IMG/VR virus record: IMGVR_UViG_3300029268_000005
Source of the DNA: an uncultured virus (IMG/VR IMGVR_UViG_3300029268_000005)
Lineage: Duplodnaviria; Heunggongvirae; Uroviricota; Caudoviricetes
DNA: 64,000 bases
Direction: 5' to 3' (one strand)
Each line of letters starts with the position of its first letter. The first letter of the stretch is position 1. This document shows, piece after piece, positions 1 through 64,000 of the stretch. The translations under genes and the position numbers were made by a program. The notes under the pieces were generated by a model. The model was not told the DNA's origin. It saw only the letters and a list, made by a program, of their open reading frames with translations, and ran no database searches.

Positions 1-550
1 CATTCATCTCTTTTACCGACTCTCGGAAGTTATCGGTAAACCTGGCGGCAACAGAGCTCGCGTATTCGTAAGCCTGCTTGGCCTTCGTAATGGCCTTCAT
101 CGGCTGCTTCTTTGCCGCCGGCTTCTTATTGGCGCAGGCTGCTTCCTTCTCAGTAAGCAACGACGGCAGCTTGGTTGACCATACGCCTGTTGAAGACTCA
201 GGCCACGGATCAGGCGGTCGATCATACTCATCGGACACAGACAGAGCCGGCTCAGCTGAGGCGATCTTTTCCGGGTACAGTCTGGCCATGATGTTCTCGA
301 TACGAGCAATCGGGAACTCGGCCAATTTCTCAAGAACACCGGTGTTCTGTTCACGCTGATACGCAGACCGGCCGACGTTGAAGGATCGAACAAGCAGTGG
401 AATGTACGTGGAAGGTAGCCTGTGATCGGTGGCCACCTTAACAATGGCGTCATCAGGCGACACACCGTCGTCTGTGATAGACGCCATGCATTCTCGCACA
501 GCTCCAACTAGCCGATCTTCAGCGGCCTTATCAAAGGGGGCAACCGCCAT
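1..550 (-). CDS. Hypothetical, probable virion protein; runs off the window start; rich in K-x-A motifs
   Basis: Not in the ORF track. Manually translated from ATG at 550 (MAVAPFDKAAEDRL...), open to position 2; abuts the stop of the upstream gene at 552. Confidence 0.75.
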   Translation of the reverse strand, partial: MAVAPFDKAAEDRLVGAVRECMASITDDGVSPDDAIVKVATDHRLPSTYIPLLVRSFNVGRSAYQREQNTGVLEKLAEFPIARIENIMARLYPEKIASAEPALSVSDEYDRPPDPWPESSTGVWSTKLPSLLTEKEAACANKKPAAKKQPMKAITKAKQAYEYASSVAARFTDNFRESVKEMN

Positions 551-551
551 G

Positions 552-1502
552 TCACGCTCCTTGCTTAACGAATATCTCGGCACCGGGCATCGGCTCTAGC
601 GTAATAGTCTGATCATTACTGATCAGCAGCGTTTCTTCGGCCCGCAACTCAGCAGCCGTTTCGGCAAATGGCTGCAGCGACTTGATCTGATTCTTCAGCG
701 CTTCCTGACCGATCAACCACGGCAATGTGGTTAGGGACGCATGAACATTGGCACCCAGGTTCTGCCGTTGTGTATCGACGTGACCAATACGATCATCATA
801 GGCCTGTTTGAGCCGCGCTGTAATGTCAAACAACTGCATCACATTCAGACGGTTCACCTGAAACACACGGGCGGCTATAGTCGATTTCCTAAGGAGGTAA
901 CGTTCCCAACAACGAAACATCCAGTCGTGGACCTGATGCTGCGTTGTTGGGAGTCCTTCGTGTGTGCCGGCAAAAATGATTGCGTCGAGTACAACAGGCC
1001 CGCCAAAATAGCCAAACAGCTTATACAGCATTCCAGCGTAAGCGACGTCACTTTCAGTCGGCGCTTGGTGAATGGCAAAGTCACGAAGCACCGTGGTGAA
1101 GATGTAGTCTTTGAACGGCAGCCTGTCTCTAACATTGAAATATAGCTTCTCATACCAGTCCACGGAGGCTAGCGGCAGGCCGCTGTAGCTGTAAATTGAG
1201 TAATCATCCTGACCAGCCAAGATACGGGCCTGTAACACCTCACGCTTCAGCACATCCGGCCCAAAATGCATGTTGTATGCTAGGGCTATCGGAATGAAGC
1301 GACCCAGTACAGCGTCCTGTGCCTCAGCCGTAGCTGCGTCCCTGTACTGCTTGAGGAATCGGTTGTATTGCCGTATAGAATCGTCGTCGCCACGGCGAGA
1401 AGGATTACCACGAGGCGAACGCTCTACCAGCTGGGCAACACGCTGATGCCGCCAGGAAGGGTTGCGAAACGGGTTCAGTTGTTGGAATTCTGAAGTGAGC
1501 AT
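552..1502 (-). CDS. Hypothetical phage protein (316 aa)
   Basis: Long ORF tiling with neighbours; no recognisable motif. Confidence 0.7.
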   Translation of the reverse strand: MLTSEFQQLNPFRNPSWRHQRVAQLVERSPRGNPSRRGDDDSIRQYNRFLKQYRDAATAEAQDAVLGRFIPIALAYNMHFGPDVLKREVLQARILAGQDDYSIYSYSGLPLASVDWYEKLYFNVRDRLPFKDYIFTTVLRDFAIHQAPTESDVAYAGMLYKLFGYFGGPVVLDAIIFAGTHEGLPTTQHQVHDWMFRCWERYLLRKSTIAARVFQVNRLNVMQLFDITARLKQAYDDRIGHVDTQRQNLGANVHASLTTLPWLIGQEALKNQIKSLQPFAETAAELRAEETLLISNDQTITLEPMPGAEIFVKQGA

Positions 1503-1507
1503 AGATG

Positions 1508-1523
1508 TAATTAGCGCTAATTA
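1508..1523. repeat. 16-bp perfect palindrome TAATTAGCGCTAATTA, copy 1
   Basis: Read directly; intergenic, 5 nt before the start codon at 1502. Confidence 0.9.
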
Positions 1524-1526
1524 AAT

Positions 1527-1958
1527 CTACATGCCAGATTCGGTAAGAATCGTGTATCCGATGTGGAATGTAGCGGCGCTAACAGACTCCAATTCGATGT
1601 AAAGGGCTCCGGTCTGCCGAATGGTTACCGGACTTCGTTCGTCCATGTTCTCGTAGGCCCTGTCCAGCCCAAGGTCGGTGACGACCGTAGCTCCAGCGGC
1701 GGCAACGCCGTTATGCACAACGTGCACGTCAGGGTGGTGCAGGCTGATGAGGTCATCCGGATTGTCACTATCTTCAGAAATAGACGAACAGGCGTCTTCT
1801 CTGTCGAAAATAGAGAACGTGAAACCCTCGGCCGTACCGTCAATCTGCTTAATAATGAAGCGGTTGATGACACCGCGAATCGGTGCGCGAACAGCGAAGC
1901 ACGATTTGATACCGGCCTCTACCTCCACGCTTGTTACGTAGCTGATGGGCAGACCCAT
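1527..1958 (-). CDS. Hypothetical protein (143 aa), beta-rich, possibly structural
   Basis: ORF tiling in the minus-strand module. Confidence 0.65.
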   Translation of the reverse strand: MGLPISYVTSVEVEAGIKSCFAVRAPIRGVINRFIIKQIDGTAEGFTFSIFDREDACSSISEDSDNPDDLISLHHPDVHVVHNGVAAAGATVVTDLGLDRAYENMDERSPVTIRQTGALYIELESVSAATFHIGYTILTESGM

Positions 1959-1969
1959 GTGTCACCTTT

Positions 1970-4483
1970 CTATATCGAAGCAACGTCTTCAAGACTGGGT
2001 GCGGTCATCGAGCTGCCTAGCAGCGGCGATGCGTCCTTCTCTTGCAGATAAAGCGTGGTATCGCCAAGCGATTCGAACGAGTTGCGCAAGGTATCTTCCA
2101 GCTCAGGCAGGTCTGCCTTGCCGTACTGATCCATGAACTCTTCGTTGTGCCAGTAGAACATGAAAAGGATACGGCCAAGCCTGTCCAACGCCTTGAGCAA
2201 GTCAGGGATGAACTTTTTGACCAACGAATCCTTATGCACAGCCTTTACAAGGCCGGAGATCATGGACGTATCCATAACCTCTTTCTGGCCGGTCTGCGCT
2301 GCCTGCATAGCAGACTGCATAGCATACGGATCAGGTAGAGCTTCGGGGCTCTGGTCGTATACCGACGGATCTGTATTTCCGGCTGAGAAGGCATCTACCG
2401 GCAGCAATTCCTGCTGTGGCATGATCGACGGCGCATAGTTGCTGGCCTGACTTACGTCGTACACCGGCGCAGGAAAGGACGGGGCAACCATGCCAGGGTC
2501 TTGGGCGTACTTGATGAAGACCGTTGCAGACAGGCCATGAATGGCGGCCTTTTCTGCCTTGGCCATCAGCGCCCGTGCAGCCTTCTCACGCAAGCCGTGA
2601 CGCCAGATCAGGTCAAACAACGTGGCTTTCTTCGTCTTGCGCACGCTGTCGTTAATGACGGCCTCAGAGCCCAGAACGCTTACCCTGAGCATCGGGAAAA
2701 GAGACTTGGCAGCATCTTTGATAAGTGTGCTGCTTCCAAGCTCAAATCCAGATTTGTACTGCAGCTTCAGTTCAATGTCGGGCAAACCAGACAAGATGAA
2801 CGGCGCATTCTTACTCTCCCACGAGCTGCCGTATGGACCTGACATCGAAGTGCCCGGTTCATGGTCTGCGCCAGACTTGGAGATGCGCAGAACCTTGGAG
2901 TCCTCTGGGACATACAACGTGTCTCCTAGAACCCTGAAGGACGACCCGCGATGCTCGTTGAATATAACGTGCTTACGGCCATAGGAGCATTCACCCACCG
3001 GGTAAGAACTGTCCATGGATTTGGGCGTCCATGACGGTTGAGGCTCGCCATAGTCCTGCCAATCAACAACGCATGTATTGCCGTTCGGCTTGTCGTCGAT
3101 ACGGAACGGACAAGTAGCGTCACCATTCTTGGTTACGACTATATATCTGTGGTCGTAGCCTGCCGTGAGCTCGGCAGACGACAGACCTTCGTACCATTTG
3201 CCAAAGTCCTTGTCGTCGTCCTTGGCAGCTTCTCCGGTGCGCACGAAAATGTTGTTACGGTGCGTGTTCTTCCAATCGCGTGGATCCAGCTGGACAACAA
3301 CAGACAAAGGCTTGTGTCCGCCGGCAGCCATTGGCTGGGAGGCAACAAAGCAGCGCTTGAAGACGCCAGGCTGCATCAACACGTCGTACAATCCGGTCTT
3401 ATCCGGGTTTGTAAGCTGTATCGGACTGGTGGTTTCGTAGGCGGTGGAAACTTCGTCAGCCGCACGCTTGTCCTGAACGATATAGCCGTTGCGTACGATA
3501 CGCTCACGGTCTGCATCGTTCAACCATTGCGGGCAGTAGTCTAGCGTTGACGAATCGTACGTCAGAATGCGCAGCTTAGTCTCGGCACTCTTCTGTCCGA
3601 AAATGCCTTCCAGCTCGTCGCTGTCAGGCAGATCGCCAAATACGCTATCATCGGCGGCAGACTTGTTATCGACGGCGTTAAGCAGCGTCTCCAGCGCTGT
3701 TTTAATGAGGTCAGGGCCGTAATGCGTGTCAAGCATATGCTTGACAGCTGGGTACTTTTTGTAGGCCGCATATGCCAGCTTGCAGAACTCAATGTCCTGA
3801 GCCAACACACACGGCAACGACAGCCGGTCATCCAAACCGGCATACTTAGCAAGTTTCCACGGGTCATCGACGGTCAGGCTGCCGTACACAGGCAGGAAGT
3901 CCAAAGACCAATCGCGGAAATGCTTCGGAAGTTCTTCTGAGAACTTACCAAACGGCGGCGTCGAAAGACGAGTGAGGTCCGGTTGGCGAACGCCAAGCTG
4001 CTGCGCAGACCTTGAATCGCCTTCACCAAGAATGTGCGGACGCTGCGCCAGAATGTAATTGATCCAGTTTTCCTTCAGCGGCACGAACTGGTCTTTGCCC
4101 TTGAGATACAACAGCTCGTGGCCCTTCATGTCGCCATTCATGAACATGACAGGCGCATAGGCCCACTGCTCACCGATCTTGAATCCGAAGATACCAACAG
4201 CCTTGGTGGAATCTTCGTTACGATCAACAAGCTGGAAGCCTATAAGGAAGTCAAGCAGACGAGGGGCCTTATCACGAATGTGCGTATAGGCCAGGCTTGC
4301 AAAGGCCTGCTCGAATGACTGTTCCTGATCTCCACCAAGCGATGCCGCCTTGGCCAGACCTGCGGCCACTGCGACTAATGTCTCACGTTGACGCTTAGCT
4401 TCCGCAGCGAGCTTCACGTTACGAAAACGATAAGATAGCTGTCGGTTGAAAGCAGGGGCAACCATGGCGTCGTCCGTGAACAA
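1970..4483 (-). CDS. Large hypothetical, probable virion protein (837 aa) with many K-x-A motifs
   Basis: Long ORF; KLA, KAA, KYA, KSA (x2), KRA motifs; directly downstream of the RNAP gene. Confidence 0.7.
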   Translation of the reverse strand: MFTDDAMVAPAFNRQLSYRFRNVKLAAEAKRQRETLVAVAAGLAKAASLGGDQEQSFEQAFASLAYTHIRDKAPRLLDFLIGFQLVDRNEDSTKAVGIFGFKIGEQWAYAPVMFMNGDMKGHELLYLKGKDQFVPLKENWINYILAQRPHILGEGDSRSAQQLGVRQPDLTRLSTPPFGKFSEELPKHFRDWSLDFLPVYGSLTVDDPWKLAKYAGLDDRLSLPCVLAQDIEFCKLAYAAYKKYPAVKHMLDTHYGPDLIKTALETLLNAVDNKSAADDSVFGDLPDSDELEGIFGQKSAETKLRILTYDSSTLDYCPQWLNDADRERIVRNGYIVQDKRAADEVSTAYETTSPIQLTNPDKTGLYDVLMQPGVFKRCFVASQPMAAGGHKPLSVVVQLDPRDWKNTHRNNIFVRTGEAAKDDDKDFGKWYEGLSSAELTAGYDHRYIVVTKNGDATCPFRIDDKPNGNTCVVDWQDYGEPQPSWTPKSMDSSYPVGECSYGRKHVIFNEHRGSSFRVLGDTLYVPEDSKVLRISKSGADHEPGTSMSGPYGSSWESKNAPFILSGLPDIELKLQYKSGFELGSSTLIKDAAKSLFPMLRVSVLGSEAVINDSVRKTKKATLFDLIWRHGLREKAARALMAKAEKAAIHGLSATVFIKYAQDPGMVAPSFPAPVYDVSQASNYAPSIMPQQELLPVDAFSAGNTDPSVYDQSPEALPDPYAMQSAMQAAQTGQKEVMDTSMISGLVKAVHKDSLVKKFIPDLLKALDRLGRILFMFYWHNEEFMDQYGKADLPELEDTLRNSFESLGDTTLYLQEKDASPLLGSSMTAPSLEDVASI

Positions 4484-4613
4484 AGGTGATGAAACGTCCG
4501 TGCTGTATTGCGCAGTGTACAGTTTACGGCTTCAGTTGTTCTGCAAGTGCTGTCCCGATCATGACTACGGAACAGCCCCTTACTAAAATTCTATTCGCTT
4601 TTCGACGAAGCTG

Positions 4614-7600
4614 CTACCCAATTCGGCCGATGGGCTTCGGCGCCTCGGGCAACTTTGGCTTAGCAGCAACCTGTGTAGCAGGCGCCGTAGTAGGTGCAGA
4701 CATAGGCTTCGGTGCAGCAGGAGCCACCCAACCTTGTGGGGCTGTCTGGGCAAATCTGGCCTGAAAATCTGTATCCGGATTGGCCTTCAGAAACTCCTGC
4801 GTAGGCATATGTTGCTGCAACTTGTTGTCGTAATACCAGCTATCGTCTGGAGCTGTGTTGTAGAAACCTTGCAGCGCTTCTCGTGAATATGGTGTTCCAC
4901 GCTGCTGTTGCACATGCTGTAACTGTGCTTGCCCTTGCTGCACGCCCCTAGCTGCCCCAACGGCATTTCCAACCTCTTTGCTAGCTGCGTACGCCTCTCC
5001 AGGCAAATTGATCAAGGAGCGTATGGGCTTCATATTGGCGTTTATCGCTGCGCCTGCGTAGCTGAGCAAACCATTAGTTGGATCCTTGAAACCTAGAATA
5101 GTATTGTCTGGTGTCACATCATTCATAAACTTCTTGTGATCGCTCCAGCCAAATCCTGTTTCTCTCTTGCCGCCGAGCATCTCCGGTAACAAACCAACAC
5201 CGTCGACAAGTTCCAACGCACCATTTATAGGCGTAGCCCATAAACTAGCCGTGCCACCAATTCTTTTAGCAGCGGCTTGTCCAAGTAAGCCCATGCCAGT
5301 TGAGGCTGCCGCCGATGGAGCAACAGCCGCAGTCACAGGCAGAATGTAATCAGTGAAGCCCGGCTTAGGCGGTGGCACAGTAGGAGGCGGCACAGGAGCA
5401 ACGGATTGCTCAGCTGGCGACTGTGGTGCATCGGACTGCTCGTTTATAGGTTGCCTTGGTTGCACAGGTTGTGGCTGCGCAGGTGCGGGCTGAGGCTGTA
5501 CGGGGGCTGGCTGTGCCACTGGCTGAGCAGCAGGTTGTGCGGGTGCCGGCGGCTGTACAGGTGCTGCAGGTTGCGTAGTGTCAGGTGTTAACGGCTCTGT
5601 CGGCGTAGCCGGATTACCGCTAAACAGCATATCTTGAGCTGCAGACGGGTTCATCATGGCCATGAATAGCATCTGGCCTAGTGGTCCCATCTTCTCTAGC
5701 AAAGGCAACAGCATCGGCATAATGCCGGCCATTGAGAAGCCCTGGCCGTCATTTTGTTCCGGCATCAACTCTGCAGCAGTCTTTGGTGCAGCCAGTTCCG
5801 CAGGTGTGTAATCTCTTGGCGTTCGTACCTTGCCCTTGCCGATTTGACCTGTGGCCAGCGCAGGTACAAAGCTAGTGCCCATAGGATCGCTGATAGCACC
5901 TCGTTGCGCACCCTCAAGTACGCTGCCCTTCAGACCGCTGCCAAACATGCGTGTAAGCCAGTCTGGATCATGCTGCAAATTAGCCATGCCGCGAATCATC
6001 TCTGGTTCAAACGGCGGCGGATCGGCATGAACGTCGATGTTCTCCACGCCAAACTTCTTCAGCTGTTTGACAACACTTGGTCGTATCTTGGTGCCAATCG
6101 AATAATGCAGATATGGGCGTTCTAGATACTTACCAACTGCTCGTGCGGTTGGCAAACTATCGTAGCCATCTCGTGGCCGATACTTCTTCTCAACAACGTC
6201 ATAAGGCACAACGTCATCAGGAGCCAAGTCGTCGAGTTCGTCAGTCAGTCTGACGTGATTTATGAGACCCTTGGCCAACAGCTCTATGTTTCGACGATGC
6301 CCGCCGATACGGGCATTGGCATAGGCCTTCCTGAAGGCATCAAGAAAGTAACGTCTGCCTTCACCAACACCTTTATGCTCTGTAATGACAGCTGGGTTGG
6401 GCTCACCCTCGCTAAGCATGTCACCGGCTTCTATGTTATCGCCAGGCTTAACGACAGGTTCGAAGCCTTCGCCTACATAGTGCTTGGTGCCATCGACGGA
6501 TATGTACTTACCACCGGCTGGTGCAGGGTCGATGGACTCAACATGACCATCAACAGTGGCATGTACAGCGCCGCCTTTGAAGGTCTTAGGAACCTGCACA
6601 AGCTGATTGATCCAATCAAAACCGGAGATAGCTGCAGAGCCACCAGCACCAGCTACACCGCCCGTATGCTTGCTCGAATTAGACACAATCAGACCATTGG
6701 CAAGTACGAAAAGGTGATCTTCGTGTGCCACTTCTAGGTCATGTGTATACTGATGACCGATAGCAATCTGCTCTTTCCTGTACAGTCTGTTACGCGACGC
6801 AGTAGGTCTAGGTCTCCATGTGGCCAAACAAGCTACCAGCGTGTGTCTCTTAACACCGTACAACGGGATATTAGCGGCAAACTTTAGCAGGCTGTCACGA
6901 AATGTGATTACGAAGCTGTAAAGAACGTGCTTTCGCTTATCCGCCCCGCTAGGTTTTGGTATAGAGGCATATATGCCAAAACGCCATTCCAGCAGCTCTT
7001 TGACCTGCTCTACAAGTCTTAGTGATGTTGATCCGAATGAGATATGTACGGCCCCTCCTTTTGCTTTATTTTGCTCGGATACGTACACAGACCCATCTGT
7101 CACCATCAGTCCGGCTATCAGCTCTGCCACAGACGCATTGTTCCAGCTGTAAGCCTCGTGAGGTATGATCTTTTCGTAGGCATATTTACCTGCCATTCCG
7201 TACCGCACCAGCATTTGCATTGCTGGATTTCTATACGATCCGTTAAATCGACCAGTTGTGGCATCCTGAGCTGTACGTGCTTGGTCAATCTGACTTACTC
7301 GATAATAGCCTCGCTGACCGGCCAATAGGGTAGTCTTCAAGTTCAGCGCGGATAGGCGTGGCGCTATATCGGTAATTAACATCGGATCAAAACACGACAA
7401 GTGAAAACCGTTCACACTGTTCGTGTAGCATCCATCACCTAATCCTAGCCCCATCAAAAGCGCAAATGGTTCTTCTCTTAGTCCGGCCGCTGTGAATCCG
7501 GCAGGCCGCAAACCAGCAAAACGACCCTTGCCGGCCTTCTGGCCTACTGGATAAATACCTTCAATTGTGTCTGTAGCACTGAACGGATATGTACTCAATG

Positions 7601-10028
7601 ACGCCAGTATCTTGTGGTCTAACGTGGATTCAAGGGTGATTCGCTGCCTGGCTAGACCAACTTGAAACGCCGTCTGATGACAATTTCGCAGGCCGTTGTC
7701 AAAGCAACGCAACACCTGGACAGGGAAGGTATTTCCGTGACGGTCAGCGCCTAGTACCCAGTCGCCTGGACGTATCTGCTCGATTGGTCTGACACTCCAG
7801 TCGGCCATACGTACCAACGTACCACGCACAAGACAAATTTGTGCCTGGGTAAGCGGTTCAGACAACGCCTGTGATGCCGTTAATGCTGGATTCTCACCGA
7901 TATTAGGCAGTCTTCCGAATTCACGGATGCCTACGTCACGCGCATAAACGCTGCCATCACCAGGCCCATTAACCATTGGGCTGCGCACAAGGATGTCGTC
8001 TATGCCTTTGTGACGAAGATCAGCCAGTATCTTGGGCGTCAGGATGGTGTTGCGAGGATAACCGCCGGCAGGTGCAGACAACAATGCACCTTCGTTATCA
8101 CCATCGTCTGTGCGTGACGGCAATCCAACCAACGTTTCTGGATCTTTATCTGCGTCTAGTGACGTGACGATAGCTCGGTGAACAATCTGACTGAGCTGCT
8201 TAGACAAGAACCCAGCGTCCCTAGTGGAATTGGAGACTATGAGCCCATTGGCCAGAACAAACAAATGATCAGGGCAGGCAACTTCAAGATCAAACGTTTC
8301 ACAAAGGCCCATTGATTGCTTGTCAATGATCTTAAATCCGTATTGATCCCCATCAGCACGGCGCGACTGGTATAGCCTGGCTTTCTGAAGTCTCCGGGCC
8401 TTCACACCAAACAATGGAACACGCGCAGCAAAACGACTAACTGACAAAGGGTGATTGATCGTCAGTCGCCACTGGTCGTGTGTTGCGTTAGGTCCGCATT
8501 TCTCCACAGGAACGAAGTTTAAGGACGACGTCCATATTCCAAGCCGCAGCTCCAACAGACGCTGCACGCCTAGAAGTAACTGCTTGGACGTCGATCGAAT
8601 GTAGATCGAACAGCCATTTTTTCTAGTTTCGACACCGCCGTCAGTCAAAAAGATACCAGCCAGTAAATTGCCAATGGCTGCATCGTCCCAGCCCCACACC
8701 GCACCTGGCAACGTCTTTTCATGGGCATAATACTCGCCAAGACATTCTCGCAGCCAACGCTTTGACGGGTTCAAATGTCCTTTGGCAAAACAATTACGGT
8801 TGTTCTTCCGAATGACAACTCGTTTCGTCTTATCTATCTCAACTAACGCGGCGCTGTAACTACCGACCATGGGCTGGAAGCGCAAGTTGAATACGCCGAT
8901 ACGCTGATTTATTAGCTGTAACAACTCATCATCTGCACAAGACAACGTGTAGCAACCGTGACATTTTGGCGTCATACATCCGTCACCTAGCATCAGCCCG
9001 GCCAGCAACGCATGCGGCTCGGGTCGGCCTATTCCGGCAGCTCCTTGAGCTGGATAGGCCGAGAATGTATTTTTGCGAGGGTTCTTTTGTACGCGTGCCC
9101 GCCACATAGGCAACGCTGTTGGTTCGTATACGGATCTGTGGGCATAGGTTGAACCTGGCCTGCCATCCTTGATCTGAGCCAGTACCTTGTGGTCTTCGGT
9201 TGCACCTAGCTCTCGAATGGAATCATCCTGTCGACAGCCGCCCTTCCTAAATCGATAGCGAAAACACTCTCGATGCCCATTAGCGTATACAGCGGTTACC
9301 TGCACCGGGAACATATTGCCACATGTATCGGCGCCCATCACCCAATCACCAACACGAATCTTCTTTATAGGCTTCTCACTGTAGTCAGCCATCAGCACAA
9401 GCGTGCCGCCAACTAGACACATTTTGAGATCGATTAGGCCCTTCCTAGTACCATACGATCCAGCCCAGTATTCGGCGGGTGAATAACCCTGCGAATAACT
9501 GTGTCTGATGGGCACTGGAATGACACGGTCACGATGATCGGTAAACAGCAACTCGCTACCACGCAACGCAGCCAATCCAAAAGCATTACCACGAGAACCA
9601 GATCGGATTTGTCGGGCCAACGGGTTGTCTTCTTGCAGGCTTTCTTCGAGCACATCTTTAGACATGCGCTCGCCAATCTTGCCTGTCATCTTGACCAGCT
9701 GCTTGTCGCGCTCGTCGTCACTCAGGCTGTCATCGCTAAGAATTCGAGTAAGTCCGTCAAGCAACGTTTTCTTATGCTGCGTGGCTACCTTAGCCTCTGT
9801 CAGATGCCGTAGACCAAATGAATCGCCGCCAGAGCTAAACGATATGTGCTTGCCGATCTGCAACAGACGATGGGATATATCCCTGTACTTCTCTGGATAT
9901 TTCTGTGCAATCGTGCGCAGCAGTTTGCTCATTGCAGCCTTATCAATGACAGCGTTATAGTCCCGTAGCTCTTCAGGGAGCACGGAGTTCACCATCAACG
10001 AGCCTATCGTCGTCTGCAACCTGGCCAT
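4614..10028 (-). CDS. rpoC2: RNA polymerase beta' C-terminal half (RpoC2-like: bridge helix, trigger loop) with two inteins and a Pro/Gln-rich C-terminal extension
   Basis: SGSRGN; YSQG..PAEYW..SYGTRKGLID (bridge helix); DAGFLSKQL; QALSEPLTQ..KHTGG (trigger loop); RRNIELL; no NADFDGD in this ORF. Confidence 0.9.
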   Translation of the reverse strand: MARLQTTIGSLMVNSVLPEELRDYNAVIDKAAMSKLLRTIAQKYPEKYRDISHRLLQIGKHISFSSGGDSFGLRHLTEAKVATQHKKTLLDGLTRILSDDSLSDDERDKQLVKMTGKIGERMSKDVLEESLQEDNPLARQIRSGSRGNAFGLAALRGSELLFTDHRDRVIPVPIRHSYSQGYSPAEYWAGSYGTRKGLIDLKMCLVGGTLVLMADYSEKPIKKIRVGDWVMGADTCGNMFPVQVTAVYANGHRECFRYRFRKGGCRQDDSIRELGATEDHKVLAQIKDGRPGSTYAHRSVYEPTALPMWRARVQKNPRKNTFSAYPAQGAAGIGRPEPHALLAGLMLGDGCMTPKCHGCYTLSCADDELLQLINQRIGVFNLRFQPMVGSYSAALVEIDKTKRVVIRKNNRNCFAKGHLNPSKRWLRECLGEYYAHEKTLPGAVWGWDDAAIGNLLAGIFLTDGGVETRKNGCSIYIRSTSKQLLLGVQRLLELRLGIWTSSLNFVPVEKCGPNATHDQWRLTINHPLSVSRFAARVPLFGVKARRLQKARLYQSRRADGDQYGFKIIDKQSMGLCETFDLEVACPDHLFVLANGLIVSNSTRDAGFLSKQLSQIVHRAIVTSLDADKDPETLVGLPSRTDDGDNEGALLSAPAGGYPRNTILTPKILADLRHKGIDDILVRSPMVNGPGDGSVYARDVGIREFGRLPNIGENPALTASQALSEPLTQAQICLVRGTLVRMADWSVRPIEQIRPGDWVLGADRHGNTFPVQVLRCFDNGLRNCHQTAFQVGLARQRITLESTLDHKILASLSTYPFSATDTIEGIYPVGQKAGKGRFAGLRPAGFTAAGLREEPFALLMGLGLGDGCYTNSVNGFHLSCFDPMLITDIAPRLSALNLKTTLLAGQRGYYRVSQIDQARTAQDATTGRFNGSYRNPAMQMLVRYGMAGKYAYEKIIPHEAYSWNNASVAELIAGLMVTDGSVYVSEQNKAKGGAVHISFGSTSLRLVEQVKELLEWRFGIYASIPKPSGADKRKHVLYSFVITFRDSLLKFAANIPLYGVKRHTLVACLATWRPRPTASRNRLYRKEQIAIGHQYTHDLEVAHEDHLFVLANGLIVSNSSKHTGGVAGAGGSAAISGFDWINQLVQVPKTFKGGAVHATVDGHVESIDPAPAGGKYISVDGTKHYVGEGFEPVVKPGDNIEAGDMLSEGEPNPAVITEHKGVGEGRRYFLDAFRKAYANARIGGHRRNIELLAKGLINHVRLTDELDDLAPDDVVPYDVVEKKYRPRDGYDSLPTARAVGKYLERPYLHYSIGTKIRPSVVKQLKKFGVENIDVHADPPPFEPEMIRGMANLQHDPDWLTRMFGSGLKGSVLEGAQRGAISDPMGTSFVPALATGQIGKGKVRTPRDYTPAELAAPKTAAELMPEQNDGQGFSMAGIMPMLLPLLEKMGPLGQMLFMAMMNPSAAQDMLFSGNPATPTEPLTPDTTQPAAPVQPPAPAQPAAQPVAQPAPVQPQPAPAQPQPVQPRQPINEQSDAPQSPAEQSVAPVPPPTVPPPKPGFTDYILPVTAAVAPSAAASTGMGLLGQAAAKRIGGTASLWATPINGALELVDGVGLLPEMLGGKRETGFGWSDHKKFMNDVTPDNTILGFKDPTNGLLSYAGAAINANMKPIRSLINLPGEAYAASKEVGNAVGAARGVQQGQAQLQHVQQQRGTPYSREALQGFYNTAPDDSWYYDNKLQQHMPTQEFLKANPDTDFQARFAQTAPQGWVAPAAPKPMSAPTTAPATQVAAKPKLPEAPKPIGRIG
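6678..7835 (-). mobile_element. Intein with LAGLIDADG homing endonuclease (386 aa) in the trigger loop
   Basis: Starts CLVRGTLVRMAD, ends FVLANGLIVSN, +1 Ser; motifs LLMGLGLGDG and LIAGLMVTDG. Confidence 0.92.
8229..9419 (-). mobile_element. Intein with LAGLIDADG homing endonuclease (397 aa) in the bridge helix
   Basis: Starts CLVGGTLVLMAD, ends FVLANGLIVSN, +1 Ser; motifs LLAGLMLGDG and LLAGIFLTDG. Confidence 0.92.
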
Positions 10029-10029
10029 C

Positions 10030-10323
10030 TTACTTCCTGTGTGTGCGTAGGCAGAATTCCACTCGTGCCAACTCGTAGTCTGTAAGACTGGCTTCTATGA
10101 ATGCTTGCTCTTCTTTTGTCACAGGGCCTACGACAACCTTTTCGTTCTGTCGTAAGCTTTCACGGATCGTGGCTACATCGTTTACCAATTCGGCAACATT
10201 CAAGCTTGTAGCAACCTCGGTGACTTGCCCAGGCGCAGGCACAATACTAGCGTTGAGCCAACGCGCATAACGGCTAGCCCGCTGCGTTGTTTCTACGTCT
10301 TGCGAAGGTAGATGATTCATCAC
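10030..10323 (-). CDS. Hypothetical protein (97 aa) between the RNAP genes
   Basis: Translationally coupled ORF. Confidence 0.6.
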   Translation of the reverse strand: MMNHLPSQDVETTQRASRYARWLNASIVPAPGQVTEVATSLNVAELVNDVATIRESLRQNEKVVVGPVTKEEQAFIEASLTDYELARVEFCLRTHRK

Positions 10324-10580
10324 AACACCTTGGGCAGATCTTCAGCGGGTCTTAGCTTGTTTGTAACGTCATCGACTATGACAAACTTGTTGAACCCTAG
10401 CCGGTCCAGAACACGATTGAAGTCTTCATCAGTAGCTCTGGATATGAAGACTTCACCGTCTACAAGTTCACAGGCCACGGCCAGAGGCACGCCTGCGTTA
10501 TCTTCCAACACGACCATTCTCATGCCGTCACGTAGTAACGGCGACTTATCGCCCAGGCCTCTAAGCGCCTTTAGCCGCAC
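10320..10580 (-). CDS. Hypothetical protein (86 aa) between the RNAP genes
   Basis: Overlapping start/stop with neighbours. Confidence 0.6.
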   Translation of the reverse strand: MRLKALRGLGDKSPLLRDGMRMVVLEDNAGVPLAVACELVDGEVFISRATDEDFNRVLDRLGFNKFVIVDDVTNKLRPAEDLPKVL

Positions 10581-11343
10581 GATTGGCCTCCTCGATGATT
10601 CGAGCCAATGCAGCTGCCTTGTCGGAGATACCTAGTGCGGTATTGCCGATGGACTGTCCAGGACTCCTGACACGAGCTATGGCCAATTTACTTGCACCCT
10701 GTTTTCCTGCCATGGCCAACTCCGGTGAAGCCGGTTGTATAGCCTCGATAGGTTTGATCGCCGATTCGGCCTGTGCACTCTCCCCGCCACCACCGGAGTC
10801 TCCTCCGGACGCATCTTCAGCACCAGCCTCGCGATCTTCAGGTCGCAGCAACATATCAGGAGGAACCTGCAAGCCCATTGTGTTGAAGATCGTCACCATC
10901 ATCTTCTTGAGCTGATAGATTTCCTCGCCAGGATCAATCTTGGTAGGCTTCTTAGCCCCAGACGCTCCGTCCGAGCCCTTAGCGCCACCAGCCCCACCCA
11001 TGGCTTCCTGTATGATCTGGCGAACACGTTCCTCAGTAAGGCCCGCAGCAGCCCCTGCAGGGGCACCAGACGGCGCTGGAGGCATTCCACCCATGGAAGG
11101 GTCCATCGGGGCGCCAGCAGCCATTGCCGGGTCCATAGGAGGCATTCCGCCCATCATAGACGGGTCCATCGGCGGCATCCCGCCCATCATGGCTGGGTCC
11201 ATAGGCATTCCTGGAGGTGCTCCACCGGCCATAGCCGGATCGGCAGGCATTCCACCAGCGGCCATGGCAGGATCAACAAATGCCGCTTTGTTATGCAGCT
11301 CTTTGACCAGTGTCAGCAGCGCCGGGTTGAAGATTGTGTTCAT
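10561..11343 (-). CDS. Low-complexity Met/Pro/Gly-repeat protein (260 aa)
   Basis: Tandem PPMDP(A/S)M(M)GGM-type repeats; K-x-A motifs. Confidence 0.7.
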   Translation of the reverse strand: MNTIFNPALLTLVKELHNKAAFVDPAMAAGGMPADPAMAGGAPPGMPMDPAMMGGMPPMDPSMMGGMPPMDPAMAAGAPMDPSMGGMPPAPSGAPAGAAAGLTEERVRQIIQEAMGGAGGAKGSDGASGAKKPTKIDPGEEIYQLKKMMVTIFNTMGLQVPPDMLLRPEDREAGAEDASGGDSGGGGESAQAESAIKPIEAIQPASPELAMAGKQGASKLAIARVRSPGQSIGNTALGISDKAAALARIIEEANRAAKGA

Positions 11344-11425
11344 GCGTTGAATCCCTGTAACTAATTAAGGTAGGACAGCCTGTAGTATAGCTCGTATAAC
11401 CATCGCTAACTACGTCGGCACAGCA

Positions 11426-14400
11426 TCACTGGTCTATCTCAACTACAGCATTAGCAGGCAGATCGCCACGTAGGTAGGCTGCGATTGCGTCCTGTTGCGA
11501 CCGCATGTAATGCACTCTGGACTTACCCTTGGCTCGGCTAGTGCCTGCATACAGGCCACCTAGAAATTCAGTTGTGGGTGCGTGTACGGGCGTCTTGAAA
11601 TCTGCAGGGCTTAGCAAATTACGGCTGGGCAACATGCGTTCAACAGCGTCTCGCTTCGCCTCTTCTGACACCGGCACATGAAACTGCATGGCGTCACCGT
11701 CGAAGTCAGCATTGAAGCCTTTGACGATGAGCGGACTAATCTGCATCGTTTTACCTTTAGTCAGCTGTGGCCAGAATGCCATGATGCCAAAGCGATGCAG
11801 CACCGGTGCGCGATTTATGATGACAGGCCGATTAGCCATTTCGGCCAGCATTTCTTTCTTGGCCGTGGGCGTTCGTTCCTTGGCCTGTCGTGCAGCTTCT
11901 ACAATGTTAAGCCCCTTGCGGTGCAACCTACGCACAATGAAGTTCTTATAGATGTCCCAAGCTCGATCCTCAGGGATGGCTACTTGATCCATATCCAAGT
12001 CAGGATTTGGACTAATGACAGCGCGACCTACAAGATCCACGGTGGTGCTTATGAGTCGGCGCTGTACAGTGTTGCCCGAGAAGAACGGTTTGCCGTTCCT
12101 CCGTACATAGACAATGCCATTAGGCACACTGACACAGTGAACCTGCCCAACATAATTCACAACCTTGTGACTTTTCTTACCTTCAGCAACGACAAACTTG
12201 CTGTCGGAAAGATTTATTCGGCAAAGTGGCTGACAGACCTCGTCTCGCGCCGGCATCCAACGAAGACGAGCAGTCACACCCAGCTTGCACGCGATTTCCT
12301 GTATATCGCCGGCAAGAGCCTCGCTGATCGTATGCGCATTCTGATGACGGGACAACAACTGGCCACAATTCTTGTGCGTTACGCCTCCACCGTTTTGCCT
12401 TGGACTGTATCGTCGCGTTCCATCTCCGTCGAGATAAGCAAGAAAGAACGCTTTCAAAAAAGGTGCATCCCAGTCACGAATCTTAGCTGACAACTTTTTG
12501 GTTTTTGAGCCAGTTCGAACATTCGTTGTCAGCCACTTCGCCAGGTCTTTCGACCGGATTGACCATTGCCACACCCAAGTCTTGCCCTTACTACTTGCAC
12601 GAAAGTATTTACCAACAGAAAACTTGATGCCAAGCGATTGTACAAGTCGAGCTATTTCCTTGCACTTCACCTCATGCTTGACTGCTTGACACAGTTGTAT
12701 GCAGTCACGTTTACGATCGCCTAGCCAACCCTCTGCTGCCCACCAGCCGACAAATGCCGCAAAGTCTTGTAGCCTGCATGATTTGCTCAAGAAACTAGGA
12801 CGACGACGATGACCACGCCACGTCGAGGCAGCTGTACGAAACCATTTGCGGTTGCCGTTGGCGGCAGTCATATACGCACGCTCAATTTGCCAGCCAGCCT
12901 CCATGTCATCGGCGCTATCCACATCTCCGCGACGATAACGTATCCAATTACGGTGATTAGGCGTTACGACAGAATCCAAGCCGCGAGAGGTACCAAACCA
13001 GAACAACTCACCATCATAGTCCCAGTGGAATACTCCTTTCGTCATCTGCCATTCAAACGCGCCTGTGTCCGGGTTCAATGTTCCTACCTGGGTATCGTCA
13101 GTAAGCTCCGGGAATTTCACCCAGCCGTCTTTTGTCAAAATTTCTGTATCGTCGTCATAGCAGCCAAACTTTGGACTTGAGCCAAACACACGGGACAATA
13201 TGCCCTTCACTCGTTTCTGTTGCAGCTTGGGGTGAACAGGGTCGCCAAGACCTGTGATAGCCTTGAACGTGTTGTACACAGCTAACCGCTCATCACCGAC
13301 GTCTGACACTTTGCCTTGAAGCTCTTTCAGATTATCAACAGCGTCGAAGGCATCTTTGTACAAATAGTTGACGTCTGACACAAGCGGTAGATTGGAGTCC
13401 TGCATCACACTGATCGGACGAAACATAGGCGGCAAAACAGGTATCTTGGATATCATCCAATCACCTGGATGTATGCCGAGCTCCTTGGCCGACTTCAAAT
13501 ATCCGAGTTTACGGATCGCTGTGTCTCTAGCAGTCTTCTTGCTGCCGTGTATCTGCGCTCGTGCTAACTCAATCTCGTGATCCAGATTGAGCTTCTGCAA
13601 TGCCGTCTGAATAGCCTTAGGTCCCTTGCCAGTCGGCAACGAGTCCTTACCAGCCAAAACATCAAGGAACTTTTGTTCCGTGAGTCCGAGAATACGGCGT
13701 ATTGGCTCCTCCATCACTGGCGAAGGCATTACCTCAGGCAACCGTATAAAAGACCAACGATTGCCGTCAGTACCACCTGTCAACGACGGGTCAAACAAAC
13801 CGCCAGGAACCGGCTTTAGCGCACCTTCACGATCAAGCTGCATAGTCTTGGCCGTCTTCAACTCACGGGTGCCGGCCATTACGTCTACATCTTTATCGGT
13901 CAGAGCCATTAGCTGCAGCTTAGACCCTGTGGGCACAACATTGATTCCAGCGCCCTTCAGCTCACTGACAAACTTTTGCCACACCATCGGCACCTTAGTA
14001 GCCGTGGGTGTGTGACCTTGCATGAGCTTGAGCCAGAAGTCTTCGTTACGTTGTCCACGAATCTGCATAGCGTCTTGCAGCACACCAACAGACCCGTGGC
14101 TCAACAGAGCACTGGTGTCCATGAGACTGATCCGCTTACTTCCAGTCTCCCCTCCTTTAGAGGGACTGCCTTCAGATGTGTAGCCGCCAGTGCCTCGACC
14201 TTGGCTCTTAGACTCTGCAGTATGTGCAAGCTTCATGATGAAGCGATTGCCAACAAGCACGTCCTTGATCTTACGCCCCGTCTCAGGGTCGATGATGTCT
14301 TCGGTATCCTTCATACCGTGCTTGGCCAACTCGTCCATCGCGTACTTGACCATGTCCTGGTCTGTTTCAAAATCGATGGGCTTATATGGCTTGCCGGTTA

Positions 14401-17400
14401 TGGCAGCTATCTTGCCTAGCGCAGCCTCTACAACCTGCGCTGGATTTCCACGTGTAATCACGCCCAGAGGATTAGCCAACACTTCCAGCGGTCGTCCCTG
14501 GCTGTCATGCGGCATTTTCTCATCAGGGATGATTCCGGAGATTATGCCCTTATCGCCATATCTGCCACTGTTACCACACCATACTGGTTTGCCATTACGT
14601 CTAACATACAGTACATGATTTTTAGGCAGGCTCACACAGTACACCTGCCCATTAAAATGAACCCATTGCTCCTTCTGTCCTAACTGCTTACTACAATGGC
14701 CGTGATTGATCTCAGGCTGGTTTTTGCTGCGATAAATTGACACCCAATAGCGTTTGCGGAACCTGTATCGACGACCCTTTATGACACCAATTCTACTAGG
14801 TTGAAAATCAATATTGGCACTCATACCTAGATGCAAGGCTAATCGTTGAACATCATCTGCCAGTCGTCGAGACGTGGTGTGATACGCATGTGATGTACCT
14901 GTGCAAGAACCATCACCCCACATAAGCCAATCGTACAGTACTTGAAGCGTAGCCCTATCCCAGTTGAAAACGCTTAATGGGATAAACTTTTGCCAACACT
15001 TACCAAACTGACGTAGATGCTGATACCACTGCAGACTGTAAACGCGAATCTTAGTCTTTCGGCTGTGTTCGCTAAATTTGACACCCATCTGGCGTAACGC
15101 ACATAGCAGATGTTTGCGACCTGGTTGTTTAATTTGCGTGATATCGAAGCCACAACCATGCCGGCCAGAATTGAATGTATTGCCTTCAGACAGGAACGCG
15201 CCGAGAACAGCTGCGTAAGTCTTCACTGGTACCTTCAATGCCGGGATGACCCTTTTACCGCGACCGCTCTGACCTGCTTTAACAGTTACAGCCGCTAGCG
15301 TCACGAATTTAGGACTACGCCCGATCCATTCGCCGTCACGCTTCAACCGATATCGCTTACCGTACAGATGTCTAGCTTCAATTAACGAATAATGCTTACT
15401 GTTTCTCGGTTGTGCGTAAAGACTGTGATTGTCAGTGACACACAAACTGACCTGCGTTGTTTCCAAGGAGTACATAGGCCCGGTGTACGAAAACTGCTGT
15501 ATTGCCGCCGGTAACAAATACTCTATCTGATTATCGGCTGTAAGTGACGCACAGCGATCACGCGGGGTTATCGACGAAATCAATTTCCACCCTGTGGCTG
15601 TTAGGCACTCCGTATCAGGGCTGTAGCACAGCTTGTCCCCGACTTCGGTGCTAGCTATCGATTTGACAACTACAGTGACACCCTTGTCGTTTCGTACGAC
15701 GTCAGTCACCTCGCCAGGAGAATGGTGGTTCCACAACACACTGGCGTCAGTGAAAGACTTGGCACCCTTCTTATGCACACGACCATAACTCGGCGTGCGC
15801 TCTTGTGCCGCAACTATCAGCGGGTCATCTTCGCTGACGATAGAGCCGGGTCGAACAATGCCGTCGTCATCCAGTTGGCCAAGTTGCTTGCGGTCGAACT
15901 TCGTTGCAAACAACGAGACAAATGCCTTCTTCCCGACCTTATGAGAATCGCTGGGCTCAAACTTGTGTTGATACATATGTTCGCTGTCGAGACGCTTGGC
16001 AAAGCTCTCTGACACAACATAAGCATCTTCGAAGTTCAATCCACCGAATGGTACGTAGGCAATACGGGCGTTCTTACCTAACGCCAAAGCACCTGTCTTG
16101 TCCGTGGAATTTGTACGTACTAGCAAATCACCCGGCTTGAATACATCACCAGGCTTAACCGTGGCAAACTGGTGATGATAGCTCTTACGATTGTTCGGAT
16201 AATTGTTGTACAGCGGGAAGGTCTGCTTATTGCCATCTTCGTACTGCACTGTCAGTGCGTCAGCTGTGGCGTCTAGCACACGACCAGCTTTGTCAGAGAA
16301 TACCGTACCGAGCTTACGAGCATACTCTTCCTCGTAGCTAGCGCCCGGCTTATCCGGCATACCTGACTGAACCCACGGAGCCTCAGGATCAACAAGATTG
16401 AGGGCCTGCGTAATGAACCTGGAGCCCATGACAGTGCGCTGGCCCTTAACCATGCTCTTGAGCGGCACTAGATTGCCTAATGGCGACATGGCTTGTTCGA
16501 AATGCGGTACGACATAGTCGACATCGCTCTTCTTCACCCACTGCATACGCCCGTTACGCATGGCAACGACGCGAGGCAGCTGCGTGTTCATCTCACCTGG
16601 AAATGCTATCGTGGAGTTGGCAATGTCTTGTGGCGATCTGTAGACCTGTTTGCCAGTCTTGATGTCGACGAATGGTGAGTACAGCTTGCCGCCAGGGCCT
16701 TTGCGCGAAGCTCGTGCAAAGTACACATCCACACCGCTACGATAAGACTCAGGAGTACGCAGCGGATCGACAAAGTTCAGATGCGACGGCTGCACCGTTC
16801 GGGCATCTTCTGGCACAGCGTCCATGCTGGACAGACCACCCTCACCCATACGAGTAAGCTTCCATAGCTTATCGTATATCTCGGCGGAATTAACTTCTTC
16901 CAGGTTCTGACCAAGACCAGAGTTCAGCAGCGCTGATTCAAGCTGCTTTCCCAAGGCATTAGCAGGAATAGCCGACAAGCCATTCTTGAATGTGGCCCTG
17001 TACAGCAGCTTTCTACGCATACCGCCGTAGTCTTTGGCAAGACGCTCAGCAAAGATGTCTTCAGGAGAATGCACAGTCTGGAAGGCTAGATGATCACGGT
17101 CATCCACTTCCTGCTTACCTTGTGAGATAGCAAGCAGTTTCTTCGTAGTATCCAAAATGGCCGGCAATGTCAGTCGATCATACGGCTTTCCGAGCGTAGC
17201 TTTTGTGACCTCAGGATCAAGCCGCATGTCTGATAGCGACTTGGCTAGCATCTCACGACGCATGTTGTCGTCGGCATCAGCTGGAACCCTAGACACAAAA
17301 CGCTGTACCAGTTTGTGAAGCGCTACCGTCTTATCCGCACCGCTGTTGGCAGCGAGAATATCAGGGCCCCACGCTTCATTAAGCATCTTGTCGTCGGCAC

Positions 17401-18019
17401 CCATGGCCCGTAGCAACGGAATCATGGGAATCTTGGCCTGTCCTACGCGGGCGTAAAAGACACCCTTGGCAGGATCAAGAAAGTAACGATGTGCACGACC
17501 TTCACCCGGCAACACGTTAACGTGTGCTTCTATCTCGTTGTTCTCTTTGACACGAGTGAATATACCGGGTCGCAACCGAAGCTGGCTGGTAAGCGTGTAC
17601 TCGTTACCACGGAAGATGAATGTGCCTCGTTGTGTCATGTGAGGCACACGAGCTATAGTCATCTTTCGTTGTTCGACAACTTGATTGTCGGCGGCATTGA
17701 TGAGTCGCCACGTTCCTCGCAAACGCCTATCCAACGTACCGTTGGTAAGTACGGCCTTCTTCTCTTCAGCCGGCGTACGTTCCTCGGGGTCAGCGTAATG
17801 TACGTCAGCCAGCTGCAAGCTGTAGCGATTGTTAGACAGCGGCTTGAGCTTCTGTGCCGCATCCAAGACATTGGCATAAATGCCACGCCGTGTCTGCGCA
17901 GGATTACCAAACTCAGCCAGCGTAGTCTCATCAGGCTCTACAAATGCCGGTGGAGCAATCGGCGGCAATTCGTCGGCCTGCTTGTCGCACAGAAAAGCAT
18001 CGTCACTGAAGACACTCAT
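11426..18019 (-). CDS. rpoB: RNA polymerase beta fused to beta' N-terminal half (RpoB-RpoC1-like), containing catalytic NADFDGD and two inteins
   Basis: beta motifs GTFIFRGNEY..SQLRLRPG, TPES, GLNFEDA, GDKL/SGRYGDKG, NPLGVITRGN, MKLAH; then beta' motifs GGLFD, IPVLPPMFRP, VDLVGRAVI, NRAPVLHR, FNADFDGDAM. Confidence 0.93.
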   Translation of the reverse strand: MSVFSDDAFLCDKQADELPPIAPPAFVEPDETTLAEFGNPAQTRRGIYANVLDAAQKLKPLSNNRYSLQLADVHYADPEERTPAEEKKAVLTNGTLDRRLRGTWRLINAADNQVVEQRKMTIARVPHMTQRGTFIFRGNEYTLTSQLRLRPGIFTRVKENNEIEAHVNVLPGEGRAHRYFLDPAKGVFYARVGQAKIPMIPLLRAMGADDKMLNEAWGPDILAANSGADKTVALHKLVQRFVSRVPADADDNMRREMLAKSLSDMRLDPEVTKATLGKPYDRLTLPAILDTTKKLLAISQGKQEVDDRDHLAFQTVHSPEDIFAERLAKDYGGMRRKLLYRATFKNGLSAIPANALGKQLESALLNSGLGQNLEEVNSAEIYDKLWKLTRMGEGGLSSMDAVPEDARTVQPSHLNFVDPLRTPESYRSGVDVYFARASRKGPGGKLYSPFVDIKTGKQVYRSPQDIANSTIAFPGEMNTQLPRVVAMRNGRMQWVKKSDVDYVVPHFEQAMSPLGNLVPLKSMVKGQRTVMGSRFITQALNLVDPEAPWVQSGMPDKPGASYEEEYARKLGTVFSDKAGRVLDATADALTVQYEDGNKQTFPLYNNYPNNRKSYHHQFATVKPGDVFKPGDLLVRTNSTDKTGALALGKNARIAYVPFGGLNFEDAYVVSESFAKRLDSEHMYQHKFEPSDSHKVGKKAFVSLFATKFDRKQLGQLDDDGIVRPGSIVSEDDPLIVAAQERTPSYGRVHKKGAKSFTDASVLWNHHSPGEVTDVVRNDKGVTVVVKSIASTEVGDKLCYSPDTECLTATGWKLISSITPRDRCASLTADNQIEYLLPAAIQQFSYTGPMYSLETTQVSLCVTDNHSLYAQPRNSKHYSLIEARHLYGKRYRLKRDGEWIGRSPKFVTLAAVTVKAGQSGRGKRVIPALKVPVKTYAAVLGAFLSEGNTFNSGRHGCGFDITQIKQPGRKHLLCALRQMGVKFSEHSRKTKIRVYSLQWYQHLRQFGKCWQKFIPLSVFNWDRATLQVLYDWLMWGDGSCTGTSHAYHTTSRRLADDVQRLALHLGMSANIDFQPSRIGVIKGRRYRFRKRYWVSIYRSKNQPEINHGHCSKQLGQKEQWVHFNGQVYCVSLPKNHVLYVRRNGKPVWCGNSGRYGDKGIISGIIPDEKMPHDSQGRPLEVLANPLGVITRGNPAQVVEAALGKIAAITGKPYKPIDFETDQDMVKYAMDELAKHGMKDTEDIIDPETGRKIKDVLVGNRFIMKLAHTAESKSQGRGTGGYTSEGSPSKGGETGSKRISLMDTSALLSHGSVGVLQDAMQIRGQRNEDFWLKLMQGHTPTATKVPMVWQKFVSELKGAGINVVPTGSKLQLMALTDKDVDVMAGTRELKTAKTMQLDREGALKPVPGGLFDPSLTGGTDGNRWSFIRLPEVMPSPVMEEPIRRILGLTEQKFLDVLAGKDSLPTGKGPKAIQTALQKLNLDHEIELARAQIHGSKKTARDTAIRKLGYLKSAKELGIHPGDWMISKIPVLPPMFRPISVMQDSNLPLVSDVNYLYKDAFDAVDNLKELQGKVSDVGDERLAVYNTFKAITGLGDPVHPKLQQKRVKGILSRVFGSSPKFGCYDDDTEILTKDGWVKFPELTDDTQVGTLNPDTGAFEWQMTKGVFHWDYDGELFWFGTSRGLDSVVTPNHRNWIRYRRGDVDSADDMEAGWQIERAYMTAANGNRKWFRTAASTWRGHRRRPSFLSKSCRLQDFAAFVGWWAAEGWLGDRKRDCIQLCQAVKHEVKCKEIARLVQSLGIKFSVGKYFRASSKGKTWVWQWSIRSKDLAKWLTTNVRTGSKTKKLSAKIRDWDAPFLKAFFLAYLDGDGTRRYSPRQNGGGVTHKNCGQLLSRHQNAHTISEALAGDIQEIACKLGVTARLRWMPARDEVCQPLCRINLSDSKFVVAEGKKSHKVVNYVGQVHCVSVPNGIVYVRRNGKPFFSGNTVQRRLISTTVDLVGRAVISPNPDLDMDQVAIPEDRAWDIYKNFIVRRLHRKGLNIVEAARQAKERTPTAKKEMLAEMANRPVIINRAPVLHRFGIMAFWPQLTKGKTMQISPLIVKGFNADFDGDAMQFHVPVSEEAKRDAVERMLPSRNLLSPADFKTPVHAPTTEFLGGLYAGTSRAKGKSRVHYMRSQQDAIAAYLRGDLPANAVVEIDQ
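12071..13162 (-). mobile_element. Intein with LAGLIDADG endonuclease (364 aa) in the beta' switch-2 region
   Basis: Starts CYDDDTEILT, ends YVRRNGKPFFSGN, +1 Thr; FVGWWAAEG and FLAYLDGDG. Confidence 0.92.
14570..15628 (-). mobile_element. Intein with LAGLIDADG endonuclease (353 aa) in the beta GDK-x-SGR-x-G-x-KG motif
   Basis: Starts CYSPDTECLT, ends YVRRNGKPVWCGN, +1 Ser; VLGAFLSEG and LMWGDG. Confidence 0.92.
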
Positions 18020-18021
18020 TG

Positions 18022-18843
18022 TCAGACATCCTGGGCTGTAACGTCTTCATCACTGTTATCGACGTCAACCGGACGGGCGAACACAGGCACCGGACGGATT
18101 TGCGCCTGTGCATTCTCATACTTCTTGACAGCCTTGCGCAGTAGCTCGCTGGGGCTACGCTTTTTGGTGACGTCGTACATCATTTTGGCTACGACGAGTG
18201 CAGGAAGCATGGCCACAGAGCCGTACATACCTGCAGCCTGTCCAAGTGTGTGCCCCCAGGAGGACGCCTGCTTCTCATTGCTACTGATCAGATCGAACAA
18301 GTCTTCCAGAGCCGTGGACAACTCAGCAGTTTTGCCAGGCACTCCACGCAAGGTGCGTTCGTAGTCCTGCTCAGCATCGGTTAGATCTGTTTGCAGATCG
18401 GCTTTATGCCGCTTGCCTAACAACCAATCGATCAGTTTCCAACCGCCATATGTGGCTGCCGTGGTACCGCCGATCATTGCCGGTGCGGCCCAAGGAATAC
18501 CGCTTGTATCCTCGGCGTAATGTCCGGCAAACCATTTCTTGAGAGGGTCGGTAAACGTATCAGGCGTCGGCACGGGGTTGGCCCGTTTCTGTAGCGGCTT
18601 TCGCTTAACAGGAATGTCCATGACTATAGGCTTTGGAACCTTGAGGCTTGGCGGCGAGATGTTACTGTGAGCCATGTTGTACAGCCCCAGCAAACCTCGT
18701 GAGCCGGCACCAACGCCAAGACCCATCGTCATAAGTGCCGCCAGCTGCTTGAAGGCTGTATTACGCAGCATCTCAGCGTTTGCTGACTGCAATACTTCGC
18801 TAGGCACTTTGCTAAGGTCCAATCCGTCTGCTTCGTTAGCCAT
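18022..18843 (-). CDS. Probable virion protein with hydrophobic Gly-rich segments (273 aa)
   Basis: GLGVGAGSRGLLG segment; KRA, KTA, KQA motifs. Confidence 0.65.
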   Translation of the reverse strand: MANEADGLDLSKVPSEVLQSANAEMLRNTAFKQLAALMTMGLGVGAGSRGLLGLYNMAHSNISPPSLKVPKPIVMDIPVKRKPLQKRANPVPTPDTFTDPLKKWFAGHYAEDTSGIPWAAPAMIGGTTAATYGGWKLIDWLLGKRHKADLQTDLTDAEQDYERTLRGVPGKTAELSTALEDLFDLISSNEKQASSWGHTLGQAAGMYGSVAMLPALVVAKMMYDVTKKRSPSELLRKAVKKYENAQAQIRPVPVFARPVDVDNSDEDVTAQDV

Positions 18844-19237
18844 GTTTCGCTCCTGTTGTCGCCGGATTCAATTCTGGTGGTAAACGATGTTTGGCCAATT
18901 CTCGTTGAGGTACAGACCACACAACGTAAACCAGTATCGTCACACTACCATCCGGCCGTTTGACCCACTTTTCCTGCATCCTGTAGATCACGTACCACTG
19001 ATTCACAGAACGGTCTACGATTTCACGCAACTTATCACGCTGCGCAGGGTCGCCCATGTCGAAGATATCGATATCTGCATCATGGACTACCTCCGTGTAC
19101 TTTTGGTATTCGTCGTCACGCAGTAGAACTGGTGCGCCCCTAAACGGCAGACCATCAACAGCCGTTCTACCAAAATGCAAAGGTCCTCTTTCATTGTCCG
19201 ACGAAGTGTTCTTGTCACGATACTTGAGAAATGACAT
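18836..19237 (-). CDS. Hypothetical protein (133 aa)
   Basis: Coupled ORF. Confidence 0.65.
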   Translation of the reverse strand: MSFLKYRDKNTSSDNERGPLHFGRTAVDGLPFRGAPVLLRDDEYQKYTEVVHDADIDIFDMGDPAQRDKLREIVDRSVNQWYVIYRMQEKWVKRPDGSVTILVYVVWSVPQRELAKHRLPPELNPATTGAKHG

Positions 19238-20172
19238 CAGGTAACTGTCCGGCCACGCTGTGGCGTTGTTTGTTTACGCTGCTGTGCCTGTCTCCGTTGG
19301 CTCGCTTGTGCAGCTGCAATTCGAAGTTCTTCGATCCGTCGTCGAACACGGACGTCTTCCAAATCTTCGTCGCCAAGATTCGTAAACTTGGCCAAGCCAT
19401 AACCGCCAAGAGCACCAGCGCTTAACGGGGCGGCAAAAGCACTCACCAAACCCAAGGAGCCAAGCGTCTTGATTGCCGATGAAGACAAGTCTAGGCCAGT
19501 GCCAATAACCTTGTCTGCAGTGCCCTTTAGAAAGTCGTAGCCGGGTATCCATTCGGATATGTCAGCCTGCTTATTCACGCGCTGCTGTTCGGCCGATTCC
19601 TTTTCCTTGAGGTACTTGGAGTTGACCACCCAAGGTAGCGCAGCGTTAACAGTGGCCATATCAACTAGCGCCGGCATATTGCGACGGATATTGGGGTGAT
19701 GTAGAAAGTCGGCACCCCGCGCACCCTCGGGCAAGTACGTCATGGCATCTTCCAATCGATTGTTCCAGTGATTGGAAAGATAGCGACCCAGCAAACCTCC
19801 GCCAACACCGCCTACTCCAGCGCCGATGCCAGTGCCCAGGCCAGGATTATCCACCGCATAGCCTGACCCGGAGCCGATGAGCCCGCCCCCCAAGGCCCCT
19901 ATCAGGCTCCCCAGCACGGTGTCGATGTTGGGATTACGCATGTACTGCGCAATTGGCGCCGCAGAGCTGGTTCGTGGGAACCACTGTGACTTGCCAGCAT
20001 CAATGTCACGACGATCACGCTCGGTGAGTTCGCGAGGAGCAGCCTGCTTTTCCAAGCTTACTTGCCCCAGGAGCAGTGCGTGCTTGACGTATGCGGTTGT
20101 CTCGTCGATAGTCATGCCGAGACTAGCGCAATGCGCAAGCATGGCTACTTTGAATGCTTCCTTGTCGGTCAT
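19237..20172 (-). CDS. Glycine-zipper probable virion protein (311 aa)
   Basis: GSLIGALGGGLIG and GTGIGAGVGGVGGGLLG; KEA, KQA (x2). Confidence 0.7.
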   Translation of the reverse strand: MTDKEAFKVAMLAHCASLGMTIDETTAYVKHALLLGQVSLEKQAAPRELTERDRRDIDAGKSQWFPRTSSAAPIAQYMRNPNIDTVLGSLIGALGGGLIGSGSGYAVDNPGLGTGIGAGVGGVGGGLLGRYLSNHWNNRLEDAMTYLPEGARGADFLHHPNIRRNMPALVDMATVNAALPWVVNSKYLKEKESAEQQRVNKQADISEWIPGYDFLKGTADKVIGTGLDLSSSAIKTLGSLGLVSAFAAPLSAGALGGYGLAKFTNLGDEDLEDVRVRRRIEELRIAAAQASQRRQAQQRKQTTPQRGRTVT

Positions 20173-20182
20173 CGCTGGCTCC

Positions 20183-20614
20183 TTACCAACTACGCACTAG
20201 TTCATCAAAATGTGTTGTGTCTACGATATGGACACCGGACGAACCTTGGGCCTGTCGAACACGATGTCGTGCAGCACGATTGGCATGAGAGACAATAGCG
20301 TCGAACTCCTGCGACTGTTCTCGTGCATTACGGATAACAAGCTCCATGTCACAGACGAACTGCTGGAGCTTCATGCGCTCATTGGCGTAACCGCCGTCAG
20401 AGCTGTTAGTCACCATTTCGCTCAAAGCGATAGCACGCTTGGCGGCATCCTGCCAGAACATAGAGCCATACTTGCCCTTGCCCTCGTCAAAATAACAAAC
20501 GACACCACCCTCAGCCCAGAACGTCATCGGCTTGCCCGCACCCCACAACGGGTACAGCTTAGCCATTGTTCCACTAGCCAATACGCGTGTAGGACGATAC
20601 ATCGATTGAGCCAT
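20183..20614 (-). CDS. Hypothetical protein (143 aa)
   Basis: ORF tiling. Confidence 0.65.
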   Translation of the reverse strand: MAQSMYRPTRVLASGTMAKLYPLWGAGKPMTFWAEGGVVCYFDEGKGKYGSMFWQDAAKRAIALSEMVTNSSDGGYANERMKLQQFVCDMELVIRNAREQSQEFDAIVSHANRAARHRVRQAQGSSGVHIVDTTHFDELVRSW

Positions 20615-20626
20615 AACATGTTCCCC

Positions 20627-21151
20627 TCAAAAATATTCCCTAAGAAGTCCGTGCCGTCCTGTGGCGGCTGCAGTGGGTGGCATGTCAACCGGCGTAGGCT
20701 GAAATTGAATATTCCAGCACCAATCCGGTAGTGTCACACCCTGATCATCCGCCATCTGACGTAGTTGCAAAAGTCTATGTGGCGTTAACGGGTTCTGATG
20801 CTGCCTAATGTACGTTGTAAGCAGCTCATCTGCAGTAGTCTTTGACAACACATTCTGATGCGACAGCGTAAGTAGCAGGCTGACTAGAGCGTTAGTCGGT
20901 TGCGTTACATACACTTGCTGTGCCGCATCCCAGCGAACAGTGTACGGCCCAAGACGAATAACCTGATCCGGCGACGGGCCTAACGTTTGTTCAGTGGGTT
21001 GTTGTCGAATTAGCGCCGTAGTGATACGCACAGAACGTCTACGCGCCACAGACTCTCCGTTGGTTCTCCCCCACCAATCTGAAACCAATTGCCGATAACG
21101 CCTATCGGATGATTCCAGTTGCGGTGATATTCCGAAGAGACTGTTATTCAT
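20627..21151 (-). CDS. Hypothetical protein (174 aa)
   Basis: ORF tiling. Confidence 0.55.
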   Translation of the reverse strand: MNNSLFGISPQLESSDRRYRQLVSDWWGRTNGESVARRRSVRITTALIRQQPTEQTLGPSPDQVIRLGPYTVRWDAAQQVYVTQPTNALVSLLLTLSHQNVLSKTTADELLTTYIRQHQNPLTPHRLLQLRQMADDQGVTLPDWCWNIQFQPTPVDMPPTAAATGRHGLLREYF

Positions 21152-22284
21152 CGCGTAAACGCCATCGGAGTCAGGGCATTTATAACGCCAGCCACAACGC
21201 CCGTGGTCTTCAGTATGTCCTGTGCTTTCTGCGGTAGTCCGAATATTGATCCTAGCGCTTTACCAAATAGAGCACCGGCTACATAGCCAGTACCCATGCC
21301 AGCCGTCAAACGACCTAGGTCGCCCATTGTCACCATTGACGACCGCTGAGGGTCTTGCTCCCTGGATTCGGCTAAGAATGCCGCTGTATCCACTAAGGAC
21401 ATAGCTGCATTTCTCGTTGCCGGATTAACAGCGAACGCTACGTTAGGATCATAATACAATGTATCACGAAGCGCGGGAACCGGGATAGGCGGTGGAAACA
21501 TGCCACCGGCCCCTGTATCGTCATTGTCCCAGGCAGCGGCCTTAGTATCTGGAAGATCTTCTTCAAACTCCCAGGTAGGATCAATTCTTGCCGGTTTGTC
21601 AGGAACGATGGGCCAGCCGGATGTAAGCGGCTTATTGTGCTTGCTGTTCACCCAGCCCCACACAGCGCCAGGAGCGGCACCAGTCAGTCCACCCAGAACA
21701 GCGCCTGTGGCGGCTAGTCGCTTCTTATTCCAGCCAGGGAGAACGGAGCCCATCAAATAGCCGCCGCCATAGCCTAGACCGGCACCAAGCAAACCTGACG
21801 TTAGCATGGCTGTCAGAGGACTTGGATCGCCTGGTACGAAGTCAGCGATACGACCCGGCAGATGATTGGTAAGCTGCCCTAGCGTGTTGACAAACGTGCT
21901 GTACGCCGTTTTTTCGCTGAGGGCTATGTTGATGGCCGGTCGCAGATGGATCTGAAAACTATCCTGCGGAAGCGAAGAACTATCGCCGTGGATAGTAAGG
22001 ACATCGGTCAGTCCATGATCTTCAGCCAGCTTGTACAGCACATTGTGCCACTTTGCCTGCACATCAACAGGCATGTCGACGTGGTGCAGCAGAAGTGCTT
22101 CCTTTTCGGGACTTACCGATACCGACCTGTAACCAGCAACGTCTAAGTCGGCTACATCCTGCTGCAGCTGCTCGGCCAGCTTATTGTATTGACGCCAGTT
22201 CTCCTCGGCGGCTTTTACAATACCCTGTGCGGCCTCGTATTCAGACAGACCCTGACACAGGTAGAACAAGTTTGCGTAGTTCAT
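21148..22284 (-). CDS. Glycine-zipper probable virion protein (378 aa)
   Basis: GLLGAGLGYGGG and GAVLGGLTG segments; KAA, KLA (x2), KEA, KTA. Confidence 0.7.
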   Translation of the reverse strand: MNYANLFYLCQGLSEYEAAQGIVKAAEENWRQYNKLAEQLQQDVADLDVAGYRSVSVSPEKEALLLHHVDMPVDVQAKWHNVLYKLAEDHGLTDVLTIHGDSSSLPQDSFQIHLRPAINIALSEKTAYSTFVNTLGQLTNHLPGRIADFVPGDPSPLTAMLTSGLLGAGLGYGGGYLMGSVLPGWNKKRLAATGAVLGGLTGAAPGAVWGWVNSKHNKPLTSGWPIVPDKPARIDPTWEFEEDLPDTKAAAWDNDDTGAGGMFPPPIPVPALRDTLYYDPNVAFAVNPATRNAAMSLVDTAAFLAESREQDPQRSSMVTMGDLGRLTAGMGTGYVAGALFGKALGSIFGLPQKAQDILKTTGVVAGVINALTPMAFTR

Positions 22285-22993
22285 CGCTGTCTAGTCCTTT
22301 GTGATAGCTACGGGTATTACGGCCCACCAACGGATCCCACAAAGAACCAAAGTCGATCAGCCAAGCTTTGTTTTTCCAGGCTGGGTACAGTCTGTGCAAA
22401 ATGATTTCAGCTGGCATCGATGCCGACAACGACACAACCACAGGGCCGTCGAGGCTGTTGAGCTTGTCAGCTATATCCATTGTCAGTGACGACAGCGCTA
22501 GGTAGCAATCCCTGACCGGCACCTCGATAAAAGCTGCATAGCCAAAATACCTGTCGATATCTCGTAAGTAAGCCGGTCCAACCATGATCACAGGCAGCTG
22601 ACGTAAGGCAGATATCAGAGGCAGCAATCGATTGTGGCCGCTTGCATGATGAAATATGTCGGCCTTGCACCAAGCCGTCGGTAAGTTATGCGTGGTCGTA
22701 ATCTGACTGATCCATTCACCACACAATCGAAGAGCAAGGTTCTGCATACCGAGCAAATAGTCATACTCGTCGCGCGACTGTCCGCAGTCCTTCAGAACAT
22801 CTAGCAAGTCACGACCCATGTCGGGGAAATGCTGATGCTTATCGCAATTGCGCGACGGAGCACTACCCGGCGTTAGGTACTTCCTTACAGCCGCCCACTC
22901 ACCGTCACCCCATCGAGAAAACGAGAAAGGCTGTTTTTCATTGAGCTTATCGACCAACGATTGATAGGTTACGTCTTCAGTAATGGCAAGCAT
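22241..22993 (-). CDS. GT-D fold (DUF1792-like) glycosyltransferase
   Basis: FSFSRWGDGEW near the N-terminus and LIDFGSLWD near the C-terminus, typical of GT-D-like proteins. Confidence 0.7.
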   Translation of the reverse strand: MLAITEDVTYQSLVDKLNEKQPFSFSRWGDGEWAAVRKYLTPGSAPSRNCDKHQHFPDMGRDLLDVLKDCGQSRDEYDYLLGMQNLALRLCGEWISQITTTHNLPTAWCKADIFHHASGHNRLLPLISALRQLPVIMVGPAYLRDIDRYFGYAAFIEVPVRDCYLALSSLTMDIADKLNSLDGPVVVSLSASMPAEIILHRLYPAWKNKAWLIDFGSLWDPLVGRNTRSYHKGLDSDELRKLVLPVSGSV

Positions 22994-23069
22994 GTTTTTT
23001 CCTTTTGAACAGTAAGCTGCCCGCTCTGTCGAGAAAAACAGACAAAGGTCGCTCTGTGTGTTTCACAGA

Positions 23070-25874
23070 TTAGCCTTCGTGAAAAGCAATTAGGGCGGGG
23101 GCACGTAAGGCCCCTGACGGTAGTTGCTGCTGGGCTCTTACCTTGGCAACTCGACCAAGATACAGATCAGAGGCATTGAACAGATCCTTACGAAGATCGT
23201 CAGAAATGCCTGTGCCAACCTCGCCAACTTCCGGCCCGTCAGGTGTGAGTGAGTATCCGAACCCACCCGCACCGACGTTAGTGTACTTGCCCTTGCCTGG
23301 GAATATTCGTTTTACGTAGACATCATGGTCTTCCGTAAACTTGCTTTTCATCGGCTTGCCTGTGGGCGGATGTATGACAACACCCTCACTGGTCAGCGGA
23401 TGCTTACCAGCTCTGATGGTTTCCCACAGGGCCTTAGCTGACTCAGCATCTGTAGCCTCATCGGCCACATGAAATTGCTCAGGCAGATGCTTGGCGACAT
23501 CACGTAGCATCTGCATTCGCTCGCTGTAAGGCACATCATCAGGGTGAATAGGACGGCTTCCCAGCTGCTGCACATCGTACAGCATGCTACGAAGCTTGAT
23601 GTTCCTTTCCTTCTGTGCTTTCAATGAATTAGCAAGTGTGGCATTCAGAATACCACCTAACTCTTGGGGCGGGATGACACTATCTCTCTCAACGCCGTCT
23701 CCACTGTGTACGGCAGCTTGATCAGCAGCCCCATCGCCAGCTGGCGAAGCTCCGATTCGCTGAGCGAGGCTATCACCGCCTGTTCCTTCAGCCTCAGCGT
23801 TGGACGACACTGCCCGTTCTTGCAATTTCCGCAAGCCATATAACTCCCCCTTCAAAATAGACCCAACCAATTCTTTAGGTATGTTCAGGCCCTGATGCTT
23901 TTTACCAAACATCCGTTCGGTATGAACAATTGGACGGCCAGTGGTCTTGCTGGTTCTGTACGACAGAACTTCCACACCATCCCGCACCAGTCTGATAAGA
24001 GAAGACGCACCATCTAGCTTAGGCTGGACACTACTGCCCGGCTGCAGCTTATCAAGCACGTCGTTCATCTGCTCTGCCGGTATACGCTTGTAGTGCACCT
24101 TCTCGTACGGCAGCGGCTGCTTTGGCGTTGTATTCAGTAGCAGCCAGTCTTTCTCACGGCCACGCCCTGTGCGTATCATTGTGAAACGCTCAGGATAGCG
24201 TTCGTCAGCTGTACTGAAGTCGAGACGACCCGGCTGCACACCTGTGAGCAGTATCTGTCCCTTGCGCTGCGTCTTTACAGTGCCAGCGCCGTAGCCTTTT
24301 AAGGTGCCTTGGAAGTCTTTGTAGCCGTGGGCGTGTAAGGGCTGCTGTACGGCAAGATGCTTAGCGCCAGGAGCCGGTAGACCCTTTCTAGCGGCCCAGC
24401 TGTACAGACCCAGCGAAGGGCCGCCTATGCGTATATCCGAGTGCAGGCCAGCTCTCTGTGCGGCATGCTCTTGAACTACGAAGTCAAACAGCTCACCAGG
24501 GGTAAGCTTTGACAGGTCACCAAAATTAGCCCTGTCAGGAATACCCATACCAGGAGCGGCAGTCTTCAGCCAGCTTGCGGCCTTTTCATCTAAGCCAATC
24601 TCGTCACCGTATAGAGTGACACCGTACAGCTCGCAACCAATTTTGGCTGAAAATTCGCTGTCGTCAGACTCAAAGATGTAATTAGCGCTAATTACATCTT
24701 CTGCCTCTTTTGAGTCAGGCCATGGTTCGCCACATCGATTGCAACAGTCATCATCACCACGTTCCAAGAATGCATCGCAGTTCGGGCAGCATTCATCAGC
24801 AGCCTGTTTACCTAGCAGATGTCGAGCCATCTGCAGGACCTGCTCCTGGTCCGCAAGCGTATAGCCTCTGTTTTTGTAGGACGCTAGCGCACGTCTGTTA
24901 ATCTGCCACAACTTTGGTAACGATAGTAACTCAGGTAGGGGCGCACGCAATCCCATAGCGATATTACGTCGCACAGCGCGCAAAGCCGACAACGATGGCC
25001 ACGTATTAAGCAACATCGAGTTATCAGCTGGCACATCGTGCAACCCGCTATTCGAAAAGCCACTAACGACGACAGGCTGTGTTTGCTGAGCAAGCCATTG
25101 CTGATACTTGCTTGCAACACTTTTTTCAAACTCCTCTTCCTGGCCTGGTGCCCAGTTATAGTCGGTCAAATTGGCACCTGCCGGAATACCCATGTCGCGC
25201 ATCACTTCGCCTGAGAAGTCGTCCAGGTCTTTAGCTACAACACCCTGATGCTCGTCTGCGATCCGATTTAACGTTGTGGTCTTGCCGGCACCGGAGGCAC
25301 CTGCGATACGAAGTATGGGTTTTTCAGCTGCGGCCTTACTGACTTCGTTCTCGTTCAATACGTTGGCTTTTCGTATGCCAATCGTGCAATGGAATTCAAA
25401 CTCGCCGTCGTGTGGTTTGCTGGACAGTCCGTAAGACCGGCGCAACTGCTGCAGCTCAGGACTCTTTACCTCGATAAACCATACCCTAGACACGCCTGAC
25501 CATCCGTGCGGAACAACAGTCTTAACACGGCCTAGCGTGTATCGAAAGCTTCCACCACGTTCTGTGAGCTTATCGGGTCCACCGATCTTCTCGATGTCAG
25601 CCTTGGAGAATACGGATATGTGTGCTGTGAGCTTGCCGTTGTCATCAACAGGCAATTCGACGCCCGGTTCATCCAAGGCATCGAAGCATCCGCGCACAAT
25701 GGCGTTTGGCACGGCTAGAAGGCCCCAACCAGACTGACTGACATACAGTCTTCCGGCCAAGGCATGCGCTGCCACAGGCTTAGCGGCCTCCTTCACGACA
25801 CTGGCCACTATATCCTGATAAACCTGCTGCGAAATCTGCGGATAGACTAGACTCACAGCGCGCCTCTCAGTCAT
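23070..25874 (-). CDS. Multidomain protein: 2H phosphoesterase + P-loop kinase + Zn finger + LigD-type 3'-phosphoesterase + ATP-dependent DNA ligase
   Basis: HISV/HCTI; GASGAGKTT; CPNC..CNRC; FVVQEH..LHSDIR..YSWA..KG..HLAV..YGAGTV; ligase motifs KLDG, GELY, YDV, EGVV, KSK and OB-fold VGTG. Confidence 0.85.
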   Translation of the reverse strand: MTERRAVSLVYPQISQQVYQDIVASVVKEAAKPVAAHALAGRLYVSQSGWGLLAVPNAIVRGCFDALDEPGVELPVDDNGKLTAHISVFSKADIEKIGGPDKLTERGGSFRYTLGRVKTVVPHGWSGVSRVWFIEVKSPELQQLRRSYGLSSKPHDGEFEFHCTIGIRKANVLNENEVSKAAAEKPILRIAGASGAGKTTTLNRIADEHQGVVAKDLDDFSGEVMRDMGIPAGANLTDYNWAPGQEEEFEKSVASKYQQWLAQQTQPVVVSGFSNSGLHDVPADNSMLLNTWPSLSALRAVRRNIAMGLRAPLPELLSLPKLWQINRRALASYKNRGYTLADQEQVLQMARHLLGKQAADECCPNCDAFLERGDDDCCNRCGEPWPDSKEAEDVISANYIFESDDSEFSAKIGCELYGVTLYGDEIGLDEKAASWLKTAAPGMGIPDRANFGDLSKLTPGELFDFVVQEHAAQRAGLHSDIRIGGPSLGLYSWAARKGLPAPGAKHLAVQQPLHAHGYKDFQGTLKGYGAGTVKTQRKGQILLTGVQPGRLDFSTADERYPERFTMIRTGRGREKDWLLLNTTPKQPLPYEKVHYKRIPAEQMNDVLDKLQPGSSVQPKLDGASSLIRLVRDGVEVLSYRTSKTTGRPIVHTERMFGKKHQGLNIPKELVGSILKGELYGLRKLQERAVSSNAEAEGTGGDSLAQRIGASPAGDGAADQAAVHSGDGVERDSVIPPQELGGILNATLANSLKAQKERNIKLRSMLYDVQQLGSRPIHPDDVPYSERMQMLRDVAKHLPEQFHVADEATDAESAKALWETIRAGKHPLTSEGVVIHPPTGKPMKSKFTEDHDVYVKRIFPGKGKYTNVGAGGFGYSLTPDGPEVGEVGTGISDDLRKDLFNASDLYLGRVAKVRAQQQLPSGALRAPALIAFHEG
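24673..24700. repeat. Palindrome copy 2, extended to 28 bp (AAGATGTAATTAGCGCTAATTACATCTT), inside a CDS linker
   Basis: Read directly. Confidence 0.9.
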
Positions 25875-26523
25875 TCAGGCTTAATCGCGATAATGCGCGC
25901 TGCTGAGAACTACTCGGAGGCGCAGGATTTATAGGATGGCTGTGGCTATCGCCAGGCTGCACAGGCATGGAATCAATAACCGGTGCAGGTAACGGCGCAG
26001 GCTTGGCGGCATCTGATCTGTAAAAGAAGGCAACAGAGTACCAACCAGTGCCATCGCGTATGGCCCGTACTGTTGCATCGATACCAACTAACTCACCACT
26101 CTTAGTCCTAGCCGTACATGTAATGTGTTTGACCTTCTTGTATGAATCCATATCTTGCACACGTTCGATGGCTTGTCGATGCTTACAAGCCACATTCGGA
26201 TCCATCATGAAGTCAGGTGCAGATCCAATAACTTCCTTAGCTGACCAGCCAAATAGATCTTCTGCGCCTTTATTCCATTCGACGATCAACCCATCAGGAT
26301 CAAGCATCGCGAATGGATATGTGCTGTCGTACAGCATCTGAAAGTATGCTGACGATCTAGTCTGCGCAGATGTGACTATGAACTGTTGCGTAACGCCGTA
26401 GGCGATCAATATGCAACATAGCAGCCACGAGATCACGGAAGACACTATTACCCCGTAACTACGTGCCCTAGTCATCGGCATCCTCCTTGACTTTTTTACG
26501 TTTCCATCCGCCTCGCGGCGCAA
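25867..26523 (-). CDS. Membrane-anchored PAS-domain protein (likely start at ATG 26475)
   Basis: N-terminal hydrophobic helix; FAMLDPDGLIVEWNKGAEDLFGWSAKEVIG...ARTKSGE PAS signature; AAGGAGG upstream of 26475. Confidence 0.85.
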   Translation of the reverse strand: MRREADGNVKKSRRMPMTRARSYGVIVSSVISWLLCCILIAYGVTQQFIVTSAQTRSSAYFQMLYDSTYPFAMLDPDGLIVEWNKGAEDLFGWSAKEVIGSAPDFMMDPNVACKHRQAIERVQDMDSYKKVKHITCTARTKSGELVGIDATVRAIRDGTGWYSVAFFYRSDAAKPAPLPAPVIDSMPVQPGDSHSHPINPAPPSSSQQRALSRLSLND

Positions 26524-26818
26524 TGCTTATGTCTATTCCACCGTTCTGAATGACACTGAGCACAAAGTCTAGTATCGGTGTACCGCCCAGGCTAAGCAAT
26601 AGTAACAGCCCGAGCAGTAATTGAACATTGGACGTAAGGTATTCCCGCCCAACAAGCCCGCAAGCCAACCCTGATAAGCCTGAGTTCAGTAACACGCTAA
26701 CCAGTGTGCGGATAGAGAGCGACCTTTTAGATCGCAAAACAGAAGCTAACCCGGCAAAAGCAGTGACACCGAATATTAAGGCTAGTAGTTGGAACTGTGT
26801 CAGCGATTCCAGCTGCAT
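26468..26818 (-). CDS. Small multi-TM membrane protein, holin-like
   Basis: About three hydrophobic segments and a basic C-terminus (WKRKKVK). Confidence 0.55.
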   Translation of the reverse strand: MQLESLTQFQLLALIFGVTAFAGLASVLRSKRSLSIRTLVSVLLNSGLSGLACGLVGREYLTSNVQLLLGLLLLLSLGGTPILDFVLSVIQNGGIDISIAPRGGWKRKKVKEDADD

Positions 26819-26998
26819 AGTGGCCTCCCTGCGGCTGACACATGGCGGCGCCGGTGCAGCTTACATGGTGTTTCGATTGGCGTCGCTACGTGTGGTGTGG
26901 TCAGGCACAGCGCAGTTTTGTAGCACTAGCAGGGGATGCTGCGTCCTGTCACTTTTAATATAGCACCAACATGTGTAGTGGTCTATTCGGGTGTCCCC

Positions 26999-27931
26999 TC
27001 AGTCCATCTCGACAGTTGCCGTGTTGTCATCAGGCTGCATGGTGCCAGCTAGCCACTTTCGCAAGCCGGCTGTCCAAGAGCCGATAGCCGGGCCGTGTAG
27101 CGACGTATATCGTTCCGTGTTCAGCGCCGTGTAGCGTGGTATGGGATGCTTGCTATGGAAGGCATTTGCCGACTGTCGTTGTAGCTTGTTAGAGCAGCCG
27201 AGATGCCTTGCCATCATGTCGGCCACAGCATACCAACAGCACAGCTCCTCACCAGCAATATGATATATGCCGGGGTCAATAGCGCTGCCCTGATCAACAA
27301 ACCACAGCAGCGCATTGACGAAGTGCGGGATAAACGTGAGACTTGTAACCACGTCGTCAAATACCGTGACAGTCGGTTGTGCCGTCGACTTCAAGGCCGT
27401 GTACAACAGGCGAACTGAATTCAGCCTGTATTGTTCGGAGAGTCCGAAGAGAGTTGACGTACGTATGATGTAGTATGGTGCGTCGTGTGCGTCACGCATT
27501 CGGCGTAACAGTGTGTGCTCTGCCATCGCCTTGCTTATGCCGAAGGCATCGACAGGCCCCACAGGATCAGCTTCCCAGTAAGGAACCTTGCGGCGTAGAT
27601 CCAATCCAAAAACATGGCTCGTCGACATCTGGTAAAAGGGGATGTCCCGACGAGCCGCAACGTACGCTAGATTGTCCACAGCAACTACATTTGTCTCCCA
27701 CGCATCATTGGTCATCACTTGGTCTGTCGGCGGTGTCAGCAATCCAGCGCAGTTGATGATTGCATCTGGTCTTACTGCAGCCACCCAACGCCTTACTCGC
27801 GTCAAATCTCTGATGTCCAACGCTTCCCGTGTCTTTGGTATGGCCTGTTCACCTAGAGAAAGAACAAGTGCCTGACCTAACTGTCCCGCTGCTCCGAGAA
27901 CCAAATATCGTCCACGAGTACCGGCTGTCAT
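26999..27931 (-). CDS. rmlD: dTDP-4-dehydrorhamnose reductase-like SDR (catalytic Tyr replaced by Phe)
   Basis: GAAGQLG, RPDAIINCAG, P..AFGISK..AE, YIIRTS, GIYH. Confidence 0.8.
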   Translation of the reverse strand: MTAGTRGRYLVLGAAGQLGQALVLSLGEQAIPKTREALDIRDLTRVRRWVAAVRPDAIINCAGLLTPPTDQVMTNDAWETNVVAVDNLAYVAARRDIPFYQMSTSHVFGLDLRRKVPYWEADPVGPVDAFGISKAMAEHTLLRRMRDAHDAPYYIIRTSTLFGLSEQYRLNSVRLLYTALKSTAQPTVTVFDDVVTSLTFIPHFVNALLWFVDQGSAIDPGIYHIAGEELCCWYAVADMMARHLGCSNKLQRQSANAFHSKHPIPRYTALNTERYTSLHGPAIGSWTAGLRKWLAGTMQPDDNTATVEMD

Positions 27932-28006
27932 AAACTATCTCCAAATAGGTACTTACAGCCGCATCCATGCCTTTTGTGCTGCCCTGCAGAGCTAAATGCT
28001 CTGAAT

Positions 28007-28034
28007 ACTATACCAGCTTGGGGCCTGCTATCAA
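28007..28034 (-). promoter_or_regulatory. Sigma70-like promoter upstream of rmlD
   Basis: Minus strand TTGATA-N16-TATAGT with TG extension, downstream of a terminator. Confidence 0.45.
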
Positions 28035-28109
28035 GTGGAACAAGCAGAGCCAATAGGCGTATATATGAAAAGTTGATAATTTGCGTAGGCTGCTGAATCT
28101 CTGATAGCT

Positions 28110-28144
28110 AAAAAAGAGGGGCACTGGCTTTCGCCAGCCCCCTC
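28110..28144 (-). terminator. Rho-independent terminator after csrA
   Basis: GC-rich hairpin followed by T6 on the minus strand. Confidence 0.75.
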
Positions 28145-28168
28145 AACACGTAACAACTCAGCCGTACG

Positions 28169-28348
28169 TCATTGGACGTCGGCCTCAGGCGCTACGTTGA
28201 TCGCCTGCAATTCTTCCCGAAGGATACGCACGTCGTTGGGCGCTGAAATCCCTAGACGCACCTTCCCTCCTTGCACGCTCACCACCTTGATGACGATGTT
28301 GTCACCAATCAGAATCCCTTCATTAGCTCCGCGTGTCAGCACCAGCAT
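28169..28348 (-). CDS. csrA: Carbon storage regulator CsrA/RsmA (59 aa; absent from the ORF track)
   Basis: Manual translation MLVLTRGANEGILIGDNIVIKVVSVQGGKVRLGISAPNDVRILREEL; SD AAGGAGG. Confidence 0.95.
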   Translation of the reverse strand: MLVLTRGANEGILIGDNIVIKVVSVQGGKVRLGISAPNDVRILREELQAINVAPEADVQ

Positions 28349-28358
28349 TTTCGCCTCC

Positions 28359-28664
28359 TTACGTTATGGCTGTTTCGGGATACAGCCAGTTTCCAGTTAA
28401 CCAGGCTCGTTCGAACTCAATCGCTTGTGCATAGCGCACGAACGGTCGCCCGGCTTCGTCCCGCTGAGTCACGGGACCTCCAACGGTTCTCAAGTCCACT
28501 TCCCACAACGCACCAGTGTCAGAGTTCAACACTGGCATGATCAGAGTTCGTAGCGCGACCACGTCAACCCGCTGTTCAGGTTGTATGGCGCGCGACAACA
28601 AATCAGAAAGGCCATCGTCATAGATGGCCCGAATACCCTGCGGCGTGATGACTAGCTTGGCCAC
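28359..28664 (-). CDS. Conserved hypothetical of the Ycf46/DUF1257 cluster type
   Basis: LVITPQG..AIYDD...WEVDL..VGGP...PF....A...E..WL pattern recalled from such clusters. Confidence 0.55.
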   Translation of the reverse strand: MAKLVITPQGIRAIYDDGLSDLLSRAIQPEQRVDVVALRTLIMPVLNSDTGALWEVDLRTVGGPVTQRDEAGRPFVRYAQAIEFERAWLTGNWLYPETAIT

Positions 28665-29059
28665 TAGCCGCCGTAGCTCATCTTCGTCTGGTTATAGTCG
28701 CTCTTCCACTGCCAGTTGTCCTTAACGTAGCAGCGGAATTGGTCATCATCGAGCTCGATGATTTCATTGCAGGCCATCTTCAACATGTCGATTGCCTCTT
28801 CGTACTCTCGGGCGTAGCACTGTGGCGTACGAATGCTGAAGTACGTCGTCGGCGGCCAGTGAGAACCGGCGCGCAATGATTGATCGTCATGATCCAAGAT
28901 CTTCTGCATTTCGTCGTGACGTTGCATAAACGCCGCCTGGGCTGCCTTGGCGTATTTCTGCAACGTTTCTTCGAAGTCGGCAATATGCTTTGCCAGGTTG
29001 GCCTGCACAATCGCCAACAGATCGTCCTTCTTAACCTGAATCACTAAGTCGCTGCGCAT
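28664..29059 (-). CDS. Hypothetical phage protein (131 aa)
   Basis: Coupled ORF. Confidence 0.65.
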   Translation of the reverse strand: MRSDLVIQVKKDDLLAIVQANLAKHIADFEETLQKYAKAAQAAFMQRHDEMQKILDHDDQSLRAGSHWPPTTYFSIRTPQCYAREYEEAIDMLKMACNEIIELDDDQFRCYVKDNWQWKSDYNQTKMSYGG

Positions 29060-30321
29060 GTCACCTCCTGCATGTACTCACGAAGGATTTGCCGTTTTAC
29101 CGCCGGACGCGGCACGGCCAGAACTGCCAAGTTGTCGATCAACTGCTGTGCACCTGAGAGTGTCCGGTGTCTCAGTGAATCCTCGTCACGTAGTCGCTGC
29201 GCCAGATCCATATCCGGCCCAACAACTTGTTCAATGGCGTCATAAGCCTCTGCCAATTCACCCTGACCAAGACCGACGGCGTCTAACAGCTCGCGGCCCT
29301 CGCGAATAACATCATGGATGTTACTCACCACGGTGTCACGAAACACCTTGGGCTTATCATCCTGCAGAACCCGAGTTGCGTACTCTTCAGATGACAGACG
29401 AACAGTCGAACGTGTGCCATCGCTATTAACCACTGTCAGGTAGCGATAGCGACTTGTTCTTCGCTCATGTACCACCTCGAACTGGCCGTCCAGCAATTTC
29501 CTAGCCGATAGACGTTCAGCCAAATGGCCTAGATGCTCGGCTAATGTGCGAGCAATCCGTTGCTCCTCGTGCTGCACTACCATCTCTAATCGACGCTTCT
29601 GCTCTTCCAGCTGCCGTTTGGCTGTGGCTGGATCCAGACGCATTAGATAGCTGGGTACATCGGCGGTGCTGCCGTACGTCCATGTAATGGCAGCTCGTTC
29701 GACCGGATCGAACATGTAGTCAGCCTCTTTGTAGAGACGTGACCCTAATGTTTTGCGCCGTTCTGTTCGTATCGCTGGCATGACGTCACGCAGCTCGACC
29801 AGCGTCCTCTCAAACGGTATGACCAGCGCTGTCATGCCTTCGTCGTACTGCTTGTGTTTGCCCATAGGCAGCAGTCGTCGACCTGCCTCTGGATACCATA
29901 GTGTCATACCCAGATGAAATGCCTGAATAGCCGACCGTGCGGCCATGACAGATGCGATCTTCGGGTGCTTTGAGTCGAGCAGCTGCTTCGCAAAGATTAT
30001 CGACTCAGCAGATGCGTCGAAAAGCTTTGCGACCTGCGCACGCTGTGCTGCCGTGACTTGGCGCTGGCCGGGCAAGAAGCTGCGAGACAGCTTGACTGTC
30101 TCATACTGCTGTGACAACCGCTCAGCAGTGATCTGAATTCGCGCCTGATCGAACTTAAGCTCTAGCTGTTCCTTAGCTGGTTTCTTTTTGCTGCGGCTCT
30201 TAACCGGCACGGGCCCGCCTCCTATGTGACCCAAGTACTTCATTGAGATGAGCTTCATGTCTATCTGCGTAGTACTTGCCGGAATATTCAGCGGCAAGGC
30301 ACTGTCCAGAAGCCCACTCAC
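29044..30321 (-). CDS. Helical hypothetical, DUF3150-like; start uncertain
   Basis: KQLLDSKHP, MTLWYPEAGRRLL, LGSRLYKEADY; directly downstream of the AAA ATPase. Confidence 0.55.
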   Translation of the reverse strand: MSGLLDSALPLNIPASTTQIDMKLISMKYLGHIGGGPVPVKSRSKKKPAKEQLELKFDQARIQITAERLSQQYETVKLSRSFLPGQRQVTAAQRAQVAKLFDASAESIIFAKQLLDSKHPKIASVMAARSAIQAFHLGMTLWYPEAGRRLLPMGKHKQYDEGMTALVIPFERTLVELRDVMPAIRTERRKTLGSRLYKEADYMFDPVERAAITWTYGSTADVPSYLMRLDPATAKRQLEEQKRRLEMVVQHEEQRIARTLAEHLGHLAERLSARKLLDGQFEVVHERRTSRYRYLTVVNSDGTRSTVRLSSEEYATRVLQDDKPKVFRDTVVSNIHDVIREGRELLDAVGLGQGELAEAYDAIEQVVGPDMDLAQRLRDEDSLRHRTLSGAQQLIDNLAVLAVPRPAVKRQILREYMQEVTCAAT

Positions 30322-31789
30322 GTAATCGTGTCAGCTGGTCATGGTAACGATCAACGATCCTCGGCTGCATATCACCAAACTCTGCCACAGATACACCGGT
30401 TAACTTGGCTACGTGGCAGCAGTTTTCAATTTCAGCTCCAGTCCACTCTGCGTCATTTGGCAGCTGTATCTTAACTGCCTCTTCGACAGTCTTGGCATGC
30501 TTGTAGTTCATTAGATGCAGATTCCATATCTCCCGCTTCGCGGCAGTGCCAGGAAGATCGAGAAAGAATACTGCGTCTACACGGCCTGGACGACTAAACT
30601 CCACAGGCATAGAAGACATATCGTTGCATGTAGCGATGAAGTAGATATCGCTCTCATGGTCGTTAAGCCACTTCAGTATCTCGCCAAACAATCGTGCGGC
30701 GACGCCTGAGTCTGTTGACGCAGATGCCTGACCGCCGGCAAGACTTTTCTCGACTTCGTCGCAGAACAATATGGCTGGTGCCATCTTGTCCGCTATCTGT
30801 AACGCTTGTCGTACCTGACGCTCTGTCTGGCCAACAAGCGAGCCCATCATCGCACCAACGTCCAACACCAGTGTAGGACGCCCGGTCTCGTTACCAAGCG
30901 CCTTAGCGAATAGCGACTTACCGACGCCGGAAAGACCTAACAACAGTAAGCCTTTGGCTTTTCTATCGTCTGTATCCCTGGGTGTCAGGCACGTCTTGCT
31001 AAACTGCTTGAGAAAATTCAAGCCACCAATCTTCGAGAACGATTCCTTGCCCTTATAGACTGACAGACCAGGAACGCCCTTCTTCAACTCAGCTGCCTTT
31101 TCGTCCCACAAAATACCTGGCTGCACCGTGCGTGCTCGTTTTAGCGACAGCGCAATTGCGCCTTCGGCCTGGAAACGGCTCAGACCGGCCATTGAAGCTA
31201 GTGCGGCTTTGGTGACATTGTTGTCCGAAGGCAACTCAGAAGGCTCACAAACAGCCGTCATGATTTCATGCAGCTGTGCACTGTCTGGCAGCTCATGCTC
31301 GATAACGCTGACTATGTCCTTGATCTCAGGCGGTATGGCCAGCACAGCCGACAAAATGATGACGTACTGCCTACGGACGGCCTTACCCTCCATTATCTGA
31401 TGGTAGAGCATCTGATAATGAAGTGGCTGCGGCAGAACGCCATGGGCGTTATGTAGCACCATGATTGCCGGGCGCTCGTACTTTACGTCCTTCGGATCTG
31501 TGCCGCGCACAACGTTCATATCCTGCAACACAGCAATGGCCTGCTGCAGCCTGGTATCAGGCGGTGTTCCTGGTCGATTGCCAGCAGGCATAAGCACAGC
31601 CTTGCCGTATTTGTCGTCCAGAACACGTGTGCCACGTTCGGCATCCCAGATGCCAAAGAACCATTTGCGGCGAATACACAGCTGCTGGATATCGTCTATG
31701 GCTGCAGCTTGTTCGCCTGCATTCGATACAACATAAAGGCCAGTGAAGCCTGTGATGACTCGTTCTTCGATAGAGTCTTGAAAGGTCAC
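30200..31789 (-). CDS. AAA+ ATPase, Ycf46-like
   Basis: IGGL..LK, Walker A GLSGVGKS, Walker B ILFCDEVEK, SRH ATCND...PVEFSRPGRVD, WTGAEIE. Confidence 0.9.
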   Translation of the reverse strand: MTFQDSIEERVITGFTGLYVVSNAGEQAAAIDDIQQLCIRRKWFFGIWDAERGTRVLDDKYGKAVLMPAGNRPGTPPDTRLQQAIAVLQDMNVVRGTDPKDVKYERPAIMVLHNAHGVLPQPLHYQMLYHQIMEGKAVRRQYVIILSAVLAIPPEIKDIVSVIEHELPDSAQLHEIMTAVCEPSELPSDNNVTKAALASMAGLSRFQAEGAIALSLKRARTVQPGILWDEKAAELKKGVPGLSVYKGKESFSKIGGLNFLKQFSKTCLTPRDTDDRKAKGLLLLGLSGVGKSLFAKALGNETGRPTLVLDVGAMMGSLVGQTERQVRQALQIADKMAPAILFCDEVEKSLAGGQASASTDSGVAARLFGEILKWLNDHESDIYFIATCNDMSSMPVEFSRPGRVDAVFFLDLPGTAAKREIWNLHLMNYKHAKTVEEAVKIQLPNDAEWTGAEIENCCHVAKLTGVSVAEFGDMQPRIVDRYHDQLTRLREWASGQCLAAEYSGKYYADRHEAHLNEVLGSHRRRARAG

Positions 31790-31971
31790 TGAACCACCTC
31801 TGACGCTATGCCCACGTCAAACTGTTCGGGTTTTGGATCCGACCTGATAATGGTCAATCCAAGTTTGCTGCATATCTCGCGCAGCTTGTCTTCACAGGCT
31901 GGGCCTCGAAAGCCGTCGGTCTCCAGCAACGCACCGTTGGGCGTGATCTTGATCTTGATGCGTTCTGTCAT
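31786..31971 (-). CDS. DUF2997-like small protein
   Basis: IKITPNG...ETDGFRGPAC...LG....KPE pattern; upstream of Ycf46-like ATPase. Confidence 0.7.
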   Translation of the reverse strand: MTERIKIKITPNGALLETDGFRGPACEDKLREICSKLGLTIIRSDPKPEQFDVGIASEVVQ

Positions 31972-32342
31972 GGTGTTGTCGTTTCCGAAAGTGTCAGCTC
32001 CAGTTCAATGGAGCCATCGAGACGAACAACCTGCAGCTGATCAATGGGCCGCAAGCTAAGCTGAGACAAAAGCTCTAGCTGATACTCCATGGCGAATTGA
32101 TCAAGATCACGCTGCTGCGTAACGCTGCGACGGCGCTGGAAGTCTGAGTCCAGCTGATTACCAGTGCGCAGATCAATAGACATCTGTGTGCCGGAAGGCA
32201 ACACAACATACGCATACGGGTCGGTACCTGTTACGGTACAACCCAGACGATCACACGTTTTTTGCAAGATATCGCGACTGCGTATATCTCGCTTAATCTG
32301 TACCACTGTGCTCATACTTCCTCCCATAAATAGACAAACCAC
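31968..32342 (-). CDS. DUF1257-like protein
   Basis: MSTVVQIK..IR....L...C.RLG...DGSIEL; gene context. Confidence 0.65.
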   Translation of the reverse strand: MVCLFMGGSMSTVVQIKRDIRSRDILQKTCDRLGCTVTGTDPYAYVVLPSGTQMSIDLRTGNQLDSDFQRRRSVTQQRDLDQFAMEYQLELLSQLSLRPIDQLQVVRLDGSIELELTLSETTTP

Positions 32343-32369
32343 CGGCCGTAGTGTTAGTACGGCCGGTGG
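32339..32369 (-). terminator. Hairpin/possible terminator
   Basis: CCACCGGCCGTA...TACGGCCGGTGG inverted repeat followed by TTTG on the minus strand. Confidence 0.45.
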
Positions 32370-32384
32370 CTATGAACGATCAGA

Positions 32385-32768
32385 CTAGCTGCGCAACTGG
32401 GCCTCCAGCAACGACACTAGTCCACGCGCCATCGAAAGGATAGTCTGCATCCTTTCGACCTTCTCAATTTGTTGCACTCCATCGCGAAGCTTCTTGGCCA
32501 GAAGCTCGGCGTTCGATTCTTTTGCCGGCTTCGACCTCTTGACGGCTACCTTGCCGTTCACAGCCTTCTTCAGCTGCCGAAGCGTTCGCTTGTTGCGACG
32601 CAGCTTGTGCCGGGCGCTGTGCACGTCCTTACGCACAATCGCCTTGTGTCCTGCGGTGTGAAGAGAATCCAAGATCTCATCGATCGAGGCGTCCGGCGCC
32701 TGCAACAGAGCGGCCGTGACAATCGCTGCGCGAGACGGTTTCGAACGTACCATTAAACACTCCTTCAC
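32385..32768 (-). CDS. Basic hypothetical protein, possibly DNA-binding (127 aa)
   Basis: Lys/Arg-rich ORF. Confidence 0.6.
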   Translation of the reverse strand: MKECLMVRSKPSRAAIVTAALLQAPDASIDEILDSLHTAGHKAIVRKDVHSARHKLRRNKRTLRQLKKAVNGKVAVKRSKPAKESNAELLAKKLRDGVQQIEKVERMQTILSMARGLVSLLEAQLRS

Positions 32769-32832
32769 GTGAGAAACAAAAAGCTAGCATCCTAGCAAAA
32801 TAATCACAGCACATCATGCGCTGCGAACATAA

Positions 32833-33342
32833 CTACTCACGACCGGTGCGTGGATCAAAATCAATGTCGACCCAGGCACCAAACCCACGAGCATCCCACT
32901 TCATAAACCGACGCTGTATCTCTTTTGTTTGCGTCTTGTATTGTGAGCGCGGGAACTGCTCTTTGAGCTGGTCGATAGCGTCGCCTTCCCACAGTACCAC
33001 CTCTTCGCCACCATTAACCCGCTCTATAAACCTGTAAGCGGGTCGGGCTCCGTGAATGGATAAGTAGGAATGCAACAGTTTCCGGTCAAAAGACCACTTG
33101 AGTGCAAATGGACCTTTGTGACCGTGACCTTGTACGTAGTAGATTAGATCCCCAGGCTTAGGGCGTCTACTAGTGTCAGAAAGACCAACGTACAAGGCTT
33201 GCTCGTGTTCGATAACACAATGGCACCCATGGAAGAACACATCGTCATTATCGTCACGAGCAATAAAGCCAAATGGGTTCTCGTCCACACGGGAGAAGAA
33301 CTTTACTACGCCTGGCTTAATGCGCCCCACGAGTTCCTCCAT
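32833..33342 (-). CDS. Cold-shock (OB-fold) domain protein
   Basis: GVVKFF....PFGFI....DDVFFH (RNP1/RNP2) and KGPFA. Confidence 0.8.
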   Translation of the reverse strand: MEELVGRIKPGVVKFFSRVDENPFGFIARDDNDDVFFHGCHCVIEHEQALYVGLSDTSRRPKPGDLIYYVQGHGHKGPFALKWSFDRKLLHSYLSIHGARPAYRFIERVNGGEEVVLWEGDAIDQLKEQFPRSQYKTQTKEIQRRFMKWDARGFGAWVDIDFDPRTGRE

Positions 33343-33708
33343 ACCTAAAGGCTACCAAGTAATTATGCCCCTAATAGCCACAAGTATTCAATGAGCTAAG
33401 GCAACAAGACAACTGCACCAGGACCGTGTCGAGAATAAATCTCAGTCGCGTCAACGACAAACACAGTGATCAATTGTGAATGTCTGCTGGTTCAGGTCGA
33501 TCGTTCGCTAAAGGTCCTCCGGAAAGGTGAAAAGCACCCACAGTTGTCCGAAACCGATAAGGAGGCAAAATCCGGCGGTTTAACACCAGGTCATCCTGGC
33601 GTTGGCGCTAACAGTTCGTGTATCAAGGCCTCACTGTTAGCCACGTGTTGCCTATGCTTCGTCAAACATGATCGTCGTAATCAGAAGCATAGCTCATTGA
33701 CATAAAGG

Positions 33709-33972
33709 CTATTGAAGAATCACGTTATGGATGTTGTCTGTGTACTGAATGCTGACTTTCATTCCGTGTATTTCATCTAACCCTAAAACACCGAGTCGCC
33801 ACAACGTCTGGGCAGTCTCACTGTCGAAGTGCTGGCTACCCAGCAGCAATAGGTTATAAGCCGTGTCGACATACAACGTGACATACTCCGGTCGACGACG
33901 ATGAAGGCTAACAAAACTCTTCTCAGCCTCGACCAAGTCTGTCAAAGCCATACGACCCGCGTCAATAGACAT
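33709..33972 (-). CDS. Hypothetical protein
   Basis: ORF. Confidence 0.5.
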   Translation of the reverse strand: MSIDAGRMALTDLVEAEKSFVSLHRRRPEYVTLYVDTAYNLLLLGSQHFDSETAQTLWRLGVLGLDEIHGMKVSIQYTDNIHNVILQ

Positions 33973-34030
33973 GACTGATCTCCGTGATAGTTATACACTT
34001 TACCTGGATGGCGACACTGCTACAAGTACA

Positions 34031-34474
34031 TTACCAGTACGGTACGCCAGTCCCATCCAGGGCCCTACGAAGCGCTATTCCATGAACCATACGCCACAAA
34101 GCAACAACGGCAAGACGAATGTTCAGCGGTCGTTGCTTAAACTCCTCGGGTGTGGTGCCTAGCCACCGAGTGAGTCGGCAAAAGTCGTCAAGCGACAATA
34201 GCCCAATCATGGTGCTTCGTATGAACGCTTTATGCATGCTGCCAAACATGTCAGGAGTCGCATCGGTTCGTTTGGCAATAAGTTCAAGTTCAATGTCTAG
34301 GCCGTTCATCACGCTGTGTGCGGCCTGCTTTATCGTCTCTTCTACGTCTATTCGTGGTAGCCAGGTAGACATAGTCATACCAACTGTCGAGTTAGTGTGC
34401 TGCGTGGGGCAGACGACCTGTGTGCCTGATTTACGAGTGCGGTGATATTTGTCATCATGTTGCCATGATTGCAT
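34031..34474 (-). CDS. Hypothetical protein (start probably ~34378)
   Basis: ORF tiling. Confidence 0.5.
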   Translation of the reverse strand: MQSWQHDDKYHRTRKSGTQVVCPTQHTNSTVGMTMSTWLPRIDVEETIKQAAHSVMNGLDIELELIAKRTDATPDMFGSMHKAFIRSTMIGLLSLDDFCRLTRWLGTTPEEFKQRPLNIRLAVVALWRMVHGIALRRALDGTGVPYW

Positions 34475-34896
34475 GCTGCTGGCAGCTCCTGCGGACCAAT
34501 AACACTGCAGCCCGCTCGACTATATAGTTGCGCAGCAGTTGTGGCTGCCGCAGATGTGCTCATTATCTCGGGCCAGTAGTCTAAGTCATTCGCACTTTTG
34601 ACAAACAATACAAATAGTTGTTGTTCTAGCGTGACCTCGGCTACAGCCTTCAACAAGCTTCTTGGATCAGCATACCATGTGGCATTGCTCAGTTGTATAC
34701 GTACGCCGCCGCCGAGGCAACCAGCAACAGTGCCAAGCGGCTTTCTGAACATGCTGGTTGCCTCGGTGAGAGCAGCTACTGTTATCTGCGGAACGTCAGT
34801 AGCATTAAGCTGGTAGAACAGCACCTGTGTGTTTAACCTAGGGCAGTCCTCCAGCCTCGCAAGGAAACTACGACGTCGGCTGAGTGGTGGTTTCAT
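34375..34896 (-). CDS. Hypothetical protein
   Basis: ORF tiling. Confidence 0.5.
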   Translation of the reverse strand: MKPPLSRRRSFLARLEDCPRLNTQVLFYQLNATDVPQITVAALTEATSMFRKPLGTVAGCLGGGVRIQLSNATWYADPRSLLKAVAEVTLEQQLFVLFVKSANDLDYWPEIMSTSAAATTAAQLYSRAGCSVIGPQELPAACNHGNMMTNITALVNQAHRSSAPRSTLTRQLV

Positions 34897-35584
34897 CAGT
34901 TTCTTGCTTCTGCGCTTGCTGCGTAAGCTCAGTCATCCATGAATTCAACGTAGCGTTACTTGCGTCAAGTTCACGCTTCTTGTGCAGCCGAAACTCGAGA
35001 TCCGTCATCCACAGATACAACGTGTCTCGAATAACACGTGGAAATTGAGCCAGCCAATCATCCGGCGACTGCGTGCCAAACAACACAGGTTCAACCTGCA
35101 GCGGCTTGGCCCCCAATATGGCCCGCCAGTAGCCTACGTTGTTGTTGTTACGGCCCTTGAGTCGATCTTTCGAATGAATCATGGAAACGCCGTAGTAGCG
35201 CTGGTCGTTCAACGTGAAGGCCAGCAACAGCCCTGCACGAACATCGCCGCCGAGGTTGTTTACCCCGGCACGTTCGTTGATCTTGTCATAAAGGAACAGG
35301 CGCTTGCTGTGCAACTGAGCAACTCTACGAACGTGCGCCACGGCGTACTTGCAGAATTGCTCGTAGTCAAGCCTTGACGAGATTCGACGCAGCACCGAAT
35401 CGTCTAGTGGACAGGGCTCACAGCCATGCAGCTTGAGATAGTTGTCCCATAGCTCGATCTTCTCTTTGGCAAGGGTTGTCAGTCCTGCCTCAACGGCCTG
35501 CGTGACAAGCAGACGCATGTCGTAAGTCATCGTACGATGACCATACTCCAGCCCGTTTCGCTTCTTACACTTGCGTGAGGACAC
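34868..35584 (-). CDS. Hypothetical protein
   Basis: ORF tiling. Confidence 0.6.
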   Translation of the reverse strand: MSSRKCKKRNGLEYGHRTMTYDMRLLVTQAVEAGLTTLAKEKIELWDNYLKLHGCEPCPLDDSVLRRISSRLDYEQFCKYAVAHVRRVAQLHSKRLFLYDKINERAGVNNLGGDVRAGLLLAFTLNDQRYYGVSMIHSKDRLKGRNNNNVGYWRAILGAKPLQVEPVLFGTQSPDDWLAQFPRVIRDTLYLWMTDLEFRLHKKRELDASNATLNSWMTELTQQAQKQETDETTTQPTS

Positions 35585-36062
35585 CGCTATTCTCCTTTTT
35601 CCATTGGTCTATCCAGTTGTTCAGAATCTCTTCGAGACGCAACCACGAGCAGCCCTGCCCGGTAATCAGTACGCCACCGCCCGAACAACCCTGGGCGATG
35701 TTGGCGTTGCATACAGCCCACGTGAATGCCTGGCACTTAAGTGGCCGCCACGTGAACAGAAACAGCTGTATCAGAAGTGCCACCTGTTCCGGGTTGCCGT
35801 CCTTGTCAAAAAGGCGCAGGAAACGCGAGTTACCTTTGCTGTACAGCTGCCACTGGAAGTCCACTATGGGCGACATATCGCTATGCATAAGAAAGCGCGG
35901 ACCAGTCTTAGCCGGCATGATTTCCGTGTCGGCTATGTCTGAGCTGGCGACCTCAACACCGTTGGGCAGTATGGATACATCTTCAAGCTGAGACATCAAC
36001 CAGCGCTCTTCGTCCGTATTGATGTCGTCAATTACTGTGCTGAACTCAACGTACGTTGTCAT
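35565..36062 (-). CDS. Hypothetical protein
   Basis: ORF tiling. Confidence 0.6.
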   Translation of the reverse strand: MTTYVEFSTVIDDINTDEERWLMSQLEDVSILPNGVEVASSDIADTEIMPAKTGPRFLMHSDMSPIVDFQWQLYSKGNSRFLRLFDKDGNPEQVALLIQLFLFTWRPLKCQAFTWAVCNANIAQGCSGGGVLITGQGCSWLRLEEILNNWIDQWKKENSGVLTQV

Positions 36063-36065
36063 GAT

Positions 36066-36677
36066 TTACGACACCCAGTCTAGATGTTGTTGGATCGTAC
36101 CCAGTGTAGTGGGGCTGATTGTAGGCCACGGTGCAGCTGTATACTCTACGCAATAAGCCGGTTTGCCGTTGATGCGTAAGAATGCATCGCTGCCGCTGTC
36201 GGCATCTTCTCTGCTGTCCAGCCACACAAGTTGCAGACCTGGAACATTGGACGCTACGAACACGATATTGCCCTCATCGCACACTACGATGGCTCGCGGT
36301 GGCTGAACAACAACAGGATCTGCGCGCTTATCAATACGGTCGAGATACCGCTTTAGACTAGCTGCTTTTTCATACAGCTGCGCGGACTCGACTACATCTC
36401 TAGTGCCACCACCGCTACATACTTCGATAGTTGTGAGCCAATCAGTAAGTACTGTTCGTAGCTCATTACCGCGCTCGTCATACACAAGTCTGTCAGACAG
36501 CTGTGCAAGCTGCTTGTTACTTGTTGGTCTACACACGGCAAAGTAGCTTGGAAAGTTCTCCACTAGCTCTGCTGGAATCGTGTCCTTATCAACAGACTTG
36601 TAGTACGTCTGTCGAAGAAGCTGCAAGGCCGACAGGATTGTGGCCAACTCATCGTAGGTAACGGTTACTATCGGCAT
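36066..36677 (-). CDS. Hypothetical protein
   Basis: ORF tiling. Confidence 0.6.
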   Translation of the reverse strand: MPIVTVTYDELATILSALQLLRQTYYKSVDKDTIPAELVENFPSYFAVCRPTSNKQLAQLSDRLVYDERGNELRTVLTDWLTTIEVCSGGGTRDVVESAQLYEKAASLKRYLDRIDKRADPVVVQPPRAIVVCDEGNIVFVASNVPGLQLVWLDSREDADSGSDAFLRINGKPAYCVEYTAAPWPTISPTTLGTIQQHLDWVS

Positions 36678-36684
36678 TTGTTGT

Positions 36685-37743
36685 TTAGTCTATGTCACAC
36701 ACCACGGCAGGTAGTTTCTCTGTGACAACACAGCGGAACAGAGGGATAGCTGCATGATATTCGCCAACTGTCTCTAGCATGCTGGCCAAGATGCCAACGT
36801 GCATTGTCAGTTCGCGTTTCGTATTGTCAGTCACGTATGTGTAGTCGACTTGTGCGATGTGTGGCTCGAACCGACTAGCCAGTCGAGGCGAGTTTGGCGG
36901 CTGCAAGTACAGCTTCGACATCCAGCCTCCGACAACTTGGTCGGAGCCTGAGCCGCATCGCTCCGTGTAGAACATGTCTCGCCAAAAGCCACTGGCTACA
37001 GCCTGGACCTCGGCAGCTTCAGCTATCTCCTGAGCTAACTGTGTCAGAACCATATTGATAGTTTCGACAGACTTCAGCACAGCCTGATCCAGCTTCTGCA
37101 CAAGTAACGCTGTTACAGCTTGCCAGGCCAGTGCCAAGCGACCGTAGTCATCGGCCGTACCCAGCACTAGCACTGCAGGAAAGCCACAGGCACAAAGCAT
37201 GTAGTCGTAGTATGGCGATACCATGTCCATAAACGACGCGTAGCAAGCCATTCTGGAGGCGTCGTTGGTTGTAGAGAATTCCGGTAGAAACAGATCCACA
37301 CGTGTTGGCACACAATCCGACAGCATCGGGATAAATTCAGCTGGCTGCAGTATCGGGTTCAGTGTGTTGACTACGAGTGTCTTTTTGTCAGGAGACGTTG
37401 TGAACAGGCTGCGAAAGCTCTCAGGATCATTCTTGATCTGAACAGCCAGCTCACACAGCAAGCCCTGCCATATGACATCCGGTGTGATGACAGGCACCAG
37501 ATGCTGCGCCCAGCAGTACTCAAGATAGGCTAGATAGCCTCGATGATGGCCTGTTGCAGTTCCAATGTTGTCGTGAATGACAAAGATGCTTTGTGTGGCC
37601 TGCCGCGACATGTCGCGGCCGTACGCAGCATCGGACGTCGACTTATACGACACCACCCTGTCCGTGAAGTGTGACAGAAACCTACTATGATCAGCCTGTG
37701 CTACTTCGTTGTATTTGAGGGAAGAATCAAGCGAGATGAGCAT
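36685..37743 (-). CDS. DUF4419-like protein
   Basis: H....ITPDVIW...PEFSTT...MDMVSPYYDY...CGFP.V.VLGT.DDY...CGSG...GGW pattern. Confidence 0.7.
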   Translation of the reverse strand: MLISLDSSLKYNEVAQADHSRFLSHFTDRVVSYKSTSDAAYGRDMSRQATQSIFVIHDNIGTATGHHRGYLAYLEYCWAQHLVPVITPDVIWQGLLCELAVQIKNDPESFRSLFTTSPDKKTLVVNTLNPILQPAEFIPMLSDCVPTRVDLFLPEFSTTNDASRMACYASFMDMVSPYYDYMLCACGFPAVLVLGTADDYGRLALAWQAVTALLVQKLDQAVLKSVETINMVLTQLAQEIAEAAEVQAVASGFWRDMFYTERCGSGSDQVVGGWMSKLYLQPPNSPRLASRFEPHIAQVDYTYVTDNTKRELTMHVGILASMLETVGEYHAAIPLFRCVVTEKLPAVVCDID

Positions 37744-37820
37744 ATTGCTGCCTATACGCGATGCGTAATCAGGGAATAGCGGTGAACGAACAAAGCTACA
37801 AGATGTGCTAGGACGTAACA

Positions 37821-37846
37821 GAAAAAGCCGACCATAGATCGGCTTC
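37821..37846 (-). terminator. Rho-independent terminator
   Basis: Minus strand GAAGCCGA-tctatgg-TCGGCTTTTTC. Confidence 0.6.
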
Positions 37847-37869
37847 TACGTCCTTGTCAGAATTGGCTA

Positions 37870-38199
37870 CTAATTGCCCAGTGCACCCAGGCCACCGCCC
37901 AGAAGTGCGCCTGCAGCTGCGCCATAAGCAGAGCCATAGCTGGGGTTCTCAATGAACGGTTCAGCGTAATCGCCTAGGCCGTGCTTAGCTGCCAACATGG
38001 CCAACCACGGGGCAGCCAAATAGCCTGCTGTGCCGCCTATGAGACCGCCTTTAGCAGTACGACGAATCTTTCGATTCTTTCGTCTCTTCTCGTCAGTATC
38101 AGACAACGAAGCAATGGCTTCTTGGATGTCGAAGGCCCGCTTGACGGTGCCCGAGGCTGCACGCTGACCGAGTTCGGCGGCTGTCATAAGAATACTCAC
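37870..38199 (-). CDS. Small glycine-zipper protein (109 aa) with a KRA motif
   Basis: GGLIGGTAG and GAAAGALLGGGLGALG. Confidence 0.65.
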   Translation of the reverse strand: MSILMTAAELGQRAASGTVKRAFDIQEAIASLSDTDEKRRKNRKIRRTAKGGLIGGTAGYLAAPWLAMLAAKHGLGDYAEPFIENPSYGSAYGAAAGALLGGGLGALGN

Positions 38200-38249
38200 T
38201 GAGGTTCTACATCCATCTTAGACGGCTATAGGCCGCCGGTCCATACAGG

Positions 38250-38510
38250 TCAATCAAGACCAGATTCTTCAGCAAGCCACGGGGGTAGCTTTAGCCCCAG
38301 CACAAGCTCGCCCTCTCGAATATCGGTGGCCTCCGTGTCGCCACCATTCTTGTAGCAAATGCCCCTAAGTTGACTTTTCGGCAACCACGTAAGGTGGTCG
38401 GACTCATTGAGCGGATAATTGTCGCTTAGCCCTATAGCCTTGTCTGTCTGACGTGCCAGATAGACTCTGACTTGCACCCAGGTAAAATTGGCCTTAGCCA
38501 CAGTGAACAC
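38250..38510 (-). CDS. Hypothetical phage protein
   Basis: TDKAI...WLPKSQ...LPPWLAEE pattern typical of small phage proteins. Confidence 0.6.
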   Translation of the reverse strand: MFTVAKANFTWVQVRVYLARQTDKAIGLSDNYPLNESDHLTWLPKSQLRGICYKNGGDTEATDIREGELVLGLKLPPWLAEESGLD

Positions 38511-38521
38511 CTCGTTGAATT

Positions 38522-38537
38522 TAATTAGCGCTAATTA
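38522..38537. repeat. Palindrome copy 3
   Basis: TAATTAGCGCTAATTA, intergenic. Confidence 0.9.
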
Positions 38538-38627
38538 CGTTCGCCAACAAAAATGACCATGACAGGTGCTCCGTCCTTGGCCCGTCATGGTCAACGTATC
38601 CGTACTATTTGGCAGGTCGGCTGCAGG

Positions 38628-38700
38628 TGGCCGTGACCGGACTTGAACCGATAACCTTGAGATTATGAATCTCACGAGCTGCCAATTGCTCCACACGGCG
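38628..38700 (-). tRNA. tRNA-Met(CAT), initiator-like
   Basis: Cloverleaf CGCCGTG TG GAGC..GCTC G TGAGA TTCATAA TCTCA AGGTT ATCGG TTCAAGT CCGGT CACGGCC A; 1:72 mismatch. Confidence 0.85.
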
Positions 38701-38703
38701 ACA

Positions 38704-38985
38704 TCAGGTCCTGTCTATCTTACGATATACAGGGCCCGTATCCTGTTTATACACGTTGCAACGATGATTCTGCAAGCGCTGCAGCGCCTCATCACGCGAC
38801 TTCTCGTCGACATACCACTTGTGCAGTCGCCACTTACGAAGCTGCACAAAACAGCTAGCCGGATTGCAGACCTCTATGCCGAATGGCTTTAGGCCACTCT
38901 TGGCTGCCTTCTTACGCCAGGTCCTGTCATCGTACGTATCAATTGCCTTGCCATCGGCTCGGTGATAGGGACGACTACGTGCCAT
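38704..38985 (-). CDS. Basic hypothetical protein
   Basis: ORF between tRNAs. Confidence 0.55.
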   Translation of the reverse strand: MARSRPYHRADGKAIDTYDDRTWRKKAAKSGLKPFGIEVCNPASCFVQLRKWRLHKWYVDEKSRDEALQRLQNHRCNVYKQDTGPVYRKIDRT

Positions 38986-39016
38986 AGCAGCTCTCCAATG
39001 GACTATGAAAAGCCAG

Positions 39017-39087
39017 TACTCTGCACGGGTTCGAACCCGTATGTTCGGCGTTACAGGCCGATGTCCTGCCTATTGAACGAGCAGAGT
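39017..39087 (-). tRNA. Atypical tRNA with GTA (Tyr) anticodon, short variable loop and 6-nt T-loop
   Basis: ACTCTGC TC GTTC AATAGGCA GGAC A TCGGC CTGTAAC GCCGA ACAT ACGGG TTCGAA CCCGT GCAGAGT A. Confidence 0.7.
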
Positions 39088-39123
39088 TACCATGCGTTAC
39101 GTTCAGAACACGAACACAGGAGA

Positions 39124-39357
39124 TTACACGACGCGATTGATTCGGTGCTGGAAGGTGATCGTGGCACCCTGCACCGTGGGACCGCCTTCGCAGGCGGCGA
39201 TGTCGAACGTGACCTGTGCCCCGTTGCCGTTGAGCACTTCCTTGCCTGCGTGATCAGCGGCCAGCTTCACGAGCGCCGTCTTGATGTCCGCAGCGTCCAA
39301 CGTCACCACCACCGTTGCCTTAGCCCTAGTAAACACTCCTTGAAAAAGATGAAACAA
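39124..39357 (-). CDS. Small hypothetical protein
   Basis: Strong GC3 codon bias; SD-like AAGGAG near 39340. Confidence 0.55.
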   Translation of the reverse strand: MFHLFQGVFTRAKATVVVTLDAADIKTALVKLAADHAGKEVLNGNGAQVTFDIAACEGGPTVQGATITFQHRINRVV

Positions 39358-39375
39358 CGGAAACGGGAAAACACA

Positions 39376-40755
39376 TCAATCCAACGTTTGGATCTTATCG
39401 CCGGTCCAACGCAGATCATTAACTTCGTGCTCTTCAGCCGTCGGACCTCGACCGAATACGACACACGGAACACCCAGCCTGTCTGCAATCAATTTAGGCA
39501 AGTCGCTAACATGGACGACTGCCAGGTGTGGTTCTTGCATAGCTACTTCCTCGCACAACGCCGACAACCGTACGAGGTTACCATCACGATGTAGATGAAC
39601 CTTACCCGGCTGTCTGTACTGGTAGCACACCGACGTGGTATCAGTACGAAATTGATCCAGGCAATTGACGGCGACACCGTGCAACTGTCCGTCGAGAATC
39701 CATTTGGAGTAACGTAGCAGTGGCAAGTCCAGCCAGCCGCAACGTAACTTACCTTGCCACGGATTCTCGACATTGCAAGGATCACTTATGCTGTCACTAA
39801 GCTCTGCACTGTAAGATGGCAAAGGCCCATCGCCGTGTCGGGTTGTGTAACATCTTGTCACACCGATTACAGAATATAGCGTGCCAGGCTTCATTGCTAT
39901 CATCGAAAGTGCCCTGGCAGGCGTAACGTCCGACCACGTCGTATGCGGATGAAAGCCATAACGCTCATCCAGCAACAGTCCCTGAGAACCCTCGAATATG
40001 ACGGTGCTACAATTTGGAAGACCGGGCTGTTGTCTTAGCTTGCATGCTATCGGCCACAGACGATGCAATACGGCATCGGCAGGTTCATCCAATTGCTCAC
40101 GCCATTCCCGCACAGGCGTCGGAAGACTTCCGGTTGCGGGCAGCACCTGCCTGGCCAACTCCAGACATCTGAGTCGTATGCCTTCAATTGACGTCAACAG
40201 CCAGTCTCGATTTTTCGGCCGATCAAACTGTGTCAGACACAGTTTAAGACCGTCGAGCTCAAGTCTTCTGGCTTCGCCGACGCCCATCCCACATGATCCG
40301 TGACGGACTGCTCGTCGTGATTCGATAATTCGATTCAGCGACCTGTGGTATGGCAGTATGATGCCACAATTCGGGTCGACAGACAGCATGCTGAACGGGT
40401 CTGCGATTTTGAGGGATTCGAGATGCCTAGCCTCCTCCTGCATAGCGCCCAGGTCCAGCCACATGCCGCTAGCCAGGTGCGTGTGGATGCCGTCCAACGT
40501 GCACGAACCAAACTGTGAGAAGACATGTGAGCTACCGTCGCTGAGTTGTACTCGATGCCCTGCCTGAGGACCACCGCTGAAGCGCACAACAAGATCAGCT
40601 CCGATCCTACGGCCTATCGACTGAGTGACAACGCCTTTTCCCTCATCACCAAAGCCCAGGCCAATAACGACTACAGCACGCAACATAATGTTATCCTTGT
40701 TAAGGCGCATAGAAGAAACGAGCTGGTCCGCCCTGCGTAGAACGGACCAGCTCAT
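39376..40755 (-). CDS. purA: Adenylosuccinate synthetase-like protein (divergent PurA paralog)
   Basis: GLGFGDEGKG, RFSGGPQAGH, HGSCGMGVGE, FEGSQGLLLD, TRHGDGP. Confidence 0.85.
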   Translation of the reverse strand: MSWSVLRRADQLVSSMRLNKDNIMLRAVVVIGLGFGDEGKGVVTQSIGRRIGADLVVRFSGGPQAGHRVQLSDGSSHVFSQFGSCTLDGIHTHLASGMWLDLGAMQEEARHLESLKIADPFSMLSVDPNCGIILPYHRSLNRIIESRRAVRHGSCGMGVGEARRLELDGLKLCLTQFDRPKNRDWLLTSIEGIRLRCLELARQVLPATGSLPTPVREWREQLDEPADAVLHRLWPIACKLRQQPGLPNCSTVIFEGSQGLLLDERYGFHPHTTWSDVTPARALSMIAMKPGTLYSVIGVTRCYTTRHGDGPLPSYSAELSDSISDPCNVENPWQGKLRCGWLDLPLLRYSKWILDGQLHGVAVNCLDQFRTDTTSVCYQYRQPGKVHLHRDGNLVRLSALCEEVAMQEPHLAVVHVSDLPKLIADRLGVPCVVFGRGPTAEEHEVNDLRWTGDKIQTLD

Positions 40756-40774
40756 ATTACGACAGACTGCCTAT

Positions 40775-42106
40775 CTACACCGGTGGCGTTGCCACAGCGT
40801 ACAGCTGCTGTAGCGACAAACCAGGATACGCCGACGGGAACGACGGCGGATCAATCAGATGCGTATGACCAGGCAGCGTCAAAGCGTGTGGCGGCGGCGG
40901 TTCCTGACCATAGTAGTTCAGGTACATGACCCTGTGCACGTGCGACAGGAACAATTTGCCAACCCACCGCATGGCTCGGCGGTTGATATGTCCCAGAGGC
41001 AACATGCACGGCCCGCAACCGGGCGTACCAACCTCCAACGTAGGTTCGGTTATGCCGCTAGCCACGTCAGCACGGTACTTAGCGGCAGCCTCCAAGCTGA
41101 CGCATCCCGTGTACCACTTGTAGGCGTCCGTGCTCACACCATAATCCTTATCACGCAGCTGTTTGGCAGCTTCAGCTACGTACCTTCCGGCAAGGTTGTT
41201 CGCCCACTCGTATTCCTTACGAGAGTAGTAGAACTTGCCGTAGAAGTCCGAATCCCGATGCGCGTTCTTGATGAAGCTCGGGACAGCCTTGCCGAGGACC
41301 AGCGTCTTGGCAAAGAGGCTGTAGGGCCTCAACGAAAAGACGCTGATGAGGTGCTCCTTCGTCAGCTTCTTCGGATACTTTCCGCCGCGCTGCCAGGCGA
41401 TCAATCGACGGATGTTCTCTTCCTTGCGATTGGTTTGCCTGCACAGCTCAGTGAGCACCGCATCCTTATCGCCGCCGACAGCCTCGATAACGTTGGTCAC
41501 AAGCTTAGTGGCTTTGACCTTACCGAGATGAACGACATTCGGATTGCAACCGGCAAATGTGTAGAAGTTTCCACACGTCGGCGCACATCGAACATCGAAC
41601 GTAGCCAAGGTTCCGGCAGCGATCTTGGGGCCGATTCCGGTCCAGCTCATGAGACAACGACTGACAGTGTACTGCTTGGCGAACTCATGCAGCACATGTG
41701 TCAGGTCGTTCTCCATTCGCTTCAAGTTGTCGTGGTACCACGAGTGTGGTGCCGACGGCCGATCAGTCTTCTTGTACTGATTGATCTGATGGCCGATGCC
41801 AACGCGCATCTTCTGGTGGCCGTAAAGCCAGCGAACCAGACTCTGCGCCTGAAAGTGAGGCAGCAGTCGTCCAAAAGATCGCATCTGCTTGGACAACTTT
41901 TGCATCAGCTCGACATCGGCCGACATCTCGTCTTCAACGAAGAACTGTGTCGGATCTTCCGCCGCCAGTGCGTCGTTGACCGGCGGAACAGGCTCAGCTG
42001 CTTTTTCGACGGAAGCGTTCACAGCGGATTGCAAGGCCTCAGAGATGGTGTCGGTCTCTACCAACTTGGCCGGAATGACTTTTTGCATTTTCGCTTTGCG
42101 TGCCAT
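40775..42106 (-). CDS. IS110/IS116 C-terminal (Nop-like) domain protein without a recognisable N-terminal RuvC
   Basis: LMSWTGIGPKIAAG (HhH), FYTFAGCNP, YGKFYYSRK, HINRRAMR...KLFLSH. Confidence 0.7.
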   Translation of the reverse strand: MARKAKMQKVIPAKLVETDTISEALQSAVNASVEKAAEPVPPVNDALAAEDPTQFFVEDEMSADVELMQKLSKQMRSFGRLLPHFQAQSLVRWLYGHQKMRVGIGHQINQYKKTDRPSAPHSWYHDNLKRMENDLTHVLHEFAKQYTVSRCLMSWTGIGPKIAAGTLATFDVRCAPTCGNFYTFAGCNPNVVHLGKVKATKLVTNVIEAVGGDKDAVLTELCRQTNRKEENIRRLIAWQRGGKYPKKLTKEHLISVFSLRPYSLFAKTLVLGKAVPSFIKNAHRDSDFYGKFYYSRKEYEWANNLAGRYVAEAAKQLRDKDYGVSTDAYKWYTGCVSLEAAAKYRADVASGITEPTLEVGTPGCGPCMLPLGHINRRAMRWVGKLFLSHVHRVMYLNYYGQEPPPPHALTLPGHTHLIDPPSFPSAYPGLSLQQLYAVATPPV

Positions 42107-42145
42107 GATGTTGTCTGTCCTTTGGTTTTGGCTTCCTAGTTGATG

Positions 42146-43159
42146 CTACAAACGCACAACACCTGAGCCGCCCAAGTTGGCGACCGGTAGACCTACTGCA
42201 GTGCCGGTGACAGGTCGACTGACCGGTACTAGTGCTTTCGATACGCCTTGTGCACGATTCTGTGTCAATCCACTGTCAGCCAGGTAGTCCACGACGGACG
42301 ACGTATCGAGCTGACCTTCGGCGACACTGATCTGCATGGCAATGACTTCCGACACGTTCTGTACATCTTCAAGACGGATCACTTGCTCACCTAGCAAGGC
42401 CCGCCAACGGTTCTCCAACCACGCCTCACGATAGTAGCTGGTGAGGTTTGGAATGATGAACCACACGTCGTACTGCTTCTTGGCCTCAGCGACAATCTCT
42501 TCGACAGAGATGTTGGCCTCCAGCGTTTCGCCCATAACCTCTTGCACGACACGACGATCAACCTCGGGCCAAGGCATTTCGTCGCCAATCAGGAACATGT
42601 AGCCGCGCTTGTCGCGCTTCTCAAAGCAGTCGATGGAGGTGTGACGGGCCATGAAGTACAACGCAAGTTCGTAGTCCTCCATGCGTTGTCCCCAACCGCC
42701 ACCTTCCAACCAGATGTTGGTGAGGTCGCCTTCCATCTCGACGCCCGACTCGAACTGACCAACCTGCAGTGGTGCCTTGTCACCGCCGAACATGTTGGGA
42801 TCGATACTGCTGTGGATGTCACCGATAGCGCCGAACATCACTTGCGGGTGAGGTACAAAGCCCTTGCGCATGAGCAGGCCCATCAGCGATGGCAGGCTCT
42901 TTTGCAACAGACTGGGCACAGTTCCCATGGAACCGGTGACGTCGAAGAAGACCGAGATAGCCAGAGACTCGGGATGCGCAACCGAGTCCCTCGACTCGCG
43001 AAGGTTGACGCCTCGCGGGTCCAAGTTCTGATGCACCTTCTGCAAGCTTGGCGGGGCCGACTGCATCACAGCCGAATACGCAAATGTCGGCTGGCCGGTA
43101 GCCTTACGGGTTGCTTGCACATTGGCGTAGTGCATATCACTCCAGTTTGAGCCACCCAT
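42146..43159 (-). CDS. von Willebrand factor A (vWA) domain protein
   Basis: MIDAS-like FFDVTGSM; LQVGQFES; EGGG; FLIGDE. Confidence 0.85.
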   Translation of the reverse strand: MGGSNWSDMHYANVQATRKATGQPTFAYSAVMQSAPPSLQKVHQNLDPRGVNLRESRDSVAHPESLAISVFFDVTGSMGTVPSLLQKSLPSLMGLLMRKGFVPHPQVMFGAIGDIHSSIDPNMFGGDKAPLQVGQFESGVEMEGDLTNIWLEGGGWGQRMEDYELALYFMARHTSIDCFEKRDKRGYMFLIGDEMPWPEVDRRVVQEVMGETLEANISVEEIVAEAKKQYDVWFIIPNLTSYYREAWLENRWRALLGEQVIRLEDVQNVSEVIAMQISVAEGQLDTSSVVDYLADSGLTQNRAQGVSKALVPVSRPVTGTAVGLPVANLGGSGVVRL

Positions 43160-43216
43160 TGTATAACTCCTGTGTTGCGGATAGTAGAAACAACCGACGT
43201 GCAGCTACAAACGCCA

Positions 43217-43579
43217 CTAGAGCACGAGCATGGCCCGAACGATAGCGCCGAACAGGATGTCCTTGCGACGCTGCTCCACAGGCAGTTCTTCGTACGGCAT
43301 CATGCACGGATGCGTCTTCTTCTCGCTGTCCTTCACTGTACCGTGAACCCAGCCATCGGCTGTCTTAAATGCCAGCCACGATTCGTGAGCGGCGCTGGGG
43401 GGCGCGGCAGGATTGTTGATGATGAACGACACGCCGTTCACAGCACTCTGCTGAATATTGGCCGGAGCCTCATCCCACGAAACTTGGCTGTTATCGCCAA
43501 GCGTGTGGCAGTAGGCGCGATTGGCCTCGTGGCAGATCCTGGCAATAGCCGCAACCGGAACACCTTCAATACGACCCAT
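43217..43579 (-). CDS. RyR (ryanodine receptor repeat) domain protein
   Basis: HESW...K.ADGWVHG..KD..KKTHPCM.PY.ELP..Q..KD. Confidence 0.85.
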   Translation of the reverse strand: MGRIEGVPVAAIARICHEANRAYCHTLGDNSQVSWDEAPANIQQSAVNGVSFIINNPAAPPSAAHESWLAFKTADGWVHGTVKDSEKKTHPCMMPYEELPVEQRRKDILFGAIVRAMLVL

Positions 43580-43613
43580 AACTCACTCTCCTGTAGAAAA
43601 GGGAAACGAAAAT

Positions 43614-43955
43614 TCACACAGAGCCGCCAACTACCTCATCTGCAATATTCCTTCTCGATCTAGTCTGTCTGGCAGTTACAACACGACAAATCACACCGTC
43701 TGTCAGTGAGTTAGCCAATATGTGTCTATGGCCGTCCAATAGCCGTAGACCTTGTTCCGTTATGACTCGTAGATGCGCCGTGAGATCGGGTAGGTTATCA
43801 AACATCCTGCAAGTCGGAGTCCTACGCACGAATACATCGTAGCCATCGCGCACAACCATAGCACCCTTAGGTGTTAGTTTTCCTTGCTCATAACGTTTTA
43901 TGATTGGTGGGCGTATTAGACTTCTCTGTTCGACAACCCATATTGAAGAGCTCAT
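43614..43955 (-). CDS. Hypothetical protein
   Basis: ORF. Confidence 0.45.
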   Translation of the reverse strand: MSSSIWVVEQRSLIRPPIIKRYEQGKLTPKGAMVVRDGYDVFVRRTPTCRMFDNLPDLTAHLRVITEQGLRLLDGHRHILANSLTDGVICRVVTARQTRSRRNIADEVVGGSV

Positions 43956-43958
43956 GGC

Positions 43959-44996
43959 TTACATCTCCAACGCCAGATACTTTTTGGGCCCGAACACAGA
44001 TTCGAGCACTGTGTAGTACTCGTCACATAAGGCCCAGGCTGATTGAGGACGCATGGCTGGTTGAGTGAACAGGCAGCTCATCCAGAATCTGATAAGCGTC
44101 GGCGGCACCTGAGATCCAAAAGATATCGGTGGCTTACCGTCCCAGCCCGATAACCAAGCAATGGTGGCGATGGCTAGATATATGTCTAGCGCCGGACTCG
44201 CAGGCTGAGCCAGAGATAACTCTGGCAACGGATACCAGGGTTTGAAGGCAGCAGGCACAGTGACTAGAGGCTTACCTATAGACACCGAATGCGTCCAACC
44301 CAGCAAGATAGCGCCATGATTCTCTGCATGGAACATGATGTGCGGCGGCAATACAGCGCCGTGTGCCAAGCCCTGTTTGTGCACATAGCCTAACCCCTGC
44401 AATAGACGACCACACATCCAAGCCAAATGTCTGGCGTCAAGCACAGGGTGTTTGTCCTTGATAGCCGCTGCCGAATAGAATCCGTCGCGAGCTTTGAAGA
44501 CACTGACGCGACGCTGCACATTGTTATCGTCCTTGATGAGAAAATCGGCCACCGGCTGCGGAAAGCACTGCAGATAGAAGCCAGATGCGTTCTCAGCCAG
44601 CAAGGACTTAATGGTCTGCATCTCCTGCTGCAGCATGTCGTTGCCGTCCTTTGTCACCGACATTTTGACGACAACAGGAATGGTGCTGCCGTCTGCCTGC
44701 GAGCAATCTGCTGCATACACGTCAGAAACATCACCACGCCCGAGTCTTGTCTTCAACGTGTAGGTAGCGCCTTTGGCGCGAAGGACTGGTTCTGGTTCAC
44801 CGGCACTCAGTTGTTGCCAGTATGCTTGCAGTATCGTAAAGATACGTGTTGCATATTCCTTATCCTGCTCTTCCTGAAACCGGTCAGGATGGCAAAGCAG
44901 GCTGAATTCGCGATAGGTCTTATCTGGTTGATCACCAAATAAGACCTTGGCGCTAACAGCGCTGTTCAGTAGTGCCTCTAGTTCTAATATTGTCAT
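43959..44996 (-). CDS. J-domain-like (HPD) + Ser/Thr kinase-like fusion, probably a pseudokinase
   Basis: YREFSLLCHPDRF; LGRGDVSDVY; VVVK; HGAVLPPHI lacks the HRD Asp. Confidence 0.75.
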   Translation of the reverse strand: MTILELEALLNSAVSAKVLFGDQPDKTYREFSLLCHPDRFQEEQDKEYATRIFTILQAYWQQLSAGEPEPVLRAKGATYTLKTRLGRGDVSDVYAADCSQADGSTIPVVVKMSVTKDGNDMLQQEMQTIKSLLAENASGFYLQCFPQPVADFLIKDDNNVQRRVSVFKARDGFYSAAAIKDKHPVLDARHLAWMCGRLLQGLGYVHKQGLAHGAVLPPHIMFHAENHGAILLGWTHSVSIGKPLVTVPAAFKPWYPLPELSLAQPASPALDIYLAIATIAWLSGWDGKPPISFGSQVPPTLIRFWMSCLFTQPAMRPQSAWALCDEYYTVLESVFGPKKYLALEM

Positions 44997-45003
44997 TCCT
45001 TGC

Positions 45004-45522
45004 TCAATTGGCAGAAAAGGGTTGGACTGATTTAACGGAAAAGCTTGTGTTGTCGTCTAGGCCAGCGCACAGCAGCTTGCCAAACGCATTAGCCAGTTCT
45101 GTACCCTGGACATGGCCGGTGCCACAGATGAAGACACCGTAGGGTCTGTTACGGAAATTAGCTTCGATATCGACTGGCTCTGTTGTGGCTTCGGACAACA
45201 TCATCGATACCTTGTCCATTGGGCAACGCTCTCTGTTCAAAACCACCAACAGAGCGAGAGGCGGGTTCAATTCTACGTCCAGCTGTTCTTGCGACAGGCG
45301 AATAACCTGCATGAATGGACGACCTGCCTCGTCGTACAAGTCTGTGTCATCAGGGAACAACTCAGACTCGACCTCAATCATCTTGCGCACAGCCTTGACG
45401 TTATGCAAAAGCATACAGTACAAGGTCTGGTCACATACGAGTTGCAAAACATGCTCCCGCAAGACATCAATGTCGTTACAGGAGACGCAACGAACAACAC
45501 CACTGAGTTCGAACCAGCGCAT
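45004..45522 (-). CDS. Hypothetical protein
   Basis: ORF tiling. Confidence 0.55.
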   Translation of the reverse strand: MRWFELSGVVRCVSCNDIDVLREHVLQLVCDQTLYCMLLHNVKAVRKMIEVESELFPDDTDLYDEAGRPFMQVIRLSQEQLDVELNPPLALLVVLNRERCPMDKVSMMLSEATTEPVDIEANFRNRPYGVFICGTGHVQGTELANAFGKLLCAGLDDNTSFSVKSVQPFSAN

Positions 45523-46409
45523 TACTTAGTCCCCATATCGAACAAGACCTTGCGAAGGTAGTCTGTATAGCTGCAACGACGAGTGCTTATTAGGCTCTGA
45601 ATGGCCTGCTTGTTAATCCAGCCCAGTCTGAAGGCTATCTCCTCAACACAACCAATCAATAGCCCTTGGCGTTGCTGCACTGTTTGTACGAACGTACTTG
45701 CTTGTAGCAGTGCATCCGCTGTGCCTGTATCGAACCACGCCGAACCTCGGCCAAGTGGCTCAACTCGCAATGCTCCGTCATGCATGTAGGACTTGTTAAG
45801 GTCTGTGATCTCTAGCTCATTACGTGCCGATGGTACAAGCTTTTCGGCACGCGATGTTGCAGTGTTGTCGTAGAAATACAAACCCGTCACTGCCAAAAAC
45901 GACTTCGGTAAGATGGGCTTTTCTTCAATAGAGATCGGCCAGCCCTTAGCATCTAACTCGACAACTCCGTAGCGTTGCGGGTCTTGCACTGGTTGTGACA
46001 AAACCACAGCGCCGTCTACGCAGAATGCGATGTTACGTAGACGACGCTGTAGCCCTTGCCCGTAAAAGATGTTGTCGCCAAGTATCAACGCAACGCGGCT
46101 GTTGTTGATGAACTCCTTGCCGATGATCAACGCCTGCGCAATTCCAGCTGGCTGCGCTTGTACTGCGTAGCTGATGTTGAGGCCAAACTGAGCGCCAGTA
46201 TCCAACAGTAGTTGAAAGGAAACGCTATCACGAGGTGTGCTGATAATCAGGATGTCCCGTATGCCGGCCAACATCAAGGTAGACAGCGGATAGTAGATGA
46301 GCGGCTTGTCGTACACTGGCAACAACTGCTTGCTCACCACCTCTGTCATAGGCCACAGTCGCGTCCCTGCTCCGCCCGCCAGAATGATGCCCTTTGTTGT
46401 CATTGCCAC
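45522..46409 (-). CDS. rmlA: Glucose-1-phosphate thymidylyltransferase
   Basis: GIILAGGAGTRLWP..SKQLLPVYDKP, LILGDNIFYG, EEKP, RNELEITD, WFDTGT. Confidence 0.96.
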   Translation of the reverse strand: MAMTTKGIILAGGAGTRLWPMTEVVSKQLLPVYDKPLIYYPLSTLMLAGIRDILIISTPRDSVSFQLLLDTGAQFGLNISYAVQAQPAGIAQALIIGKEFINNSRVALILGDNIFYGQGLQRRLRNIAFCVDGAVVLSQPVQDPQRYGVVELDAKGWPISIEEKPILPKSFLAVTGLYFYDNTATSRAEKLVPSARNELEITDLNKSYMHDGALRVEPLGRGSAWFDTGTADALLQASTFVQTVQQRQGLLIGCVEEIAFRLGWINKQAIQSLISTRRCSYTDYLRKVLFDMGTK

Positions 46410-46420
46410 TGTTTTGCTCC

Positions 46421-47494
46421 CTACGTTGAAGTACTAAGCCCTAATCTACGTCCGTCGTACTGCTGTCTGGCAGCTTTCACCCAGTCCTTATTGTCCGCAT
46501 ACCACTCCAGGGTTGTTATGAGGCCGATGCCGTGCGGTATGCTGTTGTTCCATCCTAGCTCGTACATTGCAGCACTGTTCATCGAGTATTCAAAGTCGTG
46601 ACCGGGTCTGTCCTCCACAAAGGTAAGCAGATTCTTGTGCGGAGTTCCGAACCAGTCGCGCCTATCTAGCAGCTTGCATATGTCATTAAGCAAGCTGTAA
46701 TTTGTCCTGTTGTACTGTGCGCCGATGTTGTAGTGTGTGCCTGGAACACCTTTCTCCAGCAATAGCTGTAATGCTGTGCAGTGGTCATAGACATGCAGCC
46801 ATTCGCGTCGTTGTAGGCCGGAGCCGTACACAGGTATTTTCTTGTTCTCCAGGCCATTACAAATCGCCATCGGTATCAGCTTCTCCGGAAACTGATACGG
46901 GCCATAAGTATTGGCTCCGTGCGTAACGATTGTCGGCAGCCCGTACGTCTTGAAAAAGGCATCTGCCAGATGATCACCAGCAGCCTTAGAGGCCGAGTAT
47001 GGCGATCCCGTGTGGTAGATGTCTCGTGACTCCGCTGGTGGCAAGGTATACCTGCTACCAAAGACCTCGTCTGTAGATACCTGAACAAACCTGAACTCAG
47101 GCAGTTCCTTACTGTATCGTTGCCAGTACCGTTTGACCTCCGTCAGCAGAGCTGCCAGATCAACAACGTTTGTTTCGATAAACGGCGACATGTCATCAAT
47201 CGATCTGTCGACATGCGTCTCTGCTGCAAAGTTGATGACAGCCGTTGGCCTATAGGTGTCAAAGATCGTTTCTACTAACGTCTGCTTACCGATAGTGCCC
47301 TTTACAACGTGCAGTCTAGCGTCTGCACTAAGCCGTTGCACCGTGATCGGATTACAGGCATAGGTCATTGCGTCTAACACAACGACTCTGTGCGAGTCGT
47401 CGTGACGACTCAACCAGTACTGGATGAAGTTCGAGCCTATGAAGCCCAAGCCTCCAGTCACGAATAGCGTTTTGGCTTTACTAGGTTCGGACAT
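46421..47494 (-). CDS. rmlB: dTDP-glucose 4,6-dehydratase
   Basis: VTGGLGFIGSN, FAAETHVDRSI, VSTDEV, PYSASKA, YQFPEKLIP, DRPGHD. Confidence 0.96.
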   Translation of the reverse strand: MSEPSKAKTLFVTGGLGFIGSNFIQYWLSRHDDSHRVVVLDAMTYACNPITVQRLSADARLHVVKGTIGKQTLVETIFDTYRPTAVINFAAETHVDRSIDDMSPFIETNVVDLAALLTEVKRYWQRYSKELPEFRFVQVSTDEVFGSRYTLPPAESRDIYHTGSPYSASKAAGDHLADAFFKTYGLPTIVTHGANTYGPYQFPEKLIPMAICNGLENKKIPVYGSGLQRREWLHVYDHCTALQLLLEKGVPGTHYNIGAQYNRTNYSLLNDICKLLDRRDWFGTPHKNLLTFVEDRPGHDFEYSMNSAAMYELGWNNSIPHGIGLITTLEWYADNKDWVKAARQQYDGRRLGLSTST

Positions 47495-47495
47495 G

Positions 47496-47511
47496 TAATT
47501 AGCGCTAATTA
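47496..47511. repeat. Palindrome copy 4
   Basis: TAATTAGCGCTAATTA between the upstream stop codon and the rmlB ATG. Confidence 0.9.
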
Positions 47512-48171
47512 CGTTTTGTATTGGACGTGGTTATCTGACGGCAACAGATCGGCCAGTTCTTCTGCGCACTGGTCAAGCCACAGATCCTCAGGCGTTTCGG
47601 GTTCGATTGACAATCGACCCTGTTCGAAGTGGTCATCGTCGTTACGCTGTATAGCCATCGCTACAGCTTCCTCGACCTCATCAGCCGAGAACATATAGAA
47701 CAGCCAGTCGATTTGCTCTTCTATTGTCATAGCGCTTAGGCTGTCAACAAACTGCTGACAAAGTTCATCAGCTGCCAGATCGATGTCATCCTGGCAGACG
47801 CCAAGTCTGATCATCTCGGCGATCATCGTGTTTCGGATGTTTGTGTTTTCATCATCCGTAACGTCAGGAGACTGCTCCTCGTCCTCGATGACATCTTCGT
47901 CCTCGACAACGACATCTCCGGACACTGCAGACGGCATAGTCAGACGCGAGGCCAAATCTTGTGCGTATTTGGCCAACCAGCCGTTTGTGAAGACAGTTGG
48001 TGCCTCGGCTGTTTCTGAGGCCTCGGTCATCACCAGCTGCTCAACACGACCAGCTGGAAGCCAATCACGCATAAGAGCGTACAAGAACATAACCAACGGA
48101 CGTTTGTCTTTGACGGAACCCGACCGAGAACGCAGCGCAGACAGCTCGACTTGTACCTGCTTAGAATCCAT
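47509..48171 (-). CDS. Acidic hypothetical protein (220 aa)
   Basis: ORF tiling. Confidence 0.65.
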   Translation of the reverse strand: MDSKQVQVELSALRSRSGSVKDKRPLVMFLYALMRDWLPAGRVEQLVMTEASETAEAPTVFTNGWLAKYAQDLASRLTMPSAVSGDVVVEDEDVIEDEEQSPDVTDDENTNIRNTMIAEMIRLGVCQDDIDLAADELCQQFVDSLSAMTIEEQIDWLFYMFSADEVEEAVAMAIQRNDDDHFEQGRLSIEPETPEDLWLDQCAEELADLLPSDNHVQYKT

Positions 48172-48200
48172 ATCAATTCCTTCTGTGCAATAGTTGATAG

Positions 48201-48244
48201 AAAAACCAAGGGCCGCAGCTCATTGATAGAACTGCGGCCCTTGG
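48201..48244 (-). terminator. Rho-independent terminator closing the ubiquitin-like operon
   Basis: CCAAGGGCCGCAG...CTGCGGCCCTTGG followed by T5 on the minus strand. Confidence 0.8.
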
Positions 48245-48263
48245 ATACACGCCGTAACAGCTA

Positions 48264-49016
48264 CTAGTGCGCAGAAGACGCCAATGCCGGTTCGGTATCG
48301 TCGTCCGTGTCTTCATCATCATTGTCGTTCTCGACGGGGCCTTCGCCCAAGCTGTCGTCCAACAACGTCATAAGCAGGTCGGGACTCAGCGGAATGTCAC
48401 GCAAGTAGCGCGTGAGCTGATGTACCATCATGCTGGCAGTGATGTTGGCCGCGTAGATGGTGCTACGCGCCGTGCAACGACCCTGCTCAGCCTCTTCAGC
48501 CGCGAACAGCGTTGACTCATAGCGCGTGCGATCCATCGGCGTGCTGGTCAGCACGCGCAACGTTTCGCCGAGCATACGGCCATCGATCATGGTGACATTG
48601 AACTGCTTGCAGCTCTCGTGCAGAAGTTCACGAATCTCAATGCTGTCCACACACGTAAACATGACGTGGATGGGCTTCTTGTTCGTACGAGCATTGAGAA
48701 GCAATACGTCACTGAAGCGGCCATCAACAGTGGCCACAGACAGCGAAGGATCCAAAGCTATCATATCGGAGGCCGTGGCTACAACCTTCTTCTGCTGCAG
48801 CTGATCGTACCGATAGCCCTGCGTTGTCACATTGGTTTCCTCGACAATGTCGAAGTCCACCAACATGACGTTAGAAGCGCCGATAGCCGCCAGCTGCAAT
48901 GCAACTGAGCGACCGACAGCGCCAACGCCAACTATCATGATGTTCGTCTCAAGCAGCTTGTCATGCGGCACGAGCCCGGCTTGACGCTCAAAACGATCTT
49001 TTGCCTTTGTCGTCAT
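48264..49016 (-). CDS. E1-like ThiF/MoeB adenylyltransferase
   Basis: RFERQ, GVGAVG, DFDIVEETNVTTQG, KV, CVDSIEIR, IDGRM, candidate catalytic Cys in GRCTAR. Confidence 0.92.
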   Translation of the reverse strand: MTTKAKDRFERQAGLVPHDKLLETNIMIVGVGAVGRSVALQLAAIGASNVMLVDFDIVEETNVTTQGYRYDQLQQKKVVATASDMIALDPSLSVATVDGRFSDVLLLNARTNKKPIHVMFTCVDSIEIRELLHESCKQFNVTMIDGRMLGETLRVLTSTPMDRTRYESTLFAAEEAEQGRCTARSTIYAANITASMMVHQLTRYLRDIPLSPDLLMTLLDDSLGEGPVENDNDDEDTDDDTEPALASSAH

Positions 49017-49049
49017 CAGAAATCCCTCATTCCTTAGGGGTTGTACAAG

Positions 49050-50462
49050 TTAGTCAATGGCCAGCGTTGCGGCACGGTCAAGTGCTTCGTTCATCTGCAC
49101 ATCTTCAACAACGGCAATGTCGTCAGGCTTTGGTGCCTCTACGTCTGCCGGTGCAACCTTGTCGTCAAACTGCTTGGTGTTCCAAATACCGTACATGGCC
49201 AACCAAGCTTCGGAAGTTCTAGACGGCACTTGCATGCCGTGTATGCGTGCCCACTCCTCGATGGCGCTGAGTTCGTAAGCACTGAGCCCAAGGCTCCACG
49301 CTCCGCGATTACCCGGCCACAGTGCCGGCTTTGTCTCATTACCGGTCACACGTGCGGAAGGCTGGTTTCGCCAGTCACTGACGAGACCTGATGAGCCGGA
49401 CGTAGGCTGACCGGTAACGAAATTCATAGCCGGTGTGGTCGAGGGAATTGCACTAACAGCGGCATGAGCCGATACGGGAGTAGGCGGGATAATTGCGTGG
49501 CCCGTATAGCCGGACACCATTGGTTCGGCAGCCCGTGAACGTGCAGCCTCTGCCCAGGCGTCATGTCCATGAGCCGTCTGCGAGCTGTAGGACGACTGAT
49601 AGCCATAGTTGCCTTGGTTAACGCTATGATCGTGATAGTGCCGTGTGTAGTACGAAGACATACCGTCAGTGCTGTAATTCGTTGGATACTGCACTACCGA
49701 CGCGCACTTCGTAACACAGCGAGTGTACTCTGCCTGCCACGCGGCAACATCCTGGCTGCCACCAGTGGCCGACCAGTCAACCGACACAGGCAGCTCCGTA
49801 GAGAAGCCAGGGCCGACGTTGAAGCGCAATCGCGCATACGTTTCATGGCCACGACCGACAACCATCATGACGCCCCAGTGACACGGCCCGAGACATTCAA
49901 GGAACGTAGTCTCATCCGTGCCACTCGGAGTCACGCCACTGCCTGGATGCGTATGGATCCAGATACGGCCACAACGCTCAGGGCCAATGCCCTCAGCCCC
50001 GCAGTCGAGAAGATAGTCGGCCACGGCGTCATCATCAAACTTGGTCGAAGCCATGCTGACTCGCTGCTTGACCAGTCGTACCTCGCGGATCAACAACAAC
50101 TGTGTAGCATCCGAAATACCCCACATGCCGACTTCGTCAGATGACGAGTGAAGCATGTGTAGCAACTTGGCCCAAGCGCTAGGTGCAAAACGCAAACCGG
50201 CCAACTTCGGCCAGTCATTACTAGTGCCCATAGGCATATAGGTGCTTGATGCAGCTGCGATAGACGGGCCTGCAAAACCCGTCACAGTTCGAGGCTGAAC
50301 AAGCGGCCCGTTGTTGGTTTGCCGGATGTTTGTGACCTTATTGATGATGCCGTCCTCTTTGGTTTTGTTGTTTCGCACTCTGACTGTCGCATCGCTAAAC
50401 CGCGTCTTCTTCCTTGACATAGCCATCCTCTGCAGGAGATTGAGTAATACCTTGAACATCAT
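49050..50462 (-). CDS. JAB/MPN metalloprotease with a long low-complexity C-terminus
   Basis: EVGMWG, then WIHTHPG....PSGTDE (HxH..S..D). Confidence 0.88.
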   Translation of the reverse strand: MMFKVLLNLLQRMAMSRKKTRFSDATVRVRNNKTKEDGIINKVTNIRQTNNGPLVQPRTVTGFAGPSIAAASSTYMPMGTSNDWPKLAGLRFAPSAWAKLLHMLHSSSDEVGMWGISDATQLLLIREVRLVKQRVSMASTKFDDDAVADYLLDCGAEGIGPERCGRIWIHTHPGSGVTPSGTDETTFLECLGPCHWGVMMVVGRGHETYARLRFNVGPGFSTELPVSVDWSATGGSQDVAAWQAEYTRCVTKCASVVQYPTNYSTDGMSSYYTRHYHDHSVNQGNYGYQSSYSSQTAHGHDAWAEAARSRAAEPMVSGYTGHAIIPPTPVSAHAAVSAIPSTTPAMNFVTGQPTSGSSGLVSDWRNQPSARVTGNETKPALWPGNRGAWSLGLSAYELSAIEEWARIHGMQVPSRTSEAWLAMYGIWNTKQFDDKVAPADVEAPKPDDIAVVEDVQMNEALDRAATLAID

Positions 50463-51832
50463 ACGCTCGCGGTTGAAGCTACTGCTGTCGGCAAGCAGTC
50501 AGGGCAGAAATAGAATCCCTCGTGCAATACCAGGTCAGATCTTAATCGTGATGCTTCGCAAGCAGCACAGATCATCATGCCACGCGGCGCTGCGGGCTGA
50601 GTGGTACCACGCATCCGATCAGTAACAGGCGCTGTGGCGATAGTTGGTGCAACGGGCACCGCAGGTGTCGGATAACCAATTGGCCGTAGTACCGGTGTCG
50701 GTGATGCCGGTGGAAGGATTTGCCACGTAACCTCGGACGCAGGGGCTGGCGTGGCTGGGACAGGTATTACGCTGGCAACCTGAGCAATCTGTGCTTCACG
50801 AGCTGCTCTTCGTGCAGCAGCCTCTGCTTGCAACACCCTGTAGCAAGACGGGCACTTGCATCCACTACGCGTGACGATGACATCAGCACGAGCCACAGCA
50901 CAGCCACACTTAGAGCAAGTGTGTATACAGCCTTGGCAATATCGATGCCCATCAACTTCTCGCAAGCCAGCTGCGGCATGAGTGGCGCAGAATACTTTGT
51001 TGCAGTTTTCACCTTCACAGCGAACAGCACAGCCGCCACAAAGATGGGTGCTGCACGTTACGCAACGACTATGCTCAGCCGGTACACGTCCACGGCAACC
51101 GGAACAACGCTCACCAAGCCACTGATCCAAGTTGCGATATGCCTGACCACGGGCGTAGGTGTGCAACACAGTGTCGGCTATTTCGACGATATCACCAAAG
51201 CGCAGCTCAGACGCGGCGCCGTTGAATGCCGTCAGGCCTTCGCCAAAACACAGACGATTGTGATTAACGTGCGGGTGTATGAGTCCATGCGACTCCACAG
51301 GCCAACGATCCTCGTCAGAAGTGTAGATGGACACATGTCCTCCAGGTGTAACTACAATCCACAGTTCGCCCATGACGTACTTCTCGCTAGCCACGGTAAA
51401 CGAGATTTCGTCTGTTCGAACTGCTATGCCTTTCATAGGCACGTTCCAAAATACGCGATTAGGCCTAGCTGAACGTAAGGCCAGCAGATCGTGAACTATG
51501 TCGACGCACGTAGCCTGAAACGTGCTACTGGTTTGTTGTTTGATAAATGGATTGCCACCACGCCACGTGGACACATGGCTGATGACATTCGGCAACTTGT
51601 CAAGCAGCGCCTTCATGACGACAGGCACATCGCCGCTTGGATTACGTCGGCCAAATCGGCCAAGAATGCTTCGTGCCTCGGCGCCCAGCCGAGTGAGCTT
51701 TAGCAACGCTATTACGTCGTTAGTCTGCAATTTGAACTGACGACAACCGGCAGCCACCGCGCGCGTTGCAAATCGTACGATCAATGATTCGGTAAGCGGC
51801 ACATAATCCGTGGGCCGCACATAGTCACTCAT
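50459..51832 (-). CDS. Prokaryotic E2-like (UBC) domain plus Cys-rich Zn-binding region
   Basis: HPHVNHNRLCFGEG matching the E2 HPN..G.IC signature; multiple CxxC pairs. Confidence 0.75.
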   Translation of the reverse strand: MSDYVRPTDYVPLTESLIVRFATRAVAAGCRQFKLQTNDVIALLKLTRLGAEARSILGRFGRRNPSGDVPVVMKALLDKLPNVISHVSTWRGGNPFIKQQTSSTFQATCVDIVHDLLALRSARPNRVFWNVPMKGIAVRTDEISFTVASEKYVMGELWIVVTPGGHVSIYTSDEDRWPVESHGLIHPHVNHNRLCFGEGLTAFNGAASELRFGDIVEIADTVLHTYARGQAYRNLDQWLGERCSGCRGRVPAEHSRCVTCSTHLCGGCAVRCEGENCNKVFCATHAAAGLREVDGHRYCQGCIHTCSKCGCAVARADVIVTRSGCKCPSCYRVLQAEAAARRAAREAQIAQVASVIPVPATPAPASEVTWQILPPASPTPVLRPIGYPTPAVPVAPTIATAPVTDRMRGTTQPAAPRGMMICAACEASRLRSDLVLHEGFYFCPDCLPTAVASTASV

Positions 51833-51861
51833 CAGTTGACTCCTTTTTATTGCACAAACAC

Positions 51862-51901
51862 AAACACCCTGGGTGGCAAAATTACCACCCAGGGTGTTTT
51901 T
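51862..51901. terminator. Strong hairpin between the Ubl and E2 genes (terminator/attenuator)
   Basis: AAACACCCTGGGTGG / CCACCCAGGGTGTTT 15-bp inverted repeat. Confidence 0.7.
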
Positions 51902-51951
51902 AGGTTAGATCAACAGGTCCGCAAAATGCGGACTGGTCTTACGACCCTGGC

Positions 51952-52239
51952 TTAGCAGGCGCCTTCGACCTTCGTCGGGGTAATGCTGATACGGTCGCCG
52001 TTCTGCAACACGAAGCCGGCTTCGATCGGGTTTTCGGGGCCACCGAAGGTGACCTCGGCGCGACGGATCCGCTTCATGTAGTTGGCGGGGATCTGTCGGT
52101 CGCCGATCTGGGTGGCGAAGAAGGTGGCGATGGTCGTGCCTTCGGGGATGGAAATCCAGTTGGCATAGCCTTCGCCGCCGTTGTTGACGAACAGGACGCG
52201 GATGGCCGGGGTGGAAGCGCTGTTGATGTCGTTGGACAT
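51952..52239 (-). CDS. Ubiquitin-like (beta-grasp, ThiS/MoaD-like) protein ending KVEGAC
   Basis: IRVLFVNN.G.G...I..PEGTTI..F...LQNGDRISITPTKVEG; first gene of the E2-JAB-E1 operon. Confidence 0.8.
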   Translation of the reverse strand: MSNDINSASTPAIRVLFVNNGGEGYANWISIPEGTTIATFFATQIGDRQIPANYMKRIRRAEVTFGGPENPIEAGFVLQNGDRISITPTKVEGAC

Positions 52240-52263
52240 GAGTCAAAACCTCTCATAGTAAGC

Positions 52264-52468
52264 AGTAATGTTTCCTCATCCACAGCAACCTTGCTGCAGA
52301 CAGCTACAAACGTGTCGCGGGGGTGCTTGTCGAGCACCTCCTCTCATGGCAAGTACACTCACGATGCATCGTACTGGCGGCACATTACATAGGTCACGCA
52401 AGCTGAACGACTAACCGCAAGAACAGCTCAGACCTTCCATACACATACATCCATGTAGAAACATTACT
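52264..52468 (-). promoter_or_regulatory. Structured leader of the Ubl operon with a CsrA-consensus hairpin
   Basis: 11-bp long-range inverted repeat 52264-74/52458-68, internal hairpins, ACAUGGAUGU at 52447-52456. Confidence 0.5.
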
Positions 52469-52562
52469 AAGAGGCGGGCATGAGCCCAACCATAACACAC
52501 ATGCTTAGACCTGATGACAGTCTTGGCATAAATGGCAAAACGCAGGTGGTAACCTGTGTAAG

Positions 52563-53042
52563 TCACTGATCGTAGACAACAACGGGACTTGCCTTTATGG
52601 CCAAGACAACGAACGGACAGAACTTTCTAGCTGTTTCAAAATCTCGTACTTCGTGTGAGATACGACAGCCTACTGGCGTATCACCAACACCACTTGCATG
52701 CTCGGCGACTATTCGACCGGAGCAGTTCCAACAGTCTGGCAAGGCATCAGGCATATACAGCTCCTTCGTTGTACTGTCTGCAAAAGCCAACAACGTGGCG
52801 GCCTTAATGCCCGCTGCCAAACTTTTTATGTAGCGTTCCAATCGTAGTGCGTCCCTGTGAGACATGCTACGGCTGGCAACAAGTAGATGGACCGGTCGCC
52901 TACTGCGTGTGTATTTGGCGCCGTGTCCAGAATTGTGTGTCATAACTCGCGCAGAGACATCCGTACTGATTCCACAGTAGCGTGTACCGTCACTGCAGAC
53001 TAGTAGATATACGCGCCATCGTTTATCGATGGGGCAGTTCAA
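52563..53042 (-). CDS. GIY-YIG nuclease family protein
   Basis: VYLLVCSDGTRYCGISTD...R...HNSG.GAKYTRSRRPV. Confidence 0.88.
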   Translation of the reverse strand: MNCPIDKRWRVYLLVCSDGTRYCGISTDVSARVMTHNSGHGAKYTRSRRPVHLLVASRSMSHRDALRLERYIKSLAAGIKAATLLAFADSTTKELYMPDALPDCWNCSGRIVAEHASGVGDTPVGCRISHEVRDFETARKFCPFVVLAIKASPVVVYDQ

Positions 53043-53901
53043 CTTTGTCTGATTGCCTTGGCATGAGTTCGCCTCTCAGCACTATCTGAAGATCAGGCAA
53101 TGTGAAGTCGTTAGATGTCAACTCATGCGTTGTTTCGTTGTCTTCATAGCTGTCGCCGGGGATAGTCCTTTGCGCTATGATTCGAAAATAAAAGGTGTAA
53201 ATCGAATGCAGTTTATCTCGGTTGAGTCTTACGCGGGCTAAAATCTGATGATTGTAGACTTCCTCTTGGTATTGCCGCAAATCATTAGCGTGAATACCAA
53301 ACGTATCAATAACGTTGACACCAGGTGGCAACGCCATGGTGTAGCCGTCTAGCAAGCGTTCGTGCCAGCTGTTGCCAGACATGAAGCCTTCGTCTTCAAA
53401 TTCATCCAGCTGATTGGACAGACCTCTTATCAGCCTGGATGGTATGAACGTAATCTGCAAGTCCTCAAGGTTGTCGAAAACGATTGAGTCCGGCAACTCA
53501 CACGTCATGTCTTTGTGCGCAGCTATGGCCAATGCCTGGGCTGTAGCACGAAACGCGCTAAATTTGGCGATAGCGTTGCTGGTCACAGGCAGCACGGCAA
53601 ACATATCGCTGCGGACGTCGAACATAACGACAGGCTGGCCGTGTATCGAGTTGGCTACTTGGAACGTGGGCACGTCTTCGTCAGGACGTGCGAGTCGAGC
53701 ATTGTAGCGCAAGCCAGTACTGTGCCCACAATAAGGGCATACAAGTCGGACTGCGGCTGAATAACCATCAAATGTAAACGCCGCGTCGTAAGCCTTGCAA
53801 AGGGTGGTAAAACACAGGTTACACGAAAAGATGGTGTCCGCTAACAGAAAATCGTTGGGATCTTCCATATCTGAGAAAGCAATCACAATCTTATTCGACA
53901 T
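53023..53901 (-). CDS. Hypothetical protein with an N-terminal Zn ribbon
   Basis: CNLC...CPYCG. Confidence 0.6.
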   Translation of the reverse strand: MSNKIVIAFSDMEDPNDFLLADTIFSCNLCFTTLCKAYDAAFTFDGYSAAVRLVCPYCGHSTGLRYNARLARPDEDVPTFQVANSIHGQPVVMFDVRSDMFAVLPVTSNAIAKFSAFRATAQALAIAAHKDMTCELPDSIVFDNLEDLQITFIPSRLIRGLSNQLDEFEDEGFMSGNSWHERLLDGYTMALPPGVNVIDTFGIHANDLRQYQEEVYNHQILARVRLNRDKLHSIYTFYFRIIAQRTIPGDSYEDNETTHELTSNDFTLPDLQIVLRGELMPRQSDKVELPHR

Positions 53902-54457
53902 AGTATGACCCGCCCACGTGTTGTAGTTTTGCTGTATCCTTTAGTGCAGACAACCACAGTTCATGGTCGCTGCCCCAAGCCGGATCCACTAGATCCAGTT
54001 CCTCTTCGCCAAACAGATGGCATCGAACATGGTGGCAATTGCCCAACACATTGGCAACGTCACCATGCCGCTCTAGCCGGAAGTACCGCAGGACTTTCCA
54101 GTTGCTTACGAACAACCGAATACATGCAAACACTTCGCGCAACGTAGGCGAGAATATCAACGGTGTTGAGAAGCCGTGAAAGGTCATGATGCGCGTGCTG
54201 TTAAGCCCGAACGGATAGACCTTTATCAGCCGCCCGAGTTTCGGATTGCTTGTATAGTCACAGTCAGGACTAATGCCTTGTGAGTTGACAAGACACAGTC
54301 TTGAGCGACCCTGACCTTTTATGTGCACAGGAAGCAGCGGATATATGGCCTCCTGTAAAACACGCGTCTGTGCATCGTTCAGCGTTGGCACTAACTTCAG
54401 TTTGCACCTGTCGCTGAACGATATGTTTGTTTGCTGATCTACCGTTGGTTGTAGCAT
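53891..54457 (-). CDS. Hypothetical protein
   Basis: ORF tiling. Confidence 0.6.
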   Translation of the reverse strand: MLQPTVDQQTNISFSDRCKLKLVPTLNDAQTRVLQEAIYPLLPVHIKGQGRSRLCLVNSQGISPDCDYTSNPKLGRLIKVYPFGLNSTRIMTFHGFSTPLIFSPTLREVFACIRLFVSNWKVLRYFRLERHGDVANVLGNCHHVRCHLFGEEELDLVDPAWGSDHELWLSALKDTAKLQHVGGSYYVE

Positions 54458-55512
54458 CAGAGAAGTACAGGCCGAGTCAACGGGATTTTCAGAATCTTGA
54501 CAGGCTCAGAACGACGCCAGCGATTCCAAGCCACGATGCACAGCCGAAACAGCATCTCATCTGACATCAGTCGAGCCGATTGCTTGAGCATAGCCGACTT
54601 GTTGTTGCGAGGATTGAATGTTCGTTCCAGCAGCTTACGTAGCTGGTAACGAGCATCTGAACGATCCGTTACGCCAATACCCTCGGCCACTGGTCGCCAG
54701 AAGTCGTCTACGACGTCAGGAGCCTTGGCAAATGTGGCAAACATAGCCGCTGATACAGGCATCCTGTCAAAAGCGCGACTCTCTTTGGATAAGTCCTGTC
54801 CGAGACGACCCACGGCATTGAATAGGTCGGAATATTGCGATTCAACCTGCGCAGTGCCTTGTTCAGGGGTAAGCCGATAGCGAATGTCCTCCTGAGGGTA
54901 CATCCACAATCGAAATGCCGAGTACAGCTTAACCAGCCGGTTGATAGCAATACCTTCCGCACACGGCTGGCCTATAAGAATGTTCTTTGCACGCTGGGAC
55001 AAGGTGCGCGGCTTGCAAGCGTCGTACGTATTGTACAGCTGTCGAAGCTGTTCTTCTTTCTGTACACGATACACGACTTCACGAACACGTGCTGCAAAGC
55101 CCTCAGGCATATAAGCCACGGCCCAACACGTATGCTGTCCGTTGGTCTTGTAGCAAGTAGAACCAAGCCATGCCTTGGCAATGATGACGTTAGTCCAGTT
55201 GAACTCGTCGCGCTTCATCTTGTCCAGCAAGTCCTGCACATGTGCCGTGCTAACAGCTCGTTCGCCAGGCAAGATAGGCAGATCGATGTACTCGGCTGCC
55301 TTCTTCATATCGAGCCGTACGTGCTGGTCCGAGACTATCTCGTACTCAAGCGGAGTTGCAGGGCCGGTCATGATCGGCTCTGTGCGCACGGACGGTATCT
55401 TCTGATTGTTGTTCTGCAGATTGAGCTGCTCAGCCGTGTGTGTCGTCCTGGCTGTAACAGGTATCACTGTGCTGAGAATAGCTGCGCGTCTGGATGTGTT
55501 TCGTTTGGCCAC
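54457..55512 (-). CDS. ParB/Srx-like (DGQHR-type) domain protein
   Basis: R.VS..HV..L...M....F...NGQHT..A...YD....RT pattern. Confidence 0.6.
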   Translation of the reverse strand: MAKRNTSRRAAILSTVIPVTARTTHTAEQLNLQNNNQKIPSVRTEPIMTGPATPLEYEIVSDQHVRLDMKKAAEYIDLPILPGERAVSTAHVQDLLDKMKRDEFNWTNVIIAKAWLGSTCYKTNGQHTCWAVAYMPEGFAARVREVVYRVQKEEQLRQLYNTYDACKPRTLSQRAKNILIGQPCAEGIAINRLVKLYSAFRLWMYPQEDIRYRLTPEQGTAQVESQYSDLFNAVGRLGQDLSKESRAFDRMPVSAAMFATFAKAPDVVDDFWRPVAEGIGVTDRSDARYQLRKLLERTFNPRNNKSAMLKQSARLMSDEMLFRLCIVAWNRWRRSEPVKILKIPLTRPVLL

Positions 55513-55591
55513 TGTAATAGCCCTCGTTAATGCCCTAGTTTAGATATCGAAGCTTGACGTAGTGTTCATGTGAAAGTCGACGTACCCTGTG

Positions 55592-56086
55592 CTATACGGC
55601 CAATTCTTCAAGATCAAAGTCAAGCTTCAGCGCAGGAATGATGTCGTAGCAAATAGCACGCAACGTATGAATGAACAGTGCTGGGTCACGTGTCGTTGCA
55701 AACTCTTGCAAATACGAGACACCTGATGCCTGGGCCTGTACGCAAGAGCGGCCAAGACGTTTTCGCACCGGGCAGGCGGTGCAGTACGGCAGATCCTGAC
55801 ACAGCGTACACCATCGGCATATGCCGGAGCCCATCGGGCTAAACGTACTGTTCTTGTCCCGAAGACAAAACGTTGAACCGTAGCTGTACACTGCTGCTGA
55901 ACACACAGAGGCTGTAAACTTGACATCATGCTTTTCAAGGTTTACAGGCAGAAAGCCCAGCCATTTTATCAGGGAGGCCTCTGCCGCGTGTTCTCGGCCG
56001 TTACGATTACCCGGCGTAGTGCCCATGAATGTCTGTCGCCACGTTGGTATCGACATGTTTTCGTCCTTAATCCTGCTCGTCCGCAC
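55592..56086 (-). CDS. Cys-rich hypothetical protein
   Basis: CTLC, CTACP. Confidence 0.55.
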   Translation of the reverse strand: MRTSRIKDENMSIPTWRQTFMGTTPGNRNGREHAAEASLIKWLGFLPVNLEKHDVKFTASVCSAAVYSYGSTFCLRDKNSTFSPMGSGICRWCTLCQDLPYCTACPVRKRLGRSCVQAQASGVSYLQEFATTRDPALFIHTLRAICYDIIPALKLDFDLEELAV

Positions 56087-56480
56087 GAGCTAAGTAGTCC
56101 TTAACAGCCTTGCGCCATGTGCGCCAAGCAAAATGCGATACAGTGGGTATTTCTTCAGCCGGTAGACAAAACAGATTCTCTAGTACTGCCTTACACTGCT
56201 GCACTGTGCCTCGCTCAGAAACAGCCTGCACCAGGTAGGCAATCAGCTGGACACTGTTCTTTGCCGGTAGTACTAGACCACAGCTCTCGCAGCTGAACTG
56301 GTAAATCTTGTCTGAAGTAATCACAGGGCCATATCCAGTCAATAATGGATTGCCCTCCATGCGAGGCCAAGAACAGCTGTTCAGCAGGCTGTAGGACTCT
56401 ATCGCATCCTCCGGTGTGCACTTTAGCCAGTGATAATTGCACACCGCGCAACGATGGATATCAGTAAGCGGTAAGGCCAT
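56067..56480 (-). CDS. Hypothetical protein with a Zn ribbon
   Basis: CAVC...CESCG. Confidence 0.55.
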   Translation of the reverse strand: MALPLTDIHRCAVCNYHWLKCTPEDAIESYSLLNSCSWPRMEGNPLLTGYGPVITSDKIYQFSCESCGLVLPAKNSVQLIAYLVQAVSERGTVQQCKAVLENLFCLPAEEIPTVSHFAWRTWRKAVKDYLARADEQD

Positions 56481-56603
56481 ATGACCTGTGCTCCGTGCGC
56501 ATCGGCAACTTTAGACCGTCTTCAAAGATTGCACGGCCTTTCGACACTCGTTTATCCTTCACTCGTGTATCCTTTCTGTGTGGTTTGTGAGACACACAGC
56601 CGA

Positions 56604-57269
56604 TTACAGCTGCGGTATGACGTTACGTTGTAAAAACTCTCGATTCGTCTCTAACCAGTCCCTTTGGAGGTCTTCGCCAACGATCCTATGGCCTGCCATG
56701 AACCACAGCTTCATGAAGTCTAGGAAGTGAACCCACGACCTATACGGTGCAGTACGGATAGCGCCTCCGGAATAACAGACGTACGAACGTGTCATTAGAT
56801 ACGCGTAGAAACCGTGGCACCTTCTACTGTCATCCTCACACGGCAGTTCAAAACTAAGCCGCAACATGTCCATCAACGCATCTGCCGTCAGTTCTGTGTA
56901 AAAAAGTTTCCAGTACTGTGTTAGCAGTGCTTGCACAGGTCGATGTACGACATACTTCAGATCGTATATTGAAGCGCCGGAACGCCGGTTAGCCGTAAAG
57001 CAAATTGCGGCAGGCCGCAACAGCTCTAGAGGGTAGTCGTCGTCAAAGCTAAACTTAGCATTGCCGTGCGAATCAAGGCTTTTAAGAATAATGGAGTGCC
57101 CATTGATACAAATCTTTTTCGAAGCTGCCTCAACCGTCTCTATGCCTAAGTTTGGAAAACGCTCGGCAAGCCACTCAGGCACATCCTTCATGCGGCTGGC
57201 TCGGCAATACGTCTCGCTGAGCGCAACTTCGTCGTACAAATTCAGCTGCTGAACATCAGCCACCGACAT
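56604..57269 (-). CDS. Hypothetical protein
   Basis: ORF tiling. Confidence 0.6.
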   Translation of the reverse strand: MSVADVQQLNLYDEVALSETYCRASRMKDVPEWLAERFPNLGIETVEAASKKICINGHSIILKSLDSHGNAKFSFDDDYPLELLRPAAICFTANRRSGASIYDLKYVVHRPVQALLTQYWKLFYTELTADALMDMLRLSFELPCEDDSRRCHGFYAYLMTRSYVCYSGGAIRTAPYRSWVHFLDFMKLWFMAGHRIVGEDLQRDWLETNREFLQRNVIPQL

Positions 57270-57723
57270 CGGACACCTCCTCTATCGCAGCCATGCAGTG
57301 TTCCTTGTGCTGGCCGATATGTGACAGCTCCATTAGAAGCTCTGCAAAGCTCATCTGTGTGAGAAGGAATTTCAGCTGCACCGGAAGGCCATGCCGCTCC
57401 AGTGATTCAGCAGCCTTAATCACGTCGCCGTCTGTTATCAGATTGTCGCTAGTGTTTTCGGCATTAGCCGCAACCACGTCCAATTGCTCAAGTACTAGCG
57501 GAGACAAATCGGCGGCAGTGAGCCCCATTGCGTCCACACAGACTTGAATCGTGTCATCGTGAGACATAGCATGGCCCTCACTGGCTCTGATAGCCGTGTT
57601 GGAGTTAGCCGGGCTGTAATGATTTGACGACGAAAGACTACGATCTACGACCGCGAATCTCTGCCGCTTCATCCAGATTCCTGCGAATAACAGATGAAGC
57701 TTCAGAGACTGTGGCCGGACCAC
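57256..57723 (-). CDS. Hypothetical protein (true start probably ~57567)
   Basis: ORF tiling. Confidence 0.5.
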   Translation of the reverse strand: MVRPQSLKLHLLFAGIWMKRQRFAVVDRSLSSSNHYSPANSNTAIRASEGHAMSHDDTIQVCVDAMGLTAADLSPLVLEQLDVVAANAENTSDNLITDGDVIKAAESLERHGLPVQLKFLLTQMSFAELLMELSHIGQHKEHCMAAIEEVSDVGG

Positions 57724-58099
57724 AAGCGTCGAAGAGAGGAATCAGGGCGGGCTCTAACAAGCGCACCGAGTCCAGAGGGCGTCGTTTCCTACGACGGGCG
57801 CAATACAGAATCATTCCAAGCCAATAGCGAATTGTAGTGCCTGTGCCTACAGCGTGCTTAACATCGGCTAGAGCCTTCAAGAGATCGTTAAGACTGTCGC
57901 TGGTGATTGGCTCTTTGTCTTCAGCCATCTCTGTGTACGGGTCGAATGGCACAAACGTGCTACCACAATAGAACGTGAACTCCAGTGTTCCGGCCGGGCC
58001 AACATTCCAGTCCAGATCACCCTGCATATTGGCTGATGCTGTTACCAGCAGCAGGTCATTGACAAAGTCGCTATCAGTGCGGGTCTTGCGAATTGTCAT
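57638..58099 (-). CDS. Hypothetical phage protein
   Basis: ORF tiling. Confidence 0.6.
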   Translation of the reverse strand: MTIRKTRTDSDFVNDLLLVTASANMQGDLDWNVGPAGTLEFTFYCGSTFVPFDPYTEMAEDKEPITSDSLNDLLKALADVKHAVGTGTTIRYWLGMILYCARRRKRRPLDSVRLLEPALIPLFDACGPATVSEASSVIRRNLDEAAEIRGRRS

Positions 58100-58565
58100 C
58101 TTCGTTGTCCTCAGCGGCTGGTGTGATTAGGCCGCACAATACGGCCTTGTTGTAGATGTCATCCTTGTAACGTTCGAGACAGAACTCAAAGCTCAACTCG
58201 TCATCTGTATCAAGTTCAGACGACCACACCGGGAAGTCATCGATGTGGATTGCTGCCTCGAATCTGGACAGATGGACTGTGACCATTGGAATGGCGCCTC
58301 GATAGGCGTTACGATCCAGCCAACTCTGCAGCATGTGCGCGATGGCGGCCATATGCTTGCTGTCAGCCTGTCCTACATACAGGTTGTCTATGCCGCGTCG
58401 ATTGATGACTTCCTGAGCTTTCTCCGTCGGATAATCTGCATCGTTGTCGTAGGCCTCTGACTCTTGATTGTTCGACATGTTGGTGCTCCTGCCTATACGG
58501 AAGGTATGACGCAGAAAATCGTACCGGCAACGTCGCTGACGCACAGTACTCATTGTTACAGACAA
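58074..58565 (-). CDS. Acidic hypothetical protein (true start probably ~58478)
   Basis: AGGAG upstream of MSNNQES. Confidence 0.55.
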   Translation of the reverse strand: MSVTMSTVRQRRCRYDFLRHTFRIGRSTNMSNNQESEAYDNDADYPTEKAQEVINRRGIDNLYVGQADSKHMAAIAHMLQSWLDRNAYRGAIPMVTVHLSRFEAAIHIDDFPVWSSELDTDDELSFEFCLERYKDDIYNKAVLCGLITPAAEDNEDDNSQDPH

Positions 58566-58609
58566 TCAGCGACACAGGTATAGCTACAGTGCTATTGCAG
58601 TGTATGACC

Positions 58610-58647
58610 AAAGAAAAGGCCCTACCGCCATCCGTGACGGTAGGGCC
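58610..58647 (-). terminator. Rho-independent terminator
   Basis: GGCCCTACCG..CGGTAGGGCC hairpin followed by TTTTCTTTT on the minus strand. Confidence 0.7.
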
Positions 58648-58672
58648 ATCTGCGTTCCATCGCTCCACCCCT

Positions 58673-59713
58673 CTAGTCGACTCCGTCGACGCTTACACTT
58701 CGAAGGGCCAGATTCTCATGAACAGAGTACCAGCCCTTAATGTTCAGCGGGGCGTGCTGTATATGATGCACGGACGGGTTCAGCACAAATAGGCCGTTAT
58801 CGCACAAAGCGATTTCGCTAGCCTCTAGGTTGTGTGCATTGCCGATCAGATTCTTTCTGGGCAAAATAGCTGCGTAAACCTTTAGAGTAATCTCAGGCGC
58901 AGCCTCAAACTCTATGAGGCGTCGCGTGAGGTCCGGCTTTTTGCACGGCACAAAGAACCACTCGCCCTGCCGTACCACGCCGGCCTTGCCAATAGCCTGT
59001 GCCGGCATCAGCACCTTGTAAGCCTCGGCAATGGACGCTGCCGGTGCCGGAAGCTCACAGCCAAAGTACGTATCCTCGTCACGACCGAACAGGAAATGGG
59101 CTCCCTTGCTGTCGCGTACCAGCACACTGCCAGCTCTGTGCCATCTCGGTGTACTGCGTGAGCTAGAGCGAACAATCGTGAAACCGGCCGCTGGAGGCTT
59201 CGGTATCTTGGCATCTGTGCATGCTTTGAATTCATCGTTTGTGAAATCAACGACGCGCAGCTTACCGCTGACGAGTGCATCATCAGCTTTGTACTTGAAG
59301 AATTGCTGCAGACAGTTCAACGACAGTGATGTTGCAGCTACACCGTCGATCGTAGTAAGGCCTACAGTGTCCGCATTGTGCAAAAGCATACGACGATGGC
59401 CACAAGACTTGGGTGCCTTTACGACCACAAAGTCGGCACCCCAGCGTGGAAGACGATGCTCGACATCAAGCGCAGTAGCCCAGGGACGGTACATCATCCA
59501 ACCACGACCGTTGTGAATAACAACACCCAGGCCGTTGTCAGAATAGACACCGACGTTACGACCAGCCGCCACAGGGCTTGTCATCGTGCCGTCAAGGCAC
59601 TTTGCCAGTGTCATCCGCTGTGTGTACTTCTTGTGTAACGCAGCCGACAGCTTGTCGGCCTGAGCACGGCCGCGAAAAGTGCACAAATCAATCTTTGGTA
59701 ATGCTCTTGGCAT
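58673..59713 (-). CDS. Hypothetical protein, paralog A (RQGEWF / HxxH family)
   Basis: WHRAGS, GRDEDTYFGCELP, RQGEWFFVP, GNAH, HIQH, ends RSVSVDGVD. Confidence 0.75.
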   Translation of the reverse strand: MPRALPKIDLCTFRGRAQADKLSAALHKKYTQRMTLAKCLDGTMTSPVAAGRNVGVYSDNGLGVVIHNGRGWMMYRPWATALDVEHRLPRWGADFVVVKAPKSCGHRRMLLHNADTVGLTTIDGVAATSLSLNCLQQFFKYKADDALVSGKLRVVDFTNDEFKACTDAKIPKPPAAGFTIVRSSSRSTPRWHRAGSVLVRDSKGAHFLFGRDEDTYFGCELPAPAASIAEAYKVLMPAQAIGKAGVVRQGEWFFVPCKKPDLTRRLIEFEAAPEITLKVYAAILPRKNLIGNAHNLEASEIALCDNGLFVLNPSVHHIQHAPLNIKGWYSVHENLALRSVSVDGVD

Positions 59714-59743
59714 TTATATACCTGTTGGAGATGAGGTGATGGA

Positions 59744-60925
59744 CTAGTCAACGCCTTCGACACTGACGCTACGAACAGCGGTATTCTTGTGGAACGACAC
59801 CCAGCCGTTCTGCACATTAACAGTGCTATGATCCATGTGCCTTAGCATTGGATTGTACGCGTACACAACACCGTCACGGCCAACCAACACGTTCCTTGAC
59901 AAGATGCTGTGTACGTTGCCGCCAATGTCATCTCTTGGTAGTGACAAGAAAGCAGCTTCGGCGTTGTCTGGCGTATGATAGCAGAGGGCGCACTCCGATT
60001 CCTCTGGCGGACGATCAACCGGCAGCATGAACCATTCGCCCTGACGAAGCACGCCTGACCGGTCTTGTACTGCCTCAGGCATCAGAACACTGAAAGCCTC
60101 GGATATGGTAGTAGCAGCTTCCGGCAACTCACAGCCAAAGTACTGCCCCTCATCCTGTCCGATCAAATAGTACTTGTCCTTCTTCTTGTGATGAAGAACA
60201 ATGGAGCCAGACCTGTGCCAGAAGGGTGTATTGGCGTCGATCAATGTGAAGCCGGCATACGGCGGCTTGGGTTGTTCGGAGGCAGGTATTGGAGCCTTTT
60301 TGTACTTTTTCAATGTGGCCAAGGCCGATGCGGTCAAGTTGATGCGCTCATCGCTCGTGTAATCACGAATGATGAGTTCACCGTTGTACAGCAGTTTGTC
60401 GACTTTCTCAGATTCGATCTTCAACAGCTCGGCTACACACTGGAAAGACAGATAGACGTACGGCGTCGTATCCGATAGCCAGCTGCCGAAATCGGCGTTA
60501 TCGGAATCATCAGCGTCAAACACGCAGATGTACTTCCACGACTTGTGTCGTGCCGGCGCTAGAGCCACAACCCCGCAGGCGTTCATCCTGCCTTCTTTAC
60601 TGATGTCACGAGCAAACTCGACGTCCAACCAGTGCGAATCGCCGAAGTGCAACGCTCCATCCGTATCGACATGAAATGTCATAGCGTGCACAGTTTGCGA
60701 ACTGGCAAACAAAGAATGTCGACCGGACTTGAGGGGGCCGCGTTTTCCCGTGCGTAGGAACTTGTAAAAGTCACATGCCTCCTGGTAGTTGACTCGCTCA
60801 CGTGCCGTCAGGTTGTCAAAGACCTTACAGGTTGAAAAGAGCCTGAGATCCATGTCGGCCAGCTTTGCTTTACTCATCAAACATTCTCCCGTATAAACCC
60901 TTGTAGAACGACACCACATAATCAA
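59744..60925 (-). CDS. Hypothetical protein, paralog B
   Basis: WHRSGS, GQDEGQYFGCELP, RQGEWFMLP, GNVH, HMDH, ends RSVSVEGVD. Confidence 0.75.
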   Translation of the reverse strand: MIMWCRSTRVYTGECLMSKAKLADMDLRLFSTCKVFDNLTARERVNYQEACDFYKFLRTGKRGPLKSGRHSLFASSQTVHAMTFHVDTDGALHFGDSHWLDVEFARDISKEGRMNACGVVALAPARHKSWKYICVFDADDSDNADFGSWLSDTTPYVYLSFQCVAELLKIESEKVDKLLYNGELIIRDYTSDERINLTASALATLKKYKKAPIPASEQPKPPYAGFTLIDANTPFWHRSGSIVLHHKKKDKYYLIGQDEGQYFGCELPEAATTISEAFSVLMPEAVQDRSGVLRQGEWFMLPVDRPPEESECALCYHTPDNAEAAFLSLPRDDIGGNVHSILSRNVLVGRDGVVYAYNPMLRHMDHSTVNVQNGWVSFHKNTAVRSVSVEGVD

Positions 60926-61272
60926 TGACTACAGATTTGTGCTGCCTGTGGCGTACTGAACAAATCCATATAGTCACATTCGTAAATGTCATTGCCGGCC
61001 TTCACCCAGCAAATGTCCAACATAAGTGCGTGTATCCGCCAAGGGCCGTACACATTACCTTTGCTTAGGAACCACACCGATCGATCCGGATAGGCTAGCT
61101 CGCCGTCGCCAAGCAACTTGTAGTACAGCTCGGACTTCTCGGTTATGTCCTTTATGGCGTCTACGTCGCTCAGATCGAGCGCTATGTCTTCCGGATAGTT
61201 GCCAAGCTGATTGTCATACATCAGCGTTTTCAGCTGTTCGATGTTGTCTGAAAAGCTGCGTAGACTACTCAT
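60922..61272 (-). CDS. Hypothetical protein
   Basis: ORF tiling. Confidence 0.55.
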   Translation of the reverse strand: MSSLRSFSDNIEQLKTLMYDNQLGNYPEDIALDLSDVDAIKDITEKSELYYKLLGDGELAYPDRSVWFLSKGNVYGPWRIHALMLDICWVKAGNDIYECDYMDLFSTPQAAQICSH

Positions 61273-61618
61273 TGAGGTCCAATCTATTTATGATGGTCAG
61301 CTTCATAACACCACCAGTCACTTTGACAGTGGCGTGACCCTCATGATCGTGTGGACAGCATTTACCAAGCTCGTACTTGACTATCAACGTTGAATGGTGC
61401 TGTGGAATAACAGCACATGTGACGTAACGTCGACCACACTGCTTGCAGAATCCAGGCAACCGTGCCAGCCATCTACGCCACAGAGACAGCGGCGCCTCTA
61501 CGGGTACGAACTTCACGGGCTCAATAAGCCAGTTCATTGCATTGGCCGTGAAAAACACGAACACAGGTATCTCAGGATCACGCAATCGCTGATTAACCTC
61601 GTACTGCTCTCTGCTCAT
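61265..61618 (-). CDS. Hypothetical protein (start after the tRNA, MSREQ)
   Basis: AAGGAG upstream of the ATG at 61618; the longer ORF call overlaps the tRNA. Confidence 0.5.
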   Translation of the reverse strand: MSREQYEVNQRLRDPEIPVFVFFTANAMNWLIEPVKFVPVEAPLSLWRRWLARLPGFCKQCGRRYVTCAVIPQHHSTLIVKYELGKCCPHDHEGHATVKVTGGVMKLTIINRLDLNE

Positions 61619-61638
61619 GACGTACTCCTTGTTGTCAA

Positions 61639-61712
61639 TCGGACCGGGGGGACTCGAACCCACGACCAAGAAATTATGAGTTTCCTGCTCTAACCAACTG
61701 AGCTACGGTCCG
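61639..61712 (-). tRNA. tRNA with CAT anticodon, Ile2 (lysidine)-like
   Basis: CGGACCG TA GCTC AGTTGGTTA GAGC A GGAAA CTCATAA TTTCT TGGTC GTGGG TTCGAGT CCCCC CGGTCCG A. Confidence 0.9.
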
Positions 61713-61717
61713 TGCTG

Positions 61718-62065
61718 CTAGCTAGTGTATGTGCCATCAGGCGATATGTGCGCATACATAGAGTGAACAGCCATGAACTCGATATCGAAGCTTTCGTACA
61801 CGTGTCCACGCAGTTCAGGGCCCATAGGCCCTGCAAACTCTGTCCGTATGCGTACGCATGTCAGACATGTGCGATAAGAATGGAAGTAGCCATCGAACTT
61901 ACCTGCCGACCGTTCGTAGGTTTCTCCCGGCGCAATCATATTACGGCAGGCGCAGCATGTGTGCGGCTTACGGGCCTTAACAAGATCTGCATTGAAGAAC
62001 TGCCACGAGCCGTCATAATCCATCTGCATGCCGCTAACCAGCGTCTTCATACGACAGACTCGCAA
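61718..62065 (-). CDS. Small Zn-binding phage protein
   Basis: KARKPHTCCAC...I.PGETY...CLTC. Confidence 0.7.
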   Translation of the reverse strand: MRVCRMKTLVSGMQMDYDGSWQFFNADLVKARKPHTCCACRNMIAPGETYERSAGKFDGYFHSYRTCLTCVRIRTEFAGPMGPELRGHVYESFDIEFMAVHSMYAHISPDGTYTS

Positions 62066-62619
62066 TTAGCGCTAATTAAATTGGCCACGGGTTCCACCTC
62101 GTGCAGTTCGCGGCCATTGTCGTCCCTGGCGGACAATATCGGCGCAGTGGTCATGGGCCACGAAATGTTCAGCAGCTTGTCATTCCAGGCAAGCACGCGT
62201 TCGAACTCGGCAAACTGGAAGTCCGTTGACTTGTAGTGCACGATTGACGGACAAATAGCGCAGAAGCCGTGTGCAAAGCCGGGCGGTACATATAGCTGAT
62301 GTCTGTTTTCGCTGCTGAGTGTATAACCGACCCAGCAGCCAAACGACGGGCTGTTCTCACGCAGATCCACCACTACGTCAAAGATGTGGCCCTGCAGCAC
62401 TTGTACGAGCTTGCCTTGTGGTCGCTGTGTCTGATAGTGCAATCCGCGAATCACGTTGGCCTTGGACACGCTGATGCTGTCCTGTACGAAATGGACATTG
62501 AGACCCATGTCGCTATAGCGCTTCTCGTTATAGGTCTCAACAAACGATCCACGATTGTCCGGATATACATCCGGCTTGATAAGCAAGACGCCATCAAATT
62601 CCTTTTGCTGTACGATCAC
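62047..62619 (-). CDS. rmlC: dTDP-4-dehydrorhamnose 3,5-epimerase
   Basis: DNRGSFVE, FVQD, IRGLHYQ, QGKLV, DVVVDLR.NSPSFG, YVPPGFAHGF, YK. Confidence 0.96.
   Translation of the reverse strand: MIVQQKEFDGVLLIKPDVYPDNRGSFVETYNEKRYSDMGLNVHFVQDSISVSKANVIRGLHYQTQRPQGKLVQVLQGHIFDVVVDLRENSPSFGCWVGYTLSSENRHQLYVPPGFAHGFCAICPSIVHYKSTDFQFAEFERVLAWNDKLLNISWPMTTAPILSARDDNGRELHEVEPVANLISANCESVV
62064..62078. repeat. Palindrome copy 5 (AATTAGCGCTAATTA) at the rmlC 3' end
   Basis: Read directly; 14-bp core intact. Confidence 0.85.
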
Positions 62620-63025
62620 TATTACTTACTCCTGCTGCAGACAATGCAGTCGTTAAGAACATGCGGAATGGGTCTGGCTGCGGATCTAACGGCTTACCGT
62701 CGTCTTCTATTAGGAAAGACGCAGGTATCAGTGCATCAGGGCAATGCCAGATATAACAGCGACCATTTTTATCCACCGCCTTGCGCGGAGCTATCATCTC
62801 AAGCTGCTGTAGTCGCCGAGCTAGTTCATCAACAAGCGTCGATAATCCAACGACACAGTCCACAGTTGTGCCGCCTGCCGCAAGCAGCTGTCCGACGACG
62901 TTGTTGTGTTTTGCCACAGCCAGTAGCCTAGGGTCAGTCGCCATGCGGCTCTCCTTGTACAGCGTGATGCTCATCGTCCTGAGCTCTGAAGTGCCAGTTT
63001 GGATGTCTACGCTGCATCCAAGCAA
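62594..63025 (-). CDS. Hypothetical protein (true start probably ~62944)
   Basis: ORF tiling. Confidence 0.5.
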   Translation of the reverse strand: MLGCSVDIQTGTSELRTMSITLYKESRMATDPRLLAVAKHNNVVGQLLAAGGTTVDCVVGLSTLVDELARRLQQLEMIAPRKAVDKNGRCYIWHCPDALIPASFLIEDDGKPLDPQPDPFRMFLTTALSAAGVSNSDRTAKGI

Positions 63026-63317
63026 TCATGGCGTAGTTGGCAATATTGAGCAGATGCTCTGCATTGCCTGTTGTCTGGAATAGATTAGCCTCGTTGATGA
63101 GCGAAGCTATATTGTCGTTCCGTGACTCGGCCACGTAGCCGTAGCGCAAGAAGCCAAGTATCATACGCCGTAGTCGATGTTCTTCGAACTCCAGCGACCA
63201 CTCTGTTTTCTTTAGCTCGTCTATGTCCGACGACAACGGTGTGTACGGATAAGCGCATAAAGCGTTAACTGCGTGTTGTCGTAAGGCTTCTGTGACAGTT
63301 AGCGATGGTCTGGCCAT
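62934..63317 (-). CDS. Conserved phage hypothetical, all-alpha (possibly NTP-pyrophosphatase-like)
   Basis: EF...R..RM..G..RYG...TGN.EHL.NIANYAMI. Confidence 0.55.
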   Translation of the reverse strand: MARPSLTVTEALRQHAVNALCAYPYTPLSSDIDELKKTEWSLEFEEHRLRRMILGFLRYGYVAESRNDNIASLINEANLFQTTGNAEHLLNIANYAMIAWMQRRHPNWHFRAQDDEHHAVQGEPHGD

Positions 63318-63511
63318 TGATTGCCTCTGCTAGCTTGCTCGTAATCGTCGCACGGTTCGCCTGGAAACATACAAAAGCAATCTACAGCACCGAGCCTGAC
63401 CATGTCAGCCAGGGCGTTAGGATGTGTGCAGCGCACAATAGGCAGCAGATCTGGACCCACATCGAGCTCAGACCATCTACACGAACAGGCACCGTCAAGC
63501 ATTGATGGCAT
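63299..63511 (-). CDS. Small Cys-rich hypothetical protein
   Basis: ORF tiling. Confidence 0.45.
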   Translation of the reverse strand: MPSMLDGACSCRWSELDVGPDLLPIVRCTHPNALADMVRLGAVDCFCMFPGEPCDDYEQASRGNQWPDHR

Positions 63512-63520
63512 TGTGTTGAC

Positions 63521-63802
63521 CTAGAAAGCTGCATAAGCTGCCGAAAAGTCGCGCGTCAAAATGGCCTGCAGCGCCTCAGGTACGGTAAGGAAGAACATAT
63601 ATCGTTCGTCCCACACGTAGGCCTTTATAATGCCTTCAGCCGTACGATCCAAAGTATGATCAGCCACATGACGCAGCATACGATAGCCTTCCTTGCCGTG
63701 CCGTGTGTCACGGGTAAGCATGAAAGTCTCGTCATTGTTGTGGTCAACGACGTCCATATCTATATTCGGCACTGACCCTATCACCGTCGGAATCGATTGC
63801 AT
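63521..63802 (-). CDS. Hypothetical protein
   Basis: ORF. Confidence 0.5.
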   Translation of the reverse strand: MQSIPTVIGSVPNIDMDVVDHNNDETFMLTRDTRHGKEGYRMLRHVADHTLDRTAEGIIKAYVWDERYMFFLTVPEALQAILTRDFSAAYAAF

Positions 63803-64000
63803 ATTGCGCCCTTGATGTTGAGTTGTCTTACAGCAGTAAGAGTGCCAACCACCACAACCAGGTCATATCGTCATCAGCGTCCCTTGATGATGCTGACGGT
63901 GTATCGTTGGCCTCCGGATAAAAGCACGACGGCGGAAGCGGCGGCGGTTTAGGTTTGACGAGGTTTTCTGGTGGAGGGCCGTTGATCATTTCTTGTACCT

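Follow-up and report, generated by a model that had tools for sequence, protein, structure and literature searches.

A 64,000-nucleotide stretch of DNA (hereafter the window) from a giant lake-water phage of at least 185 kb carries four adjacent genes that, in our judgement, are likely to encode a genuine ubiquitin-like (Ubl) conjugation pathway on a jumbo phage, i.e., a member of a distinct family that is mostly borne by phages and prophages. A protein-tagging pathway owned by the phage had been proposed in a sequence-only reading of this DNA, and it is still the best reading, resting on the assignments of the four proteins, the phage origin and the absence of a sulfur context. We obtained folds, motifs, conservation, synteny and the phage context by computation; all the chemical steps, the targets and the role of the system in biology are our inference.

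The four co-oriented genes closed by a terminator were all recovered, each open reading frame standing where it had been placed, on the minus strand and in the order Ubl, E2-like/zinc-finger protein, JAB peptidase and E1 (Table 1). The ATG of the JAB gene overlaps the stop codon of the E2-like gene (ATGA). The terminator hairpin has a 16-bp stem with 11 GC pairs, a UUUUUCU tail and a fold energy of -34 kcal/mol (z -6.8). A further hairpin, absent from the earlier reading, is located between the Ubl and E2-like genes (-32.5 kcal/mol, z -5.75, with none of 200 shuffles equally stable), and the AAGGAG ribosome-binding site of the E2-like gene comes after it. Both hairpins were judged by their own fold energies and not by a generic scan, which gave no excess over shuffled sequence in the window for terminators (6 sites vs. 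5.2) or promoters (5 vs. 5.2). The operon neighbours are nucleotide-sugar genes, one kinase and one GIY-YIG protein; comparison with Pfam and PHROG found no thiamine or molybdopterin genes among them, in agreement with what had been argued against sulfur transfer.

Table 1. Coordinates of the features in the window.
Feature	Residues	Position	Strand	Description
Ubl gene		51952-52239	-	95 aa, beta-grasp
Ubl G93 codon	93	51961-51963	-	
Ubl A94 codon	94	51958-51960	-	
Hairpin between Ubl and E2-like genes		51862-51899	-	17-bp stem, U-run absent
E2-like/zinc-finger gene		50459-51832	-	457 aa
Helical region of E2-like protein	1-95		-	
UBC-like domain	~100-240	51113-51535	-	
HPH and Cys195	186-188, 195	51248-51277	-	
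Multi-CxxC array	241-335	50828-51112	-	
C-terminal CxxC..CxxC ribbon		50489-50575	-	after Pro/Ala-rich linker
JAB/JAMM metallopeptidase gene		49050-50462	-	470 aa
JAB core	~88-255	49698-50201	-	
JAB motif H170-x-H172-x7-S180-x2-D183		49914-49955	-	plus E110
E1 gene		48264-49016	-	250 aa, single-domain ThiF/MoeB-type adenylating enzyme
E1 candidate catalytic Cys181	181	48474-48476	-	
Intrinsic terminator closing operon		48206-48244	-	judged by hairpin fold energy
AAA ATPase gene, family F5		30200-31789	-	529 aa, classical clade, Cdc48/VAT/AFG2-like domain
DUF3150-like helical protein gene, family F3		29044-30321	-	always directly downstream of AAA gene
F8 small protein gene		28359-28664	-	101 aa, weakly conserved, putative third AAA-module member

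The C-terminus of the Ubl reads ...TPTKVEG-AC, C95 being a one-residue tail past A94, and the protein has an N-terminal extension of 12 aa and an insertion of 9 aa with respect to its relatives. N19, N20, G22, G24, A26, R57, R60, G93 and A94 are invariant in an alignment of 35 sequences (A3). After G93-A94 the members of the family have variable tails of 0 to more than 30 residues, 7 of the 74 terminating exactly at ...EGA. Invariant G93 and A94 followed by tails of variable length are the signature of a processed modifier, and to judge from the sequence the mature end could be Gly93, after a cut between Gly and Ala, or Ala94 itself. Conjugation via a C-terminal Gly or Ala is described for the CBASS cGAS in PMC10097602. 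No Pfam, NCBIfam, PADLOC or PHROG family matched the Ubl. Its AF2 model (pLDDT 66, residues 54-69 disordered) gave no Foldseek match at E<=0.001; the best 50 matches listed were all beta-grasp proteins or domains (probability 0.89-1.0, E 4e-3 to 4e-2), including SUMO, MoaD (6jbz_B), ubiquitin, ISG15 and BilA (8tyx_A), with Caldiarchaeum ubiquitin (6fj7, 6fno) also among the best. The beta-grasp assignment is kept on the uniformity of these listed matches.

The E2-like protein carries HPHVNHNRLCFGEG at residues 186-199 and contains 24 Cys, with eight CxxC pairs among them. An exhaustive phmmer search with residues 1-245 retrieved 295 representatives (E<=1e-3), and in an alignment of 114 sequences (A1) H186, P187, C195, D214, L223 and W238 were invariant, H188, G197 and C243/246/257/260/265/268/272/277 being conserved at 90% or more. 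In the AF2 model (pLDDT 83.4) a helix, a beta-meander, the HPH loop, the Cys and two helices follow in this order. VIA-align placed 15 E2/UEV entries (109-121 residues each) among the best 50 of 48,161 chains; its matches include UBE2S (1zdn, Z 6.6 over 119 aa), Ube2K (6.3), UbcH10 (6.2), the UEV domain of TSG101 (6.1-6.8, up to 121 residues) and further matches such as UBE2F, UbcH5b, Ubc13 and UFC1, all with Z below 8, a range that, as the tool warns, can correspond to a common arrangement. Foldseek gave no match at E<=0.001 with this model, and Pfam (including UQ_con), NCBIfam, PADLOC and PHROG had no match to the protein. For the zinc-finger region VIA-align found the Rim2 zinc finger (Z 5.0) together with PHD and FYVE domains, and there were fold matches to B-box and RING at E 0.008-0.02, which faintly suggest that the Cys-rich region may be an E3 or adaptor. 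One family member (P0085) has the E2-like, zinc-finger and JAB parts fused in one polypeptide. The fusion of an E2-like domain to zinc fingers, as originally read, is upheld by the E2/UEV fold matches, of modest Z, and by the invariant H186, P187 and C195.

The prediction of a complex between the Ubl and the E2-like protein scored 0.73 against 0.01 for the best control, this score being the model's own confidence, run on alignments that we built; of 157 solved pairs, 116 reach the mark set for it, as do 2 of 215 mismatches. The runs had at least 88% contact agreement, with a partner pLDDT of at least 79. The predicted interface comprises E2 residues 188, 195-199 and D214 with Ubl residues 18-28 and 85-95, and sets the C-terminal tail of the Ubl (85-95) at residues 195-199, i.e., at Cys195.

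The JAB protein carries HTHPGSGVTPSGTD and the full E..HxHx7Sx2D motif. Pfam Prok-JAB gave an E of 0.007, under the model cut-off; the assignment as a JAMM peptidase stands on the complete motif, E110, H170, H172, S180 and D183 being kept at 90% or more among 73 aligned homologues. R91 and W97, N-terminal to the core, are also conserved in the alignment. The protein is long for its family (median 283 aa), and residues 256-470 form a phage-specific C-terminal extension rich in S/A/G/T/Y. As for the E1, the match to Pfam ThiF (1.3e-27) and the conservation of C181 in 94% of 64 homologues bear out the proposed ThiF-type enzyme with a candidate active-site Cys. Also conserved are the GxGxxG motif (G30-G35), the Arg finger R8/R11 and D124, and the C-terminal tail is acidic. 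Its nearest solved structures are MoeB, ThiF and UBA5, and its identity to E1s of planctomycetal cassettes is up to 49%. All NCBIfam equivalogs scored far under their cut-offs (e.g., ThiF/MoeB with 72.7 bits vs. 275), and PADLOC matched CBASS E1-E2 models only, via the shared adenylation domain. The E1 is without a separate Cys domain or UFD, so there is no modelled docking site for E1-to-E2 transfer.

Over its bases 1-58368 the window matches the final 58 kb of an IMG/VR record of 185,248 bp with 99.97% identity. Among the genes of that record are those for a large terminase (phrog_675, 1e-31), for a tail fibre and a baseplate wedge protein, and for a DNA polymerase, a UvsX-like recombinase and a DnaB-like helicase, and the phage origin of the contig is thereby established. 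The order Ubl>E2>JAB>E1 was identical in 56 of 80 related genome loci, the remainder being mostly at contig ends, and in two further viral contigs, indicating that the operon is more than chance and, within such a large family, not a one-off capture. Nearly all the loci (78 of 80) belong to Planctomycetota. Around the cassette there are integrases, genes for Mu-like transposition and a terminase, and its carriers are for the most part integrated elements in which repressors, Mu-like transposition genes and integrases of the serine or tyrosine type occur; one is a provirus by IMG/VR classification, and several genomes have 2-3 copies of the cassette. Two phage genomes of large size, one of at least 185 kb and one of 167.6 kb, also carry it, with no integrase seen in their examined regions. 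The family so defined is large and chiefly prophage-borne in Planctomycetota. The models for Bil, Bub, CBASS and PRTRC had no match, save for the shared adenylation domain of the E1 and a sub-threshold ThiF hit, and as far as we could find the family has no existing name.

The operon had been called complete, and its four genes are present, but recurrent AAA ATPase and DUF3150-like partners show that this wording understates the system. Their genes are 18 kb away from the operon in the window, and over half of the loci do not have them. Homologues of the AAA ATPase were located upstream of the cassette in 22 of the 80 loci (19 of the 51 with at least 4.5 kb upstream) and also in both other viral contigs; the homologue comparison gave 41.6% identity (E 5e-126). 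The protein matches Pfam AAA (3e-22) and, in the PDB, AFG2A (8.7e-37), VAT (5.9e-36) and p97 (5e-34), is covered in full by phrog_8638 (2e-67) and falls under the cut-offs of the NCBIfam CDC48 and PAN subfamilies. It has a Walker A (GVGKS), a Walker B (DE), an SRH (RPGR) and a pore loop (SLVG) in which the aromatic residue is absent, and its N-terminal ~270 aa are uncharacterised. The DUF3150-like protein, which probably starts at M38 (30210), has homologues in 32 of the 80 loci and both other viral contigs. Pfam DUF3150 was matched by one of 26 scanned members of its family (the copy in locus L095, 2.8e-23), and no PDB sequence matched the protein; its ESM Atlas feature neighbours (0.93-0.94), mostly viral and with DUF3150 in 14-25% of members, are a lead only. 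The F8 protein might be a third member of this module, to go by a profile of 13 members that matches the window ORF at 3.4e-07 (2.5e-06 by blastp) and that of locus L094 at 8.5e-37.

In the pathway that we propose, the JAMM peptidase would trim the pro-Ubl at the invariant Gly93-Ala94, leaving either residue as the mature end. A dimeric ThiF-type E1 would then adenylate the Ubl C-terminus and load the Ubl onto Cys181, from where it would be handed to Cys195 of the UBC-like domain, HPH presumably standing in for the eukaryotic HPN. The FYVE/PHD/RING-like array may be a built-in E3 that picks targets or promotes discharge, and the JAB could also remove the mark. The hairpin past the Ubl gene, by attenuating or stabilising the transcript, probably holds the Ubl message above the enzyme messages, and the Cdc48-like AAA ATPase and the DUF3150-like protein probably act on tagged proteins. 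The most likely role would be in phage-host or phage-phage conflict.

The same chemistry could serve a passenger anti-phage system, with which the phage or prophage excludes competing phages and there is no host takeover; we regard this as possible, albeit well short of probable. Bil systems tag a phage tail protein, and the integrated carriers, the provirus and the multiple copies per genome described above are in line with such a function. Besides, the characterised bacterial Ubl systems Bil and type II CBASS are presented as anti-phage (PMC11601603, PMC10557695), and it has been proposed that a mobile operon in which a conjugating enzyme is paired with a JAB for deconjugation acts as a selfish, R-M-like element (PMC3417536). 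However, the PADLOC defence models recognised neither the Ubl nor the E2-like protein nor the JAB, and the two large phage genomes point the other way; defence and host takeover fit the data alike.

It is unlikely that the E2-like domain is a non-catalytic UEV/RWD adaptor in a system that would only adenylate and process the Ubl, be it for non-covalent signalling, for E1-only conjugation in the style of SAMP/Urm1 or for linking it to a molecule other than a protein. The UEV domain of TSG101, which is catalytically dead, does stand among the best structural matches (its highest Z over 121 residues), the minimal E1 resembles those of E2-independent systems, and inactive E2-fold domains are reported in bacterial Ubl operons (PMC1779556). 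Nevertheless, Cys195 and His186/Pro187 are invariant throughout the 114 sequences, with the position and spacing of the HPN..Cys motif of E2s, and the predicted interface has the Ubl tail against residues 195-199. UEV/RWD domains do not have this Cys. A sulfur carrier of the ThiS/ThiF or MoaD/MoeB type, with a Ubl thiocarboxylated for a phage-made cofactor, tRNA or nucleobase modification, seems very improbable to us. By sequence the E1 is best matched by ThiF and MoeB, a MoaD appears among the fold matches of the Ubl, and there are ThiF-like proteins labelled "thiamine biosynthesis" in cultured phages (80 records), but the equivalog scores are far under their cut-offs, the Ubl terminates in ...EGA(C) and not in GG, no rhodanese, ThiG/H, MoaE or cysteine desulfurase was found among the neighbours, and in 56 of 80 loci the constant partners are a JAB and an E2-like gene with an invariant Cys. 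In a quick tree the E1s of the FpV4 and Xanthomonas phages are set apart from the cassette clade by a very long branch, with E2 or Ubl undetected within 4 kb.

The conjugation pathway proposed here can be compared with several known systems. Type II CBASS Cap2/Cap3 and Bub resemble it in using the chemistry of E1, E2 and JAB in the setting of a conflict, and CBASS is a precedent for conjugation through a C-terminal Gly or Ala (PMC10097602). Cap2, however, joins E2 and E1 in one protein, which acts on a CD-NTase and not on a beta-grasp Ubl, and Bub is described as a system of fused proteins with a DUF6527 protease and with oxyester chemistry on Ser (PMC11601596), whereas here E1 and E2 are separate, with conserved Cys, and neither CD-NTase nor DUF6527 was seen. 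Bil (BilABCD, types I and II) shares the four components and the order Ubl-E2-JAB-E1, according to PMC10557695 and PMC11601603. Like here, its Ubl has extra C-terminal residues, which are removed by the DUB, and BilA is among the fold matches. In contrast, no sequence model of PADLOC or NCBIfam for Bil was matched, BilD and BilC were not among the PDB sequence matches of the E1 and JAB, and the E1 of Bil is multidomain with a mobile Cys domain, unlike the 250-aa single domain found here. The type II BilB pattern is C..E..H..H, while the phage protein has an upstream His, HPH-x6-C (residues 195-210 were inspected), and is fused to the zinc-finger array; it is carried by phages and prophages, for the most part those of Planctomycetota.

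We take operon type 6d to be PRTRC, whose NCBIfam models yielded no more than a ThiF match below threshold (18 bits vs. 144.75). Type 6d as described by Iyer, Burroughs and Aravind 2006 (PMC1779556) consists of a Ubl, a JAB with JAB-N, E1-like and E2-like proteins and an alpha-helical protein. The likeness extends to the small stand-alone Ubl whose C-terminal Gly is conserved, the rapidly diverging helical partner (cf. the DUF3150-like protein), the conserved Arg and Trp of JAB-N (R91 and W97 here) and the sporadic, mobile distribution. However, the 6d E2 has no upstream His and uses a downstream one, whereas H186 is invariant here, the available description of 6d does not include a zinc-finger fusion or an AAA partner, and its carriers are proteobacteria, Bacillus, cyanobacteria and Bacteroides. 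With respect to the eukaryotic and Caldiarchaeum cascades, a single polypeptide here combines the E2 with the zinc-finger array, the Ubl ends in EGA instead of GG, the E1 is a minimal one, there is no match to Pfam UQ_con and the RING assignment is weak; even so, they have in common with the proposed phage pathway the succession of E1, an E2 with an HPN..Cys-type site and a RING-like zinc finger, together with JAMM-dependent processing and, in the phage family, a genomic link to a Cdc48/PAN-like AAA ATPase.

The four genes that lie co-oriented on the minus strand at 48264-52239 are a member of a large, unannotated, phage-associated family of probable Ubl-conjugation cassettes that carries an E2-like/zinc-finger fusion and has a Cdc48-like partner. 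The arrangement of four co-oriented genes closed by a terminator, put forward in the sequence-only reading, was confirmed by the ORFs and by the hairpin that follows them. A second hairpin, inside the operon, is of about the same strength as the terminator and is read, by inference, as a means to keep the Ubl message in excess. Generic promoter and terminator scans gave no enrichment over shuffles. As for the immediate surroundings, the GIY-YIG nuclease-domain protein next to the Ubl gene may be a homing endonuclease, and on the other side the E1, with its acidic D/E-rich C-terminal tail, has a very acidic protein as neighbor. The two nucleotide-sugar genes that come directly after this neighbor gene look, by our own reading of their motifs, RmlA/RmlB-like, and a third epimerase-like gene is found elsewhere in the window. 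The coordinates of all these features are collected in the table.

Features of the operon, its hairpins and other genes of the window
Feature	Coordinates	Strand	Details
Ubl ORF	51952-52239	minus	95 aa; ends ...TPTKVEGAC
E2-like ORF	50459-51832	minus	457 aa; HPHVNHNRLCFGEG (residues 186-199), then 8 CxxC pairs
JAB ORF	49050-50462	minus	470 aa; contains HTHPGSGVTPSGTD; ATG overlaps stop codon of preceding gene
E1 ORF	48264-49016	minus	250 aa; ThiF-like
Terminator hairpin	48244-48206	minus	16-bp GC-rich stem and U-run; -34 kcal/mol, z -6.8; closes the operon
Second hairpin	51899-51862	minus	between the Ubl gene and the three enzyme genes; -32.5 kcal/mol, z -5.75; without U-run
GIY-YIG protein	52563-53042	minus	Pfam 1.2e-12; immediately upstream of the Ubl gene
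Acidic protein	47509-48171	minus	220 aa; right after the operon terminator; no family match
Two nucleotide-sugar genes	45522-47494	minus	phrog_3980 (4e-72) and phrog_540 'nucleotide-sugar epimerase' (2e-72)
Protein kinase-like protein	43959-44996	minus	345 aa; phrog_3043 (9e-27); weak Pfam Pkinase; weak N-terminal DnaJ-like match
'Transposase' ORF	40775-42106	minus	443 aa; phrog_4285 (2.8e-13); within the phage genome
PurZ-type protein	39376-40755	minus	459 aa; phrog_1211 '2-aminooxy adenylosuccinate synthetase' (5e-70)
AAA ATPase (family F5)	30200-31789		41.6% identity, 5e-126
DUF3150-like protein (family F3)	29044-30321		
Small protein (family F8)	28359-28664		weak match
Third epimerase-like gene	26999-27931		
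Giant ORF	11426-18019	minus	2197 aa
Giant ORF	4614-10028	minus	1804 aa

That the contig is phage, as had been proposed, was borne out by its relatives and its gene content. Over bases 1-58,368 the window shares 99.97% identity with the final 58 kb of an IMG/VR record of 185,248 bp (89% complete by the CheckV estimate). Among the genes of that record are those for a large terminase (phrog_675, 1e-31), a baseplate wedge subunit and a tail fibre, together with a DNA polymerase, a DnaB-like helicase, a UvsX-like recombinase and SbcC. In the window there are also giant ORFs resembling the beta subunit of multisubunit RNA polymerases, besides a ligase and three tRNAs; 161 of 174 long ORFs are on one strand, and the E2-like protein is also present on a 209,573-bp contig. 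The sequencing runs listed as containing the operon were nine DNA runs of lake and freshwater metagenomes, with no RNA run among them. The longest giant ORF matches several phage RNA-polymerase beta-subunit PHROGs and also thymidylate-synthase, ribonucleotide-reductase and PhoH families, a mixture suggestive of a multisubunit RNAP gene of a jumbo phage with intein-like insertions. The PurZ-type protein could be a sign of a 2-aminoadenine (Z-base) genome, or might be no more than a PurA homologue.

For two of the enzymes, the E1 and the JAB, the assignment made from the sequence held. The E1, seen then as a ThiF/E1 with a candidate active-site Cys, matched Pfam ThiF (PF00899) at 1.3e-27 (96.9 bits, where the cut-off is 28.1), and its 64 homologues conserve the Arg finger R8/R11, the G30xG32xxG35 motif, D124 and Cys181 (94%). 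It thus has the hallmarks of the ThiF-MoeB adenylating superfamily (GxGxxG, Arg finger, Asp and the Pfam ThiF match), and the nearest solved structures are MoeB, ThiF and UBA5. The JAB protease carries the catalytic set E110, H170-T-H172-PGSGVTP-S180-GT-D183, with each residue at least 90% conserved in 73 homologues, i.e., the Glu and HxHx7Sx2D of JAMM/MPN+ enzymes; R91 and W97, upstream of the core, are conserved in the same set. The match to Pfam Prok-JAB was weak and under the cut-off (E 0.007), and a phmmer search against PDB sequences gave no match at E<=1. The phage version is 470 aa long versus a family median of 283 aa, and has an extra low-complexity C-terminal half of ~215 aa.

The third protein, claimed from its sequence to be a beta-grasp protein, had no match in Pfam, NCBIfam, PADLOC or PHROG. 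Foldseek supported the claim with an AF2 model of pLDDT 66: the best 50 matches listed were all beta-grasp proteins or domains (probability 0.89-1.0, E 4e-3 to 4e-2), including SUMO, MoaD, ubiquitin, Caldiarchaeum ubiquitin, ISG15 and BilA, and against the PDB no match was obtained at E<=0.001. G93 and A94 are invariant in the 35 aligned homologues and are followed by variable tails, from 0 to more than 30 residues long. With its predicted beta-grasp fold, conserved small C-terminal residue and variable tail, the Ubl has the features expected of a modifier. The C-terminus is exactly ...EGA in 7 of 74 homologues and A94 is invariant, so that either every form needs a cut between Gly and Ala or the Ala is itself the reactive end. 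For the latter there is a precedent in the CBASS cGAS, described in PMC10097602 as conjugated via Gly or Ala.

The E2-like protein belongs to a family that is unnamed in any domain library. It had no library match itself (Pfam UQ_con and Prok-E2_A-E gave none at E<=0.1), and no Pfam family was found in 30 members scanned. An exhaustive HMMER (phmmer) search with residues 1-245 at E<=1e-3 recovered 295 representatives of clusters made at 50% identity, and a single ESM Atlas cluster comprises 2,546 members. Among the 150 matches listed, 112 were 280-450 aa long and look full-length (most about 330-360 aa), the majority carrying VTHPHVxxxxLCEGEGR and, beyond it, CxxC pairs in a median number of 10. 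A 4,941-aa match with 11 short stretches (P0002) was set aside as a repeat artefact. Other matches show variant architectures: P0085 (502 aa) combines in a single chain the E2-like domain, a linker containing Cys and a JAB domain, and P0024 (733 aa) carries two HPH..C modules one after the other. In the alignment of 114 sequences H186, P187, C195, D214, L223 and W238 are invariant, which includes the motif HPH-x6-C.

The AF2 model of this protein (pLDDT 83.4) has a helix, a beta-meander, the HPH loop, Cys195 and two helices, an order that fits the UBC fold. A VIA-align search of 48,161 chains returned 15 E2/UEV entries in the top 50, each over 109-121 residues of the 100-240 domain, and the other rows of the top 50 cover just the N-terminal helical hairpin. 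The E2/UEV scores were modest (Z 5.6-6.8, all <8), with UBE2S at Z 6.6 and the TSG101 UEV at Z 6.8; UBE2D2, Ubc12 and UFC1 were also matched. Foldseek against the PDB gave no match at E<=0.001, and the profile of the 114-sequence alignment found weak zinc-finger matches and no E2 among PDB sequences. The ESM Atlas provided leads only, Prok-E2_D at 0.80 and a 258-aa cluster, viral for the most part, whose TM to the E2 domain is 0.82. As for the zinc region, residues 232-305 matched the Rim2 ZnF at Z 5.0 over 57 residues and PHD and FYVE domains at Z 3.8-4.7, and the profile gave weak hits to B-box and RING domains (E 0.008-0.02; 0.008-0.015 for B-box and TRIM21 RING). Eight of its Cys are at least 90% conserved, and the model has pLDDT 87-95 over residues 240-310.

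Of the complex modelling suggested from the sequence alone, the pair formed by the E2 domain (residues 100-245) and the Ubl was run, and it scored 0.73 against 0.01 for the best control; the runs agreed in at least 88% of contacts, with partner pLDDT of at least 79. For reference, 116 of 157 solved pairs attain the mark used for this score, as do 2 of 215 mismatched pairs. The predicted interface involves H188, C195-G199, D214 and L223 on the E2 side and, on the Ubl side, the invariant NN.G.G.A loop and tail residues 85-95. This prediction supports E2-Ubl binding, and does not show it.

We consider it probable that the cassette as a whole works in Ubl conjugation, the chemical steps being deduced from the four proteins. 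The JAB would process the pro-Ubl at G93-A94, the E1 would adenylate the Ubl and then hold it as a thioester on Cys181, and from there it would pass to Cys195 of the E2. The fused zinc-finger array may act as a built-in E3 or adaptor, and deconjugation would also be carried out by the JAB.

The 114-sequence alignment was too diverse for locus finding, and a seven-sequence sub-alignment was used instead; it gave 93 relatives in species-representative genomes, and the analysis retained 80 of them. All but two are Planctomycetota by record title, the exceptions being bins labelled Thiobacillus and Thermodesulfobacteriota. Homologues of the Ubl, E2, JAB and E1 are found in 74, 78, 75 and 64 of the 80 loci, respectively, and the full order Ubl>E2>JAB>E1 in 56; the remaining ones (11 Ubl>E2>JAB, 4 Ubl>E2, 6 E2>JAB>E1 and 3 odd) are mostly at contig ends. 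The best identities to the proteins of the window were 49% for the E1, 46% for the JAB, 43% for the Ubl and 30% for the E2. Several genomes have two or three copies of the cassette, and cultured carriers are Planctomicrobium sp. SH527 (two copies) and Stieleria tagensis TO1_6, with which the proposed pathway could be tested. In a quick tree, from which no direction of transfer was drawn, the E1 of the window fell inside the cassette clade, on a long branch that is deep and not resolved.

Large serine recombinases, tyrosine integrases and a PD-(D/E)XK exonuclease are recurrent among the flanking genes. A Planctomycetaceae MAG provides an example (loci L099, G006:C1:485001-503204, and L044), in which the block is just downstream of Mu-like transposase/transposition-protein genes (phrog_310 7e-46, phrog_296). 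Repressors, a Ku-like gene and a terminase (phrog_675, 1.9e-60) are found within about 20 kb and an ImmA-like regulator is also near; this context suggests a transposable prophage. A word-index homologue search with the E2 protein found only itself, and viral contigs queried with single proteins (E2 and E1) gave no relatives. When they were queried with the seven-sequence alignment, two relatives appeared, both IMG/VR contigs with the whole cassette, F5 and F3. One (69.5 kb, GC 58%) is classed as provirus and has the order integrase-F7-F9-F10-F5-F3-F8-F11-Ubl-E2-JAB-E1, where F numbers are gene clusters around the related loci; the other (167.6 kb, GC 33%, estimated 100% complete) has Ubl-E2-JAB-E1, four genes and F5-x-F3. 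These contigs and the integrase, transposition and terminase context indicate that phages and prophages are the main carriers of the cassette family. The operon and the E2 protein had no match in 50,697 phage records by blastn and tblastn, so that at this sensitivity no cultured phage holds the E2-like gene. Distant ThiF-like E1s annotated as 'thiamine biosynthesis' are encoded in 80 cultured-phage records, e.g., Flavobacterium phage FpV4 and Xanthomonas phage PhiXhv-15. In the 4 kb on either side of the E1s of the FpV4 type or of the Xanthomonas phage, family profiles detected neither an E2 nor a JAB or a Ubl, and in FpV4 the E1 has a weak Prok-JAB neighbor; they may represent a different phage E1/JAB system.

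The interpretation made from the sequence alone, that the phage has its own protein-tagging pathway, is probably right in the main and was incomplete, for example in that a Cdc48-like ATPase recurs as a partner. The block F7-F9-F10-F5-F3-F8 is repeatedly found upstream of the Ubl gene at the related loci. F5 is a classical AAA ATPase (PF00004 at 3e-22), nearest in its ATPase domain to AFG2, VAT, p97 and Cdc48 D2 (8.7e-37 to 1e-31) and also to PAN, with intact Walker A, Walker B and SRH motifs and a non-aromatic pore loop (SLVG). It has one ATPase domain only, versus the tandem D1-D2 of Cdc48, and scores under the CDC48 and PAN cut-offs. Of 26 members of F3, a family of helical proteins, one matched Pfam DUF3150 (2.8e-23), and the F3 profile found nothing meaningful among PDB sequences. 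F5 was present in 22 and F3 in 32 of the 80 loci (19 and 24 in the 51 with at least 4.5 kb of upstream sequence); in the window the F5, F3 and F8 genes are 18 kb from the operon. The AAA/DUF3150 pair is therefore a frequent partner of the cassette, not an obligatory one. Gene linkage, on which this connection rests, suggests, in the boldest reading, that tagged proteins may be unfolded or extracted. We regard as rather unlikely the wider proposal of a "tag-and-unfold" machine in phages of Planctomycetota and related jumbo phages, in which the Ubl would be attached by the E1 and the E2-RING-like fusion and removed by the JAMM protease, and tagged proteins would be handed to a Cdc48/VAT-like unfoldase with a DUF3150 adaptor, as a viral counterpart of the eukaryotic ubiquitin-p97 axis dismantling proteins of the host or of rival phages. 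If it were true, the family might also constitute a reservoir, beyond eukaryotes and archaea, of E2 modules of the classical HPN type and of RING-like modules.

Among the known systems, a sulfur-carrier or SAMP role would make the E1 an equivalog of ThiF, MoeB or UbaA. All the NCBIfam equivalogs scored far under their cut-offs (best 72.7 bits against 275), the Ubl ends in EGAC and not in GG, and the absence of thiamine or molybdopterin genes nearby, already remarked from the sequence, held among the neighbors scanned, so this assignment was discarded. Bil shares the gene order Ubl-E2-JAB-E1, as described in PMC10557695 and PMC11601603. However, the E1 of the cassette is a 250-aa single domain whereas that of Bil is multidomain with a Cys domain; the E2 carries a fused zinc-finger region and has an upstream HPH in place of the CEHH of the type II Bil E2 (T, F and S are found at C+6, C+8 and C+13 after Cys195, hence no CEHH pattern). 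No Bil model of NCBIfam was matched, nor any of PADLOC by the Ubl, E2 or JAB, although PADLOC 2.0 may lack Bil models; by sequence and architecture the cassette is not a Bil system. Bub, characterized in PMC11601596 by oxyester chemistry, fused proteins and DUF6527, is rejected by the conserved Cys181 of the E1 and Cys195 of the E2, the separate genes and the lack of DUF6527 among the neighbors scanned.

In type II CBASS, Cap2 is an E2-E1 fusion acting on a CD-NTase, whereas here the E1 and E2 are separate. The adenylation domain of the E1 alone does match the PADLOC CBASS E1-E2 models, covering just their E1 part, and there is no CD-NTase in the operon, so that Cap2/Cap3 membership was also dismissed. 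The nearest described layout is type 6d of Iyer et al. 2006, which according to PMC1779556 comprises a Ubl, a JAB with an Arg/Trp JAB-N domain, an E1, an E2 and a helical protein. The 6d E2 appears there without the upstream His, while the cassette keeps the upstream HPH; PRTRC_ThiF reached 18 bits against a cut-off of 144.75 and no other PRTRC model gave a match at E<=1, and the cassette was not assigned to PRTRC/type 6d. The idea of mobile operons of this kind as selfish or conflict elements is already in print (PMC3417536). Literature searches on phage-encoded or planctomycetal Ubl/E2/JAB systems turned up neither the cassette family nor a complete phage-encoded set, and Burroughs et al. 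2011 (prokaryotic RING fingers) may overlap.

If the chemistry is confirmed, the cassette would offer a compact E2-E3 fusion to study, a route to asking what phages tag in their hosts or rivals, and fresh material for the debate over where the ubiquitin-Cdc48 partnership arose. Prokaryotic Ubl conjugation has been demonstrated so far in bacterial anti-phage systems, namely Bil, Bub and type II CBASS. In contrast, here the complete Ubl/E2/JAB/E1 set is on the virus side, in a jumbo phage, in another large phage contig and in numerous planctomycetal proviruses; the E2, as modelled, looks classical, with a eukaryote-like HPH..Cys site fused to a RING/PHD/FYVE-like zinc-finger array; and the cassette recurs with a Cdc48-like ATPase.
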